In this document: positions 1 through 55,928 of the stretch, piece after piece
Position numbering within the stretch: the first letter of the stretch is position 1
How the letters are laid out: each line of letters opens with the position of its first letter
Assembly: GCA_946184695.1 (NCBI GenBank)
Contig: CAMHGK010000001.1
Location: forward strand, 1 to 55,928
Direction of reading: 5' to 3'
Length of the DNA: 55,928 nt
Source of the DNA: an uncultured Bacteroidales bacterium
GTDB taxonomy: Bacteria > Bacteroidota > Bacteroidia > Bacteroidales > Paludibacteraceae
Made by a program: the position numbers and the translations under genes
Notes under the pieces: generated by a model
Told to the model about the DNA's origin: nothing
What the model saw: the letters and a program-made list of their open reading frames with translations, nothing else
Database searches by the model: none

Positions 1-1
1 T

Positions 2-178
2 CCTGTTTATCGACAGATAAAAACGACTACTTTGCAACCCATTGCATGGGTATGCAACCTCTGCGGATGCCATCATTCACAACCCTCAGAATGTGCACAA
101 CCTCAGCTTGGTGGCAAATGGATATACCAAGAGGTAGAAAACATAACCATAGAGAAGAGTTATGAGTATGAAGATTAG
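2..178 (+). CDS. 3' end of a window-truncated upstream ORF; Cys/His-rich C-terminus, product unknown
   Basis: Frame 2 is open from the window edge to TAG 176-178 (58 codons: PVYRQIKTTTLQPIAWVCNLCGCHHSQPSECAQPQLGGKWIYQEVENITIEKSYEYED*). It is below the ORF-track size cut-off. Frame 1 is also open to about nt 165, so the frame choice is uncertain. It ends 55 nt upstream of the kinase gene, with no promoter motif in between. Confidence 0.3.
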   Translation, partial: PVYRQIKTTTLQPIAWVCNLCGCHHSQPSECAQPQLGGKWIYQEVENITIEKSYEYED

Positions 179-233
179 CCATATTGGGGCATCTTCCTAC
201 CACCATTATTTAGCATTTAATATCTAACGCATT

Positions 234-3200
234 ATGGCAGACAAGACCACTCGTCCGAATCTTATGCCCTCATCTCCCGATAAAACTACCCGTCCGAGCA
301 ATGCCCCATCATTCTCTGACAAGACCATCCGTCCCGGCATGGATCTTTCATCAAATGATAAGACCACTCGGCCCTCGGGCATACTATCTTCAGCTGCCAA
401 GACCATTCGACCTTCGGCTGACGACATTCAGAAGGTGGTGTCAGGGATAGAGCGCGAATATGTCATTGATGGTAAGCGATACCGCTATCAGCAAACCTTG
501 TCGAACGGAACAGGCGAGGGAGATATTCTGCTCGTAGAACACGGAGGAAAAAAATATGTCCTCAAACTCTATATTGAGGGAATAAAAATCACCAATCCTG
601 CGGTGCTTTCGCAAGTACGCAAACTCAGAGGCTCCGGACTGCTTGTCAATCTGTACAACTTCGGTACATGGACCCACCCCACCACCAAACAGCAGCGCGA
701 CTACGAACTGATGGAGTATTGCGAAGGAGGTGACCTCACCTCAGTCAATATCAACGGGGATGAGAAACGGCTCAAGCAGCTTGCAGTGATGATGGCGGCA
801 GCCATTGATTTCTGCCATCAGCACGGGTTCATACACGGCGACATCAAACCCGCCAACTTCATGTTTACAGATAAGAGTCAGAAGCATTTGGTGCTTTCCG
901 ACTTTGGTATATCCCTCACATGCAACAATAATGGCTCAGTCAGAACAGAGAACGCCGCAAGAACAAAAATCTATGCAGCCCCTGAGTTCTATCTCTCCAT
1001 ACCGGGAAGCAACGAGAGGGAGATATATACATCGTCAGACTACTATTCCCTTGGAATGACACTACTCACACTATGGATGGGCGAGCAGACCTTCAAACAG
1101 CAAGAATGGGAACTGATGAGCATGAAGATAAAAGGGAAAATCAAATACCCCGAAGACCTCTCCGACTACTCATTATCGCTTATCAAAGCTCTCACAAAGA
1201 CCGATCCTGCCGAACGTTGCACCTTCAGCGACATTGAAAAGTGGGCAAAAGGAGAAAAGGTATTTGAAGAACAGAAAAAGAAAAGCGACATCAACAAGCG
1301 CGACTTCTACGTACTCTTTAACGCGGGCAAACAGCAGGAAGCCCACTCACCCGAAGAACTCGCACAACTGATGCTCAAAGAGCAGACCCTGGCAACCAAA
1401 TACCTCTACAACGGACAGGTGGAAAAATGGTTGCAGGCGAATCTGCGACCTGAGCTCGAAACTGAGATAAAAGATATTGTAGAAAATCGCTGTCCAAATT
1501 CACAGAAGGAGGGATTGTTTTTCGCTTGCTATGCACTCGACCCCGCACTGCCCTACTATGATGTCAACGGCAATCCATGCACCTCAGGCTATGAAATAGG
1601 CATGGCAATCCTGAACAATACCGACAAATACCTGAAATCACTAACAAGTCTTGACGATTTGCTGTATGTTTTTTTGCAGACACACGATCTTGAGGACTTG
1701 GCAGATGAGCTATTCTACGCGATGGGCAGCGACGGAGATAATCAACTGTTAGGGTCTGCCTACGATAAACTGATGGAAACGGTCTATACACTCGATCCCC
1801 AACTGCCATATATCATAAAGACTGACGATGGAAGCGTAGTGACATGCAACACCTTAGACGACATCATTCGCGCCGAACACTACAGATGGCACAACAATAA
1901 TAAGATGATGCACGACCTCAAGACCTCATGGTTTGTGAATATCTGGGTGGGGCAGCGCTCAAAAGTGGCTTACCAGCGGATAAAGAAAATTATCGACGAG
2001 AACGACAAAAACGACTATGTGGTTGACGATGCCGTGCTTTACTGCCTGAATCCTGCTATATCATATAATTTTGAGCTTGACACATCAAGCACAAATTACT
2101 ATATGACCTATCAGCAGGTAGCACAACTGTTTAATTACTACTATAATCAGCGGCAAGAGGGAGTCGGCGCCACCAAATACTACAACTATCAGATAGACGA
2201 TAGCTTTATGCAAATCGGCAAGAAGAGCCAACTCTACTACTACTTCAAGTCGAAAGGAAGCTACGATGACAAGATTGATTGGATAAAGTACTGCTTCGAG
2301 CTCGACTCGAAGGACAATAAGAAAAAAGCAGGTCCGTACAACAAGACTATAGCTTTTTTCAAAGCGCTGAAAGGGTTAGGTATCAGTCCGTGCTATCGCA
2401 CAAAGAAAGGCAAGAATCTCTACAGCCTGAGCGACGTGAGGGGACTGAAAAAAAACGAGAGAGATGAAGAACTCGCCAACGGACTAAAAGACTATCTGAC
2501 CATATTCTTTCAGGAGGATCCGGCGCTCGACAAGTCGAAGAAATATAATTACGAGAAGGCGACCATCAAGTATTTGGAGTTTTTAGACCAGTTGTCGGGC
2601 GACATTGAAGAAGTGAAACGCTACAAAGAAGCCTCACAAAATGTGAAGGGTCTTTTGAGCGACATCAATCGTACATACGCTAAACTGCTTATAACCCGCA
2701 TAATGATTGCCCTGCTGTGCTTCGTTCCGCTGATATCATTAGCAGTGTTGCTCTGCGTTTTGGGATTGCCGTTTGAGGGTAATCCGCTGAAAGGCAACTC
2801 CGGGTCGTTTATAGAAGTATGTACGATAATACTATTTCTGCCGGTCTGCCTCTTGACGGAATTTGAGGGCAGGATAATCGGAGAGATAATTCTCTCAGCC
2901 ATACTCTCGGCAGCCGTCTATGGTTTGTTGTATCTGCTCATGTCGATATTGGTACCCGCAGCACCATATCTCATTGCGGCATTACTTATAGCTTTTGCTG
3001 TAGTCATCTATATAAAATGCTATCGGCAGTTCCCACTCAAACGCAACACAAAAAAGCAGCTTAACTCCACTAATTTCGAGCAGCTCTACGTCGAGCCGCT
3101 ACATTACGCCTACGACAAGACAAAATCTAAATTCTTTGATTCGAGTATTTCGACGGACATATACAATTATAGTTTGTACTTGGGCGAGGCTTTCAAAAAA

Positions 3201-3746
3201 CTTCTTCTGTTCGCCATTCCGACCATACTGTTTACCGTCGGACTATTCTGGCTGATGATATGGCTTACTCCGCGCATTGTTTCAAAACAAGCAAATGTAA
3301 TTCAGCAGACCGCAAACATGGTAGGCAAATGGACCGGAAAATTCGGAGATAAGAAATCGACCATTGACTTCAAGACCGTAACACCCGACTATGTTGAAGC
3401 CTATGTACATGTCCCCTTCTCACAAATGAGTAACGAAAGAGTAGCGGGTTCCATAAACATCAAAAAGAAGACTATGGTACTTGATGATATTCACAAAAAC
3501 GGAATCCTTGACGGAAAATACAATTGCACATTCACCGATACTGATAATGTTCTCTCACAAATAGAGGGCACATATTATAATCCGAAATCAGGAAAGAGAA
3601 TAGAATTCACTTATGCACGAAAACTCAAACCGGAAGAATTAGCGTTTGAAGAAGAGATGGCAAAAAAGACATTCTGGCAGATATGGCTCGGCATATTCCA
3701 AAACAAGTTTCATATATCAACTGAACAGCAACAAAACAATCAATGA
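234..3746 (+). CDS. Membrane-anchored Hanks-type Ser/Thr protein kinase (1170 aa) with N-terminal DKT[TI]RP repeats
   Basis: ATG at 234. Kinase motifs: Gly-loop GTGEGD, catalytic Lys in YVLKLY, HGDIKPANF catalytic loop, SDFG, AAPEF, SDYYSLG. After the kinase domain comes a ~480-aa unassigned region with recurring LDPxLPY-like segments (ALDPALPYYD, TLDPQLPYII, CLNPAISYNF). This is followed by a block of about 5-6 hydrophobic helices (aa ~815-1010) and a ~150-aa C-terminal domain. Confidence 0.9.
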   Translation: MADKTTRPNLMPSSPDKTTRPSNAPSFSDKTIRPGMDLSSNDKTTRPSGILSSAAKTIRPSADDIQKVVSGIEREYVIDGKRYRYQQTLSNGTGEGDILLVEHGGKKYVLKLYIEGIKITNPAVLSQVRKLRGSGLLVNLYNFGTWTHPTTKQQRDYELMEYCEGGDLTSVNINGDEKRLKQLAVMMAAAIDFCHQHGFIHGDIKPANFMFTDKSQKHLVLSDFGISLTCNNNGSVRTENAARTKIYAAPEFYLSIPGSNEREIYTSSDYYSLGMTLLTLWMGEQTFKQQEWELMSMKIKGKIKYPEDLSDYSLSLIKALTKTDPAERCTFSDIEKWAKGEKVFEEQKKKSDINKRDFYVLFNAGKQQEAHSPEELAQLMLKEQTLATKYLYNGQVEKWLQANLRPELETEIKDIVENRCPNSQKEGLFFACYALDPALPYYDVNGNPCTSGYEIGMAILNNTDKYLKSLTSLDDLLYVFLQTHDLEDLADELFYAMGSDGDNQLLGSAYDKLMETVYTLDPQLPYIIKTDDGSVVTCNTLDDIIRAEHYRWHNNNKMMHDLKTSWFVNIWVGQRSKVAYQRIKKIIDENDKNDYVVDDAVLYCLNPAISYNFELDTSSTNYYMTYQQVAQLFNYYYNQRQEGVGATKYYNYQIDDSFMQIGKKSQLYYYFKSKGSYDDKIDWIKYCFELDSKDNKKKAGPYNKTIAFFKALKGLGISPCYRTKKGKNLYSLSDVRGLKKNERDEELANGLKDYLTIFFQEDPALDKSKKYNYEKATIKYLEFLDQLSGDIEEVKRYKEASQNVKGLLSDINRTYAKLLITRIMIALLCFVPLISLAVLLCVLGLPFEGNPLKGNSGSFIEVCTIILFLPVCLLTEFEGRIIGEIILSAILSAAVYGLLYLLMSILVPAAPYLIAALLIAFAVVIYIKCYRQFPLKRNTKKQLNSTNFEQLYVEPLHYAYDKTKSKFFDSSISTDIYNYSLYLGEAFKKLLLFAIPTILFTVGLFWLMIWLTPRIVSKQANVIQQTANMVGKWTGKFGDKKSTIDFKTVTPDYVEAYVHVPFSQMSNERVAGSINIKKKTMVLDDIHKNGILDGKYNCTFTDTDNVLSQIEGTYYNPKSGKRIEFTYARKLKPEELAFEEEMAKKTFWQIWLGIFQNKFHISTEQQQNNQ
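240..413 (+). repeat. In-frame array of five DKT[TI]RP motifs spaced 12-14 aa apart at the kinase N-terminus
   Basis: Translation: DKTTRPNLMPSSP-DKTTRPSNAPSFS-DKTIRPGMDLSSN-DKTTRPSGILSSAA-KTIRPSADD. The copies use different synonymous codons (gacaagaccactcgtccg / gataaaactacccgtccg / gacaagaccatccgtccc / gataagaccactcggccc / aagaccattcgacct). Conservation is therefore at the peptide level rather than from a recent DNA duplication. Confidence 0.85.
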
Positions 3747-6700
3747 CATTTGATGATATGAATTGTCCACAATGCAATAAACCCAACAGAGAACAGGCAA
3801 GCTATTGCAAATGGTGCGGTAGCAAGTTGCAGAACAAGTCAGCAGATTGGTATGCAGACCTGATAGGTATGACTGAGGCTAAGCAGACCCTGAACGACAT
3901 CATCACTACCAACGATGCTCTGCGACTACGTGCTTCTGTCAACGGTATCAGGCTCTCACAAGAGCTCAACATGCTTATTCTCGGAGACTCCGGAACAGGA
4001 AAAAAGACTCTTCTTCATAAAATAGAACTGCTATTCTACCAACATGGTATCACCACCAAACCACAAGCCACGGTGGTTGACGCCTCTGTGTTCAATGAAT
4101 TTGTTAAGGATTTCGACAACAACATCATGAACGCACGCGGTGGCATACTTTGCATTCAAAATGCACAGAAGCTATTGCCTGACAACGAAATCAGACAACT
4201 CACTGACTTAGACATCCTGTTCAATGCCATGGACCGCTTCAACGGCAATCCGATAGTTATACTAATGGGTACCGAGAGCGGACTCGACAAGTTTGTCGCT
4301 AACAATCAGGAAGTATCCGACAAATTCAAATACATACTCCACATGAAAAGCTATAGCATTTCAGAACTCACTGAGCTTACTGAATTGCTGCTCAGAAAAA
4401 ACTATGCCCTACAACTTACCCCGGAAGCCAAGGACAAGTTAGAGCGAGTTTACAAGTATAGCTTTCGTGAATCGCCTACGATGAACATATCAGCGGCAAT
4501 TGCTAAAAACAAAGCTGAAGACATAATGAGGACCGTTGTTCAACGTGACACTAATGCTAACACCGTACTACCATGCGACATTCAAGGGAAAGAGTACATA
4601 CGAAAAACGACAGAACAAGCGCTTGCAGAGTTTGATGATTACGTTGGGATTGACAACATAAAACAAACAGTGCAAAATATCATCAACGAGTTAGACATCA
4701 GTGCCAGACGCGAAGGCAATGAGGCAAAACGTGTCATTACGGACCATTTCCTGTTTCTTGGCAACCCCGGAACGGGCAAGACCTCTATTGCGCGAGTGTT
4801 CGCAAATGTGCTTTGTTCGGTCGAGGCTCTGCCAATCGGACAATTAGTTGAGGTATCAAGAGACCAACTCGTAGCGCAATATTTAGGACAGACAGCACCA
4901 TTGGTACGACATTGGGTTGACAAGGCAATGGGAGGAGTATTGTTTATTGATGAAGCCTATACTCTCAAGCAGTCTGAAAACGACAATTTTGGGCAAGAAG
5001 CTATCGACGCACTACTCAAACTCATGGAAGACCGACGCGGACAGTTTGTCGTCATTGCTGCCGGATATACCAAAGAGATGGGAGAGTTTATTTCATCGAA
5101 CTCAGGTCTTGCCTCGCGTTTCAACAAGACTATCACTTTCAACGACTATACAGCAAGCCAACTGACAGAGATATTCCTTAGGTTAGTAAAAAAAGACAAA
5201 CTGACTCTCACAAATGAAGCAAAAGAAAGAATAGAAAACTTCTTCAGAAAGATATACCTCACCCGAACCGACAAATTCGGCAACGCCAGAGAGGTACGCA
5301 ACGTCTTAAAAAATGCCAAAACCAACCAGTCAAATAGAATAAATGAGGCAAAGCGCCTGGGTACTTATACTCCTTCCATGGACAACTACCTGACGGCAGA
5401 AGACATCGAAGGAGCAGAACAGATGAAGGAGAAAAATATCAATGAACTGCTACAAGAAATTGATGCCTTTGTCGGCATGGATGACGTAAAGAAACAGATT
5501 CGAGAAATAGCATTAAAAGTACAACAAGACAAAAAACGACAGGCTCTTGGAGCAGATGCCGAGATAACACCTATTCACATAGTGCTAACGGGCAATCCCG
5601 GCACAGGCAAAACGACCGTAGCAAAAATGCTCGGAAAGGTGTTTAAGTCAATAGACCTACTACCCGACAGCAAGGTTGTCAAGAAAGAACGATGCGACCT
5701 TATCAGTAATTATAAAAACGAAACGGCAAAACTCGTCAATAAGGCTTGCGACGAAGCTATGGGAGGCGTACTTTTTATCGACGAGGCATATTCCCTCATG
5801 CCCATCGATGCAGGAGGCGGAAAAGACCCCGAAGGCGTTGAAGCCGTAGAGGCACTGATGACTCGCATGGTCTCCGACAGCGGCAAATTCGTCGTAATAG
5901 TTGCAGGATACAAACAACAAATGATGGAGTTTGTCAAAAATGCCAATCCCGGATTCAAAAGGCGATTTACTAACTTCATGCATATCGACGACTATACCCC
6001 TCAGCAGTTAGAGCACATATTCTTAAATATCGTCAAGAAAAACGCATGGGAGATTGCACCTCAGGCTATGCCTTTACTAAAACAACTCATACAGCACAAA
6101 TACGATAGCAGAGACGAGAACTTCGGCAATGCCGCCGAGATGGACACACTATTCGGAACTATCAAAATGCGACAATCGGCACGAACTAACAAAATCCCCA
6201 ACGAACAGCTCGACCTGAAAACACTGCGAACCATCGAAGCCGAAGACATCCCTTACGAACAACCTCGGCAGGTTAACATCACGGATTGTCTCAAACAACT
6301 CGACAATCTCGTCGGATTAGAAAACGTGAAAAGCGAAGTGCGCATGTTGGCGCAAAGCATCATCGTCCAACAGCAACGAAACAAAGTACTGGGCAGACCC
6401 TACAAGGCAGAACTCGACCATTTCCTGTTTCTCGGCAACCCCGGAACAGGCAAGACTACCGTGGCACGCACTATGGCTGATATATTCTTCTCATTAGGAC
6501 TGCTACCCACCAATACTCTCATAGAGGTCAAACGCAAAGACATTGTGGCAGGATACCAAGGACAAACAGCTATCAACACCGAGAGAGTGGTCAAGAAAGC
6601 CATCGGAGGAGTGCTTTTCATAGACGAAGCCTACTCGCTCAAACAAGGACCACACGACGACTTCGGACAAGAAGCTATCAACACTCTACTCACCATGCTG

Positions 6701-7090
6701 CTCGACTACAAAGGCAAGATTGTGTGCATAGCCGCAGGCTATACTCGCGAGATGAACCAATGGCTCGCAAGCAACTCCGGACTCGCCTCACGGTTCAGCA
6801 AGACAATCACTTTCGACGACTATAACCCCGACGAACTCGCTGATATATTCATCCGATTAGCACAGAAAGAAGAACTCACCTTGACACCACAAGCAGAGGA
6901 ATGTATGCGCCGACATTTTACTCGGCTCTACCAAAATCGTAACGCAAATTTTGGAAACGCCCGGGAAGTGAATAATTTCTTCAAATTAGTGAAAGAACGA
7001 CAAAGTGCACGACTTACACCTGCCACCCTGAACAACACTGTCACCAAAGAGCAACTACTAACTCTCGAAGCCGAAGATTTTATAGTATAA
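3743..7090 (+). CDS. Zinc-ribbon protein with four tandem AAA+ ATPase modules (CbxX/CfxQ-SpoVK-like family), 1115 aa
   Basis: The ATG at 3743 overlaps the kinase TGA (ATGA, 3743-3746). The N-terminus is CPQC-x10-CKWC. Walker A/B per module: D1 GDSGTGKK / ILCIQN (degenerate), D2 GNPGTGKT / VLFIDEA, D3 GNPGTGKT / VLFIDEA, D4 GNPGTGKT / VLFIDEA. Recurrent SNSGLASRF, FGNAREV and AAGY motifs are typical of CbxX/SpoVK-type AAA+. Confidence 0.9.
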   Translation: MTFDDMNCPQCNKPNREQASYCKWCGSKLQNKSADWYADLIGMTEAKQTLNDIITTNDALRLRASVNGIRLSQELNMLILGDSGTGKKTLLHKIELLFYQHGITTKPQATVVDASVFNEFVKDFDNNIMNARGGILCIQNAQKLLPDNEIRQLTDLDILFNAMDRFNGNPIVILMGTESGLDKFVANNQEVSDKFKYILHMKSYSISELTELTELLLRKNYALQLTPEAKDKLERVYKYSFRESPTMNISAAIAKNKAEDIMRTVVQRDTNANTVLPCDIQGKEYIRKTTEQALAEFDDYVGIDNIKQTVQNIINELDISARREGNEAKRVITDHFLFLGNPGTGKTSIARVFANVLCSVEALPIGQLVEVSRDQLVAQYLGQTAPLVRHWVDKAMGGVLFIDEAYTLKQSENDNFGQEAIDALLKLMEDRRGQFVVIAAGYTKEMGEFISSNSGLASRFNKTITFNDYTASQLTEIFLRLVKKDKLTLTNEAKERIENFFRKIYLTRTDKFGNAREVRNVLKNAKTNQSNRINEAKRLGTYTPSMDNYLTAEDIEGAEQMKEKNINELLQEIDAFVGMDDVKKQIREIALKVQQDKKRQALGADAEITPIHIVLTGNPGTGKTTVAKMLGKVFKSIDLLPDSKVVKKERCDLISNYKNETAKLVNKACDEAMGGVLFIDEAYSLMPIDAGGGKDPEGVEAVEALMTRMVSDSGKFVVIVAGYKQQMMEFVKNANPGFKRRFTNFMHIDDYTPQQLEHIFLNIVKKNAWEIAPQAMPLLKQLIQHKYDSRDENFGNAAEMDTLFGTIKMRQSARTNKIPNEQLDLKTLRTIEAEDIPYEQPRQVNITDCLKQLDNLVGLENVKSEVRMLAQSIIVQQQRNKVLGRPYKAELDHFLFLGNPGTGKTTVARTMADIFFSLGLLPTNTLIEVKRKDIVAGYQGQTAINTERVVKKAIGGVLFIDEAYSLKQGPHDDFGQEAINTLLTMLLDYKGKIVCIAAGYTREMNQWLASNSGLASRFSKTITFDDYNPDELADIFIRLAQKEELTLTPQAEECMRRHFTRLYQNRNANFGNAREVNNFFKLVKERQSARLTPATLNNTVTKEQLLTLEAEDFIV

Positions 7091-7119
7091 TTGATAAATG
7101 ACCTTACAATTCCACCGTC

Positions 7120-7701
7120 ATGAAATGCCCCAAATGTAAATCAGAAATAGAAGACGACAGCCTGTTCTGTGATCAATGCGGAACAGAACTCATGATTTGT
7201 CCACAATGCGGCACCTTAGGCAAGGGCAAACGATGTACACAATGCGGCACTGAACTCATAAAAAAGAGCTCTGCCTCCCAACAGTCACACACCACTTTAC
7301 TCACCGCTCAACCTATACCCGCTCCTGCTCAACCTACACCCGCTTCAGCTCAACCTACACCCGCTTCAGTTCAACCTACACCCGAAAAGACAACACGTCC
7401 CGGACAAAACCTCCTACCCGGACATCTCGTTTGCCCGGAACATCATATCAGATTGGGGTTGGCAGACGGCGTTATCATCGGGCGGCGAGGTCATTATAGC
7501 GCTGTTTTTGCACAATATGGCGACATCTCCGGAATACATGCCAAACTCACAATATCTCCCGCCGGTTGCTCTGTGGAAGACCTCGAAAGTACCAACGGCA
7601 CATGGCTCAACGGACAACAACTCAAACCACACATCAACTACCCCATACATTGCGGCGACATACTCAAATTCTCATCCCTCACATTCAATGTTGAACCCTA
7701 A
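7120..7701 (+). CDS. Double zinc-ribbon / Pro-rich linker / FHA-domain protein (193 aa)
   Basis: N-terminus: CPKC-x10-CDQC followed by CPQC-x8-CTQC. The linker is (AQPTPAS)n, then EKTTRP. FHA signature: GRRG...SGIHAKL...STNGTWLNGQQL. Confidence 0.9.
   Translation: MKCPKCKSEIEDDSLFCDQCGTELMICPQCGTLGKGKRCTQCGTELIKKSSASQQSHTTLLTAQPIPAPAQPTPASAQPTPASVQPTPEKTTRPGQNLLPGHLVCPEHHIRLGLADGVIIGRRGHYSAVFAQYGDISGIHAKLTISPAGCSVEDLESTNGTWLNGQQLKPHINYPIHCGDILKFSSLTFNVEP
7306..7383 (+). repeat. 21-bp in-frame tandem repeat (about 3.7 copies) encoding the AQPTPAS linker of the FHA protein
   Basis: gctcaacctatacccgctcct / gctcaacctacacccgcttca / gctcaacctacacccgcttca / gttcaacctacaccc. Copies 2 and 3 are identical. 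Confidence 0.9.
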
Positions 7702-7720
7702 AGAAAAGACAAATTTATTT

Positions 7721-7763
7721 CACCATTCTCACCATTCTCACCATTCTCACCATTCTCACCATT
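7721..7763 (+). repeat. 9-bp tandem repeat (CACCATTCT) x4.8 in the FHA-PP2C intergenic spacer
   Basis: Four perfect copies at 7721-7756 plus the partial copy caccatt. It starts 19 nt after the FHA stop (7699-7701) and ends 16 nt before the PP2C ATG (7780). Confidence 0.95.
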
Positions 7764-7779
7764 AAATCATTAAAAAATT

Positions 7780-8592
7780 ATGATCAGACTAACCTTCTCT
7801 TTAGCTTCAGATGTCGGCTGCCTGCGACACAACAACGAAGATATGATTCTTCTCAACGGCGAGCTATTCCGAGACGAACAAAACAGCGGCTCGTTCTACA
7901 TGACCCGCGAAAGTCGTTTCGAAGCATGCGTTGCCGATGGTATGGGCGGACACGAGGGAGGCGAGTTTGCATCTGAGCTCGCCACTCAATTCTTCGATGA
8001 CTTCCTGACAGACCTTCAGCCCGGACTCACATCAGAGCAACTGATAGGGCTGATACGGCAATGGGCGGTAACTACTCATCAACGAATAGTGGACAAGAGT
8101 CTGCAACTACCTCAATATACCGGCATGGGAACTACTTTTGTCGGATTGTTTTCGTACGAAGATAAGGTCTTTTCCATAAATATCGGCGACAGCAGACTTT
8201 ATAGATTCCGCAAAGGCATACTCCGGCAACTCTCCACCGACCATTCCGTAGCTTCGGTAACAGGCGACAGCAACATCCCCACCAATGTCATTTACAACTC
8301 ACTCGGAGCCGGCAATAACGCTTTTGCAGATGTAGAAGATATCTCTGACAGAATAATGCCGGACGACACCTACCTCATCTGCTCCGACGGCCTTTCCGAC
8401 ATGCTTTCCGACACCGAAATTGAACATATTCTAACACAAACTAATACAAAGACGCACACCGACTCGGCGCAACCGTCCGCCAACCCGAGCACAGCCGCAA
8501 GCATTGCTAATCAGCTCATCGAAGCTGCCAAACAAGCCGGCGGAAAAGATAACATCTCAGCAATACTGCTAACTTTCTGTCCCGACGCCTGA
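7780..8592 (+). CDS. PP2C-family (PPM) Ser/Thr protein phosphatase
   Basis: Motifs: RHNNEDM, ADGMGGHEGGE, GMGTT, IGDSRLY, CSDGLSD, GGKDNIS. Confidence 0.92.
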   Translation: MIRLTFSLASDVGCLRHNNEDMILLNGELFRDEQNSGSFYMTRESRFEACVADGMGGHEGGEFASELATQFFDDFLTDLQPGLTSEQLIGLIRQWAVTTHQRIVDKSLQLPQYTGMGTTFVGLFSYEDKVFSINIGDSRLYRFRKGILRQLSTDHSVASVTGDSNIPTNVIYNSLGAGNNAFADVEDISDRIMPDDTYLICSDGLSDMLSDTEIEHILTQTNTKTHTDSAQPSANPSTAASIANQLIEAAKQAGGKDNISAILLTFCPDA

Positions 8593-8686
8593 ATACATTC
8601 CAAAACTATTACCATTAGGGCACTTCTAAAAATTGCTGTAAGTGTTAAATAAGTATACAAAACTTTCCCTCATAAGAGAGAATAAA

Positions 8687-8758
8687 TTTTCATTTTGGGT
8701 AATTTTGGGTAATTGTTGACTAACATTTCATTTTAGGTAATTTTGGATAATTTTTGAC
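8687..8758 (+). repeat. Two imperfect 34-bp direct repeats (30/34 identical), each carrying a TAATTTTG box
   Basis: 8687-8720 is ttttcattttgggtaattttgggtaattgttgac and 8725-8758 is atttcattttaggtaattttggataatttttgac. TAATTTTG occurs at 8700-8707 and 8738-8745. Each unit ends in TTGAC. Confidence 0.8.
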
Positions 8759-8848
8759 AGAATAAAAATGAGAAAAACGAAGTTTTTCGTTAAGCTACCA
8801 TCCATGTCTGTCAATTATCCGCCTTTTTTGCAATATTTTTGCAGAAAA

Positions 8849-8880
8849 TTTGTGTATTAAAAATAAATATCTTACCTTTG
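8849..8880 (+). promoter_or_regulatory. Bacteroidetes-type promoter for the rpsF operon (TTTG-N20-TACCTTTG)
   Basis: TTTG at 8849-8852 and TACCTTTG at 8873-8880. This matches the Bacteroides sigma-AB consensus (-33 TTTG / -7 TAnnTTTG). It lies 88 nt upstream of the rpsF ATG. Confidence 0.7.
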
Positions 8881-8967
8881 CACGCTTTTTCCGAAAAAAG
8901 CAAGATAAGGCTGCAAGCTTTAGTTATGGCAAGCAGCAAGTATTAACCAATAACAACTACAAAACAG

Positions 8968-9324
8968 ATGTTAAATCATTACGAAGCCGCTTTCATTCTG
9001 ACTCCCGTTTTGTCTGAACCACAGATGAAGGAAGCGGTTGACAAATTCGAGAACCTTCTCAAGGAGAATGGTGGCACCATTCTGAACCGCGAGGAGTGGG
9101 GTCTGAAGAAATTGGCTTACCCCATCCAAGGCAAGACAACGGGATTCTATGCCTTACTGCAATTTGATGTAGAACCGGCCGTTATCGCTACCCTCGAAAC
9201 AGCTTTCCGTCGCGACGAAAAAGTACTGCGCTTCCTTTCGTTCCGCCTCGACAAGTATGCATTTGAGTATGCAGAAAAACGCCGCAATGTTAACCTTAAA
9301 AAACAACAGAAAGAGGAGGCTTAA
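8968..9324 (+). CDS. rpsF: 30S ribosomal protein S6
   Basis: [13 protein letters not shown]...GFYALLQF... is typical of S6. It is followed by S18 and L9 in the conserved operon order. Confidence 0.95.
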
Positions 9325-9326
9325 TT

Positions 9327-9590
9327 ATGGCAGAACAAGAAATTCGCTATCTCACACCGCAGCAGAGCGACCAGAAGAAAAAGAAGTATTGCCGTTTCAA
9401 AAAGAGCGGTATCAAATACATCGACTACAAAGACCCTGAGTTCCTCAAGAAGTTCCTCAACGAGCAAGGCAAGATTCTGCCTCGACGCATCACCGGCACC
9501 TCTCTGAAGTTCCAGCGCAAGGTAGCACAAGCAGTTAAAAGAGCACGCCACTTGGCTCTGCTCCCGTACGTAACCGATATGATGAAATAA
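9327..9590 (+). CDS. rpsR: 30S ribosomal protein S18
   Basis: [29 protein letters not shown]...[19 protein letters not shown]. Confidence 0.95.
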
Positions 9591-9603
9591 GGAGGGCAAT
9601 ACT

Positions 9604-10098
9604 ATGGAAGTTATACTTATTCAAGACGTTGCCAATCTGGGCTACAAAAACGACATTGTAAAGGTAAAAGACGGCTATGGCCGCAACTACCTCATCCCCC
9701 GCAAGCTTGCTGTTATTGCAAACGAAAGCGCCAAGAAGCAGCTCGCCGAGAATCTCAAACAGCAGGCTCATAAGCTCGCCAAACTCAAAGACGATGCCGT
9801 AGTTCTTGCAAGCAAACTCGAAGCCGCACATCTCACCATCGCTGCCAAAGCAAGCGAGGGCGGCAAGATATTCGGCTCTATCACCAACGCACAACTCTCT
9901 GAGGCTCTCGAAGCTCTCGGCATCAGCATCGACCGCAAGCTCATCACCGTTGAACCCGTTAAGGAACTCGGCGAAGGTAAGGCTACGGCTCGTCTGCACA
10001 AAGAAGTTAAGGCTGAAATCCACTTCCGCGTTGTAGCTGAGAAGGAAGCACAAAACGATAACGCTGCTCAACAGCAAGAAAATGAAGAGCAAGCCTAA
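9604..10098 (+). CDS. rplI: 50S ribosomal protein L9
   Basis: MEVILIQDVANLGYKNDIVKVKDGYGRNYLIPRKLA is the canonical L9 N-terminus. Confidence 0.95.
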   Translation: MEVILIQDVANLGYKNDIVKVKDGYGRNYLIPRKLAVIANESAKKQLAENLKQQAHKLAKLKDDAVVLASKLEAAHLTIAAKASEGGKIFGSITNAQLSEALEALGISIDRKLITVEPVKELGEGKATARLHKEVKAEIHFRVVAEKEAQNDNAAQQQENEEQA

Positions 10099-10124
10099 TA
10101 GACAATCACTAAAATGCTGAAATT

Positions 10125-10379
10125 ATGAAAAAAGGTATTCATCCCGATAACTATCGCGTAGTGGTTTTCAAAGATATGTCCGACGGAACTCAGTTCTTCA
10201 GCCGTTCCACCGCTGCCACTAAAGATACAATCGACATCGACGGACAGACATATCCGCTTATCAAACTCGAGATTTCTAACACTTCTCACCCCTTCTACAC
10301 CGGCAAGTCAAAACTCGTCGATACCGCAGGACGTGTTGATAAGTTCATGTCACGCTACGGCAACCGCCACAAGAAATAA
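10125..10379 (+). CDS. rpmE: 50S ribosomal protein L31, type B (no CxxC zinc motif)
   Basis: [10 protein letters not shown]...SHPFYTGK. It lacks the Cys pairs found in type A L31. Confidence 0.9.
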
Positions 10380-10402
10380 TCTGTAGTCAGATACTCTCTA
10401 TA

Positions 10403-10458
10403 AGCTATCAGCTATCAGCAGTCAGCCCGAAAAAGCTGATAACTGATAACTGATAGCT
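10403..10458 (+). terminator. Long imperfect hairpin built from heptamer repeats, downstream of rpmE
   Basis: Left arm agctatcagctatcagcagtcagc (10403-10426), loop ccgaaaaa, right arm gctgataactgataactgatagct (10435-10458). The arms are 24 nt with 4 mismatches, and there is no clear U-tract. Confidence 0.5.
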
Positions 10459-10480
10459 GATTTAATATATGTAGTCAACT

Positions 10481-11410
10481 ATGGCATCCAACACGCAGCT
10501 CACCGTCAAATCTGAGACTACGCTCATCTGTTTCCTTGAAGATAAGATGGGCGGCATGAGCCGTACCAGCATCAAGCAACTCCTCACCCACAGGCAAGTA
10601 AGCGTCAATGGGAAAATAACCACTCTGCCTACCACCCCCCTTAGCCCTGACGATGAGATAACCATCCGCTCCGGTATGCCGTCGGCGGAACTTCATCACC
10701 CCAAACTGCGCGTCGTATATGAGGATAACGATATCATCGTGGTCGAGAAAAAGGAAGGTCTGCTCACCGTTGCCACCCACCCGGGCTCCAAAGAGACAAC
10801 CGTATTCTCCATTCTCAAGAGCTACATCCGACGCAGCAACCCGCGGGAAGGAGTCTATACCGTACACCGCCTCGACCGCGAGACGTCAGGGCTGCTGGTC
10901 TTTGCTAAAAGCAAACAGCTGCAAGAATATATGCGCGAATGGTGGCGCCAGTTGGTCAAGAAACGCACCTATGTGGCAGTGGCTGAAGGACTATTTGAAC
11001 AACCTCAGGGACGCATAGTAACCTGGCTGACCGAGGACAAGCGCAATGCCGTAGTCTATTCCTCACCCGTAGATGATGGAGGCAAGCAGGCCATCACCAA
11101 CTACAAGGTGATAGCCGAAAGCCAAAAGCAGCCGTCCGTCAGCGACGAACAGTACATACCGCTATCGCTCGTCGAACTGAACCTTGAGACTGGTCGCACC
11201 AATCAGATTCGCGTACACCTTGCTTCTGTGGGGCATCCCGTAGCAGGCGACCGCAAATACGGCTCAGGACGAGAGCTACCCATCGACCGACTTGCACTGC
11301 ACGCATGCGTGCTTGAGTTCATACATCCCGCCACGGAGCAGGTGATGCACTTCGAAACACCCGTGCCAAGAGAATTCAACCGCCTCTTCCACTCCGACAA
11401 GCAAAACTGA
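10481..11410 (+). CDS. RluA-family rRNA pseudouridine synthase with an N-terminal S4-like domain
   Basis: HRLDRETSGLLVFAK catalytic motif and GRTNQIRVHL. Confidence 0.85.
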   Translation: MASNTQLTVKSETTLICFLEDKMGGMSRTSIKQLLTHRQVSVNGKITTLPTTPLSPDDEITIRSGMPSAELHHPKLRVVYEDNDIIVVEKKEGLLTVATHPGSKETTVFSILKSYIRRSNPREGVYTVHRLDRETSGLLVFAKSKQLQEYMREWWRQLVKKRTYVAVAEGLFEQPQGRIVTWLTEDKRNAVVYSSPVDDGGKQAITNYKVIAESQKQPSVSDEQYIPLSLVELNLETGRTNQIRVHLASVGHPVAGDRKYGSGRELPIDRLALHACVLEFIHPATEQVMHFETPVPREFNRLFHSDKQN

Positions 11411-11422
11411 CAATCAGCCGAC

Positions 11423-11482
11423 AAGCAGGCAAGCAGGCAAGCAGCCGAGCAGGCAAGCAGGCAGGCAAGCAGGCAAGCGGCC
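11423..11482 (+). repeat. Octamer tandem array (AAGCAGGC)n, about 7 units with variants
   Basis: aagcaggc aagcaggc aagcagcc gagcaggc aagcaggc aggc aagcaggc aagcggcc. It begins 12 nt after the pseudouridine synthase stop. There is no inverted complement, so it is not a hairpin. Confidence 0.85.
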
Positions 11483-11535
11483 GACATAACACCTCCTCCC
11501 CCACCCCTATACTAACCTACAAACCCGCAGCTCAC

Positions 11536-11961
11536 ATGGCAAAACAAGACAAAATCGACTCGCTCTACATGCGCATGGCGCATATCTGGGCTGAGAACTC
11601 CTACTGCCAACGCCGACAAGTGGGAGCCCTTCTTGTCAAAGACAAGATGATTATCTCCGACGGCTATAATGGTACTCCGTCGGGCTTTGAAAACAACTGC
11701 GAAGATGAAAACAACGTCTCCAAACCATACGTTCTACATGCAGAGGCCAATGCCATAAGCAAAGTGGCACGCTCTAACAACTCCTCCGACGGAGCCACAC
11801 TCTATGTGACCGACTCGCCCTGCATGGAATGCTCCAAACTTATCATACAAGCAGGTATCAAACGTGTGGTCTATAACAGAGAATACCGACTCATCGACGG
11901 CATCGAACTGCTCCGACGAGCAGGCATAGAGATAACCAAAATAGACGATCCCATCGGCTGA
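11536..11961 (+). CDS. Deoxycytidylate (dCMP) deaminase
   Basis: HAEANAI and PCMECSKLI zinc-binding motifs of the CMP/dCMP deaminase fold. Confidence 0.88.
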   Translation: MAKQDKIDSLYMRMAHIWAENSYCQRRQVGALLVKDKMIISDGYNGTPSGFENNCEDENNVSKPYVLHAEANAISKVARSNNSSDGATLYVTDSPCMECSKLIIQAGIKRVVYNREYRLIDGIELLRRAGIEITKIDDPIG

Positions 11962-12052
11962 AAACACACAAAAACGATTCTCAAAGCACCCTACTCCATA
12001 AATAGGCAATTTCACAAATAAGCATATTATTCCATAAATATATATAGCAGCA

Positions 12053-13657
12053 ATGAAAAAATACATATTCCCGACTTTTGTAGTCGTCGCACTCGCAGTA
12101 GGCATCATCGTAGGTAATAGCCTCGGACAAAACGCCTACGCACAAACTATCAACTGGAGCAACTTCCGCATGCCTCAGAGCAAAATCGACATGATGCTAC
12201 GCTACGTTCAGCAGGCCTACGTCGATCCTATTGATATCGACTCACTTACCGACGAGGTGATGGTGGAAATGGTACAGAATCTCGACCCTCACAGCGCTTA
12301 TATTCCAAAGAAAGACCTCGAGTTGGTCAACTCAGAGCTCGACGCTACATTCTCAGGTATAGGCGTGCAGTTCTCTATTCAGAACGACACCGTAAGCATT
12401 GTTGCCGTTATAAGCGGCGGTCCGAGCGAGGGTGTGGGAGTGCTTGCCGGCGACAAGATAGTGGAGGTCAACGACACTGCTTTTTGCGGCAAAGGAATCA
12501 ACAACGAGCGTGTCATGCGCACCCTGCGCGGACCTAAAGGGACACAGGTCACCTTAGGCGTTATGCGCTTCGGAGAACCGGAGATTCTCAAATTCACCAT
12601 CACCCGAGGCGACATTCCCGTCCACTCCGTTGATGCCGCCTTCCTCATCGACAACAGCATCGGATTTGTGCGCGTCAATAAGTTTGCTGAAAAGACATAC
12701 GACGAGTTTATCGACGCCCTTGCCAAACTTCGTGCTCAAGGAGCAAAGAGCTATATCGTCGACCTTCGCGAGAACTCAGGTGGCTATATGGAGCAAGCCA
12801 TACGCATGGCCAACGAGTTCCTTTCTGACGGAGATATGATAGTATATGCAGAAGGTCGAGCCTATCCTAAATATGAGGCACGAGCCAACCGTCAGGGACG
12901 CTTCCGCCAAACGCCACTCGTCGTTCTGATAGACGAGTTCTCTGCCTCCGCCTCAGAGATTTTTGCAGGTGCTATGCAAGACCACGACCGAGCCACCATC
13001 ATCGGACGCCGCTCTTTCGGCAAGGGACTTGTGCAACAGCAGATTCCATTCTCCGATGGCAGCGCAGTCAGACTGACCGTGGCACGCTACTATACACCCT
13101 CAGGCAGATGCATACAGAAACCTTACGAACTGGGCAAAAACGACGACTATATGAAAGATATCGTCGAGCGTTTCGACCATGGCGAGTTCTTCTCAAAAGA
13201 TAGCATTCACCTCAAGGACACTACCCGCTACTACACCGACAACGGTAGAGTGGTATATGGAGGCGGAGGAATAATGCCTGACATCTTTATCGGAAGAGAT
13301 ACTACACTGAATACCCCATGGTACAACCGCGTGGTCAATCGCGCCTTTACATACCAATTCGCATACCAATATACCGACCGCCATCGCAAACAACTATCCA
13401 AGCACAAGAATTGGCAAGATCTCGAGAAATACCTCAACAAGCAAAACTGGTTAGAGGAGTTCATAAGCTTCTGCAAAGAGAAAGGCGTGGAACCCAACCG
13501 CGCGGAAATAGAAAAGTCGAAGCCGCTAATCAACCGACTTGTCAATGCATACATTGTCCGCAACATACTCGGTGACGACGGATTCTTCCAGCTCTACGAG
13601 CGCGACGATGAGATAACTAAGCGCGCCGTTGAAGAACTACGCAAGCAGCAAAAATAG
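12053..13657 (+). CDS. S41-family C-terminal processing peptidase with a PDZ domain
   Basis: N-terminal signal/anchor, a PDZ-like GGPSEGVGVLAGDKIVEVN, and catalytic-region motifs FSASASEIFAGA and GKGLVQ. Confidence 0.88.
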   Translation: MKKYIFPTFVVVALAVGIIVGNSLGQNAYAQTINWSNFRMPQSKIDMMLRYVQQAYVDPIDIDSLTDEVMVEMVQNLDPHSAYIPKKDLELVNSELDATFSGIGVQFSIQNDTVSIVAVISGGPSEGVGVLAGDKIVEVNDTAFCGKGINNERVMRTLRGPKGTQVTLGVMRFGEPEILKFTITRGDIPVHSVDAAFLIDNSIGFVRVNKFAEKTYDEFIDALAKLRAQGAKSYIVDLRENSGGYMEQAIRMANEFLSDGDMIVYAEGRAYPKYEARANRQGRFRQTPLVVLIDEFSASASEIFAGAMQDHDRATIIGRRSFGKGLVQQQIPFSDGSAVRLTVARYYTPSGRCIQKPYELGKNDDYMKDIVERFDHGEFFSKDSIHLKDTTRYYTDNGRVVYGGGGIMPDIFIGRDTTLNTPWYNRVVNRAFTYQFAYQYTDRHRKQLSKHKNWQDLEKYLNKQNWLEEFISFCKEKGVEPNRAEIEKSKPLINRLVNAYIVRNILGDDGFFQLYERDDEITKRAVEELRKQQK

Positions 13658-13738
13658 CCTCAGCGCAGCTATATAACCACCTTCACCTAAAACAACCACT
13701 GAGTTCCTCCAACTGCCACCTTTTAATACGCGTTTACA

Positions 13739-14899
13739 ATGCAACAAACTAATTTCATCGACTACGTAAAGATATATTGCCGCTCAGGCAAAGGCGGTGC
13801 AGGCAGTATGCACTTCCATCGCGCCAAGTATCTGCCTAAGGGCGGACCCGATGGTGGCGACGGCGGCAGAGGCGGACATATTATCCTTCGCGGCAACCGC
13901 AACCTATGGACACTGCTGCACTTGAAATATCAGCGCCACCTGTTTGCAACCGACGGAGGCAATGGCGGTGAGAGCCGCAGTTTCGGCAAGGACGGAGAGG
14001 ACAAGATAATAGAAGTCCCCTTAGGTACGGTATGCTACGATGGCGACAGCGGTGAGTTTCTTGCCGAAGTCAGAGAGCATGGCGAAGATATAGTACTGCT
14101 CAAAGGCGGCAGAGGCGGCAGGGGCAACTGGCACTTCCGTACCGCCACTAACCAAGCCCCGCGCTACGCACAACCCGGAGAACCTGCCACCGAAAGAAAT
14201 ATCATACTGCAACTAAAGGTGCTTGCCGACGTCGGACTCGTAGGGTTCCCCAATGCCGGAAAATCAACGCTATTGTCGGTGGTGAGTGCCGCCAAACCTG
14301 AGATTGCCGACTACCCCTTCACTACCCTAACTCCGCAATTAGGAATTGTCAGCTACCGCGACAACCGCTCGTTCTGCATGGCCGACATACCGGGAATAAT
14401 AGAAGGAGCAGCAGAGGGCAAAGGACTCGGACTGCGCTTTCTAAGGCACATCGAGCGCAATAGCGTGCTGCTATTCATGGTTCCCGTAAGCTCTGAGAAT
14501 ATCGCTAAAGAATACAACATTCTGCTTTCTGAGTTAGAGAAATACAACCCCGAACTACTGACCAAAGCCCGCTTGCTCGCCATAAGCAAATGCGACATGG
14601 CTGACCAAGAAATGCTAAAACAAGCCGAGAAGACCATGCCGACGGATATCAGTCATGTATTCATCTCATCTGTAAGCGGACAAGGCATAGAGCAACTCAA
14701 AGATATGCTATGGCAAGAGTTAGAGAAGGAAGAGAACCAAGTGATAGAAATCTCACACCTGCCTATCGACATCAAGAAGATTGAAAGCGAAGATAGCGGC
14801 GCCGAGACCGAGCAAGAAGAACAACATACTATCTACCTCAACGAAGTAGAAGAAGAGTGGGACCTGAGCAAGTACAAAGGCATCGGCTGGGACGAGTAA
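13739..14899 (+). CDS. obg: GTPase Obg
   Basis: [18 protein letters not shown], the Gly-rich Obg fold, G1 GFPNAGKST, and an acidic C-terminal extension. Confidence 0.95.
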
Positions 14900-14904
14900 T
14901 TGAC

Positions 14905-14939
14905 AATGCATAATGCATAATTCATAATGCATAATTTAT
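14905..14939 (+). repeat. Heptamer tandem array (AATGCAT)x5 with variants, 5 nt after the obg stop
   Basis: aatgcat aatgcat aattcat aatgcat aatttat. The ORF-track ATG at 14927 lies inside this array. Confidence 0.9.
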
Positions 14940-14944
14940 ACAAA

Positions 14945-15157
14945 ATGATAACTGATATGGAAAATGTTACTATGAATTACGACGAAGCTATAAAGCAACT
15001 TGAGCAGATCATGCACGAGATAGAAACCGACGAGGCCATGCCTCTTAGTGTGTTCAAACAGAAAGTAAAGCAAGCACGCGAACTCATTGACTTTTGCGAC
15101 AAGCAGATAACCAATATCGAATCAGAACTCAAGACTTTAGACATGGAAACAGAATAG
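14945..15157 (+). CDS. xseB: Exodeoxyribonuclease VII small subunit
   Basis: NYDEAIKQLEQIMHEIETDEAMPLSVFKQKVKQARELIDFCDKQI fits the XseB helical-hairpin pattern. The start is uncertain: in-frame ATGs occur at 14927, 14945, 14957 and 14972. I prefer one downstream of the repeat array. Confidence 0.75.
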   Translation: MITDMENVTMNYDEAIKQLEQIMHEIETDEAMPLSVFKQKVKQARELIDFCDKQITNIESELKTLDMETE

Positions 15158-15178
15158 CTCCAAGACCGCCTTGCTATT

Positions 15179-15205
15179 AGAATAAGAAATTAGAAATTAG
15201 AAATA
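15179..15205 (+). repeat. Heptamer tandem array (AGAAATT)n downstream of xseB
   Basis: agaataa(g) / agaaatt / agaaatt / agaaata, immediately 5' of the terminator hairpin. Confidence 0.7.
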
Positions 15206-15211
15206 AAAAGG

Positions 15212-15236
15212 CCGCTTTGCCCTAACAGCAAAGCGG
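15212..15236. terminator. Bidirectional terminator hairpin between the convergent xseB and PotD-like genes
   Basis: ccgctttgc (15212-15220), loop cctaaca, gcaaagcgg (15228-15236): a 9-bp perfect stem. It is flanked by an A-run on the left and T-rich sequence on the right. Confidence 0.7.
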
Positions 15237-15281
15237 TCTTATTTCTTTATGTTTGCGGTTTATCCGCTTATGGGTAGCAGT

Positions 15282-16607
15282 CTAACCTCTGCTTTTCTTG
15301 CGGTGCTGCTGAATGCGACGCTGGTTATTTTTGGTTACAACTCGCATAACGACAAAGCATACCAGCAACAGCACAACCACTACTACCACTATTATCATCG
15401 GCAGCGAGAGGTTGTCGCCTTTTACGCGATTCCACATTCTCACAAGATCTTCGCTCTTGTCGCCGGCGTCGTGCATGAGGGCACTGCGCTCTATGATGGA
15501 AAGGTCAGGATAAAGAACCTGATTCACATGGATAGCCTCTGCCCCCTCCGGAAAGAAATATGAGAGATTGGCAGTCTCTTCTATCTCGTCATCCTCAGCC
15601 CATTCGAGCACCTCAGGCGATGAGATAACCGACACGTAACCTATCTCCTCCATGTTGGCGATAGCGTTCTCAGGCAAACACATATAGTTAATGAACCACG
15701 ATGCAGCTTTGGGATTCTTTGCATAGATAGGTATGCACCAACCATCGAACCATACGTTGGTACCTTCCTCAGGCACTACATAGTCAAGCGTTACTCCTAC
15801 CTCACTTGCCTCGTCGATAGCCCATTGTGCATCGCCCGACCAACTAAGGTTGAGCCATGCCTTGCCTTTGGTCATCTCTTCCTTACCGAAATCCACTTCC
15901 CAGCCTGCCACGTTCTTCTTGGCCGCGGTCAGCACTTTCTCTACTGCCTCTATGCGCTCGGGAGTAATCTCACGAACAAGTTCGTCACGAGTGACCTTGC
16001 CGGCTGCTATCTCGTCGCGATAAGCGTAAAGGACTATCACTGAATACACATCGCGGAAGGCATCTTTCATGAATATCTTACCCTCGAACTTCTCATTTAA
16101 TATAGCGCCCCAACTGCGAAGCTCATCTTTGCTAACAAACGAAGGATTGTAGAGAAAACCTGTAGTTCCCCACATATATCCAACTGTATAGTCGCTCACC
16201 TGCACCTTGTCGCTCATCTGCTGGAATTTGTCAACCACAAACGGAGCCACGTTGTCGAAGTACTGCAGCGAGTCGGGAATTGAGGCCTTGTCGATTTTCT
16301 GCAACAGATTCTGTTTGAGCATGCGCTCTATTATATATTCCGACGGACAGATAACGTCGTAGTCCTCTTTACCCACTTCTATTTCAGTGAGCATTGACTC
16401 ATTGATGTCGAAAGTCTGGTAGATAACGCTAACTTCCTCTCCTGTCATTTTCTTATACCATTCTGGGAACGATTTGAGTACGTCCTCGTTGATATAATCA
16501 GCCCAGTTATACACCTTTAGTGTGTGGGCACGGTCGGCTGCCTGAGCCGAGAAAACACCGATGGTCAACATTGCAGCCATCAGCGCAAAAGAAAAGATCC
16601 TTTTCAT
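15282..16607 (-). CDS. PotD/PotF-family polyamine-type ABC substrate-binding protein with a C-terminal hydrophobic anchor
   Basis: Signal peptide MKRIFSFALMAAMLTIGVFSAQA, then LKVYNWADYINEDVL...VICPSEYIIERM, typical of the spermidine/putrescine SBP fold. The C-terminus is LPMIIVVVVVVLLLVCFVVMRVV followed by the basic tail TKNNQRRIQQHRKKSRG. No potABC genes are adjacent. Confidence 0.8.
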   Translation of the reverse strand: MKRIFSFALMAAMLTIGVFSAQAADRAHTLKVYNWADYINEDVLKSFPEWYKKMTGEEVSVIYQTFDINESMLTEIEVGKEDYDVICPSEYIIERMLKQNLLQKIDKASIPDSLQYFDNVAPFVVDKFQQMSDKVQVSDYTVGYMWGTTGFLYNPSFVSKDELRSWGAILNEKFEGKIFMKDAFRDVYSVIVLYAYRDEIAAGKVTRDELVREITPERIEAVEKVLTAAKKNVAGWEVDFGKEEMTKGKAWLNLSWSGDAQWAIDEASEVGVTLDYVVPEEGTNVWFDGWCIPIYAKNPKAASWFINYMCLPENAIANMEEIGYVSVISSPEVLEWAEDDEIEETANLSYFFPEGAEAIHVNQVLYPDLSIIERSALMHDAGDKSEDLVRMWNRVKGDNLSLPMIIVVVVVVLLLVCFVVMRVVTKNNQRRIQQHRKKSRG

Positions 16608-16678
16608 TTTTTCTAATTACAGTGTTTTGTTAAGTATAAAAAAATACGGCATCTCGTTGCTCAGAACGAAACACGCCG

Positions 16679-16710
16679 CAAAATTAAAAATTTTTAGCCA
16701 CCCTGCCAAA
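16679..16710 (-). promoter_or_regulatory. Promoter for the PotD-like gene (TTTG-N20-TAATTTTG, minus strand)
   Basis: Plus-strand caaa at 16707-16710 and caaaatta at 16679-16686. The -7 box lies 72 nt upstream of the ATG at 16607. Confidence 0.65.
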
Positions 16711-16799
16711 TTATTATGCATCAAAGTGCATTGCCTACATCAAGCAGATGACAGAAACCAACCGCTCTATTCAAACAAGGTCAATCTGACAAAACAGCT

Positions 16800-16829
16800 A
16801 AAAAAAAGAAGGGTTGTCTCCCGACAACC
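16800..16829 (-). terminator. Intrinsic terminator on the minus strand (7-bp stem plus U8)
   Basis: Minus strand reads ggttgtc-ggga-gacaacc-cttc-tttttttt (stem 16812-16818 / 16823-16829, T-run = plus-strand A-run 16800-16807). Confidence 0.6.
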
Positions 16830-16870
16830 ACAATCTTTCTTAACCTTAAATCTAATACCATGAAAAACAC
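16800..16870 (-). ncRNA. Candidate ~65-70-nt small transcript bounded by its own promoter and terminator
   Basis: A full-consensus promoter (16875-16906) is followed about 40 nt later by the terminator at 16800-16829. The PotD-like gene has a separate promoter further downstream. There is no homology evidence; this is inferred from signals only. Confidence 0.3.
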
Positions 16871-16874
16871 GGTG

Positions 16875-16906
16875 CAAAAGTACTACCTGTTTCCGACATG
16901 TGCAAA
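16875..16906 (-). promoter_or_regulatory. Orphan Bacteroidetes-type promoter (TTTG-N20-TACTTTTG, minus strand)
   Basis: Plus-strand caaa at 16903-16906 and caaaagta at 16875-16882. Confidence 0.6.
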
Positions 16907-17142
16907 TATATGTCAAAAAAATATGTTAAAAAGCATGAATTTCATACTTATTCAAGTGTTTTGATATCTCTACTTTACAAAACGCGATAGTTATGTATGC
17001 TTTTTGCTTGCTGTTCCTTATTTGTACAATAAGGCATTAAGAGCCACAAATAGCACATTGATTTTTTGCAAACTAAAATTTACAAACGGCTGAAAAGTAG
17101 CAATAATAGGTACAATTATTTTCCACTGATTAAGAAATTTCG

Positions 17143-17150
17143 TATCTTTG
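17143..17150 (+). promoter_or_regulatory. -7 box (TATCTTTG) upstream of pckA
   Basis: TATCTTTG lies 66 nt upstream of the ATG at 17216. No TTTG is present at the -33 spacing. Confidence 0.5.
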
Positions 17151-17215
17151 TACCCGTGCCTAAAGCTTATCATAAGTTAACAAGAGCAAAGTATAAACTA
17201 ATAAATATATACAAA

Positions 17216-18820
17216 ATGAAAAATTTAGATCTCAACAAGTACGGCATCAAAGATGCCAAAGTGAAGGCTTACAACCCTTCATACGAGTATCTCTTTGAAG
17301 AAGAGACCAATCCTCAGCTGACAGGTTACGAAAAAGGTCAGCTCACCGAGCTCGGTGCAGTGAACGTGATGACCGGTGTTTATACAGGTCGCTCGCCTAA
17401 GGATAAGTACATCGTTATGGACTCAAACTCAAAAGACACCGTTTGGTGGACTTCTGATGAGTACAAGAACGACAACCACCCGATGTCGGAAGCTGTTTGG
17501 GCAAAAGTAAAAGAGATGGCTGTCAAAGAGCTGAGCGGCAAAGAGCTTTACGTGGTTGACGCTTTCTGCGGAGCCAATAAGGACACTCGTATGGCAGTGC
17601 GCTTTATCGTAGAAGTAGCATGGCAGGCTCACTTCGTTCGCAATATGTTCATCAAACCCACAAAAGAAGAGGAAGAGAACTTCACTCCCGACTTTGTTAT
17701 CTACAATGCATCCCTTGCAAAGGTTGACAACTACAAAGAACTCGGACTCAACTCTGAGACCTGTGTTGCCTTCAACACCACTTCCCGCGAGCAAGTTATC
17801 CTGAATACATGGTACGGCGGCGAAATGAAGAAAGGTATGTTCTCAATGATGAACTACTACCTGCCTCTTCGCGGCATTGCTTCGATGCACTGCTCTGCCA
17901 ACACCGACATGGAGGGCAAGAACACCGCTATCTTCTTCGGTCTGTCTGGCACCGGCAAGACTACACTTTCTACCGATCCCAAGCGTCTGCTTATCGGCGA
18001 CGATGAGCACGGATGGGATGACAACGGAGTGTTCAACTTCGAGGGCGGCTGCTATGCCAAAGTTATCAACCTCGACAAAGAGTCGGAGCCTGATATCTAC
18101 AACGCTATCCGCCGCAACGCACTGTTGGAGAACGTCACCGTGGACGAGAACGGCAAGATCAACTTCGCCGACAAGTCGGTAACTGAGAACACCCGCGTTA
18201 GCTATCCTATCGACCATATCGAGAAGATTGTGCGCCCCATTTCTGCAGGTCCTGCTGCTGAGAACGTCATCTTCCTCTCTGCAGATGCTTTCGGCGTACT
18301 TCCTCCTGTAAGCATCCTTACTCCGGAACAGACCAAGTACTACTTCCTTAGCGGCTTTACAGCTAAGCTCGCCGGTACAGAGCGTGGTATCACCGAGCCC
18401 ACCCCGACCTTCTCTGCTTGCTTCGGTCAGGCTTTCCTCGAGTTGCATCCTACAAAGTATGCAGAGGAATTGGTTAAGAAGATGGAGAAGTCTGGTGCTA
18501 AGGCATACCTCGTTAACACCGGTTGGAACGGCACCGGCAAGCGTATCTCCATCCGCGACACACGCGGTATCATCGATGCTATACTCGACGGCTCTATCAA
18601 GTCAGCTCCGACGAAGAAGATTCCGTTCTTCGATTTCGAAGTGCCCACCGCACTGCCCGGCGTTGATCCTAAGATTCTCGATCCGCGCGACACCTATGCT
18701 GATGCAGCTCAGTGGGAAGAGAAGGCTAAAGACCTCGCTCAGCGCTTCCAAAAGAACTTCGTCAAGTACGAGGGCAACGCAGCCGGTAAGGCTTTGGTTG
18801 CAGCCGGTCCGAAACTCTAA
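17216..18820 (+). CDS. pckA: Phosphoenolpyruvate carboxykinase (ATP)
   Basis: [11 protein letters not shown] kinase-1a motif, GDDEHGW, and similarity throughout. The ORF-track start at 17066 is a TTG that would run through the promoter box. The ATG at 17216 ([11 protein letters not shown]...) gives the usual ~534 aa. Confidence 0.95.
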
Positions 18821-18822
18821 CT

Positions 18823-18850
18823 AATGCATAATGCATAATGAGTAATAAAA
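18823..18850 (+). repeat. Heptamer array (AATGCAT AATGCAT AATGAGT AATAAAA), 2 nt after the pckA stop
   Basis: This is the same AATGCAT unit as the array after obg (14905-14939). Confidence 0.85.
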
Positions 18851-18888
18851 GATGCTGCCTGACAAGTTTGTCGGGCAGCATCTTTTTT
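18851..18888 (+). terminator. Rho-independent terminator of pckA (13-bp stem plus T6)
   Basis: gatgctgcctgac (18851-18863), loop aagttt, gtcgggcagcatc (18870-18882) with one G-U pair, then tttttt (18883-18888). Confidence 0.85.
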
Positions 18889-18927
18889 AGAAACGGTGTC
18901 TCTTATAGTATTTTAGTTGCTTTAGTC

Positions 18928-19686
18928 TTATTTCCTGTACTTCAAAAAGCCGTTGAGTGCCCAGCAACACAGATAATAGAGACTCTTTACCACGCTCAGT
19001 TTCTCAGCCTTGCGATAGACGAGATACTGCGGTCGGATAACCTTACGCTTGTTGCGCGAGACGGAGGACCCCAAGATACGGTAAGAACCTACTATCTGCT
19101 GATTACCATAGGCGCGGTCGGTCTTTTTGAGAATCTCAAGCCACAGCACATGGTCATCGCGAAGCGAGCGAAACTCCTCCCTGAGATAGACCTTGCCGAA
19201 AGGTTTGGTATCGTAAAGCGCCGTTAGGCAGGTTATATAGCACGAGCGTAGCAGGTCCTTGTAGGTTATCGACTCAGGCGGATAGAATGGGCGCATCGTC
19301 TCGTTGCCATCAGCGTCAATGCGCCGGTGTGCACCATATACAAGTATAGTATTTTTCTCGTGCATCAGTTGCAGTTGCAACTTTAGAAAGTCAGGCTCCC
19401 ATAGGTCGTCAGCATCAAGCAGAGCTATATATCTGCCTTCGGCACGACGGATACCGTTATTTCGGGCTGCAGCACTACCGGCATTCTTTTGCGATACGAC
19501 CTTAATGCGCGGGTCGTGCTCGGAAAAAGACAAGGCTATCAGTTCGCTCTTGTCTGAAGATCCATCGTTGACGATTATCATCTCCCAATCGGTATAAGTC
19601 TGAGCAAGAACCGATTGTATGGTGAGCGGCAGAAAACGCTCACCGTTATATACGGGTGTAATAATACTTACTTTAGTGTCAATCAT
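18928..19686 (-). CDS. Family 2 glycosyltransferase
   Basis: VSIITPVYNGERFL...IVNDGSSD...LDADD is the GT-A/GT2 signature. Confidence 0.85.
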   Translation of the reverse strand: MIDTKVSIITPVYNGERFLPLTIQSVLAQTYTDWEMIIVNDGSSDKSELIALSFSEHDPRIKVVSQKNAGSAAARNNGIRRAEGRYIALLDADDLWEPDFLKLQLQLMHEKNTILVYGAHRRIDADGNETMRPFYPPESITYKDLLRSCYITCLTALYDTKPFGKVYLREEFRSLRDDHVLWLEILKKTDRAYGNQQIVGSYRILGSSVSRNKRKVIRPQYLVYRKAEKLSVVKSLYYLCCWALNGFLKYRK

Positions 19687-19766
19687 GATTGTTGTTTATT
19701 CAATTGTCATTAGTCAGGGATTGCGCGAATCTCTGCCATAATGTAATTTAATGATTTCCTATTTCC

Positions 19767-20492
19767 CTATTTTCCACTTTTTGTTTTGAATTTCATCACA
19801 TTCCATAGCACCACCACTCGGCTCCAGCATTTTAACCACAACGGGCGTTTACTTCGTTTGAGCAGTGACTGGCTGAGGTTGGTATGTGCAAGATCATGGC
19901 GCCGATAAAGCAGATACGGCTCGTGCAAAAAGAGGATTCTCTTTCCAAGTGCCTCAGCCACTAATCCAAGCCATATATCGTGTCCTATCTCTTGGGTCCG
20001 GGGCAGAGGCAAAGCAGCCTGCATGAGATCTCTGCGGAATGCCATACATGCCCCGAAATAGGTGTTGTTAATTGCATTTTTCAAAAGTCCTTTGCCGGAA
20101 TGGTAAAAGTCAAAAAACGATTCTGAGATGACATTCAGGTCAGAGTCGCATAATCGGCTGTCGTGCACCACGAGGTCGTAGTCTTGAAGCAGCAGCATGC
20201 AACGCTCCACCTTATTCTCGATCCATACGTCATCCTGGTCTGAAAGGAAAATGAAGTCACCCTTAGCATGAAGCATAGCATTCTGAAAGTTCCACTTGAA
20301 GTTATGCGAGTCGTTATGCAGGAGCCTAATACGCGGGTCGTGAAAACTCTCTACAAGCCGACAAGTAGCATCGGTTGAACCATCATCAGAAACAATGACC
20401 TCTGCATCTTCAGGCAATTGACTGAGAATAGAACGCAATTGCTCGCTGATGTATCTCTCACCATTGTATGTAGCCATACACACGCTAATCAT
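19767..20492 (-). CDS. Family 2 glycosyltransferase
   Basis: ISVCMATYNGERYI...VSDDGSTD...SDQDD. Its ATG overlaps the stop of the upstream gene (ATGA). Confidence 0.85.
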   Translation of the reverse strand: MISVCMATYNGERYISEQLRSILSQLPEDAEVIVSDDGSTDATCRLVESFHDPRIRLLHNDSHNFKWNFQNAMLHAKGDFIFLSDQDDVWIENKVERCMLLLQDYDLVVHDSRLCDSDLNVISESFFDFYHSGKGLLKNAINNTYFGACMAFRRDLMQAALPLPRTQEIGHDIWLGLVAEALGKRILFLHEPYLLYRRHDLAHTNLSQSLLKRSKRPLWLKCWSRVVVLWNVMKFKTKSGK

Positions 20493-21502
20493 AACGCATC
20501 CTCTATTGCTTTATAGGCACTACTTATCTCATCCCAGCTGCGCGGCACGTTACAGCTGACATACTCAAGCAGTCGTTTTTGTACGTTGTTCAGTTTCTGC
20601 TCATCGGATAACAGATCAAGAATAACTCTGCCGGCTGATTGTTTGGTGCTGAGTACTATATTCTCGCGTTGCGAAGCAGTAGTAAATTGTCCTTCTTCGC
20701 TCACCACAACGCAACCATTTACAGCTGCAGCAAGAAATGAACCTCGACGCTCTGATAATCCATCAGGATAAGGCAGATAAGCTATCTTGGTGTGATTGAG
20801 CATATCTGACACCTCATCGCTGCTTTTATCTCCGAAATACTCTATCCCTTCTGCTTTAAGACGCTCAAGCATCGGCTCATAGAACGATGCATATTCGGGT
20901 TGGGTCTGTCCCATCACGTATATTCTGAGTGAAGGATGTTCTTTTCTGAGTCTCGATACCACGTCCACAAAAACTTCCAACCCCTTCAATGGACGAATAT
21001 AGCCGAAATAACATATATCCCACCCGCGTTCAGCGGCAGTTGCAGGACAAGCTGAGGCAGGTATGTTTGAGTTGATCTTAATAATCGATGTATGCCTTAG
21101 CAGCGGATTTCTCTTCTTAGCTGCATCGCGCTCAAATTCAGTAGTAAAGACAACCATCGAAGCAAAAAAGAACAAGAGTTTCAGTGCGAGTTTTCCCTTC
21201 CAACCGAGCTGAGAGTACTCATGAATGGTAAGTATGAGCTTTCGCCTTTCAAATACTACAGCATAAATAGCAAGCAGATGAGGTGTTATCTGCGTACCAT
21301 AGCCCATAGTAGGATACTGAAGACATACCACTCTGTCGGTGGTTGACTTGAGCTTACGGCACAACTGACCAAGGTTGCTCAGTCGCCAATCTCTCTGATA
21401 AAACAGCGACCAGCTCGAAGCCGCAGAAGTGCTGAGAATACGCTGAGTGTAGTCACCCACACCGCAACGCTGAGGTGGATATGTTCCGGTTATTATAAGC
21501 AT
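20489..21502 (-). CDS. GT4/GT1-family (GT-B fold) glycosyltransferase
   Basis: MLIITGTYPPQRCGVGDY... N-terminus, with a C-terminal half matching the glycosyl transferase group 1 pattern. The ORF-track start at 21520 is a TTG; the ATG at 21502 is preferred. Confidence 0.75.
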   Translation of the reverse strand: MLIITGTYPPQRCGVGDYTQRILSTSAASSWSLFYQRDWRLSNLGQLCRKLKSTTDRVVCLQYPTMGYGTQITPHLLAIYAVVFERRKLILTIHEYSQLGWKGKLALKLLFFFASMVVFTTEFERDAAKKRNPLLRHTSIIKINSNIPASACPATAAERGWDICYFGYIRPLKGLEVFVDVVSRLRKEHPSLRIYVMGQTQPEYASFYEPMLERLKAEGIEYFGDKSSDEVSDMLNHTKIAYLPYPDGLSERRGSFLAAAVNGCVVVSEEGQFTTASQRENIVLSTKQSAGRVILDLLSDEQKLNNVQKRLLEYVSCNVPRSWDEISSAYKAIEDAL

Positions 21503-22377
21503 GCGAGAGTGTATTTCCAAAATTCTTTTTTCTGCTTATTACCCGTCAGGGTAAAAAACAATGTCCTTATAAGACTGCTAAACCACAATATGCAGTTCGC
21601 CATATAATGCTCGACTGGGGCGCAACATTTCCTGAGATAAATATCTCTTGAGCGCATCATGTATTTCTGTCTCAGCCTCAACTTGTCAATAGTAGAGCCT
21701 TCCAAATGAATAATCTTTGCCTTGGGTACGCTTACGATATCGTAGCCTGCCTTACTTATCCGATAGCACAACTCGGTCTCCTCGTAGAACAGGAAAAAAT
21801 CCTCGCTCATACCTCCGAGTTGTTCGAGCAGTTGGCGCCTTACCATTAGATCGGCTCCCATTATGTATGCCACTTTCTTTGTCCGGCCGGTGAAATTATG
21901 CTCGTGTGAACCATGGTGTTTTTTCTTCAACCAGAAATACGAGAACAAGGCATGCCACTCCATCTTAGCCCCTGGAAACAGTGTCCAATATGAAAACTGC
22001 GGATTCATTTGTTTGTCGAACAGATTAGCTCCGCAAGCCCCTACCTTAGGATTCTCGTCAAGGTATTTCGACAAGACTCCGACGGCATCACCTAAAACCT
22101 CTGTATCGGGATTCAAAAACAGTACGTACTTGCCATGTGCTACGTGCCAACCGGCATTATTAGCAGCAGCAAAACCCATATTTTCGGGCATCATAAGCAG
22201 TTTCAAATCGTCGCCGTATAGCGATTTGAGATTTTCTGCACTGCCATCAGATGAACAATTATCCACTACAATAACCTCGCAACGACTTCTATCGGTAGTT
22301 TGCATAACGGCACGGACGGCATTTGCCACCACAGTTCCTCCATTGTAGTTGACTATTATAACCGATACCTCCGTCAT
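21493..22377 (-). CDS. Family 2 glycosyltransferase (rhamnosyltransferase-like)
   Basis: VSVIIVNYNG...VVDNCSSDGS...LNPDT. Confidence 0.85.
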   Translation of the reverse strand: MTEVSVIIVNYNGGTVVANAVRAVMQTTDRSRCEVIVVDNCSSDGSAENLKSLYGDDLKLLMMPENMGFAAANNAGWHVAHGKYVLFLNPDTEVLGDAVGVLSKYLDENPKVGACGANLFDKQMNPQFSYWTLFPGAKMEWHALFSYFWLKKKHHGSHEHNFTGRTKKVAYIMGADLMVRRQLLEQLGGMSEDFFLFYEETELCYRISKAGYDIVSVPKAKIIHLEGSTIDKLRLRQKYMMRSRDIYLRKCCAPVEHYMANCILWFSSLIRTLFFTLTGNKQKKEFWKYTLACL

Positions 22378-23582
22378 AACTTATTACTGCTGTCTTTCAT
22401 GTAGTCCTCGCGCCAAAAACGTAAAGCTATTTTCATTTGCCGGTCGCGTATGTCGTCGGCAGGATAGCGTCTGAGCTGAAGAATTGTGCTCGATTTAGCA
22501 ACGGGTGCATGAAGACGCTTGGCGCCGTTGATATATCCGATGGTGGAGTGCGAGAAGTATAGTATCAAGAGCACTGCCACAGCCTGACGCATGACGGCAC
22601 TATATGGCACCTCGCTAACCGACTCGCTGTCGCAAGTAAGCCCGATGACATAGCATACAATAAACGGCAGAAAATATGAACGCACACGGTTGATGAGGAA
22701 GAAATACTGATAGAATGCTACAATGAGCATCATTCCTATCAGTGTTTCTATAGCCAACCATGTATAATTCTGACGACTGTGCGGAGTGGTGTGAATACTT
22801 ATCAGTGCCAACACCGAAAGGTAAATCAGCGCTACCACTTGCAACTGTCTGCCGAGTAGCAGGTGGTGCCTTAACGAACTAACATACGACGCCGGCAACG
22901 GCAGATGTGACAAAATCGGCCCTGCCACCTTTGCTACCGGCACCAACATGAGCCCCATCAGCACAACTATAAGCACGTTGTAAAGGGTATCGTTCTGGCG
23001 GCAGCCATAAAGCAGTACTCCCATCAAGGTGAGCGCTACGGGTATAAATCCGGACTTATGGGTAATCACCACAGCCATGGCAAACACAAGGCTCAGAATA
23101 TACTTTTTCTTGAGGAGGAGCAATATAGTAAAGATGAATAGCGCCACAGCCAAGCACTGGCGATTCTCAGCACATATCAGGTTGTAATCAAACAAGATAA
23201 TACAACTTAGTGCAAAAGGCTGATGAGATTTAAGATTACTGAGTAAGCATGCCAACGATGCAAAATAGAGAGTGGTGATGACGGCTGTCATTCCCCAATA
23301 GCTCACTCCTGCCCAATGCAGTACACTGCAAAAGTACTCATAGCCCGGCTCAAACCGCATATTGCCAAACGCTAAATTCGATGGTGAAGGTATTTTTTCG
23401 TAATGAGGAACATAGGTATATATGTCCGGGCCGTAATAATAGCGTATTACAAAGAGCACATATAGCACCACAAGGCAAATATAATATATCTGCCGCTGCA
23501 TGACACGTTGACGAGCAGTGATCAGGTCAATCACTGCAAAACATATCGCCACTATCATGATAAAGGCCAAATAGTTCTCCAT
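22374..23582 (-). CDS. EpsG-family / O-antigen-polymerase-like polytopic membrane protein
   Basis: About 10-12 predicted hydrophobic helices, in first position of the glycosyltransferase cluster. The ATG at 23582 (MENYLAFIM...) is preferred, because the TTG at 23639 falls inside the predicted -7 box. Confidence 0.7.
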   Translation of the reverse strand: MENYLAFIMIVAICFAVIDLITARQRVMQRQIYYICLVVLYVLFVIRYYYGPDIYTYVPHYEKIPSPSNLAFGNMRFEPGYEYFCSVLHWAGVSYWGMTAVITTLYFASLACLLSNLKSHQPFALSCIILFDYNLICAENRQCLAVALFIFTILLLLKKKYILSLVFAMAVVITHKSGFIPVALTLMGVLLYGCRQNDTLYNVLIVVLMGLMLVPVAKVAGPILSHLPLPASYVSSLRHHLLLGRQLQVVALIYLSVLALISIHTTPHSRQNYTWLAIETLIGMMLIVAFYQYFFLINRVRSYFLPFIVCYVIGLTCDSESVSEVPYSAVMRQAVAVLLILYFSHSTIGYINGAKRLHAPVAKSSTILQLRRYPADDIRDRQMKIALRFWREDYMKDSSNKL

Positions 23583-23636
23583 GATACTATTTCCCGTTTC
23601 AGTCTGAGGTGAGCTGAACAAACCCGAAAGGGACTG

Positions 23637-23644
23637 CAAAATTA
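23637..23644 (-). promoter_or_regulatory. -7 box (TAATTTTG, minus strand) for the glycan cluster
   Basis: Plus-strand caaaatta, 55 nt upstream of the ATG at 23582. No -33 TTTG is present at the consensus spacing. Confidence 0.45.
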
Positions 23645-23670
23645 GTTAAAAATCGTTGAATATACAATAA

Positions 23671-23699
23671 AGCCCGAAACTTTCTTTTAGCTTCGGGCT
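23671..23699 (-). terminator. Hairpin downstream of rpsP
   Basis: agcccgaa (23671-23678) pairs with ttcgggct (23692-23699): an 8-bp perfect stem with a 13-nt loop. On the minus strand it is followed by ttattgtat. Confidence 0.5.
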
Positions 23700-23727
23700 A
23701 TAAGAGACTACTTTAGCCTCAATGTTG

Positions 23728-24264
23728 TTATTCAGCAGCTGCCTCAGTAGCCGGTGCCTCTGTAGCTGCCTCAGCAGCCTTAGCTGCAGCTTCGGCCTCG
23801 ATGGCTGCTTGGCGCTTCTCTGCTACCTGCTGAGCCTTAGCCTTGTTGCTCTCTACTTCCTGAGCATGAGCTTTCTTGTCGGCTGCCGCCTTCTTGTCTG
23901 CCTCAGCCTTGCATACCTTGCCGAGTTTAGCATCTCTCTCTGCTTTCCAAGCCTCGAACTTACGCTTTGCCTCTTCCTCGCTGAAGGCGCCTTTCTTAAC
24001 GCCACCAAGAAGGTGCTTCCAAAGGAGCACACCCTCACCGGAGAGGATGTTGCGAGCGGTATCAGTAGGCTGAGCACCTACGCCTACCCAATAGCAGGCA
24101 CGCTCGAAGTTGAGATCTACTGTTGCAGGATTGGTGTTGGGGTTGTACGAGCCGATACGCTCGATAAACTTACCGTCGCGAGGAGCGCGACTGTCGGCTA
24201 CTACGATGTGGTAGTATGCATAGTCCTTATGACCATGACGAGCCAAACGAATCTTTGTTGCCAT
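23728..24264 (-). CDS. rpsP: 30S ribosomal protein S16 with a long Ala/Lys/Glu-rich C-terminal extension
   Basis: [42 protein letters not shown]... is canonical S16. About 90 extra residues ([19 protein letters not shown]...[16 protein letters not shown]) follow. Confidence 0.93.
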
Positions 24265-24341
24265 TTGTAAAAAAATGTCTTTTAGTTAATACTATTTCGG
24301 ACCTACTCGAGATCCTTAATGCTTTTTCACGAAAAGCGCGG

Positions 24342-24372
24342 CAAAGGTACAACAATGTTTTGATTTGGCAAA
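24342..24372 (-). promoter_or_regulatory. Promoter for rpsP (TTTG-N19-TACCTTTG, minus strand)
   Basis: Plus-strand caaa at 24369-24372 and caaaggta at 24342-24349, 78 nt upstream of the ATG. Confidence 0.65.
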
Positions 24373-24409
24373 ATCTTTTGCAAAGATTGTGTATATAAAA
24401 TTATTTTCG

Positions 24410-24417
24410 TATTTTTG
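24410..24417 (+). promoter_or_regulatory. -7 box (TATTTTTG) upstream of the TGS/uridine-kinase-like gene
   Basis: TATTTTTG lies 61 nt upstream of the ATG at 24478. There is no properly spaced -33 element. Confidence 0.4.
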
Positions 24418-24477
24418 CAGTTTCAAATAATACCTGCCCTAAAGCAGGAAAATAGCAACCTCAAAAACACCCGCCTT

Positions 24478-26229
24478 ATGCAGCCTCAATTTCCCGAGAA
24501 CGTAATCTCACAAGTGCCATGCGGTAATGCCTCAAGCGACATCGCAGATCGTCCCAACTACAGCGTTCAGGTCTATTGTAAAAACAACAAGCAGTACTAC
24601 GACATTCCATGCGGCAGCTCGCTCAGACAGGTGCGCGACCTGATAGGAATAGAGATGCCCTACAAGATTGTAGCGGCACGAGTGAACTACAAACTTGAAG
24701 ACCTACGCTTTCTTATCTATCGTCCGAAAGACATTGAGTTCGTTGATATAAGTTCGCCCGCAGGCATGCGTTGCTATGTGCGCACGCTATCAATGGTGCT
24801 CTCTTGTGCCATACACGAGCTATTCGACAAGGCCGACCTGCGTATCGAGCACCCAATCTGCAAAGGCTACTACTGCACCATACAATGGGGCAAAGACGGA
24901 CAACAAAAAATCACACCCGAAATAGTAAACCAAATCAAAGAGCGGATGTGGGAGATCATTCGTGAGAACCGCGAAATAAAAAGTTGCGAGCGTCAGACGC
25001 GCGAGGTTATGACACTCTTCAAGGAGCGCAGCGACGGCGAAGCCAACCTATTTGAGACTCTTGGAGCACCATATACACGCTACTTCTCAATGGGCGACTA
25101 CATAGACTACTACACCGGAGTGCTCATGCCCTCGTCAGGCTATATTGACATATTCGACCTTGAACCGTATTTTGATGGTATGCTGCTGCGCATTCCTAAC
25201 CGCCAAAACCCCGTTGAGCTCGAAGGCAATATCGTACAAGACAAGATGTTCGACACCTTCAGCGAGTATGTAGGTTGGAACAAACTGATGGGCATAAGAA
25301 ATGTGGCAGACTTCAACCGCCTGTGCCTCGAGAATCAGGCTTACGACATGATTAAACTTTCGGAGGCCCTGCACGAGAAGAAAGTGGCACGCATAGCCGA
25401 CATGATAGCCAACCGCAAATGCGGCAGACCTAAGTTCGTTCTTATTTCAGGTCCGTCGTCGTCGGGTAAGACCACTTTCTCCAAACGACTAACCATACAA
25501 CTTCGAGTAAATGGCATAAAGCCAGTAGTCATATCTATGGACAACTACTTCGTCAATCGAGTGGACACTCCTTTAGACGAGAACGGCGATTGGGATTTCG
25601 AGAATATCGAAGCTCTTGATTTGCCACTATTCCGTCAGCAGGTCATGTCGCTGCTCAACGGCGAAGAAGTGGAGATACCAGAGTATAACTTCGAGACCGG
25701 CAAACGCCAGTGGACAGGCAGGAAACTACGCATTGAAGAAAACAATATCATCATCATCGAGGGCATACACGCACTCAACCCCACACTCATTCCCGACATA
25801 CCCCGCGAAGCCACTTTCAAGATTTATGTCAGCGCACTGACCACCATCAATCTTGACAACCACAATTGGATTCCCACCACCGACACCCGTCTGCTGCGCC
25901 GCATAGTGCGCGACTACCGCTATCGCAACTACTCGGCACGCGAGACCATAGCACGCTACGAGAGCGTACAGCGAGGCGAACAGAAATGGATATATCCGTT
26001 CCAAGAAGAAGCCGACGTAATGTTCAACTCAGCACTGCTATTTGAACTTGCAGTCCTCAAACGCCACGCTGAGCCTATATTGGCTGAGGTACCTAAGTTC
26101 TGCGACGAATACTCTGAGGCACACCGACTACTCAAGTTCCTGCAATACTTCGTACCTATATCCGAGAAAGCTATTCCGCCGACCTCACTGCTTCGCGAGT
26201 TCGTCGGTGGAAGTTCATTCAGATACTAA
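24478..26229 (+). CDS. Nucleoside/uridine-kinase-family P-loop protein fused to a ThrRS-like TGS N-terminal region
   Basis: P-loop FVLISGPSSSGKTTFSKRL with a uridine-kinase-like downstream pattern (IIIIEGIHALNP). The N-terminal ~250 aa resemble the TGS and second additional domains of threonyl-tRNA synthetase. The ATG at 24478 is preferred over the ORF-track TTG at 24415, which overlaps the -7 box. Confidence 0.7.
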   Translation: MQPQFPENVISQVPCGNASSDIADRPNYSVQVYCKNNKQYYDIPCGSSLRQVRDLIGIEMPYKIVAARVNYKLEDLRFLIYRPKDIEFVDISSPAGMRCYVRTLSMVLSCAIHELFDKADLRIEHPICKGYYCTIQWGKDGQQKITPEIVNQIKERMWEIIRENREIKSCERQTREVMTLFKERSDGEANLFETLGAPYTRYFSMGDYIDYYTGVLMPSSGYIDIFDLEPYFDGMLLRIPNRQNPVELEGNIVQDKMFDTFSEYVGWNKLMGIRNVADFNRLCLENQAYDMIKLSEALHEKKVARIADMIANRKCGRPKFVLISGPSSSGKTTFSKRLTIQLRVNGIKPVVISMDNYFVNRVDTPLDENGDWDFENIEALDLPLFRQQVMSLLNGEEVEIPEYNFETGKRQWTGRKLRIEENNIIIIEGIHALNPTLIPDIPREATFKIYVSALTTINLDNHNWIPTTDTRLLRRIVRDYRYRNYSARETIARYESVQRGEQKWIYPFQEEADVMFNSALLFELAVLKRHAEPILAEVPKFCDEYSEAHRLLKFLQYFVPISEKAIPPTSLLREFVGGSSFRY

Positions 26230-26245
26230 ACAAATTGATAATTAA

Positions 26246-26674
26246 ATGAAGCAAACACTGATAATATCACTTATACTTAGCAGCATATCGTTCGTGCAAG
26301 CGCAGGATATCTTCACCGACATGCCACGGGTGCAGGTTCATCAAGACTCTGCCATCGTCAGGCTCCTGCAAGACAAGATCGAAGGCGTGGAACGTCATGA
26401 GACGGAAGCACAGGGGTTCCGCGTGCAAGTATTCTCGTCAAACAACCAGCTGCGCGCCAAAGCCGATGCCTTCGACATGGAGACACGACTGAGCAAACTG
26501 CACCTTGACCAACCCGTATATGTGCTCTATAATCCTCCTTTCTGGAAAGTGAGAGTGGGCGACCTGCGCACACAAGAAGATGCCATCGTGGTACGCGATG
26601 AGCTGATAAAACTGCTACCTGACATCGTAGGCGACATCTACGTGGTCAAAGACAAGATAACGGTCATAGAGTAG
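26246..26674 (+). CDS. SPOR-domain protein
   Basis: Signal peptide plus GFRVQVFSSNNQLRAKADAF...YNPPFWKVRVGDLRTQEDA, the SPOR peptidoglycan-binding pattern. Confidence 0.8.
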   Translation: MKQTLIISLILSSISFVQAQDIFTDMPRVQVHQDSAIVRLLQDKIEGVERHETEAQGFRVQVFSSNNQLRAKADAFDMETRLSKLHLDQPVYVLYNPPFWKVRVGDLRTQEDAIVVRDELIKLLPDIVGDIYVVKDKITVIE

Positions 26675-26712
26675 CCAAAAAGGCATTAACCAACGACTAA
26701 GACTAACTAACA

Positions 26713-27294
26713 ATGAATCTGCAACCCTTCAATCCCGACTCTGCCGTCACCGACTCCATAGCCGGCAATGTCGAACAAATACTAAACCTCATCGGCGAAG
26801 ACCCGCAGCGCGAAGGTCTTCAGCGCACTCCGCATCGTGTCGGACAAGCCTTTCAGTTTCTCACCAAAGGCTACCACGAGGATGCCGAAGCGATTCTGCG
26901 CTCTGCTCTATTTGAAGAAGACTACCGACAGATGGTGGTGGTGAAAGATATTGAGTTTTATTCGCTCTGCGAGCATCACCTCTTACCATTCTTTGGCAAG
27001 GCACACGTAGCTTACATACCTAACGGCAAGATTACCGGGCTGAGCAAGATAGCCCGTGTGGTGGATGTGTTTGCACGCCGCCTGCAAGTGCAAGAAAGGC
27101 TTACCACACAAATCAAGGACTGCCTGCAAAGCACCCTCCAGCCGCTTGGTGTGATGGTAGTGATAGAAGCAGAACACCTCTGCATGCAAGCCCGAGGCGT
27201 ACAGAAGCCTCACTCGCTCACCATCACCTCAGACTTTACGGGTGCATTCAACCGAGCCGAGACACGCGAAGAGTTTATGAAACTCATACGCTGA
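26713..27294 (+). CDS. folE: GTP cyclohydrolase I
   Basis: [22 protein letters not shown] and QVQERLT motifs. Confidence 0.95.
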
Positions 27295-27369
27295 AGACAC
27301 CGCTCATCGCCATAAGGAAGTTAGCAAACTATGTTTGACAAGAGTCTGTAAATACACGAGCATAAAATA

Positions 27370-28515
27370 ATGTTGTTCTCAGAGGTCATAGGTCAAGAAG
27401 CCATTAAGCAGCAACTCCGTCAGTCGGTGGCTGACGGGCGTATTCCTCATGCCCAGTTGCTCTATGGCAAGCGAGGTGTAGGCAAACTGCAACTTGCCCT
27501 TGCCTTTGCACAGTATCTCGCCTGCGAAAACCGGACTGACACCGATGCTTGCGGGCATTGCCCCTCGTGCCTGCAATATAGCAAGCTGCAGCACCCTGAC
27601 CTGCACCTGATGTTCCCCTACACCAAAGAGGACCAGAAAGACACCAGCGACATTTACATCAGCAAATTCCGCGAGTTCATAATCAACAACACCTATTTCG
27701 ACCTCAACGATTGGCAGTCGGCACTCAGTGCTGCCAACAAGCAGACAATAATCTACGAGGTAGAGAGTTCTATACTACTCCGCCAACTGAGTATGAAGGC
27801 CTACGGCAACGGCTACAAGGTGGCCATCATCTGGCATGCTGAAAAGATGAACGAGGTATGCCAAAACAAACTCCTCAAGATGCTTGAAGAGCCCCCTGAG
27901 AAGACTCTCTTCCTGCTTATAACCGAGCGTCCCGAACTGCTGCTGACAACCATACTCTCACGTGTCCGCCAAATACATGTGCCACAGGTTGACGACCAGG
28001 ACATAGCCGTATCGCTACTCGCCTCAGAAAGAGTAGAGACCTATCAGGACGCACACGCCATAGCGCATATAGCATCCGGCAGCTACCTGAAAGCTCTTAA
28101 GATTACAAGCAGCGACAAAAAGGAAGCCGAGAATTTAGAACTATTCCGGCAACTATTCACCCTTGCCACCGACATTGCCATCAATCGACAGATAGACAAG
28201 ATAATAGAACTCCGGAAATGGAGCGATACACTCGCCGCCAAACCGCGCGAGCGCCAGAAAGACTTTCTCGATTATGCAGGCAGGCAACTCCGAGAAAACT
28301 ATATATCCAACTTCCAGATTCCTCAAATCAACTATCAGACCACCGATGAACAGCGCTTTTCGCGCGACTTCGCAAGGTTCTTCAGCAGTAACAACATCAG
28401 CCAGCTTGCCGAAGAATTTGCACTCGCACAGAGGCATATTGAACAAAATGCCAATTCAAAGATTGTGCTTTTTGACCTGTGCCTGAAAACAACAATGTAC
28501 GTCAAGAAGAAATAA
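27370..28515 (+). CDS. holB: DNA polymerase III subunit delta'
   Basis: RIPHAQLLYGKRGVGK, the Zn module CGHCPSC, and KLLKMLEEPPEKT. Confidence 0.88.
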   Translation: MLFSEVIGQEAIKQQLRQSVADGRIPHAQLLYGKRGVGKLQLALAFAQYLACENRTDTDACGHCPSCLQYSKLQHPDLHLMFPYTKEDQKDTSDIYISKFREFIINNTYFDLNDWQSALSAANKQTIIYEVESSILLRQLSMKAYGNGYKVAIIWHAEKMNEVCQNKLLKMLEEPPEKTLFLLITERPELLLTTILSRVRQIHVPQVDDQDIAVSLLASERVETYQDAHAIAHIASGSYLKALKITSSDKKEAENLELFRQLFTLATDIAINRQIDKIIELRKWSDTLAAKPRERQKDFLDYAGRQLRENYISNFQIPQINYQTTDEQRFSRDFARFFSSNNISQLAEEFALAQRHIEQNANSKIVLFDLCLKTTMYVKKK

Positions 28516-28521
28516 CACGAT

Positions 28522-29631
28522 ATGAACAATAACGATTATAGTATAAACAGCTGCCGCCATAACTCACTTCTTATGCTTCCCGTAAGCGATTGGATGTCGG
28601 AGATACCATCCGACGGGCGCGTTTATGACTTGGTAGAGGTGCAATTCAAAAACACCCGCAAGGGTTATTATCGCAACTCCGAAGGTCTCAGCCTAACCAA
28701 AGGCAGCATGGTAATAGTGGAAGCAAATCCGGGGTACGACTTAGGCATTGTAACGCTAACGGGCAAATTAGTGGAACATCAGATGAAGAAAAACCGAATC
28801 GACCTCAGCCGATATGAGATACGTCAGGTTCTTCGTCTTGCCACCGAAGCCGATATAGAGAAACGCGACGAGGCAAAGAAAAAAGAACAGGACACCATGA
28901 TTCGTGCTCGCCAGCTTGCCAAGTCGCTCGGACTTGAGATGAAAATCGGCGATGTGGAATATCAAGGCGACGGCTCAAAGGCCATATTCTACTATATAGC
29001 TGACCAGCGCGTTGACTTCCGCCAACTCATCAAAGTATATGCAGAGACGTTCCGCGTGAGAATTGAGATGAAGCAGATAGGTGCGCGTCAGGAGGCCGGA
29101 AGGATAGGAGGTACGGGACCATGCGGAAGAGAACTATGCTGCACCACATGGTTGCAGAACTTCTACTCCGTAGGAACCAATGCCGCACGTACACAGAATA
29201 TATCGCTCAATCCGCAGAAGCTTGCAGGACAGTGCGCAAAGCTCAAATGTTGCCTGCAATACGAACTCGCACAATACGAAGAGGCTGCTTCAAAAATGCC
29301 ATCGCGTCATCAGACCCTTGAAACACGCGATGCCACCTACTACATGTTCTCGTCGGACCCGCTCAAGGGTGAGATAACCTACTCCACTGCCCAAAACATG
29401 CCGGTCAACCTGCAGGTCATCAGTGTGCAAGAGGCACTCGACATCATCGAGATGAATCGCCGCGGAGAGCGTCCGCTGAGTCTCGGGGGAAAGCAGACAG
29501 TAGCCACTGCCGATACTTTCGATTATCAAAACGTGGTCGGACAAGACGACGTCACACGGTTCGACAAGAAGCGCCAGAAGCAACGCCCACAACAAAACAA
29601 TCACCGCCAACGCCCACCCAAACGCCAATGA
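28522..29631 (+). CDS. PSP1-domain protein (RicT/YaaT-like)
   Basis: PSP1 C-terminal domain pattern (VEVQFKNTRKGYY...GDVEYQGDGSKAIFYY...CGRELCC). It sits immediately after holB, as yaaT does in Firmicutes. Confidence 0.8.
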   Translation: MNNNDYSINSCRHNSLLMLPVSDWMSEIPSDGRVYDLVEVQFKNTRKGYYRNSEGLSLTKGSMVIVEANPGYDLGIVTLTGKLVEHQMKKNRIDLSRYEIRQVLRLATEADIEKRDEAKKKEQDTMIRARQLAKSLGLEMKIGDVEYQGDGSKAIFYYIADQRVDFRQLIKVYAETFRVRIEMKQIGARQEAGRIGGTGPCGRELCCTTWLQNFYSVGTNAARTQNISLNPQKLAGQCAKLKCCLQYELAQYEEAASKMPSRHQTLETRDATYYMFSSDPLKGEITYSTAQNMPVNLQVISVQEALDIIEMNRRGERPLSLGGKQTVATADTFDYQNVVGQDDVTRFDKKRQKQRPQQNNHRQRPPKRQ

Positions 29632-30101
29632 TACGACAAACACGCATATTAGCACTGAGTCTGCTTGCCTTAGCTGCCATACTCGGATCATGCGACCGCC
29701 GGACAGTCTATACCTCAGCACTGTCGCTACCTTCTGAAGGTTGGCATGCCGACAGCACACTCTGCTTCGACTTCTGCCTCAGTGACCTTGAGGCGGCATA
29801 CGACGTCGTTATCTTCTTCCGGCACAAAGAGAACTACCCTTATCAGAATGTTTGGCTAATAGTTGACCAAAAGCCGGTAAGCACCGCATCTTCCGACACT
29901 ATAGAGTTTTACCTGGCTGACCAGCGAGGCAGATGGCTCTCTGGAGGTATTGGAAAAACCAAGCAAATGCCCGTACTCTACCTGCACGACCACCACTTTG
30001 CCGACTCGTGCTACACCATGTCGATAAGACATGCAATGCGTGACCAAATGCTACAAGGAGTGAGCGATATAGGACTAAGAATTACAAAATCACGACAATA
30101 G
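29628..30101 (+). CDS. gldH: GldH-family lipoprotein
   Basis: Lipobox LGSC, ~157 aa, in the holB-PSP1-gldH order I recall from Bacteroidota. The ATG overlaps the preceding stop (ATGA). Confidence 0.6.
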   Translation: MIRQTRILALSLLALAAILGSCDRRTVYTSALSLPSEGWHADSTLCFDFCLSDLEAAYDVVIFFRHKENYPYQNVWLIVDQKPVSTASSDTIEFYLADQRGRWLSGGIGKTKQMPVLYLHDHHFADSCYTMSIRHAMRDQMLQGVSDIGLRITKSRQ

Positions 30102-30206
30102 GTTCCATTATTCGACATTGCACACATTACTAACCAGTTACAATACTATTGCCTCGCCAACATATTCAACCACAACACTTAATAAGTACAAAAAAAAGCA
30201 AAAAGA

Positions 30207-30238
30207 TTTGCGTATTAAAAAGATTTAGTCTATCTTTG
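30207..30238 (+). promoter_or_regulatory. Promoter for rpmH (TTTG-N20-TATCTTTG)
   Basis: TTTG at 30207-30210 and TATCTTTG at 30231-30238, 79 nt upstream of the rpmH ATG. Confidence 0.65.
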
Positions 30239-30316
30239 CAGCCGCTTTTGAAAAAAGGTAGTATTACGAGTTAATAAATCTTCCGCTGCTGATAGCGGAA
30301 CTAACAATCCACAGCA

Positions 30317-30475
30317 ATGAAAAGAACATTTCAACCAAGCCAAAGAAAAAGACGCAACAAGCACGGATTTCTTGAGAGAATGTCAACCGCCAATGGACGT
30401 AGAGTTTTGGCAGCACGCCGTGCTAAGGGTCGCAAGAAACTTACCGTGGCAGACGAAGGTCGTCATAAATTCTAA
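30317..30475 (+). CDS. rpmH: 50S ribosomal protein L34 (52 aa; absent from the ORF track because it is under 60 aa)
   Basis: Hand translation: [52 protein letters not shown]. The N-terminus is the canonical L34 MKRTFQPS...RKRxxxHGF. Confidence 0.93.
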
Positions 30476-30526
30476 TCCAATTAGCGAACTTATACGGCTA
30501 AGACAAAAGGTCGTTGGCTGAATTAC

Positions 30527-30556
30527 GGGAAAAGAGAACCATCTCCTTTCCCTTTT
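30527..30556 (+). terminator. Terminator downstream of rpmH
   Basis: gggaaaagaga (30527-30537), loop acca, tctcctttccc (30542-30552) with one mismatch, then tttt. Confidence 0.6.
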
Positions 30557-30598
30557 CAGTATATGACAACAACATTTTTCTAACAAACTGACAAAAAC

Positions 30599-30934
30599 AT
30601 GGAATCAACACGTCAACAAAAAATAGCCCGTCTGATACAGAAGGACCTGAGTGACATCATGCTCTCATATTCACGCAAGGTACATGGTACACTCATCTCT
30701 GTAAGCGAGGTAAGAGTTTCGCCTGACCTTTCGATAGCACACGTGTATCTGTCCATATTCCCACACGACAAGGTGGAGAGTACATTAGAGATGATAGAGC
30801 AGAACCATGGTGCTATACGAGGTGAGATGGGCAGATTAGAGCGTCATCAGCTGCGCATCATTCCCGAACTGCATTTCCACCTCGACGACACGCTTGACCG
30901 CATGGAACATATCGACCAACTGCTCAGCCAATAG
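30599..30934 (+). CDS. rbfA: Ribosome-binding factor A
   Basis: RQQKIARLIQKDLSDI...VSEVRVSPDLSIAHVYLS is the RbfA pattern. Confidence 0.9.
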   Translation: MESTRQQKIARLIQKDLSDIMLSYSRKVHGTLISVSEVRVSPDLSIAHVYLSIFPHDKVESTLEMIEQNHGAIRGEMGRLERHQLRIIPELHFHLDDTLDRMEHIDQLLSQ

Positions 30935-30935
30935 C

Positions 30936-32159
30936 ATGCTGTACCAACTATTCATAGCCTGGCGCTATCTGTTTGCAAAAAAACGCCTCAATGCCATCAA
31001 TATAGTATCCGGGGTGGCAGCGGCAGGTGTGGCTGTTGCCACAGCTGCTATGGTGTGTGTGCTGTCGGTCATGAATGGCTTTGGTGAGTTGGTGGAAGAC
31101 ATGTTCTCACAGTTTGACCCCGACCTGAAAATAACATGCACGACAAGCAAATATTTCGATACCGCTGATGAGCGATTCAGGCGAATCTCAGAGCTTCCTG
31201 AAATAAAAGATATCTCGCGGACTATAGAAGAGAATGCACTGATACGTTTTTCTGACAAGCAAGTCAGCGCTACAGTCAAAGGTGTCGAAGAAAAATTCCG
31301 GTCACTCACAAATATTGACGACATACTGACCGATGGCGACTTCCAACTTTACGATGGTGCCTTCGAGCGCACGGTAATGGGACGAGGATTGGCAAACAGC
31401 GTCGGGATAGGTGCGCATTTCATAACCGGCATGAGACTATACGCTCCGTCACGCACCAAGCGAGTGAATATGCTTGCACCTGAGAAGTCGCTCAGAGAGG
31501 AGTCCGTTTGGATATCAGGAGTGTTTGCCGTCAATCAGATGAAGTACGACGACAACTATATGCTCGTCTCCATAGGCTTGGCAGAGCGGCTCTTTGAGTA
31601 TTCCGACACAGAGGCTACAGCAGTGGAGGTCTTTCTGAAAGACGGAGCCTCAGTGAAATCAGCAAAGAAGAAAATACGCGCCATCTTACCTAACGATTAT
31701 AAGGTGCTCGACCGTTTTGAGCAGCAAGAAGACTTCTTCCGGATTCTTGAGATTGAGAAGCTCCTCACTTTCCTTCTTCTAACAATGATTATCCTTATTG
31801 CAGCTCTAAACATCGTAGGTTCGCTCTCGATGCTAATGCTTGACAAGCGCGAGGACATTGCCGTCTTTGCCACCCTCGGAGCCGACGACAAAGGAATAAG
31901 AAACATATTCCTGTTCGAGGGCTGGCTGGTCAGTTCGCTCGGCGCTATCGGAGGTATACTGCTCGGACTTGTTCTTTGCTACCTGCAGATTCGTTTCTCA
32001 CTGATAAAACTCGGCGATGGCACCAATTTTATCATATCTGCCTACCCCGTTGCAGTGGAGCCGACAGACATAATTGCGACACTCATAGTAGTGCTTCTGC
32101 TTGGATTTATCACAGCTTTCATTCCTGCAAGACAGGCTGCCAAGTCAACATTCCACTAA
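30936..32159 (+). CDS. FtsX-like ABC transporter permease (LolC/E-type)
   Basis: MLYQLFIAWRYLFAKKRLNAINIVSGVA... N-terminus, a large periplasmic loop, and a C-terminal FtsX 3-helix bundle. The ATG at 30936 is chosen because it is 1 nt after the rbfA stop. Confidence 0.8.
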   Translation: MLYQLFIAWRYLFAKKRLNAINIVSGVAAAGVAVATAAMVCVLSVMNGFGELVEDMFSQFDPDLKITCTTSKYFDTADERFRRISELPEIKDISRTIEENALIRFSDKQVSATVKGVEEKFRSLTNIDDILTDGDFQLYDGAFERTVMGRGLANSVGIGAHFITGMRLYAPSRTKRVNMLAPEKSLREESVWISGVFAVNQMKYDDNYMLVSIGLAERLFEYSDTEATAVEVFLKDGASVKSAKKKIRAILPNDYKVLDRFEQQEDFFRILEIEKLLTFLLLTMIILIAALNIVGSLSMLMLDKREDIAVFATLGADDKGIRNIFLFEGWLVSSLGAIGGILLGLVLCYLQIRFSLIKLGDGTNFIISAYPVAVEPTDIIATLIVVLLLGFITAFIPARQAAKSTFH

Positions 32160-32195
32160 TCACAACCCGCCACTACATAACAACTAAGATACAAT

Positions 32196-32849
32196 ATGAA
32201 CCGACGACTTTTATTCATACTAACTATTGGCATAGTGTTGCTGCTTGCCTCGGCTTGCGGCAGCAATCCTCCAGAACCGTCACAGTTCGCCAAGAGGCTC
32301 GACAAAGGTTATGCCACATATTACGGCAACTATTATGCTGCCGAAGGACTCGACGCTCATCTGCTGTCGCTTGATATATATTCCCCCACTATCACTATTG
32401 ACTCAGCAGGAAGAATAGGCGGTACAGGGACCAATGTCTATCTGTCTGACATCTTCATACCCAACGACGAGATATTTATGCGGCGCGGAGAATATAAGTG
32501 TGATACAACCTACAAGCCTTTTACTTTTTTGGCGGGGATAGAGTACGAGGGACACTACTCAGGTGCCTACCTGCTTAGTATCAAGGAGAACGGCTATTCC
32601 GTTACTTTGGTTAAAAGCGGTACGATGATGGTAAGTTACGTATCCGACTCCACCATTATCAACTTCGAACTCATGCTTGACAATCCAGGACGCACGACAT
32701 ACACTGGCGAATACAGAGGAGTATTGCCTTACTACGACACTACCAACACCATCGAACAGCAACCTTCAGCCTTACGCCGCATTCTGTCGGCTACAGCTCG
32801 TCGGGAATCTGCATTTCTTAACCAACAACTGACTGAGGCTGATGAATAG
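32196..32849 (+). CDS. Hypothetical lipoprotein
   Basis: Lipobox LLLASAC. No recognisable domain. Confidence 0.6.
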   Translation: MNRRLLFILTIGIVLLLASACGSNPPEPSQFAKRLDKGYATYYGNYYAAEGLDAHLLSLDIYSPTITIDSAGRIGGTGTNVYLSDIFIPNDEIFMRRGEYKCDTTYKPFTFLAGIEYEGHYSGAYLLSIKENGYSVTLVKSGTMMVSYVSDSTIINFELMLDNPGRTTYTGEYRGVLPYYDTTNTIEQQPSALRRILSATARRESAFLNQQLTEADE

Positions 32850-33753
32850 CCATTCCGATATTGCCATCGAAAGGATACAGAAGCAATATATCGCTTACAT
32901 GCGTTTGGAACGTTCTTTTTCTGCTAATACGGTAGAAGCATACGAGCGCGACCTCAAGCAGTTTCTCGACTATTGCAACGAACATTCTCTCAATCCGCTG
33001 AAGGCAACCCTGCAGGATTTGGAGCAATACATCTTTGAAACCTACCACGATGCCAAACGCACCCGTACCCAAGCCCGACAGATGTCCGGGCTGAGAGCAT
33101 TCTATCGTTTTTTGCTTTATCACGACTATATCGAAGACGACCCGTCAGAGTTGCTCGACATGCCCAAACTTGACAAGCATCTGCCGGAGGTGCTTACCGT
33201 AGAAGAAATCGACAGCATGATAGCAGCAATCGACTTGAGCAAACCGGAAGGACAGCGTAACCGTGCCATCATAGAAATGCTATACGGCTCAGGGCTGCGG
33301 GTCTCTGAACTGGTCACGCTCAAGCTCTCTAACATGTACATGAAAGAGCACTACATGCTGGTCGAGGGAAAGGGCAGCAAGCAGCGCCTTGTACCTATAT
33401 CCGACGAAGCGCAACGGCAGTTTGACCTATGGCTGCAAGACCGCAATCGCTTAGACGTCAAGCCGGAATACACCGATTATGCCTTTGTCAACAGATACGG
33501 CCGTGGACTTACCAGAGTAATGATATTCACTATCATTAAGCAGCTTGCTGCCGCTGCCGGCATACAGAAAAACATATCTCCGCATACACTCCGCCATTCC
33601 TTTGCAACCCATCTGCTGCAAAACGGAGCTGATTTGAGAATCATACAGCAATTGCTCGGACACGAAACAATAACCACCACAGAAATATATACCCACGTCA
33701 ACGTACAAGACCTACGCAAGGCAATACTCCAGTATCACCCTGCCAACCACTGA
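32842..33753 (+). CDS. xerD: Site-specific tyrosine recombinase XerD
   Basis: YMRLERSFSANTVEAYERDL N-terminal SAM-like domain. Catalytic motifs RNRAIIEMLYGSGLRVSE, HTLRHSFATHLL and LLGHETITTTEIYTH. Confidence 0.85.
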   Translation: MNSHSDIAIERIQKQYIAYMRLERSFSANTVEAYERDLKQFLDYCNEHSLNPLKATLQDLEQYIFETYHDAKRTRTQARQMSGLRAFYRFLLYHDYIEDDPSELLDMPKLDKHLPEVLTVEEIDSMIAAIDLSKPEGQRNRAIIEMLYGSGLRVSELVTLKLSNMYMKEHYMLVEGKGSKQRLVPISDEAQRQFDLWLQDRNRLDVKPEYTDYAFVNRYGRGLTRVMIFTIIKQLAAAAGIQKNISPHTLRHSFATHLLQNGADLRIIQQLLGHETITTTEIYTHVNVQDLRKAILQYHPANH

Positions 33754-33776
33754 CGAAACCATTCCACCCCATTCGC

Positions 33777-36194
33777 ATGCATAGGGTTTTCAGACATATA
33801 TTGCTTCTCTTTTTCCTGCTTGAGGCTATGTGCCTGCTTGCAGAAGAGACCATCATTGTTGGAGATGTTATCGACTCTGAGACAGGTGCGCCCATAGAGA
33901 ACGCTAACGTCTATTACCGGGGAACCACTATCGGAACCACAACTAATGCCGAGGGTGTGTTCATGCTCCGAACTGACAACACAGCCAAAGCCACACTTAT
34001 CGTCTCAGCCGTAGGTTATAGGCAGCAGAAATATCAGATAGAACCGGGCAGCCAATCAGGTCTGCAGGTAGAACTCAAGCAAAAGACCACTGCACTGGCA
34101 GATGTTTTCATACTACCCGGAGAGAATCCAGCCCTTGAACTCATGCAACGCGTCAGAGAACACCGCTTAGAAAATGATATAAGCAATTCTGATAGCGTTA
34201 CGTCCCATTTAGGTCTTACCAAACAACTGTATCTGAGTCATCTGACTGCACGCCAGCTCCAGCGTCTGCTTTCAGACTCTACAGCAGCCGTGCTGCTCGA
34301 AGGCGACTCGCTTGCTATGGTACCCGTATATCAGACCACAAGACACTACCTTACGAGAGGAAACCATTCCGAGGCACTTGATACCGCCACAACATCATCA
34401 GCCGGAGCTACCGAAGAAGACTATCAATTACTTCTCAGCTCGCTCGACGACCGCCACCTGAACTTCTACCGCCAATCGGTATCTCTTTTTGCACATGACT
34501 TCATTTCTCCGTTATCTTCTTTAGGCAATAGTTTCTACAACTATTACCTCGTTGATAGTACTGCCAACCCCAAGCAATACATAGTACATTTTGTCCCAAA
34601 AAACTCCTATTCGCTCTGTTTTAGGGGCGAGATGAACATAGACTCAGCCTCTTATGCTCTGAGTTCCATTAAGGCATCGATACCTCGTCAGGCTGCTGTC
34701 AACTATCTAACATCGTTCTCCGTAGAGCAGCATTTTGATACCGTCCATTCGTTGGTCAACGAAGATATGAGTGCCTTATTTGAAATAACCATCAAGAGTG
34801 ACACGGCTCATCGTTTCCCGTCGGTCAGACTGATGAGACAGATAGCGGGCGAAGCAGAAACACAACAAATGAGCGAAACAGAGCGAGCACAGAGACTCGC
34901 ACGGCAGCAGCGCAATGCCGAGACTATCTCTGAGCTCGACAAGCACATCGTCTTCCGACTTGCCCGAATGCTTGCACATATCATCAATACCGGAAATATC
35001 CCCACCGGCACCGTCATTGACATTGGCAATGCCGTTGAGCTTCTCGGCGGGAGCCCTTATGAGGGGTTCCATGTCGGACTGCCGTTTACCACAAACGAGA
35101 AATTGTCCAAGCATGTCGAATTATCGGCATATCTTGGCTATGGATTCGGAGACAGGGCGTACAAAGGTAAGGGCCAGATACGCGTCAAGTTGCCTACCGA
35201 AAGACGACATATTATAGGAGCATACTATTGGGACCACTACGCCCAGACAGATTTGAGTGAGATGTACTTCCGTCTTCGTGAAAACGACGTATTCTATGCT
35301 GACCAAGACTTTGCCCACATGGTATTTGGCGGCATACGCCGCAAGGGCAACTACACTCTGCCTGCTACACGGCGACGCGAGTTCAGAATATTCACCGAGA
35401 ACGAGCTAACCGACAACGTGGAAACGCAGTTTCAGTTTGGTATGGGCAGAATGGGCTATGGAGACATAATGCAGCAGATGGAACAGTTTGGGCAGACATC
35501 TCTTTATCAAAACATACCGTCGTACCGCTTCAAGACACTCAGAGCGGAGGTGCGGGTAGGATTTCACGAAAGGAAAGTGGATATCTTCATGCGCCGGATA
35601 CACGTCAGGAGCCGATATCCTGCATTTAGGATAATGCTTGAGGGCGGGTCATATCAGACGGATGACATGGAGCGCGAACGTCTCTACGGCAAGATTTCAG
35701 CTTTAGTACAGCATACGGTACCCTTAGGTATATGCGGCCAGCTCGACTACTCAGTCATGGCAGGTATTATATTCGGCAAGGTACCATATCCCATGCTCGA
35801 ACACTTCACCGGCAACCAGAGTTACACTTACGATCCCTATCGCTTCTCGCTGATGAATCAAACACAGTATGCTGCCGACCGTTTTCTGATGGCACACTTG
35901 CACTGGAATATGCAAGGTCTGATATTCAACACCATACCTTACATTCAGCGCCTACACTTGCGCGAACTTTTGGAACTGAAGTTTGCTTGGGGCGCCTTAA
36001 GAGAAGAACATGCCCAAGTGGTGGCAATGCCTGCCACACTGCACAGCATGAGCGTGCCATACGTGGAGGCCGGTATAGGAATAGGAAATATACTGCGAGT
36101 GGCAGACGTATATGCTGTATTCAGATTGACCAACAACAAACAGAACCCTGACCCCTTCTGGGCTATTCGTGCCCGTTTTGCCTTAGGGCTGTGA
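33777..36194 (+). CDS. Carboxypeptidase-regulatory-like domain / DUF5686-type outer-membrane-associated protein
   Basis: Signal peptide, then IVGDVIDSETGAPIENANVYYRGTTIGTTTNAEGVFML (CarboxypepD_reg-like). The ~800-aa architecture is common in Bacteroidota. Confidence 0.65.
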   Translation: MHRVFRHILLLFFLLEAMCLLAEETIIVGDVIDSETGAPIENANVYYRGTTIGTTTNAEGVFMLRTDNTAKATLIVSAVGYRQQKYQIEPGSQSGLQVELKQKTTALADVFILPGENPALELMQRVREHRLENDISNSDSVTSHLGLTKQLYLSHLTARQLQRLLSDSTAAVLLEGDSLAMVPVYQTTRHYLTRGNHSEALDTATTSSAGATEEDYQLLLSSLDDRHLNFYRQSVSLFAHDFISPLSSLGNSFYNYYLVDSTANPKQYIVHFVPKNSYSLCFRGEMNIDSASYALSSIKASIPRQAAVNYLTSFSVEQHFDTVHSLVNEDMSALFEITIKSDTAHRFPSVRLMRQIAGEAETQQMSETERAQRLARQQRNAETISELDKHIVFRLARMLAHIINTGNIPTGTVIDIGNAVELLGGSPYEGFHVGLPFTTNEKLSKHVELSAYLGYGFGDRAYKGKGQIRVKLPTERRHIIGAYYWDHYAQTDLSEMYFRLRENDVFYADQDFAHMVFGGIRRKGNYTLPATRRREFRIFTENELTDNVETQFQFGMGRMGYGDIMQQMEQFGQTSLYQNIPSYRFKTLRAEVRVGFHERKVDIFMRRIHVRSRYPAFRIMLEGGSYQTDDMERERLYGKISALVQHTVPLGICGQLDYSVMAGIIFGKVPYPMLEHFTGNQSYTYDPYRFSLMNQTQYAADRFLMAHLHWNMQGLIFNTIPYIQRLHLRELLELKFAWGALREEHAQVVAMPATLHSMSVPYVEAGIGIGNILRVADVYAVFRLTNNKQNPDPFWAIRARFALGL

Positions 36195-36201
36195 TTCACG
36201 A

Positions 36202-36221
36202 TTCAGCCAATATTGGCTGAA
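36202..36221. terminator. Perfect 20-bp palindrome between convergent genes
   Basis: ttcagccaat/attggctgaa. A third arm copy, attggctgaa, lies at 36231-36240. Confidence 0.5.
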
Positions 36222-36252
36222 TACATTCCTATTGGCTGAATGCAATCGTTGC

Positions 36253-37194
36253 TTAGTGACTCTGCAACCACTCAGAAAGATACTCCTGCTCAGGTTGTCC
36301 TGGAGTAGGAACAAATGTTACTTTCGGCAACACTCCCAATGCCGCCATATCCATCAAAGAAGTATAACCTGAACGGCATACTATAGTTCGGCACCCCAAG
36401 AGGAAGGGTGCCAATTGGTTGTCGGACAAGTGGCTTACCAACACCAAATTTCCCTTACGCAGTTTGGTCGCAGGTTTTGAGGGCAGTCCGCGGACTATCA
36501 GAACAGTACTCTCCGATTGCGAATACTGTTCCACAAGGCTCTGTTCAAACAGCGACCGTTGAGGCTCGGGTCCGGACAATACGCATACCGCTTCGTAGGT
36601 ACTATCGGGTTTCGGATTCATTCCGTCAAAACGCGAGAGAGGACCTATGTACTTAACGTTTTTCGGCATTGGTATGCCATGCGACAAGTCGCCGGCAAGA
36701 CTTCCGTCTTTATTCTCGAAATCAGGCACCCAACATTCAGCATAACGATTTATTATCTTCTGATGGCACCATGCAGCAAAAGGCTCTAACCACCTGAAAC
36801 GCTTCGGCAAGCGAGGAAAGAGCTGGTGTGTCAAATACACACAACGCACCTTATCTGAATATAAGCCGAAACGATTGTCAGAAATAACAAGATCGAACTG
36901 CTCATGCCTGAGCAGTTCGCTTAAGAAATAGTGGTCTTTTAATGAAAAACCGATAATCGACGGTATAGCCTTCAGCATAGCCCACACCTGACTCCTACCC
37001 TGCGAATAACGTATATCAAGCGATGGCAGGCTTACGGTGGGCAAAGTCGGGAATGTCTTTCTGAGCAACGCAAAAGAGTCGCCATCACCAGCCAACACAA
37101 CATCGTCACCACTGGCGAGATACTTCTTTATCAAAGCCATGCTGCGAGTAGCATGACCAAGTCCCCAGTTGAGCGGAGCGACGAGAATACGCAT
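36253..37194 (-). CDS. GT-B fold glycosyltransferase (MurG/GT28-like)
   Basis: MRILVAPLNWGLGHATRSMAL N-terminus. The C-terminal half has an SGYTSLMD-type nucleotide-sugar-binding pattern. Confidence 0.7.
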   Translation of the reverse strand: MRILVAPLNWGLGHATRSMALIKKYLASGDDVVLAGDGDSFALLRKTFPTLPTVSLPSLDIRYSQGRSQVWAMLKAIPSIIGFSLKDHYFLSELLRHEQFDLVISDNRFGLYSDKVRCVYLTHQLFPRLPKRFRWLEPFAAWCHQKIINRYAECWVPDFENKDGSLAGDLSHGIPMPKNVKYIGPLSRFDGMNPKPDSTYEAVCVLSGPEPQRSLFEQSLVEQYSQSESTVLIVRGLPSKPATKLRKGNLVLVSHLSDNQLAPFLLGCRTIVCRSGYTSLMDMAALGVLPKVTFVPTPGQPEQEYLSEWLQSH

Positions 37195-37239
37195 TTGTCA
37201 GTTAGTTTATCAGCTTTGTAAGAGACGGCTGCAGGTTCT

Positions 37240-39615
37240 TTATTTAGCTTGCAGAAATTTGTGCATGGCTGCTGCAGCCCGACGGCCGTCAGCCATAGCA
37301 AGAATCACCGTAGCGCCCCCGCGAACTATATCGCCGCCTGCATAGAGCACTGGAATAGATGTCTGCAAGTCGTCGTTTACCTCAATGGTGCCGCGCTTGC
37401 TCACCGATAGTCCGTTAACGGTATTGGGGATGATGGGATTGGGACTCACACCCACTGCAACTATCACAAGGTCCACATCGCGGCTTATTGTCTTTCCTTC
37501 TACAGGAACAGGTGAACGGCGTCCACTCTCGTCGGGTTCGCCGAGTTCCATAACCTGCAGTTCCATACGACAAACTCTGCCTTTTTCGTCAGCTTCATAG
37601 CGAATGGGATTATGCAGAGTCATGAACTCCACCCCCTCTTCTTTGGCATGCTTGACCTCTTCTATTCTCGCAGGCATCTCTGCTTCAGAGCGCCGATAGA
37701 CTATGGTTGCCGTTTCAGCACCGAGGCGTTTGGCGGTACGCACAGCGTCCATGGCAGTGTTGCCACCACCTATTACTGCCACATGTTTCCCACGCAGCAC
37801 AGGAGTATCGAATGTAGCCGAGTCAGCCTGCATAAGGTTGACACGGGTCAGGTACTCATTGCTTGACATTACTCCTATCAGGTTCTCGCCCTCTATTCCC
37901 ATAAAACGCGGCAGACCTGCGCCCGTTGCCACGAATACCGCCGAGTAGGCTTCAGAACCGTCTTTCGGGGCAAGCAAGTCGTCGATAGTCAAAGTCTTGC
38001 CTATTACAGTGTCGGCAACGAAAGTAACGCCCAGATGGCGAAGACTCGCTATTTCAGCATCAACTATGGCATTGGGCAGACGATACTCAGGAATACCGTA
38101 TTTCAGGACTCCGCCTATCTCATGCAATGCTTCAAAGACGGTGACGCTATATCCATAGCGGACCATGTCGCCTGCGAAGGTAAGCCCTGCCGGACCGGAG
38201 CCGATTACTGCAACTTTGCGTTTTGCTCCCGGTTCAGATGTTATAGTCGCCGTTTCCGAGGGAGTCTCTTTCAGTGCTGCGTCCGCTGCAAAACGTTCGA
38301 GATAGCCTATAGCCACAGGTTTAGAGTTCATCTTATGATGGATGCACTGGGCCTCACATTGCTTTTCCTGCGGACATACCCTACCACACACAGCAGGCAG
38401 CGAACTGCTGCGCTTGATGACCTCAGCGGCCTTCAGAGGTTGCCCTGCTTCGATGAGTTTTACAAAGTCAGGGATACTGATATTAACCGGGCAGCCGTTA
38501 ACGCAAGTGGGGTTGGCACAGTCTAAGCAACGTTGTGCCTCCCGCTGAGCCATTTGGCTTGTCAGTCCGCGGTTGACCTCTTCATGGAGTTTGGTAGCTC
38601 TGTACTGAGGGTCTAATTCCGGCATCTTGACGCGCTCAATCTGAACTCTGTCTTTTGCTTTCATGCTGCGGCGAAGTTGCTCCCTCCAAGCGGCAGAACG
38701 CGAGGTGTCGGAGAAGTCCACGTCACAGGACAATTGACAATCAGGCTGCTGACTTGTCGGCTCTGAGAGCGTTTTTTCTACAATGCCCTTCTGTCCTTCG
38801 GTCTGATACTTCTCATAAGCCTCTATTTCTTCCTGACGGTAGCTTCCGGCGCGGCGCAACATCTCATCGAAATCGACTTTATGAGCATCAAACTCGGGTC
38901 CGTCAACACATACGAAACGCGTTTTTCCATCAACAGTCACGCGGCAAGCTCCGCACATGCCGGTACCGTCCACCATGATGGTGTTGAGTGAGGCTTCAGT
39001 AGGAATTTCGTATTTCTTGGTTAGCAACGCTACAAACTTCATCATGATAGCGGGTCCGATGGTGATACAGCGATCCACTTTCTCTTGCTCGATTACCATC
39101 TCCACTCCGTTGGTTACGAGTCCTTTGGTACCATAGGAGCCATCGTCGGTCATCAGTACGAGTTCGTCGCTGACTTCGCGGAGTTGTTCTTCGAGAATGA
39201 TAAGTTGCTTTGTGCGCGCTGCCAACACTACTATCACCTTGTTACCTGCCTCGCGCATAGCGCGTGCTATAGGTAGCATTGGAGCGGCACCTACACCTCC
39301 GCAAGCACATACCACCGTACCGAACTTCTCTATTTTGGTCGCCTTGCCTAACGGTCCAACAATATCGGCGATAGTATCACCTTCACTCAGAGCACAAAGT
39401 TTAGCACTGCTCACACCCACTCGCTGCACCACGAGAGTGATACTGCCTTTTTCGACATCAGAATTGGCTATCGTCAATGGGATACGTTCACCATGAGCAT
39501 CCACGCGGACAATAACAAAATGCCCTGCTTTACGCGAGCGCGCTATCAGCGGTGCTTCGACTTCTATTTCAAATACGTTTTCAGAAAACTGCTTTTTTTT
39601 GATTATTCTATTCAT
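37240..39615 (-). CDS. Fused PyrK/NfnA-like FAD/[2Fe-2S] subunit plus GltD/NfnB-like NADPH oxidoreductase (791 aa)
   Basis: N-terminal half: ferredoxin-NADP-reductase-like fold with CGACRV...C cluster motif. C-terminal half: CxxCxxxxC...C Fe-S motifs, VAVIGSGPAGL and VAVIGGGNTAMD dinucleotide folds as in the glutamate synthase small chain. Confidence 0.85.
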   Translation of the reverse strand: MNRIIKKKQFSENVFEIEVEAPLIARSRKAGHFVIVRVDAHGERIPLTIANSDVEKGSITLVVQRVGVSSAKLCALSEGDTIADIVGPLGKATKIEKFGTVVCACGGVGAAPMLPIARAMREAGNKVIVVLAARTKQLIILEEQLREVSDELVLMTDDGSYGTKGLVTNGVEMVIEQEKVDRCITIGPAIMMKFVALLTKKYEIPTEASLNTIMVDGTGMCGACRVTVDGKTRFVCVDGPEFDAHKVDFDEMLRRAGSYRQEEIEAYEKYQTEGQKGIVEKTLSEPTSQQPDCQLSCDVDFSDTSRSAAWREQLRRSMKAKDRVQIERVKMPELDPQYRATKLHEEVNRGLTSQMAQREAQRCLDCANPTCVNGCPVNISIPDFVKLIEAGQPLKAAEVIKRSSSLPAVCGRVCPQEKQCEAQCIHHKMNSKPVAIGYLERFAADAALKETPSETATITSEPGAKRKVAVIGSGPAGLTFAGDMVRYGYSVTVFEALHEIGGVLKYGIPEYRLPNAIVDAEIASLRHLGVTFVADTVIGKTLTIDDLLAPKDGSEAYSAVFVATGAGLPRFMGIEGENLIGVMSSNEYLTRVNLMQADSATFDTPVLRGKHVAVIGGGNTAMDAVRTAKRLGAETATIVYRRSEAEMPARIEEVKHAKEEGVEFMTLHNPIRYEADEKGRVCRMELQVMELGEPDESGRRSPVPVEGKTISRDVDLVIVAVGVSPNPIIPNTVNGLSVSKRGTIEVNDDLQTSIPVLYAGGDIVRGGATVILAMADGRRAAAAMHKFLQAK

Positions 39616-39652
39616 TTCGGTAGTTATCGTTAGGAGTTAGGTGATATTTCGG

Positions 39653-42600
39653 TTATAGTCTGACATGACTTTTGAGTGTCTGGTCGATCATCTTTTTGAG
39701 TGTGAGATTCTGCGTTTCTATGTCGCGACGGAAGATCGGGCGGAAGTCTTGAGCATACTTGCACTTGGCAAGCTTGATGTTCAAATCGTCGAAAGTGCCC
39801 TTCACATCAACGCCGAGGTACAGAGGTTTGAGCAGCGAGATATGATAGTTGAACGACATATCGAGGTTATGTCTGCCGCCCACAGCCGCCATGTACTTAT
39901 CCATAGTCAGGCAGAATGGATAGATATCTATTTCGTTCTTAAACAGCGTTGCCTGAACAGAAATAGAGTCTATCTTGTTCTCGGTTTTGCGATTGAACAT
40001 CAGCAGCTTTGCTATCCGTCCAAATGTTTCCGAGTCGAGCAAAACGAGGTCCTTGCCTGAGATGGAGCATGCTCCGCGAGTGGTAGAAGTCTTGAGCTGG
40101 TACTTGTCGTTGACGTAAGTCTCAGCAGCAAGGTGGAACTCGCCTGCTCCCTTGAAAGAACGAAGCATAGGCATCATGGTGTCGATTTGAGGAATCATAT
40201 TGACGAGTTCCTGCATGTCGATGTCCACCATGTGATAGTCGAGTCCGACATAGATATGGTTGCGCCGAGGAGTTTTGTATATGGCAGTCAGTTGCAACTT
40301 GGCAGCATTGCAGATAAAACCCATTTCCTCGAGTACCAGCACACCGTTTTTGACGTAGAGAGAACCGCCTAATTCGCGTGCCACTTGGTCAAATATAAGT
40401 GCCTCGGTGACAGAAGTATTGAGTTTCAGGTCAACATTCTTAGGAACGAGATAGGCTTTTTTCTCGTCTTTGGCAGCAGAATCGGCAGGTTCGGAAACTT
40501 CCTCTGCTGTCTCTTCGCTGCCCTCTGAGGCTGAGGTAAGAGCCATCAGTTCATTTACATCGGTATGTGCGCTGGTGAAATCGAGTTCGCCTTCGAGATT
40601 GGCCTTTTGTTCTAACCATTCGCCTATATTACGTACTTTTCCTTTTAACTGGAAGTCGGAATTGCCTACAATGATGCGACTATCAGCGATATCGAAGAGG
40701 CGGTTGGAATAGTCGAAACTGATATGCGGAATCTCTATTTTCTCGTTAATAGATGCCAATTTGACATCTGCCTCGCTGAGCTTGACGCTCAGATCGGGAT
40801 TCCACTGCAGCAGTAGGTTTTCTTTTGTTTTGTCGCGCGTTGACTTAGCCTGAAGGCTGAGGTTACCGGTTTTAACGTGTGTCTCGGCATCAACTGCGGC
40901 GTCCACTCCTTCGGTGCTGAGTGTGAGGTTGATATCAGGTTGGTTATTACCCACTCCCTTGAGTTTGGCGGAGAGGTTAGAAGCTAATAGTTGTGCGCTT
41001 ATCTCACCATAGTTAGCTTTCAGATTCTTGAACGACATCTTGACATCAGCTTTTGGTATAGCAGCCGTATCCTTGGTATTGTATTCAGCATAGGCTATCA
41101 GCTTGGGTGTATCTATTTTGGCAGCTATAGTGTCCATCGTGAAATCCAAACCGGAACCCGTCAGAGAAGCGTTAGCATAGATGATGTCTTTCTTTGCAAG
41201 CAGGTCTGACAATTCTGCTTCAAAGGTAGCATTGGTAAGCGCTGCGACTATCTGATCTGACATGTTCAGGTCCAAACGCGATGGTGTAAACTTCAGCTTC
41301 GCCCATGCCACCGACTTGCTTGTCGGGGCAGGATTCGGAATGGTAAGCTGAAGCTTGGAGGCGGGCAGCTTGACTAACATGCTGTCGTAGTTGACATCGA
41401 GATCTGTCAGGTTGAGGTTAGCCGAGATGCGCGTCTTGCTGAGCTTCAGGCCGGTCAGGTCGGAGAGGCGTGCCCTGGCGGCAAGCTGACCTTTGGCTCT
41501 GCCTCGCATATCGTTTGTCTGCCCATCAGAGGCGATATACCTATTGAAATCGTGCAGATTGACATTAATGTCGGCATTAGCCTCAATAAGCGGGTCTTCA
41601 AGAAGGCGGCTGATAGTACCTTTTGCCTTTACGGCAGTCTGCTCGACACTCGCTTCTAAGGTATTGATGACAGCCTTAGAATTAGCCTTTTCATTGAGGT
41701 CGAGGTGTGCATCGGCATCAAGATTTATGTTCTTCAGCTTGTATGGGAACACTTCCATATATGCCGCCTCAGCATCTGCAAGTTGAAGCCTGGCATCAAT
41801 AAGCGGCATAAGCGAGTCACTATAAATGCCTTCGGCATGAGCATTGAGAGTCAGTACTGCCTGATTTATATCTATCCCTTCGAGTTTGCTTGTAATAGTG
41901 GCAGGTAAGAGTTTCAAAGCTTCTACCACATCCCATTTGTCGGCACTGACGTCGCCGATGATCTTTATGTTGTCGGCGATGGTGGCATCAGCATTGAGAG
42001 AAAGCAGGAAATCGGCGAGTTTGACGGATGCCTTAGGCAATACGAAACGCATACTATCAAGATTGACGGAAGTATGCTTAGAGACTATCTGCACGGGCAG
42101 TTTTGAAGCATAGCCGGTGGAACCGACAGCGGCACTGAGTGCATCGGTCATAAGCGACAGATCAATGTCGTCCATACCCCGAGCAGACGCCAATAGACGA
42201 GACGACTCCATCCGTGCACTTATGCTATCTTCGGCGGAGACAAAAGTCAGACAACGGGCATCTAACTCCAAATGCTCGACCGACAAATAGTCGAAGGGCA
42301 GCGAGAAAGCTGTAGTATCTTCCACCGTATCCTGAGGAAGATTGAGGAAATCGAGATTGGTGACTCCGCCAAAACCTAAATAGATATTGGCAACAGCGTC
42401 CTTGATAGACAACTCATACACCTCTAAGGTATTTTGCTTGAGATATTTCGGAACATTGAGCTTCGCCACAACGGCATCGGTTGCCAGTACAGTGTCTGAC
42501 TGAGCACCCTGCTTCGGATTAAGGATTAGCAGTTTATTGACTTTCAGTCCCACTTCAGGAAATGTAGAAAAAAACGTAAGTTCCACATCGCCTATCTCAT

Positions 42601-42754
42601 GAGGTGAGGTGACATACCTGTCTGCCAAAGTATTCACAATGGGTGTAAGGCGCTTGGGAGTGAACACTACATAAACCGCTATGGCTGCCACTATCAGCAC
42701 CACTGCAAGCACTGATGCCACAGTGATACCTAATATCTTGAAAAACCGCTTCAT
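39653..42754 (-). CDS. AsmA/TamB-like large envelope protein
   Basis: A single N-terminal TM anchor (ILGITVASVLAVVLIVAAIAVYVV), a ~1000-aa beta-rich body, and a conserved AsmA-like C-terminal region. Confidence 0.7.
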   Translation of the reverse strand: MKRFFKILGITVASVLAVVLIVAAIAVYVVFTPKRLTPIVNTLADRYVTSPHEIGDVELTFFSTFPEVGLKVNKLLILNPKQGAQSDTVLATDAVVAKLNVPKYLKQNTLEVYELSIKDAVANIYLGFGGVTNLDFLNLPQDTVEDTTAFSLPFDYLSVEHLELDARCLTFVSAEDSISARMESSRLLASARGMDDIDLSLMTDALSAAVGSTGYASKLPVQIVSKHTSVNLDSMRFVLPKASVKLADFLLSLNADATIADNIKIIGDVSADKWDVVEALKLLPATITSKLEGIDINQAVLTLNAHAEGIYSDSLMPLIDARLQLADAEAAYMEVFPYKLKNINLDADAHLDLNEKANSKAVINTLEASVEQTAVKAKGTISRLLEDPLIEANADINVNLHDFNRYIASDGQTNDMRGRAKGQLAARARLSDLTGLKLSKTRISANLNLTDLDVNYDSMLVKLPASKLQLTIPNPAPTSKSVAWAKLKFTPSRLDLNMSDQIVAALTNATFEAELSDLLAKKDIIYANASLTGSGLDFTMDTIAAKIDTPKLIAYAEYNTKDTAAIPKADVKMSFKNLKANYGEISAQLLASNLSAKLKGVGNNQPDINLTLSTEGVDAAVDAETHVKTGNLSLQAKSTRDKTKENLLLQWNPDLSVKLSEADVKLASINEKIEIPHISFDYSNRLFDIADSRIIVGNSDFQLKGKVRNIGEWLEQKANLEGELDFTSAHTDVNELMALTSASEGSEETAEEVSEPADSAAKDEKKAYLVPKNVDLKLNTSVTEALIFDQVARELGGSLYVKNGVLVLEEMGFICNAAKLQLTAIYKTPRRNHIYVGLDYHMVDIDMQELVNMIPQIDTMMPMLRSFKGAGEFHLAAETYVNDKYQLKTSTTRGACSISGKDLVLLDSETFGRIAKLLMFNRKTENKIDSISVQATLFKNEIDIYPFCLTMDKYMAAVGGRHNLDMSFNYHISLLKPLYLGVDVKGTFDDLNIKLAKCKYAQDFRPIFRRDIETQNLTLKKMIDQTLKSHVRL

Positions 42755-42765
42755 ATAGATAAAAA

Positions 42766-43266
42766 TTATTCTAACACTTTGGTAAAGGTATGAGACTTAC
42801 CAAAGTCATCTTTATAAACGAATTTGGAGCTTGTAAGAGTGACGATAGTATAAACCTTAGGAATGGTGGACCAGCCTTCGCTCATAAAATGATAAAATTC
42901 TATTTCCTTACCATTGATTTTCCAGACAAACCAGCCGTTGCCGTGCAGTTCTTCGGTGAGCAGAAATTGCTCGTAGTCGCCCTCTGAGTAGTCCCAGTCG
43001 GTATGGTCTCCCATATCCCACATGTAGCCATAGCGTTTCTGCGTTTCCGTATCTTTTTGCGAAAGGAAGACGCAGTACTGATAGTTGCCATCAGGGGCAA
43101 TTGTAGATTCCGATGGCGCCTGCCATCTGCCCACAAGGTCTGACTCACTATAGCCCTCGTCTTCACCGCCGCCTCCGAAGAAAGAGCAACCGGCAAAAAC
43201 CATAGCCACAACAGAAATAAATATGAAAACGGCAACCGATGATTTGAACTTATTAGACATTGTCAT
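42766..43266 (-). CDS. Hypothetical lipoprotein
   Basis: Lipobox VFAGC. Small Trp/Tyr-rich beta-type domain. Confidence 0.6.
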   Translation of the reverse strand: MTMSNKFKSSVAVFIFISVVAMVFAGCSFFGGGGEDEGYSESDLVGRWQAPSESTIAPDGNYQYCVFLSQKDTETQKRYGYMWDMGDHTDWDYSEGDYEQFLLTEELHGNGWFVWKINGKEIEFYHFMSEGWSTIPKVYTIVTLTSSKFVYKDDFGKSHTFTKVLE

Positions 43267-43329
43267 AGTATGAATTTATTTATTAGTTTCTTCTAAAGCT
43301 ACAATAAGATTGCAAAATTACGAAATACT

Positions 43330-43360
43330 TTTGATTAAGCAAATTTTTTTAGTAACTTTG
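43330..43360 (+). promoter_or_regulatory. Promoter for apt (TTTG-N19-TAACTTTG)
   Basis: TTTG at 43330-43333 and TAACTTTG at 43353-43360, 84 nt upstream of the ATG. Confidence 0.6.
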
Positions 43361-43443
43361 CACCGCGCTTGAGTAAGAAGCGCCACTACATAACATCTGC
43401 CAACCGGCAATATTATTTTGACTTTCGCTAAATCCACAATACA

Positions 43444-43977
43444 ATGTACAAAGAATTTATCAAATCCATCAAAGACTTCCCATCAGCAGGAATTAACTTC
43501 TTAGACATCAGCCCTATGCTGCTTGACGCCGACACGTTCCACTCTATATGTGACGACATAACGAATCTTGCAGAGCAATATAATCCGCAAGTTATTGTCG
43601 GTCCGGAGTCACGAGGTTTCATCTTCGGAGTTTCTGTGGCATATAAGCTGCATGCAGGCTTTCACATGTTGCGAAAAAAAGGCAAACTGCCTGATGACGG
43701 TACACAAATATGTTTCTCTGCCGACAAGGAATATGGCAGTTCGGAGTTTGTAGTCAACAAAAGCGATCTTCAGAGCCTGCTTAACAAGGGTCTCAAAGAC
43801 ATAGTGATAATCGACGATGTGTTGGCAACAGGCGAGACCACTTTGGAAATAGCCAAATTCTATCAGAGTCAGGGATTCAACGTAAAAGCCATAATAACTG
43901 CAATCGACATCAACATAGGCGGAGCGGAGCTTCTAAGAAATGACAGCTTCGACGTACACTCAGTAATCAGTTACTAA
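43444..43977 (+). CDS. apt: Adenine phosphoribosyltransferase
   Basis: FPSAGINFLDISPML, GPESRGFIFG, and PRPP motif VIIDDVLATGET. Confidence 0.92.
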   Translation: MYKEFIKSIKDFPSAGINFLDISPMLLDADTFHSICDDITNLAEQYNPQVIVGPESRGFIFGVSVAYKLHAGFHMLRKKGKLPDDGTQICFSADKEYGSSEFVVNKSDLQSLLNKGLKDIVIIDDVLATGETTLEIAKFYQSQGFNVKAIITAIDINIGGAELLRNDSFDVHSVISY

Positions 43978-44022
43978 TCAAGCAAATCTATCAATCAAGC
44001 CACTCTATTAAATTTGTATCAC

Positions 44023-44979
44023 ATGCCGACAACTACAGAAATTGCCCAAATGCGCCAGCAAGGTATGCTATCAGAGGCATACGATGCTATCAAGAACCAG
44101 CTACAACAGACTCCTAATGATTATTCCGTTATCCTCACCGCCGCTTGGATTTACCACGACCTAATTAAGCAAAACGCGCAATACCCCACTCGAGCAGCGT
44201 TTGACCAATACCTGACAGAGTTCCTCAGTATAGGTGTGCGCGAAGAAGAGTTTTCGATTTACGAAAGTATAGTTTGGGATATTCGACGTATGCTTTCGAG
44301 TGCTGCCAAAATAGAATACGTTGACTACGCATGGTTGGATTCGTTGGTTGGCAAACTACGCGCTATTCCTATTCAAAAGAACAGTTCGGCATATCATAGT
44401 CTGCTTTCTGCCGCCATTAAGATACGGGGTTGGATAGGCGTGATAGATTTCATCAATTGGTGGGGACTTGAGCACCTGACAGAAGAAGACTATCAGCACA
44501 ACACCAACAGTCAGGGCATGAGTTATATGGGTCTTGCCGAATCGACCTACTACGCCCTATGCCGAGCTATGCTGATGCTCAACGACGAAGCGCGGCAGAG
44601 CAGTTTCATCGACAAAATTCAGCGCGTCATTAACAAGCACCCCGACTATCGCTTTCTGCCATATTACAAAGCCAAACTACTTTTCAAGTTAGACCGGCAG
44701 GAAGAGGCATTGGCTTCGCTTCGCCACTTTGCACAGAGCAACGACTCGGCATTCTGGGTATGGCAACTGCTTGGAGACGAACACCGCGACGTCAACGACA
44801 AGATGATGTTTTACATCAAAGCCGTCACATGTCCGGCAGCCGACAATATGGTAGTCAAACTGCAAGAACACGTGGGAAAATTCTTGATTTCACGTAACAT
44901 GGCAGCAATGGGCAAGTTCTTGATAGAAAAGCCGTACAGACACGCCAAAAGGAAGGCTCACATATCAGTTATGCCATAG
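44023..44979 (+). CDS. Hypothetical all-alpha (TPR-like) protein; possibly the 5' part of a frameshifted gene
   Basis: ATG at 44023 (the ORF-track start at 44014 is a TTG). Helical-repeat-like composition. See the finding at 44930-44990. Confidence 0.55.
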   Translation: MPTTTEIAQMRQQGMLSEAYDAIKNQLQQTPNDYSVILTAAWIYHDLIKQNAQYPTRAAFDQYLTEFLSIGVREEEFSIYESIVWDIRRMLSSAAKIEYVDYAWLDSLVGKLRAIPIQKNSSAYHSLLSAAIKIRGWIGVIDFINWWGLEHLTEEDYQHNTNSQGMSYMGLAESTYYALCRAMLMLNDEARQSSFIDKIQRVINKHPDYRFLPYYKAKLLFKLDRQEEALASLRHFAQSNDSAFWVWQLLGDEHRDVNDKMMFYIKAVTCPAADNMVVKLQEHVGKFLISRNMAAMGKFLIEKPYRHAKRKAHISVMP

Positions 44980-44984
44980 AGAGC

Positions 44985-45497
44985 ATGCGTCAAGAGCAGT
45001 GGTATCAGGCATTGGAACCTAATTGGGACGAGCAGTTTGCGGCAGAGCAAGTGAAGTTAGCAGAGAACTACCTATTTGCCGAAATGCCTCAATTTGCAGT
45101 GTTGGTAACATACGTCAACACTGAAAAACGCATTGTCAGCTTCTTTAGCGAGGATCTTCAAGAAGGTTATTTCCGCGCACCTAAAAGCGCCGGTGAATTG
45201 CCGCAGCGCGGTCAGATAGTCATAGTCAGAGCGCCTCAACTCGCCGTCGGCTCGCCTACGGCAGTTAGAAGCTTCAACATCGACGAAAGCAACAGCAATC
45301 CTCATTTCTTTAAGGCTTACAACGGGATGTTGCGTATAAACTTCAATGGATATGGCTTTGTAGATGATGTGTTCGTTGAGACCAAACTGACAGAAGGACT
45401 GACCAATGGGGCATCCGTTAGTGGCATTGCCCGCAAGACATACAACAAGAAGAAAGAGTCCTGGGGCTGGTACGCTGTTACCATACAGCATAACTGA
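44985..45497 (+). CDS. Hypothetical protein with a C-terminal OB-fold/cold-shock-like segment; possibly the 3' part of the same gene
   Basis: GYGFVDDVFVETKL...VSGIARKTYNKKKESWGWYAV resembles a CSD/S1-like OB barrel. The ATG is 5 nt after the preceding stop, in another frame. Confidence 0.55.
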   Translation: MRQEQWYQALEPNWDEQFAAEQVKLAENYLFAEMPQFAVLVTYVNTEKRIVSFFSEDLQEGYFRAPKSAGELPQRGQIVIVRAPQLAVGSPTAVRSFNIDESNSNPHFFKAYNGMLRINFNGYGFVDDVFVETKLTEGLTNGASVSGIARKTYNKKKESWGWYAVTIQHN

Positions 45498-45823
45498 CAC
45501 AAAACACCATTTCCCATAGATAATTGAGAACGGATTACGCCATTTAGAACCTGTAAAAATCTGTAAAATTCGTAATACTTCCGTAAAATCCGAGGAAGAT
45601 TAAAAAATTAAAACATTAAATTTCACTAAAAATCTGTCCCCTTTGTTCCCTTTGTCACTATTTATATGCACTAATACCGAGTCTTTACCCTGATATCATA
45701 AAACAGACACTCCTATGTACAATATCTATAAGCATGATTTCTGACCTGCTCATTCCTTAATTTTCTTAGAGCCTACAGGAGGCGGCTAACAACAAAAGTT
45801 ATATAGACTGCTGCAAATGACAA

Positions 45824-45850
45824 AAGGGTGGGTCGAATCGACTCACCCTT
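45824..45850 (-). terminator. Hairpin downstream of rpsT
   Basis: aagggtgggtcga / tcgactcaccctt near-palindrome, 25 nt after the rpsT stop. Confidence 0.5.
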
Positions 45851-45874
45851 CAATTATATGATAGGAAAGGAAAA

Positions 45875-46129
45875 TTATCCGAGTTTGTTAACGTAGATAG
45901 CGAGCTTTGATTTGAGGTTGCTTGCTTTGTTAACATGTATGATATGACGCTTAGCCAACTTGTCAAGCATGCTGCTTACCTTAGGCAGCATCTCTGTTGC
46001 CTCTTGCTTCTCGGTTGTAGCGCGCAACTTGCGGACAGCATTGCGTGCAGTTTTAGCATAATAGTGATTATGCAGTTTACGTTTCTCAGTCTGACGTATT
46101 CTCTTCAAAGATGATTTATGATTTGCCAT
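45875..46129 (-). CDS. rpsT: 30S ribosomal protein S20
   Basis: [35 protein letters not shown] is canonical S20. Confidence 0.95.
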
Positions 46130-46192
46130 CTTGCTTTGTAATGATAATTTAGTTAGTAATTCTCAGTACCCTATTACTATTCGGTACATTTG

Positions 46193-46264
46193 TAGTCCAT
46201 AGCAGAATCGAACTGCTCTTTACAGAATGAAAATCTGTCGTCCTAACCGATAGACGAATGGACC
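46193..46264 (-). tRNA. tRNA-Glu (anticodon UUC), CCA not encoded
   Basis: Reverse complement: GGTCCAT-TC-GTCT-ATCGGTTA-GGAC-G-ACAGA-TTTTCAT-TCTGT-AAAG-AGCAG-TTCGATT-CTGCT-ATGGACT-A. All four stems pair (1-72 is a G-U pair). The T-loop is TTCGATT and the anticodon-loop centre is TTC. Confidence 0.88.
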
Positions 46265-46305
46265 AACTCAGCCTTTCAAAAAAACGTTCTTTTCAAAAGC
46301 GGGTG

Positions 46306-46337
46306 CAAAGGTAAGCTAAGTTTTTGAAATACGCAAA
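46306..46337 (-). promoter_or_regulatory. Promoter for tRNA-Glu and possibly rpsT (TTTG-N20-TACCTTTG, minus strand)
   Basis: Plus-strand caaa at 46334-46337 and caaaggta at 46306-46313, about 41 nt upstream of the mature tRNA 5' end. Confidence 0.65.
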
Positions 46338-46377
46338 TATTTTTCAAAAAAAGTTAATTTTTAAGCAATAGGCTACT

Positions 46378-46395
46378 CCGTTTTGTCAAAAACGG
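46378..46395 (-). terminator. Short hairpin downstream of the CaCA antiporter gene
   Basis: ccgtttt-gtca-aaaacgg: a 7-bp stem with no clear U-tract. Confidence 0.35.
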
Positions 46396-46439
46396 AAGCT
46401 AAAGTAAACAGACCATGCATGCAGAAGGTGCACATTTTA

Positions 46440-47435
46440 TCATATCATCATGAGTCGATAGGTAAGATATGCGGCATACACTAAAAGCAGCAATGCTCCA
46501 CCCCAGCGCTCGATATTGCGTCGGCGGGAGAGTTTGATGAGTATCCATACAATGACGCTACCCATAGTTGCCACTATGGCATCAATGCCTATACCGTCGT
46601 AGGAAGGCAGTGGACGAATGCAGGCGCTCACACCGAGTATGAGGAACACATTGAAGATGTTACTACCTACAACATTACCTAAGGCTATGTCGGAATTATG
46701 GCGGAAAGCGGCCACCACGGAGGTTGCCAATTCAGGCAGTGATGTTCCCAACGCCACAACGGTAAGACCAATAATAGCGTCGCTCACTCCGAGGTTCGAT
46801 GCCACACGAACAGCGCTCTTAACTATCATTTCACCACCCACAACAAGCCCCACAAGTCCAACAAGAATAAGCATCAATGCTTTCCATACAGCCATCTCCT
46901 CTACTTTTTCTACTGTAGCTTCTTCGGGATGGTCCTTGGCATGGCGCATAGTCATATACATGAATAGCGCAAAGATGACAAGCATTATTATACCACCTAC
47001 GAAACTTATTCCTTCGTTGGTCTCAAAAGTGAGGTTAACCAACACGCATGCCATCACCGTCACGCCTGCACATATACTGACCGGTATATCGAAGTCGCGA
47101 CTCCGCTTTTGCGTAGCTATAGGCCAGACAAGTGCGGTACAACCGAGAATGACAAAAGTATTGATGATGTTGCTACCGAGAATGTTTGTAACAGCGAGAT
47201 CAGTCACACCATCGGCAACTGACACCATATTGACAACAAACTCAGGCATTGAGGTACCAAAAGCCACCACCGTCAGACCTATCACAAGATCGTTGATTCC
47301 GAAACGCTTTGCCACGGCCGACGCACCGGCAACCAACCAATCGGCTCCTTTCACAAGAAGCACTAAACCTAAGACAAGGCATAGCACCAACATCCACCAA
47401 TTAGACAACAGGGGTTCAAAAATCTTATCTAACAT
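46440..47435 (-). CDS. CaCA-family Na+/Ca2+ (cation/Ca2+) antiporter
   Basis: Two alpha-repeats, GTSMPEF and GTSLPEL, and about 10 TM helices. Confidence 0.88.
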   Translation of the reverse strand: MLDKIFEPLLSNWWMLVLCLVLGLVLLVKGADWLVAGASAVAKRFGINDLVIGLTVVAFGTSMPEFVVNMVSVADGVTDLAVTNILGSNIINTFVILGCTALVWPIATQKRSRDFDIPVSICAGVTVMACVLVNLTFETNEGISFVGGIIMLVIFALFMYMTMRHAKDHPEEATVEKVEEMAVWKALMLILVGLVGLVVGGEMIVKSAVRVASNLGVSDAIIGLTVVALGTSLPELATSVVAAFRHNSDIALGNVVGSNIFNVFLILGVSACIRPLPSYDGIGIDAIVATMGSVIVWILIKLSRRRNIERWGGALLLLVYAAYLTYRLMMI

Positions 47436-47543
47436 CTTATTTAACTATTAAAGTTGGATTTATTACTATATTTTATAAAACGACATGTTATATCCGGACA
47501 ATTCCAGATTGCAAGTAAATATACTCACCCTCAGAATAATTGA

Positions 47544-48650
47544 TTACACATTGAACAAGAAGTGCATTATGTCGCCATCTTGTACGAGGTAGTCTTTACC
47601 CTCTACTGACAATTTGCCAACCGCACGACATTGGCTCTCTCCGCCGAGTGTGATAAAATCGTCGTATTTGATAACCTCAGCGCGTATGAATCCACGCTCA
47701 AAGTCAGAATGAATCACACCTGCACATTGGGGTGCCTTCATACCCTCTCTAAAGGTCCATGCCCGCACCTCATCGGAGCCTGCGGTGAGGAAGGTGCGCA
47801 GGCGAAGTAGCGAATAAGCCGACTTGATAAGTCGGTTGACACCTGACTCGTTCAGACCTATCTCTTCAAGAAACATATCGCGTTCTTCGGCATTGTCGAG
47901 TTCGGCAATCTCAGACTCTATTTTTGCTGAAATAACCATCACCTCGGCTTGTTCGTCAGCAACAGCTTCGCGTACCTGCTCTACATAACTGTTTCCGGTA
48001 GCGGCTGAAGCCTCGTCCACATTGCAGACATATAGAACCGGCTTGGCTGTGAGTAGCATGAGTTCCCGAGCCATTTGCTCTTCTTCTTTCGATTCGAGCT
48101 GAACGGTACGTGCAGACTTGCCCTCTGACAATGCTGCCTGATAGCGCAGCAGCAACCCGAGAAGCGCCTTTGCCTGCTTGTCGCCACCCGCTTTTGCCTG
48201 CTTCTCGCACTTGCTTATACGTGATTCTACTGTCTCAAGATCCTTTAGTTGCAACTCGGTATCGATTATCTGCTTGTCGCGAATAGGATTTACAGAGCCG
48301 TCAACATGCACAACATTGTCGTCATCAAAACAACGCAGCACATGCAGGATGGCGTCTGTCTCACGTATGTTGGCAAGGAATTTATTGCCAAGCCCTTCGC
48401 CCTTTGATGCACCTTTCACCAAACCTGCAATATCGACTATCTCAACCGTAGTCGGGATTATACCTCTGACAGGATGGCAGATGTCGGCAAGGTGCTGCAG
48501 ACGATCGTCAGGCACTGTAATCATACCCACCTGCGGTTCTATCGTGCAAAAAGGAAAATTAGCTGACTGTGCCTTAGCACTTGAAAGACAATTAAACAAG
48601 GTCGATTTACCCACATTGGGCAGACCCACTATTCCACATTTTAATGACAT
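47544..48650 (-). CDS. ychF: Ribosome-binding ATPase YchF
   Basis: [24 protein letters not shown], and a C-terminal TGS-like [17 protein letters not shown]. Confidence 0.95.
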
Positions 48651-48713
48651 ATACGTAATGATTTTTAATACTATTTGTTTACAATGCAGCTTAGCACAAC
48701 TAAGAGAGCAGAC

Positions 48714-50492
48714 TTACTCTTCAGAGAAGTGTACCAGCACACGTCGATATGAGTTGAATATCTTTGATTTTGATACAAATCCTATATATTTCTGTTGTTT
48801 ATCCACCACCGGCAGATTCCATGCCCCAGTGTCCTCGAAGACCTTCATCACTTGCTCCATTGTCATGTCGTGCTGCAGAACGGCAGCAGGGGAGTTCATC
48901 AGTTGTCCTACGGTGAATCGCTTATAGAGACGCGGCTGGAACATTATATTTCTTACCTCATCAAGCAACAATACTCCGAGCAATCGGCCATCAGTGTCAA
49001 CTACAGGAAAGAGGTTGCGGTGGCTTTCTGCTATCACTTTAACAAGTTCCCCAAGAGTCATATCAGGCAAGAGCACTTTCAGGTCGGTTTCGAGAACTGA
49101 GTCCATCTTAAGCAAAGTGAGCACTGAGCGGTCTTTGTTGTGAGTTATCAGTTCACCCTTCTTAGCCAATCGCTTGGCATAAAGCGAGTGAGGTTCAAAT
49201 ACCATTATCACTATGTACGAGAGCACCGACACTATCATAAGCGGCATAAACAAATGGTATCCGCCGGTCAGTTCAGCTATAAGGAATATACCGGTCAGCG
49301 GGGCATGCATTACTCCTGACATCAGCCCGGCCATTCCCACGAGTGCGAAATTGGCTAACGGCAGTTGGCAACCCGCAGCATTGAGTAGCATTGCCACCAC
49401 ATATCCGCTCAATGCTCCCACAAACAGCGAAGGTGCAAATATACCTCCTACTCCGCCACCACCATTGGTTGCCACACTGGCAAATATCTTCAGCATTACC
49501 ACCATACTCAGATACATCACAAGAAGCCACTCGGTATTGCATATCGACATGAGCGGGCTTCCCAACAATGTCTTTTGCGCATCGCCGTTGATAAGTTCGG
49601 TAATAGACTCGTAGCCTTCGCCATAGAGTGGTGGAAAGAGCCATATCAGCACTGCCAGCACCATACCGCCCAAAACAATACGAAGCGTCATGGAACTGAT
49701 ACGCTTCATTTGCGTCTCAAGAAAGTCCATTCCGCGAGTAAAATAGAGCGATACCAATCCGCACGCTACGCCTAATACGAGGTAGAATGGTATGCGTTCA
49801 AGTGTGAAATAGTCAACCTGCGACAAGGGGAACATCGGTGCACTGCCTGAAAACAGATAAGCGAGAGCCGTAGCTGTGACAGATGAGATGAGCAGGGGTG
49901 ATACAGAAGCCATAGTAAGGTCGATCATCAGCACTTCGAGAGTGAACATCAGTCCTGCTATAGGAGCCTTGAATATACCTCCTATAGCACCTGCCGCACC
50001 ACAGCCTATCATAAGCATCATGGTTCGCTGATTGAGTCTGAACATCTTTGCCAGATTCGAGCCTATGGCAGCGCCGGTAAGAACTATAGGAGCCTCAGCA
50101 CCTACAGAGCCACCAAAACCTATAGTCACAGCACTTCCAACGATGCTCGACCACGTATTATGGAGTTTGATTATAGACTTTCGCTGAGAGATAGCATAAA
50201 GTATTTTGGTTATGCCATGCGAGATATCATCGCGTACGACGTATTTAACAAACAGAGCAGACAATGCAATACCAGCCATCGGGAATAGCAGATACCAGAG
50301 TTGTCCGTTCTGTACGAAACTCAGAGAAAACAGGAACTCGCGTATCAGATCGATGAGCGTTTTGAGTAGCCAAGAGGCACAAGCCGTCAGGGCGCCGACC
50401 AACAACGACAGCAGCAAAACCGTCTGGCGCTCACTCAGGTGCTGTTCGCGCCAGCGTATCATCTTATCATATCTGCTGCTATTGTCCTTCAC
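48714..50492 (-). CDS. ClC-family chloride channel/antiporter with a C-terminal CBS pair
   Basis: GGSVGAEAP and GIFAPS selectivity-filter-like motifs. Two CBS-like repeats at the C-terminus. The start is uncertain: GTG at 50492 or ATG at 50462. Confidence 0.88.
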
Positions 50493-51765
50493 CGTTCAAA
50501 ATAACACGAAACGTGTAGAAAATAATCTTTGCGTCCAACCTGAGTGACATATTTTCAATATAAGCCACATCGTAATTGAGTCGCTCCACCATCTTATCTA
50601 TAGTATCGGTATAACCCACCTTGATAGGACCCCACGATGTAAGTCCGGGGCGTGTTCTATAAATCAGACAATAGTATGGTGCCCGCTGCACTATCTGTTC
50701 GATAAAATACTCACGTTCAGGGCGCGGTCCGACAATACTCATATCTCCTCGCACCACATTCCATAGTTGCGGAAGTTCGTCTAACCTGTATTTCCGCAGA
50801 AACCGTCCGATACGAGTGATACGTGGGTCGTTGATATCGGTCAGCTGAGGGACATTATCCTCAGCCTTATCTTTCATTGTGCGGAACTTGAGTATGTTGA
50901 AAGGCATACCATAAAGTCCGATTCGCTCTTGCCTATAAATGATAGGTCCTTTGGAAGAGAGTTTGACAGCAAGCGCGATAACCAGAAAAAGAGGCGAGAG
51001 AAGAACAAGTCCGATAAGACAAGTCACCACGTCGAACGCACGCTTGAAGGCAAGTTCGGAGTCAGGCATCTTCTGGTCGGTAATCATGATCATGGGACTA
51101 CCGTCAAGGTCAACTATCTTAGCGGCACCCGACAGAATGTCGAAAGTGGTTGCAGGCAGCGAGATACGAGTCTTGAGCGGATATATTCTTCCTATCAGAG
51201 AGTATATTCGCCGCTCTGAAGTGCGCCGTGAGAGGACGATATGCACGCGGTCAACCGGCATTGCGTTCATCAAGGCTTCGATACTCTTTTCGCTGTCGGA
51301 GCGGAGTACAAAAACCCTCTCGTCGAAATGATGATGTGACCATGTAGAAATAATCAGACGAGGTATGTACGAGCACGTAAACTGCAGACCGAATAATACT
51401 ATAAGCGACACATAATAGCGGTTATAAGAGTCCACAATATCATCTATCACAATAATAAAAAACGCGCCCAAGGCTATGACAAGTGCACTGGCAAATGTCG
51501 AGAAGAATGTTTGAGCGTGAGTATGTGATAAGGGGTGGAGGTAGAAACCTGACAGATAATATACTATCATACATCCTACCGGATAAAGCAGCAGGGGCGG
51601 ATAGAAACTGAAAGCGGGAATAAGCACATCGTTGACATCCAGAACATGCCCTTCATAGACGAGCCAGCGGAACAAGAGAAACAATATCCACACCACCTCT
51701 GCGGATAAGATATCTGCTAACAAATATATTATTTGCTGGCGGCGTGTGGGTGACAACTTGTTCAT
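50479..51765 (-). CDS. Polyprenyl-phosphate sugar-phosphate transferase (bacterial sugar transferase / WbaP-EpsL type)
   Basis: N-terminal TM helices plus the C-terminal catalytic domain AFDVV...[11 protein letters not shown]...FNILKFRTM...GPRPERE. Confidence 0.88.
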
Positions 51766-52346
51766 TGGCGTATAACTTTTACGAGATTACCCGGACCCAG
51801 TTTAACCACTGAAGAAGGTGTGGCAGGGGTATTGTCCTGTCGCCGGAAGTTGACAACATAGTCAACCTCAGACAGCAATTCTTTGCTAATTTGCCGGAAA
51901 CATGCAGGCGACTTCTCACCGGAGAAATTGGCAGAGGTGGAAACGATGGGATGTTTGAGTTTTTCGCAAAGAGCATGCGTGAACGGTTCGGCTGTAATTC
52001 TGAAACCTGCACTACCGTCCTCGGCCAGAAGACTCGGCGCAAGACCGACGACATCCGGATATACAATAGTCATGGGCCTAATAGCCATATCAAGCAACTG
52101 CCACGTCATCTCAGGCACATCCGGGACATACTGCTGCAGTCGTCCTGCAGAATCCACAAGCGACAGCATCGACTTAGAGTCTTTGCGGCGCTTGATATGG
52201 TATATCCTCTCAACAGCCTGCTCACAGGTAGCATCGCAACCTATACCCCAAATGGTATCGGTAGGATAAATGATAACACCGCCGCTTTGCAACACCCGAA
52301 GTGCTGCAAGCAAATCCTCACGGTCATATCTGGCGAAACTTTCCAT
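51762..52346 (-). CDS. tsaC: L-threonylcarbamoyladenylate synthase (YrdC/TsaC type)
   Basis: GGVIIYPTDTIWGIGCDA and STSANFSGE motifs. The ATG at 52346 (MESFARYD...) is preferred over the ORF-track TTG at 52358. Confidence 0.88.
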   Translation of the reverse strand: MESFARYDREDLLAALRVLQSGGVIIYPTDTIWGIGCDATCEQAVERIYHIKRRKDSKSMLSLVDSAGRLQQYVPDVPEMTWQLLDMAIRPMTIVYPDVVGLAPSLLAEDGSAGFRITAEPFTHALCEKLKHPIVSTSANFSGEKSPACFRQISKELLSEVDYVVNFRRQDNTPATPSSVVKLGPGNLVKVIRQ

Positions 52347-52432
52347 AACAGACCGCAAAGATACAATTTTTTCATTTTACTGCCAATAAAAAAGAAACTT
52401 TATTTATAGCTTCCAAATAATTTGACATTTTT

Positions 52433-52463
52433 TTTGGAAGTACAGATATAATTTGTAACTTTG
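52433..52463 (+). promoter_or_regulatory. Promoter for the GH13 gene (TTTG-N19-TAACTTTG)
   Basis: TTTG at 52433-52436 and TAACTTTG at 52456-52463, leaving only 24 nt before the ATG at 52487. Confidence 0.6.
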
Positions 52464-52486
52464 CTTCGCAAACCTAACTTTTAGCC

Positions 52487-54133
52487 ATGTCAAAACATAT
52501 AATCTACCAATTGCTTCCCCGTACCTTTACCAATTACAATACCTCCCGCGTCTTTAACGGCACAATAGAGGAGAACGGTTGCGGAAAGTTTAATTATATC
52601 ACGCGTCAGGCTCTTGATGGCATTCGTCAGCTCGGTGTCACTCATGTATGGTACACAGGTATCATTGAGCATGCCACTCAGACCGACTATAGTTCCTACG
52701 GCATTTCGCCGGATAATCCATCTGTTGTCAAAGGCAAAGCGGGTTCGCCTTACGCCATTAAGGACTACTATGATGTTGACCCTGACCTTGCGCAAGACGT
52801 AGCCCACCGAATGGATGAATTTGAAGCACTAATCCACCGCACACATGAGGCAGGACTAAAGGTAATAATCGACTTTGTGGGTAACCATGTAGCTCGACAG
52901 TATCATTCCGACGTCAAGCCTGAAGGCGTAGCGGATTTGGGAGAAAACGACAACCCGCAATGGGCTTTTTCACCCCTTAACAATTTCTACTATCTGCCCA
53001 CCGAGCGATTCACTCGTCAGACCTACTCCGAGTATCCTGCCAAAGCCACCGGCAACGACTGCTTCTCAGCATATCCGTCGGACAACGACTGGTATGAGAC
53101 CGTCAAGCTCAACTACGGTGTGTTTTACCAAGGAGGCGGCGAGAAGCAGTTTGACCCGATTCCCGACACATGGCTCAAGATGCGTCATATTCTGCTATTC
53201 TGGGCAAGAAAGGGTGTTGATGCTTTCCGTTGCGACATGGCAGAGATGGTGCCGGCAGAGTTCTGGGATTGGGTAATAAAAGAAGTCAGACATGCCTTCC
53301 CTGAAGTGGAGTTTTTGGCAGAGGTTTATAATCCCGAGCTCTACCATCGTTATCTTGAAGCCGGCTTCGACTATCTGTACGACAAAGTGGGCATGTACGA
53401 TTATCTGCGTGGTGTAACATCCCGCAGTTATTCCGCCGAAGGCATATCGAACCAGTGGCAAAAGGTTGACGACATACGCTCACACATGCTATATTTCCTT
53501 GAGAACCATGATGAGCAGCGCATCGCTTCCGGTTTCTTCTGCGGAACAGGTATATGTGCAGAACCTGCTATGACGATAGCCGCACTGCTCGGTACCAACC
53601 CCGTAATGATTTATGCGGGTCAGGAACTCGGAGAAAAGGGGATGGACTCGGAAGGATTCTCAGGAATCGACGGCAGGACTTCCATATTCGACTATTGGGG
53701 TGTGCGTTCGCTGCAAGCATGGGCCAACAACGGACTCTTTGACGGAGGCGGACTTGACAACGAACAACGCGAACTGAGAGATTTCTATTGCCGACTTTTA
53801 CAAATAGCTCGTCAGAACAAAGCAATCAGAAGCGGGCAGATGTTCGACTTGGAGTATGCTCAAGGCGAGCGTTTCAATAAGCGCGAACAGTATTGTTTCC
53901 TCCGTAAAGCCGACGATGAGACACTTCTGATAGTAGTGAATTTTGCCGACAGACCGATAGACTTGCACATCAACATACCGCTCCAAGCCCGTGAATACCT
54001 GAACATGCCTCTGACCAATGTCACAGCTACCGACCTTTTGACAGGTCAGACTTTCGAGGGTTCGACAGAGGCAATTGATATCTATATTGGAGCATGGAAA
54101 AGTATGGTCTTCAAATTAGAACCGATACATTAA
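52487..54133 (+). CDS. GH13-family alpha-amylase-type glycoside hydrolase (cytoplasmic, no signal peptide)
   Basis: DFVGNHV (region I), DAFRCDMAE (region II), EVYN (region III), LENHDEQR (region IV). Confidence 0.88.
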   Translation: MSKHIIYQLLPRTFTNYNTSRVFNGTIEENGCGKFNYITRQALDGIRQLGVTHVWYTGIIEHATQTDYSSYGISPDNPSVVKGKAGSPYAIKDYYDVDPDLAQDVAHRMDEFEALIHRTHEAGLKVIIDFVGNHVARQYHSDVKPEGVADLGENDNPQWAFSPLNNFYYLPTERFTRQTYSEYPAKATGNDCFSAYPSDNDWYETVKLNYGVFYQGGGEKQFDPIPDTWLKMRHILLFWARKGVDAFRCDMAEMVPAEFWDWVIKEVRHAFPEVEFLAEVYNPELYHRYLEAGFDYLYDKVGMYDYLRGVTSRSYSAEGISNQWQKVDDIRSHMLYFLENHDEQRIASGFFCGTGICAEPAMTIAALLGTNPVMIYAGQELGEKGMDSEGFSGIDGRTSIFDYWGVRSLQAWANNGLFDGGGLDNEQRELRDFYCRLLQIARQNKAIRSGQMFDLEYAQGERFNKREQYCFLRKADDETLLIVVNFADRPIDLHINIPLQAREYLNMPLTNVTATDLLTGQTFEGSTEAIDIYIGAWKSMVFKLEPIH

Positions 54134-54220
54134 ATCAGGCTAAGTAAAACTTATTGGGTTGCCGAAAAATCACCATGCTTGTTACCTTATAGTTTTATGT
54201 CGCCATAAACATACACAACG

Positions 54221-55201
54221 ATGATTAGAGATTTGCTTCGCCTTGTCAGATGGGAAAACCTGCTGATGACTATTCTTGTGCTTCTTCTCATGGAGAAACT
54301 TGTGGCTGTACCTATTCTTGACAAAGCACTCTTCCCTGAGGTTCTGCCGCACTATATAATCTTGCTGATTTGTATGGCGGTGGTGTTTATTCAAGCAGGC
54401 GGGAATGTCATCAATGACTACTTCGATATAAAGATAGATGCCATCAATCGTCCTGAAAGGCTCATAGTCAGTCGAAGCATCAGTAAGACGACAGCCATGC
54501 TGCTGCATCAGGTGCTGTCAGCGATAGGTATAGTGGCAGGCTTAGCAGTCGCAGTAGTGCTTCGCAGCTGGTCGCTCGGACTGATATTCTTATTCGTACC
54601 CGGTCTGCTATGGTTCTATTCATCGTCGTACAAACGCCAGTTTATGGTTGGGAACCTGATTGTATCGCTTGCAGCGGCGCTTACGCCCTTTGTCATAGCG
54701 ATAGCCAATGTGGCATACTTAGAGTTGCATTTCTCTAATGTCAATGGCTACAATGTCCTTGCCGACATATCCCTGACTCACGATATCTACATGAGCATAG
54801 GCATATTCAGCGTGTTTGCATTTATATCCACATGGGTACGAGAAATAGAAAAAGACATGCAGGACCAAGAAGGCGACAGAGAGTTAGAATGTCACACAAT
54901 GCCTGTCAAATGGGGCGAAAAATCGACTAAAGTATTTGTCAGTTTGCTCATCTTAGTGATGGCGGCAATGCTCTGCTACGTCAATTTCCGTATGTTGCCC
55001 TATCCACACGGCTGGCAGTCGGTTACCACCCGCTACCTTGTATTCGGACTGCTCATTCCTATTGCATGCAACCTATATGTACTATGGAAAGCAAAGATAT
55101 CGTCCGACTATCGCAATGCACAACTTCTCACCAAAGCGATCATGGTCATAGGTATGTTCTATAGCGTAGTCTTTGCTATTTCTTATGCAGCAATGGCTTG
55201 A
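54221..55201 (+). CDS. UbiA-family prenyltransferase
   Basis: NVINDYFDIKIDAINRP (NxxxDxxxD), a second Asp-rich motif DMQDQEGD, and about 8-9 TM helices. Confidence 0.85.
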   Translation: MIRDLLRLVRWENLLMTILVLLLMEKLVAVPILDKALFPEVLPHYIILLICMAVVFIQAGGNVINDYFDIKIDAINRPERLIVSRSISKTTAMLLHQVLSAIGIVAGLAVAVVLRSWSLGLIFLFVPGLLWFYSSSYKRQFMVGNLIVSLAAALTPFVIAIANVAYLELHFSNVNGYNVLADISLTHDIYMSIGIFSVFAFISTWVREIEKDMQDQEGDRELECHTMPVKWGEKSTKVFVSLLILVMAAMLCYVNFRMLPYPHGWQSVTTRYLVFGLLIPIACNLYVLWKAKISSDYRNAQLLTKAIMVIGMFYSVVFAISYAAMA

Positions 55202-55745
55202 TACGTTCGGCCAATTGTTCTGTCGGCAGACCGACCACATTAAAATAGGAGCCCTCTATCCGTTCGACTCCAACATATCCTATCCATTCCTGAATACCAT
55301 AGGCACCTGCCTTATCCAAAGGTCGGTAGTTATCGACGTAGTAGTTGATTTCGTCGTCGGAAAGTACCTTAAATGTGACATCAGTACGAACAACAAAAGA
55401 TTGCTGTTGAAGGCAAGTAGTCAGGCATACCGCAGTATATACCTGATGCACGCTGCCGCTCAGTATTCGGAGCATACGACGGGCATCATCAATACTTGCA
55501 GGCTTTCCCAGCATCTCACTGCTACACCAGACAATAGTATCGGCTGTTATCAGCAAGTCGTCGGCTGAAAGGCGGTGGTGATAAGCTGCCGCCTTCTGCT
55601 TGCATATATAGAGGGGGATATCGCCTTTACGAAGATTTTGAGGGTAACTTTCGTCACAGTTGATAGCGACTGTGGTGAAAGGTATATCAAGCCCCGCCAA
55701 CAGTTCCTTACGGCGAGGCGATTGCGAACCGAGTATTATTTGCAT
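55176..55745 (-). CDS. maf: Maf-family nucleoside triphosphate pyrophosphatase
   Basis: MQIILGSQSPRRKELL, DTIV and GAYGIQ motifs. The ATG at 55745 is preferred, because the longer ORF would overlap the upstream gene's 3' end. Confidence 0.9.
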   Translation of the reverse strand: MQIILGSQSPRRKELLAGLDIPFTTVAINCDESYPQNLRKGDIPLYICKQKAAAYHHRLSADDLLITADTIVWCSSEMLGKPASIDDARRMLRILSGSVHQVYTAVCLTTCLQQQSFVVRTDVTFKVLSDDEINYYVDNYRPLDKAGAYGIQEWIGYVGVERIEGSYFNVVGLPTEQLAERIKPLLHKK

Positions 55746-55770
55746 ATTAGGAAAATGCGATGTGAGAATA

Positions 55771-55928
55771 TTAGAATAATGAAAGCTGCGAATCATCGTC
55801 GTCGCTGACCGATTTGGCTCCGCGTGATTTGCGTGAAGACCGCTTCTCTGGCACCACCACTTGAGAATCTTCGGGCTGCGGCACTTCTATTTCCATCGGG
55901 ATATCATCTACATCATTCACTTCGTCAG
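55771..55928 (-). CDS. 3' end of a window-truncated ORF (acidic/basic low-complexity tail), product unknown
   Basis: Minus-strand frame is open from the window edge to TAA (plus-strand tta at 55771-55773): ...DEVNDVDDIPMEIEVPQPEDSQVVVPEKRSSRKSRGAKSVSDDDDSQLSLF*. Confidence 0.4.
   Translation of the reverse strand, partial: DEVNDVDDIPMEIEVPQPEDSQVVVPEKRSSRKSRGAKSVSDDDDSQLSLF

Follow-up and report, generated by a model that had tools for sequence, protein, structure and literature searches.

Gene content and boundaries of the locus

The window, by which we mean the entire stretch of DNA analysed, is a complete contig of 55,928 bp, and at positions 234-8592 it carries four same-strand genes that encode a kinase (234-3746, 1170 aa), an AAA+ protein (3743-7090, 1115 aa), a zinc-ribbon FHA protein, ZnR-FHA (7120-7701, 193 aa), and a PP2C phosphatase (7780-8592, 270 aa). 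All features given here and below lie on the forward strand. The kinase stop overlaps the AAA+ start by 4 nt (ATGA, 3743-3746), 29 nt separate the AAA+ and ZnR-FHA ORFs, and the 78-nt gap before the PP2C ORF contains 4.9 copies of a 9-bp tandem repeat, TCACCATTC (7720-7763; TRF score 88, 100% matches). A 375-nt spacer then leads to the start of rpsF at 8968. An earlier sequence-only reading had described this geometry correctly, and the domains it named were recovered by HMM searches, with matches to Pkinase, AAA+ (SpoVK/EccA/CbbX), DZR plus FHA, and PP2C. The 9-bp repeat is not kept in other cassettes, whose FHA-PP2C gaps have a 6-nt median; it may tune translation of the phosphatase or generate variation by slippage.

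The four genes are present as that reading had it, but the unit comprises five, as the 3' end of a further gene at nt 1-178 had been missed. This gene is cut by the contig start, leaving the last 58 codons and a TAG at 176-178, and the translation of nt 2-178 is identical to the C-terminus of a 319-aa ORF in another cassette locus (L001:2618-3577). By that ORF the protein is ~319 aa long here, within a family of ~310-350 aa. Alignment of 15 orthologues indicated a multi-zinc-ribbon protein with 2-4 DZR-type ribbons (Pfam DZR 4e-10), together with a coiled coil and a low-complexity stretch; its C-terminal domain is conserved and reads W-x-C-N-x5-H-x2-P-x2-C-x2-P-x-LGG-x-W. Wherever the contig of a cassette locus extends far enough, this gene precedes the kinase.

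The downstream boundary of the predicted operon is a Bacteroides-type promoter (TTTG-N20-TAccTTTG, 8849-8880) that belongs to rpsF and lies outside the system. A scan of the whole window found 9 such sites where 1.3 were expected, with none of them inside the cassette; a consensus promoter upstream of the first operon gene was searched for and not found. In no other cassette locus examined does rpsF lie beside the cassette, which is independent of the rpsF operon, in agreement with the earlier placement of these genes outside the ribosomal operon. The suspected low G+C did not hold, nor did the hint of foreign origin that it might give: G+C is 0.456 in the cassette and 0.473 in the remainder of the window, 31 other genes span the values of GC3 and codon-usage distance seen here, and the base composition and codon usage of the cassette are native.

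Domains and conserved residues of the encoded proteins

The Hanks-type Ser/Thr kinase domain (456-1253; Pfam Pkinase 1.3e-29, model pLDDT ~90) is predicted to be active: K111, HGD 201-203, N208, DFG 223-225 and APE 249-251 are invariant in 42 homologues. It is preceded by a disordered tail (residues 1-60, 234-413, pLDDT 30-36) holding five DKT[TI]RP repeats at K4, K17, K30, K43 and K56, a period of 13 aa. All kinases of the family carry such an N-terminal array of Thr-centred repeats, and across 149 homologues the density of TxR per 100 aa was 4.24 in the N-termini vs 0.18 elsewhere in the protein, a 23-fold difference.

Downstream of the catalytic domain lies a mostly helical, cytoplasmic domain of ~430 aa (residues 356-790, 1299-2603; AF2 pLDDT 85-95) that gave no Pfam match at E<=5 and no PDB match with a profile. 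When 1.84 billion representatives were searched with phmmer, 244 matches came back; nearly all of them place the domain identically within proteins of ~1000-1400 aa, and the others are shorter and apparently partial. As far as these searches reach, the domain is unique to this kinase family, and it may serve as a docking platform or be a client. It is followed by a membrane region (2607-3314) with five predicted TM helices, at about residues 814-845, 856-876, 881-906, 910-931 and 986-1013 (Kyte-Doolittle 19-residue window and AF2 helices), and an amphipathic cytoplasmic loop. Kyte-Doolittle analysis detected no hydrophobic segments in the other four proteins of the operon, making the kinase the only membrane protein among the five by hydropathy. 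The C-terminal domain (residues 1031-1170, 3324-3746) is modelled by AF2 as eight beta strands followed by helices and is without a Pfam or PDB match. Because the number of TM helices is odd, this beta-rich domain is predicted from the hydropathy count to lie outside the cytoplasm, where it would be a candidate sensor; at the same end, homologues bear a variable set of SH3_3/SH3b, WG repeats, YARHG or TPR. Together, these features make the membrane or extracytoplasmic trigger proposed in the earlier reading plausible.

The ZnR-FHA adaptor has a double zinc ribbon (7126-7245; Pfam DZR 1.4e-09) and an FHA domain (7471-7671; Pfam FHA 8e-12), joined by a Pro-rich linker. The linker contains a 21-bp repeat (7306-7384) and, some 26 residues ahead of the FHA domain, one EKTTRPG motif (7384-7404). 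All 20 orthologues compared keep the adaptor's GR, SxxH and NG residues and its zinc ligands C3, C6, C17, C20, C27 and C39. The KT[TI]RP motif had already been noticed in two proteins, and it is indeed present there, as five copies in the tail of the kinase and a single copy in the linker of the FHA protein. The repeat is a genome-specific variant that tail and linker share and that the remaining proteins of the five lack. Tail and linker motifs matched better within than between genomes (permutation p = 0.002), a co-variation seen clearly in about 9-10 of the 17 non-redundant cassettes and absent from Prevotella-type loci. To our knowledge, KT-x-R-P is not among the known FHA ligand consensuses. 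We propose, from these sequence patterns, that the kinase tail may be a multi-site phospho-acceptor and FHA-docking array.

The PP2C protein matched PP2C_2 (1e-12) and the Stp1/IreP model (3.7e-45), and in the PDB tPphA (2j82, 6e-24), then PppA, Stp1 and PstP. Its metal-binding Asp residues are invariant, and it is predicted to be an active Ser/Thr phosphatase of the PPM type and the eraser of the switch. With catalytic and pThr-binding residues invariant, the writer, reader and eraser logic around an AAA+ protein, as first suggested, is well founded.

The AAA+ protein begins with a zinc ribbon (3764-3817; Pfam DZR 1.4e-05 on the N-terminal fragment) whose cysteines, C8, C11, C22 and C25, are invariant in 60 homologues. 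Four stretches match the SpoVK, EccA and CbbX models (TIGR02881, TIGR03922, TIGR02880), the best PDB matches are CbbX (3syl/3zuh, 1.6e-46) and EccA1 (9lur), and CbbX is the top Foldseek match of the AF2 model (pLDDT 86), in which the geometry between modules is uncertain (pTM 0.55). Modules 2-4 (4610-7090; Pfam AAA 1.3e-52, AAA_lid_6 2.2e-37) are canonical, each with GNPGTGKT, DEAY, a GY sensor-1, an SRF/RRF arginine finger, a GNAR/GNAA sensor-2 and AAA_lid_6; these three carry pore loops, with the motif YxGQT in modules 2 and 4. Module 1 (3860-4597) is CbbX-like but degenerate, with Walker A GTGKK and a Walker B of QN instead of DE (DN or EN in the family consensus), and is predicted to bind nucleotide without hydrolysing it. 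The description of a fourfold AAA+ protein of CbbX/SpoVK/EccA type was thus right as to number and kind, but one module is hydrolysis-dead by this prediction and the family ranges from 3 to 7 modules. ATPases of the SpoVK/CbbX/EccA clade are chaperones with a narrow range of clients, and several have links to envelope biogenesis (PMC11513918).

Conservation and distribution of the cassette

Apart from the window, 19 loci, from Bacteroidales and large uncultured genomes, encode a ZnR-AAA+ protein of this clade, and in all except L007 the five genes lie on one strand in the same order: multi-zinc-ribbon, kinase, ZnR-AAA+, ZnR-FHA, PP2C. The exception, from Muribaculaceae, has neither the FHA nor the PP2C gene, so that either at least one lineage can do without the switch or the MAG is mis-assembled. 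The same order was found in Ignavibacteriaceae, Melioribacteraceae and B. cellulosilyticus-type contigs, giving strict synteny and tight coupling in about 25 independent loci of two phyla, Bacteroidota and Ignavibacteriota. Median intergenic gaps were 2-12 nt, the flanks were unrelated and different in every locus, and no sixth conserved gene was found among the loci examined. None of the partner genes occurs near ~60 other multi-module CbbX-like proteins. Judged by this neighbourhood evidence, which bears out the idea of one coupled unit, the five genes are a single functional unit and a self-contained predicted operon. We found no earlier description in the literature; this five-gene operon of Bacteroidota and Ignavibacteriota is real, strictly conserved and so far undescribed.

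A self-contained cassette with another flank in each genome could also be an anti-phage or conflict system of the abortive-infection type, in which infection or damage to the envelope would be detected by the kinase, and the toxic effector would be either the activated multi-module AAA+ protein or the kinase's own 5-TM region. Its accessory, patchy distribution (244 clusters with the kinase-specific domain), the fast diversification of Thr repeats and AAA+ module number, and upstream flanks that differ between strains with an identical AAA+ protein would suit such a role, as would one locus (L005) that adjoins ParDE, transposase, HNH and DndB genes. In PADLOC, the best matches were defence kinases (mad6, MkoA, PD-T4-6) for the kinase domain and IetA for the AAA+ protein; however, these matches are generic and domain-level, FHA and PP2C gave none, and the architecture is in no known system. 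Moreover, the cassette contains no recognised effector, be it a nuclease, TIR, protease or pore-former, its neighbours are mostly housekeeping or polysaccharide genes, its composition and codon usage are native, it was not found on viral contigs, and ATPases of this clade are known as chaperones, not toxins (PMC11513918). We found no positive evidence for the defence option raised earlier and consider it unlikely.

A putative phospho-switch and related systems

We tentatively favour, at somewhat less than even confidence, the reading that the locus is a membrane-anchored phospho-switch controlling a dedicated AAA+ chaperone. The kinase would sense an extracytoplasmic (envelope) cue via its post-TM beta-rich domain and autophosphorylate the Thr-repeat array on its own disordered tail, and the FHA domain of the adaptor would dock on the resulting pThr sites. 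By analogy with GarA/OdhI, the adaptor's own copy of the motif might give self-inhibition or hand-over. The zinc ribbons common to the adaptor, the AAA+ protein and the multi-zinc-ribbon protein may bring the AAA+ machine to the kinase, where it would remodel a narrow client; the likeliest clients would be the multi-zinc-ribbon protein, the helical domain of the kinase, or a membrane-proximal envelope-biogenesis enzyme. PP2C would reset the switch.

The adaptor itself offers a precedent for such a switch and also raises a different possibility. Its best PDB match is Sulfolobus ArnA (5a8i, 3.8e-10, residues 2-183), and by this match it is a full-length homologue of the archaeal protein. The kinase ArnC phosphorylates ArnA, which forms a pair with the phosphoprotein ArnB and also interacts with PP2A, a phosphatase; archaellum genes are repressed by ArnA and ArnB, with the kinases ArnC/ArnD and PP2A in control, and phosphorylation-sensitive promoter binding has been reported for the ArnA homologue ST0829 (PMC7472852). 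If this precedent applied, ZnR-FHA and/or the multi-zinc-ribbon protein would bind DNA via their zinc ribbons, phosphorylation would release them or sequester them at the membrane, the AAA+ protein would disassemble the complexes, and the expression of genes elsewhere in the genome would change, an output that an effector-free cassette would fit. We regard this as improbable: the cassette encodes neither an HTH nor any other established DNA-binding domain, no conserved target gene lies nearby, the vWA partner ArnB is absent, and a simple transcription switch leaves an AAA+ machine of 1100-1900 aa unexplained. In addition, ribbons of the DZR type more commonly serve as protein- or membrane-proximal modules.

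Still less probable, in our view, is a housekeeping cell-wall or division regulator, the equivalent of actinobacterial/Firmicute PknB-PstP-FhaA/FhaB with the AAA+ protein as an accessory. The cassette does combine a membrane Hanks kinase with PP2C and an FHA protein whose best NCBIfam match is FhaB/FipA (1.7e-08, far under the curated cut-off), some homologues bear a peptidoglycan-binding SH3b at the outside end, and SpoVK promotes MurG function (PMC11513918). Against this, the kinase family is rare and not universal in Bacteroidales and is therefore no essential core regulator.

Compared with known systems, the cassette shares the ZnR-FHA protein with the ArnA/ArnB pathway but is missing ArnB, and it shares kinase, PP2C and FHA with the PknB module but has neither PASTA domains nor linkage to rodA, pbpA or other division genes at the loci examined.

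Layout and boundaries of the cassette

Four of the cassette genes lie on the forward strand exactly where the sequence-only reading had placed them: the kinase (234-3746, 1170 aa), the AAA+ protein (3743-7090, 1115 aa), the zinc-ribbon FHA protein (ZnR-FHA; 7120-7701, 193 aa) and the PP2C phosphatase (7780-8592, 270 aa). The AAA+ start falls within an ATGA overlap with the kinase gene, and gaps of 29 nt and 78 nt precede the FHA and PP2C genes. HMM scans bore out the domain calls, returning Pkinase (1.3e-29), AAA (1.3e-52) and AAA_lid_6 (2.2e-37), DZR (double zinc ribbon) together with FHA, and a Stp1-like PP2C. The idea of a single same-strand unit held for these genes but not for their number, which is five, as a multi-zinc-ribbon gene precedes the kinase. 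Nucleotides 2-178 (forward strand) carry the 3' part of this gene and translate to the last 58 residues of its product; because the window is a complete contig of 55,928 bp, the gene has been cut by the assembly. We took its upstream extension, via the 99% relative P0001, from L001, a Logan contig 99% identical to the window, in which the first gene encodes a 319-aa multi-zinc-ribbon protein and ends 55 nt before the kinase start. Contig look-ups by exact sequence returned no other record of the window's exact AAA+ and PP2C proteins. In L001, no consensus Bacteroides promoter was found in the 135 nt that precede the first cassette gene; a 15-bp inverted repeat lies there, GGGCACATCTAAAAA ... 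TTTTTAGATGTGCCC, with about 48 nt between the arms (L001 2491-2568).

At the other end, a 375-nt AT-rich spacer follows the PP2C gene, and then comes rpsF at 8968, with a Bacteroides-type promoter (TTTG-N20-TAccTTTG, 8849-8880) ahead of it. Promoters of this type occur at nine sites in the window (1.3 expected), none of them within the cassette, while a scan for sigma-70 and terminator consensus sequences gave sites no more frequent than in shuffled sequence. The same spacer holds a degenerate 10-bp tandem repeat, ATTTTGGGTA (x6.5, 8692-8754). Nearby genes of the window are housekeeping ones, encoding a pseudouridine synthase, dCMP deaminase, S41 peptidase, Obg, PckA and glycosyltransferases. 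Divergent from pckA (17066-18820) is a FopS-family sRNA of Bacteroidetes (Rfam RF04319, 76 bits; 16798-16870, reverse strand), with a consensus Bacteroides promoter directly upstream of it (16875-16906, reverse strand).

Within the cassette, the interval between the FHA and PP2C genes carries a perfect 9-bp tandem repeat, TCACCATTC (x4.9, 7720-7763). Since this 78-nt gap compares with a median of 6 nt in other cassettes, the repeat is lineage-specific, and by slippage it might tune how strongly the phosphatase is expressed. The suspicion that the cassette is low in G+C did not survive computation: its G+C fraction is 0.456 vs 0.473 in the remaining window, and both GC3 and codon-usage distance of the four genes lie within the spread of 31 other genes. 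With G+C, GC3 and codon usage native, we rejected a foreign origin argued from composition.

Conservation, hosts and neighbourhoods

Using the window's own proteins, we probed 86 loci. The order DZR, kinase, AAA+, ZnR-FHA, PP2C on one strand was present in all loci with an AAA+ protein of this zinc-ribbon clade except L007, so that the unit first read from the window is syntenic, as five genes, in related genomes. By comparison, none of about 60 other loci, whose CbbX-like proteins have two or three modules and other N-termini, had any partner gene. The exception, a Muribaculaceae locus, has the first three genes, and the 4.4 kb that come next (L007 13337-17795) hold no FHA or PP2C gene but fragmented efflux genes instead. 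Either the cassette has decayed there or exists as a three-gene variant, or the MAG was misassembled. Hosts of the probed cassettes were Muribaculaceae, Bacteroides, Prevotella/Prevotellaceae, Paludibacteraceae, Cryptobacteroides and large uncultured Bacteroidales genomes. The same order was found in Ignavibacteriaceae (L087), Melioribacteraceae (L088, with six AAA+ modules), another uncultured lineage (L089) and the B. cellulosilyticus-type contigs L116 and L117, and the cassette occurs in the cultured gut species B. cellulosilyticus DSM 14838, B. intestinalis and Proteiniphilum. A single-sequence scan of genome contigs gave no relatives; the alignment-based scan used generic Walker-A patterns, and the matches listed from it are a sample, not a census.

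Across 18-19 cassettes, the intergenic distances have medians of 4, 2, 12 and 6 nt in gene order, and neighbouring genes often overlap by 4 nt. Co-transcription and translational coupling of the cassette genes are strongly implied by this sequence arrangement. The flanks differ at every locus; among them are genes for polysaccharides, purines, T9SS cargo, an efflux pump or a TonB receptor, and in one case a transposase beside a toxin-antitoxin pair. No sixth conserved gene was seen among the compared cassette loci.

Several neighbourhoods showed features of their own. L010 differs from its close relative L009 by an additional 386-aa ORF in the FHA-PP2C interval (8399-9559). Its product has a TM segment at the N-terminus and a GNAT-like acetyltransferase motif at the C-terminus, and the ORF is apparently a sixth gene confined to this lineage. 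After the PP2C gene, L089 carries an immunity-type gene (SUKH/SMI1_KNR4) and ORFs without an assigned role (14806-17794), and the B. cellulosilyticus type carries three DUF2589 paralogues (L116 14883-17832); neither gene set is conserved across cassettes. L116 and L117 encode identical AAA+ proteins and share about 98% DNA identity from about nt 4550 on, and upstream of the cassette they diverge completely, with a TonB receptor, XusB and PepSY in one and UvrC and GidA in the other. Within this region (about nt 3650-5490), the breakpoint lies in a non-coding leader of about 1 kb that is rich in palindromic repeats, e.g. CACCACAGAGTAACACAGAGTT...AACTCTGTGTTACTCTGTGGTG.

The patchy distribution and the diversifying parts speak for a defence or abortive-infection system. 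We nevertheless consider such a role unlikely: the cassette has no effector, its composition is native, no island enrichment was seen, and the component set fits no defence system catalogued in PADLOC-DB v2, where the kinase and AAA+ protein match only generic domain models (mad6, MkoA, PD-T4-6, IetA and TRIP13) and the FHA and PP2C proteins have no hits. The cassette was not found on IMG/VR viral contigs. Phage carriage was also discarded, as the viral-contig scan matched only generic kinases of giant viruses.

Kinase, threonine array and zinc-ribbon proteins

All catalytic residues of the kinase (K111, HGD 201-203, N208, DFG and APE) are present and invariant in 42 homologues. In the AF2 model (pLDDT 81), a disordered tail (residues 1-60) is followed by the kinase domain (75-340), a confidently folded domain made mostly of helices (356-790), five long hydrophobic helices that agree with the hydropathy profile, and a beta-rich C-terminal domain (1031-1128) with further helices after it. 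With the kinase domain cytoplasmic and five TM helices, this model predicts that the C-terminal domain should be extracytoplasmic; homologues carry SH3_3, WG repeats, YARHG or TPR at the post-TM end, consistent with an outside C-terminus. None of the other four cassette proteins has a hydrophobic segment. Permissive Pfam scans and a PDB profile search found no relatives of the helical domain and no match for the C-terminal domain, and a Foldseek search of the model against the PDB was dominated by kinase domains and uninformative for both. An exhaustive phmmer search of 1.84 billion representatives returned 244 hits to the helical domain. Almost all of them share one position within proteins of about 1000-1400 aa, and a few are in shorter, apparently partial sequences. 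This domain defines the kinase family.

A membrane kinase encoded with an FHA protein and PP2C recalls the PknB/PstP/FhaA-FhaB module, and a PknB-like core cell-wall regulator is the reading to which we give the least credence. The kinase has no PASTA hit (the PknB_PASTA_kin model scores 58 bits vs a 450-bit cut-off), neither rodA nor pbpA is nearby, and the family is rare.

The tail of the window kinase repeats DKT[TI]RP at K4, K17, K30, K43 and K56, an exact 13-residue period. Such a threonine array is the hallmark of the entire kinase family: across 149 homologues, TxR density is 4.24 per 100 residues in the N-terminal tail vs 0.18 elsewhere in the protein. The consensus is [DE]-K-T-[ILVM]-R-P, and some lineages substitute other short Thr-centred repeats (DKTLN, GTAAP, ATAVP, QKSDT, PQKTAV and PQGTAV). 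A single copy of the genome-specific variant stands about 26 residues before the FHA domain of the FHA protein, and the motif does not occur in the other three window cassette proteins. Thus, the window pairs its tail repeats with EKTTRPG in the FHA linker; among the other loci, DKT[IV]RP is paired with EKTIRPG (L002), DKTIR[TS] with DKTIRIA (L005), DKTLRP with EKTMRPG (L116), PQKTAV with ATAVQ (L009) and PQGTAV with PQGTAVSP (L021). Linker and cognate kinase repeats also agree in L006, L012 and L089, while the linker copy is missing from Prevotella-type cassettes. Tail/linker similarity was greater within genomes than between them (permutation p = 0.002). Such data would be expected of tail threonines that the kinase itself phosphorylates and the FHA domain binds. 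From the motifs we infer that they are putative phospho-acceptor sites and FHA ligands and that the linker copy may act as a competing or self-inhibiting site, as in GarA/OdhI. By eye, the number of Thr repeats had no consistent relation to the number of AAA+ modules.

The FHA linker is itself variable. In the window, a 21-bp repeat (x3.8, 7306-7384) encodes its PTPA(S/P)AQ stretch, which differs in the 99%-identical strain (L001 10519-10758): TAQTVPASAQPT versus TAQPIPAPAQPT. This suggests that the variation is repeat-driven.

The ZnR-FHA protein matched Sulfolobus ArnA (5a8i_A) over its full length (E = 3.8e-10, query 2-183 to ArnA 4-194). Its pThr-binding residues (GR, SxxH and NG) and zinc ligands (C3, C6, C17, C20, C27 and C39) are invariant, as are the PP2C metal ligands among orthologues; PDB matches of the phosphatase include PppA (6jkv). 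In the product of the first gene, two to four tandem ribbons are combined with a coiled coil, a low-complexity stretch and, at the C-terminus, a conserved Cys/His domain for which no relatives are known. Because related ribbons begin three of the five cassette proteins, we infer that they serve as shared assembly or address modules.

AAA+ protein, proposed switch and known systems

The AAA+ protein has thousands of relatives, the closest of which contain a zinc ribbon and measure about 826, 1110, 1390, 1670 or 1940 aa. The description of it as four AAA+ units stood in so far as TIGR02881, TIGR03922 and TIGR02880, the SpoVK, EccA and CbbX models, each match in four stretches; the first unit, however, is degenerate, with Walker A GTGKK and Walker B QN (family Walker B consensus DN or EN). 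Modules 2-4 are canonical, with GNPGTGKT and DEAY invariant in 60 homologues, and each module of about 278 aa is a complete CbbX-like unit. Sensor-1 GY (G441-Y442, G722-Y723 and G999-Y1000) and the SRF/RRF arginine fingers (R459, R741 and R1017) are invariant, as is the sensor-2 Arg of modules 2 and 4 (N514/R516 and N1072/R1074); in module 3, sensor 2 reads GNAA in the window, with G795/N796 invariant. The predicted architecture is a zinc ribbon with four invariant cysteines, one Walker-B-dead module and then two to six active modules. Most cassettes, including the window, have four modules in all, while other cassette-linked proteins have three (L021), five (L006), six (L088) or seven (L005 and L012). 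The closest PDB relatives are CbbX (3syl, 1.6e-46) and EccA1 (9lur, 6.5e-45), and the top Foldseek hits are CbbX. The SpoVK equivalog name was rejected, as the TIGR02881 cut-off is exceeded only as the sum of the four modules.

Large tandem CbbX-like proteins also occur apart from the cassette. Other such families (L016, L019, L020 and L022-L086) lack kinase, FHA or PP2C partners; two-module forms of about 870 aa were seen in Saprospiraceae, Chitinophagaceae and Streptomyces, forms of about 1200-1350 aa in Melioribacteraceae and Firmicutes, and a 2114-aa form in L023.

In the AF2 model, the modules are well folded (pLDDT 86) but their relative geometry is uncertain (pTM 0.55). In this same model, two-module stretches superpose on D1-D2 of substrate-bound Cdc48, DRG1 and Rix7 (TM about 0.57, rmsd 7-9 A). 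A hydrolysis-dead tier is typical of type-II AAA+ scaffolding rings. The free range of module numbers is hard to fit with a six-fold ring closed side by side and, together with the dead tier, gives a speculative hint of a hexamer in which the modules are stacked in tiers. A bolder version, which we regard as improbable, is that six chains would form a translocation tube of three to seven tiers, one a dead scaffold and the rest active, as a new architecture whose assembly on the membrane kinase would be licensed by the multivalent pThr array read by the ArnA-like adaptor. Such a tube would explain the tolerance of any module number; if real, it would be a new signal-gated machine of gut Bacteroidota that extracts or unfolds proteins, which might be those of the envelope or of invaders.

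For the cassette as a whole, the reading that we find most plausible, though we hold it tentatively, is that a phospho-switch anchored in the membrane controls a dedicated AAA+ chaperone. An outside cue would reach the kinase, the kinase tail would be autophosphorylated, the FHA adaptor would dock, zinc ribbons would recruit the AAA+ protein, the latter would remodel a narrow client, and PP2C would reset the switch. The variable peptidoglycan- or ligand-binding domains outside and the envelope-related chaperoning of the clade (SpoVK with MurG, EccA) point to the cell envelope as its arena.

We found no description of the cassette in the openly accessible full-text literature. Pfam, NCBIfam and PADLOC have no specific models for the cassette families. 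In public records the proteins go by generic names ('AAA family ATPase', 'protein kinase') or by a wrong one, such as 'putative stage V sporulation protein K' in B. cellulosilyticus DSM 14838, a misannotation in Bacteroides that is corrected here. To our knowledge, Ser/Thr-phosphorylation signalling of Bacteroidota is almost unexplored, and genetically tractable gut hosts make this operon a compact testable system, in which an outside sensor would be tied to a dedicated AAA+ chaperone via a writer/reader/eraser switch. The natural series of three to seven tandem CbbX-type modules offers a handle on how multi-module AAA+ proteins assemble, and the co-evolving multi-Thr docking array and FHA adaptor would be to bacteria what the Arn module is to archaea and SCD/FHA signalling to eukaryotes.

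Among known systems, the T6SS threonine-phosphorylation pathway of P. aeruginosa (PpkA, PppA and Fha1) gates assembly and recruits the AAA+ ATPase ClpV. Like it, the cassette encodes a membrane Hanks kinase with a predicted outside sensor, a PP2C and an FHA protein together with an AAA+ ATPase. In an Agrobacterium variant of this pathway, phospho-dependent FHA binding gates machine assembly (PMC3953482). Unlike T6SS loci, neither the flanks of any cassette locus nor window nt 8968-23639 contain TssA-M, Hcp or VgrG; the cassette ATPase is of the CbbX/SpoVK/EccA type with three to seven tandem modules, whereas ClpV is ClpB-type; and the cassette has a kinase with a multi-Thr tail array and a unique helical domain, and ribbons on three of its five proteins.

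In Actinobacteria, GarA and OdhI (motif ETTS) regulate TCA-cycle enzymes and close by intramolecular pThr-FHA binding. They share with the cassette a single Thr motif that precedes the FHA domain by some tens of residues and resembles putative target sites of the cognate kinase, and this analogy suggests that ZnR-FHA may close intramolecularly as well. They differ in lacking zinc ribbons, in not being encoded with an AAA+ ATPase and in the motif itself, which is KTxRP in the cassette and missing in Prevotella-type cassettes.

The Sulfolobus ArnA/ArnB/ArnC/ArnD/PP2A module also combines a ZnR-FHA protein, a Hanks-type kinase and a Ser/Thr phosphatase: ArnA, the ZnR-FHA regulator, is phosphorylated in vitro by ArnC, forms a phospho-dependent complex with the phosphoprotein ArnB and interacts with PP2A (PMC7472852). 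It is archaeal, has PP2A rather than PP2C, lacks an AAA+ ATPase and a membrane Thr-array kinase, and its genes do not form one compact operon; moreover, an ArnB-like vWA domain is absent from the five cassette proteins and their conserved neighbourhood. We give little weight to an Arn-like transcription switch whose output would lie elsewhere in the genome. Archaeal Vps4/ESCRT-III loci (Halo_FHA and 'main' clades) follow the identical theme: next to a classical AAA+ ATPase they encode a membrane Ser/Thr kinase, a phosphatase and an FHA protein, the last of which has been proposed to pick phosphorylated cargo (PMC10936438). The cassette, by contrast, has no detectable ESCRT-III, CdvA or adaptin-like component, a multi-module ATPase of another clade, and bacterial hosts.

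The ATPase itself belongs with the SpoVK-EccA-like clade, whose members are dedicated chaperones with narrow clients (PMC11513918). Its modules match the CbbX, SpoVK and EccA models and share AAA_lid_6 and, among the signatures defined by Delerue et al. (GY in sensor 1, arginine finger and sensor-2 arginine; PMC11513918), the GY of sensor 1 and the arginine finger as well as the sensor-2 Arg in modules 2 and 4. Known members have one module per chain and form homohexamers, whereas the cassette chain fuses three to seven, the first of which is predicted to be hydrolysis-dead, and has a zinc ribbon as its only N-terminal recruitment domain. SpoVK proper differs further, with sporulating Bacillota hosts, a short beta-alpha N-terminal domain and phyletic linkage to SpoIVA/SpoVID; here, the N-terminus is a zinc ribbon and the host belongs to the Bacteroidales, in keeping with the FopS sRNA and the Bacteroides-type promoters of the window. 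That study reports no link of the clade to a kinase, FHA protein and PP2C, and the words 'kinase' and 'FHA' do not occur in it (PMC11513918). The logic of an AAA+ protein controlled by kinase, FHA protein and PP2C has precedents in T6SS threonine phosphorylation, the archaeal Vps4 loci and the Arn network; genuinely new are three components, namely the ZnR-CbbX-type ATPase with its multiple modules, the kinase that combines a Thr array with a helical domain of its own, and the multi-zinc-ribbon protein.
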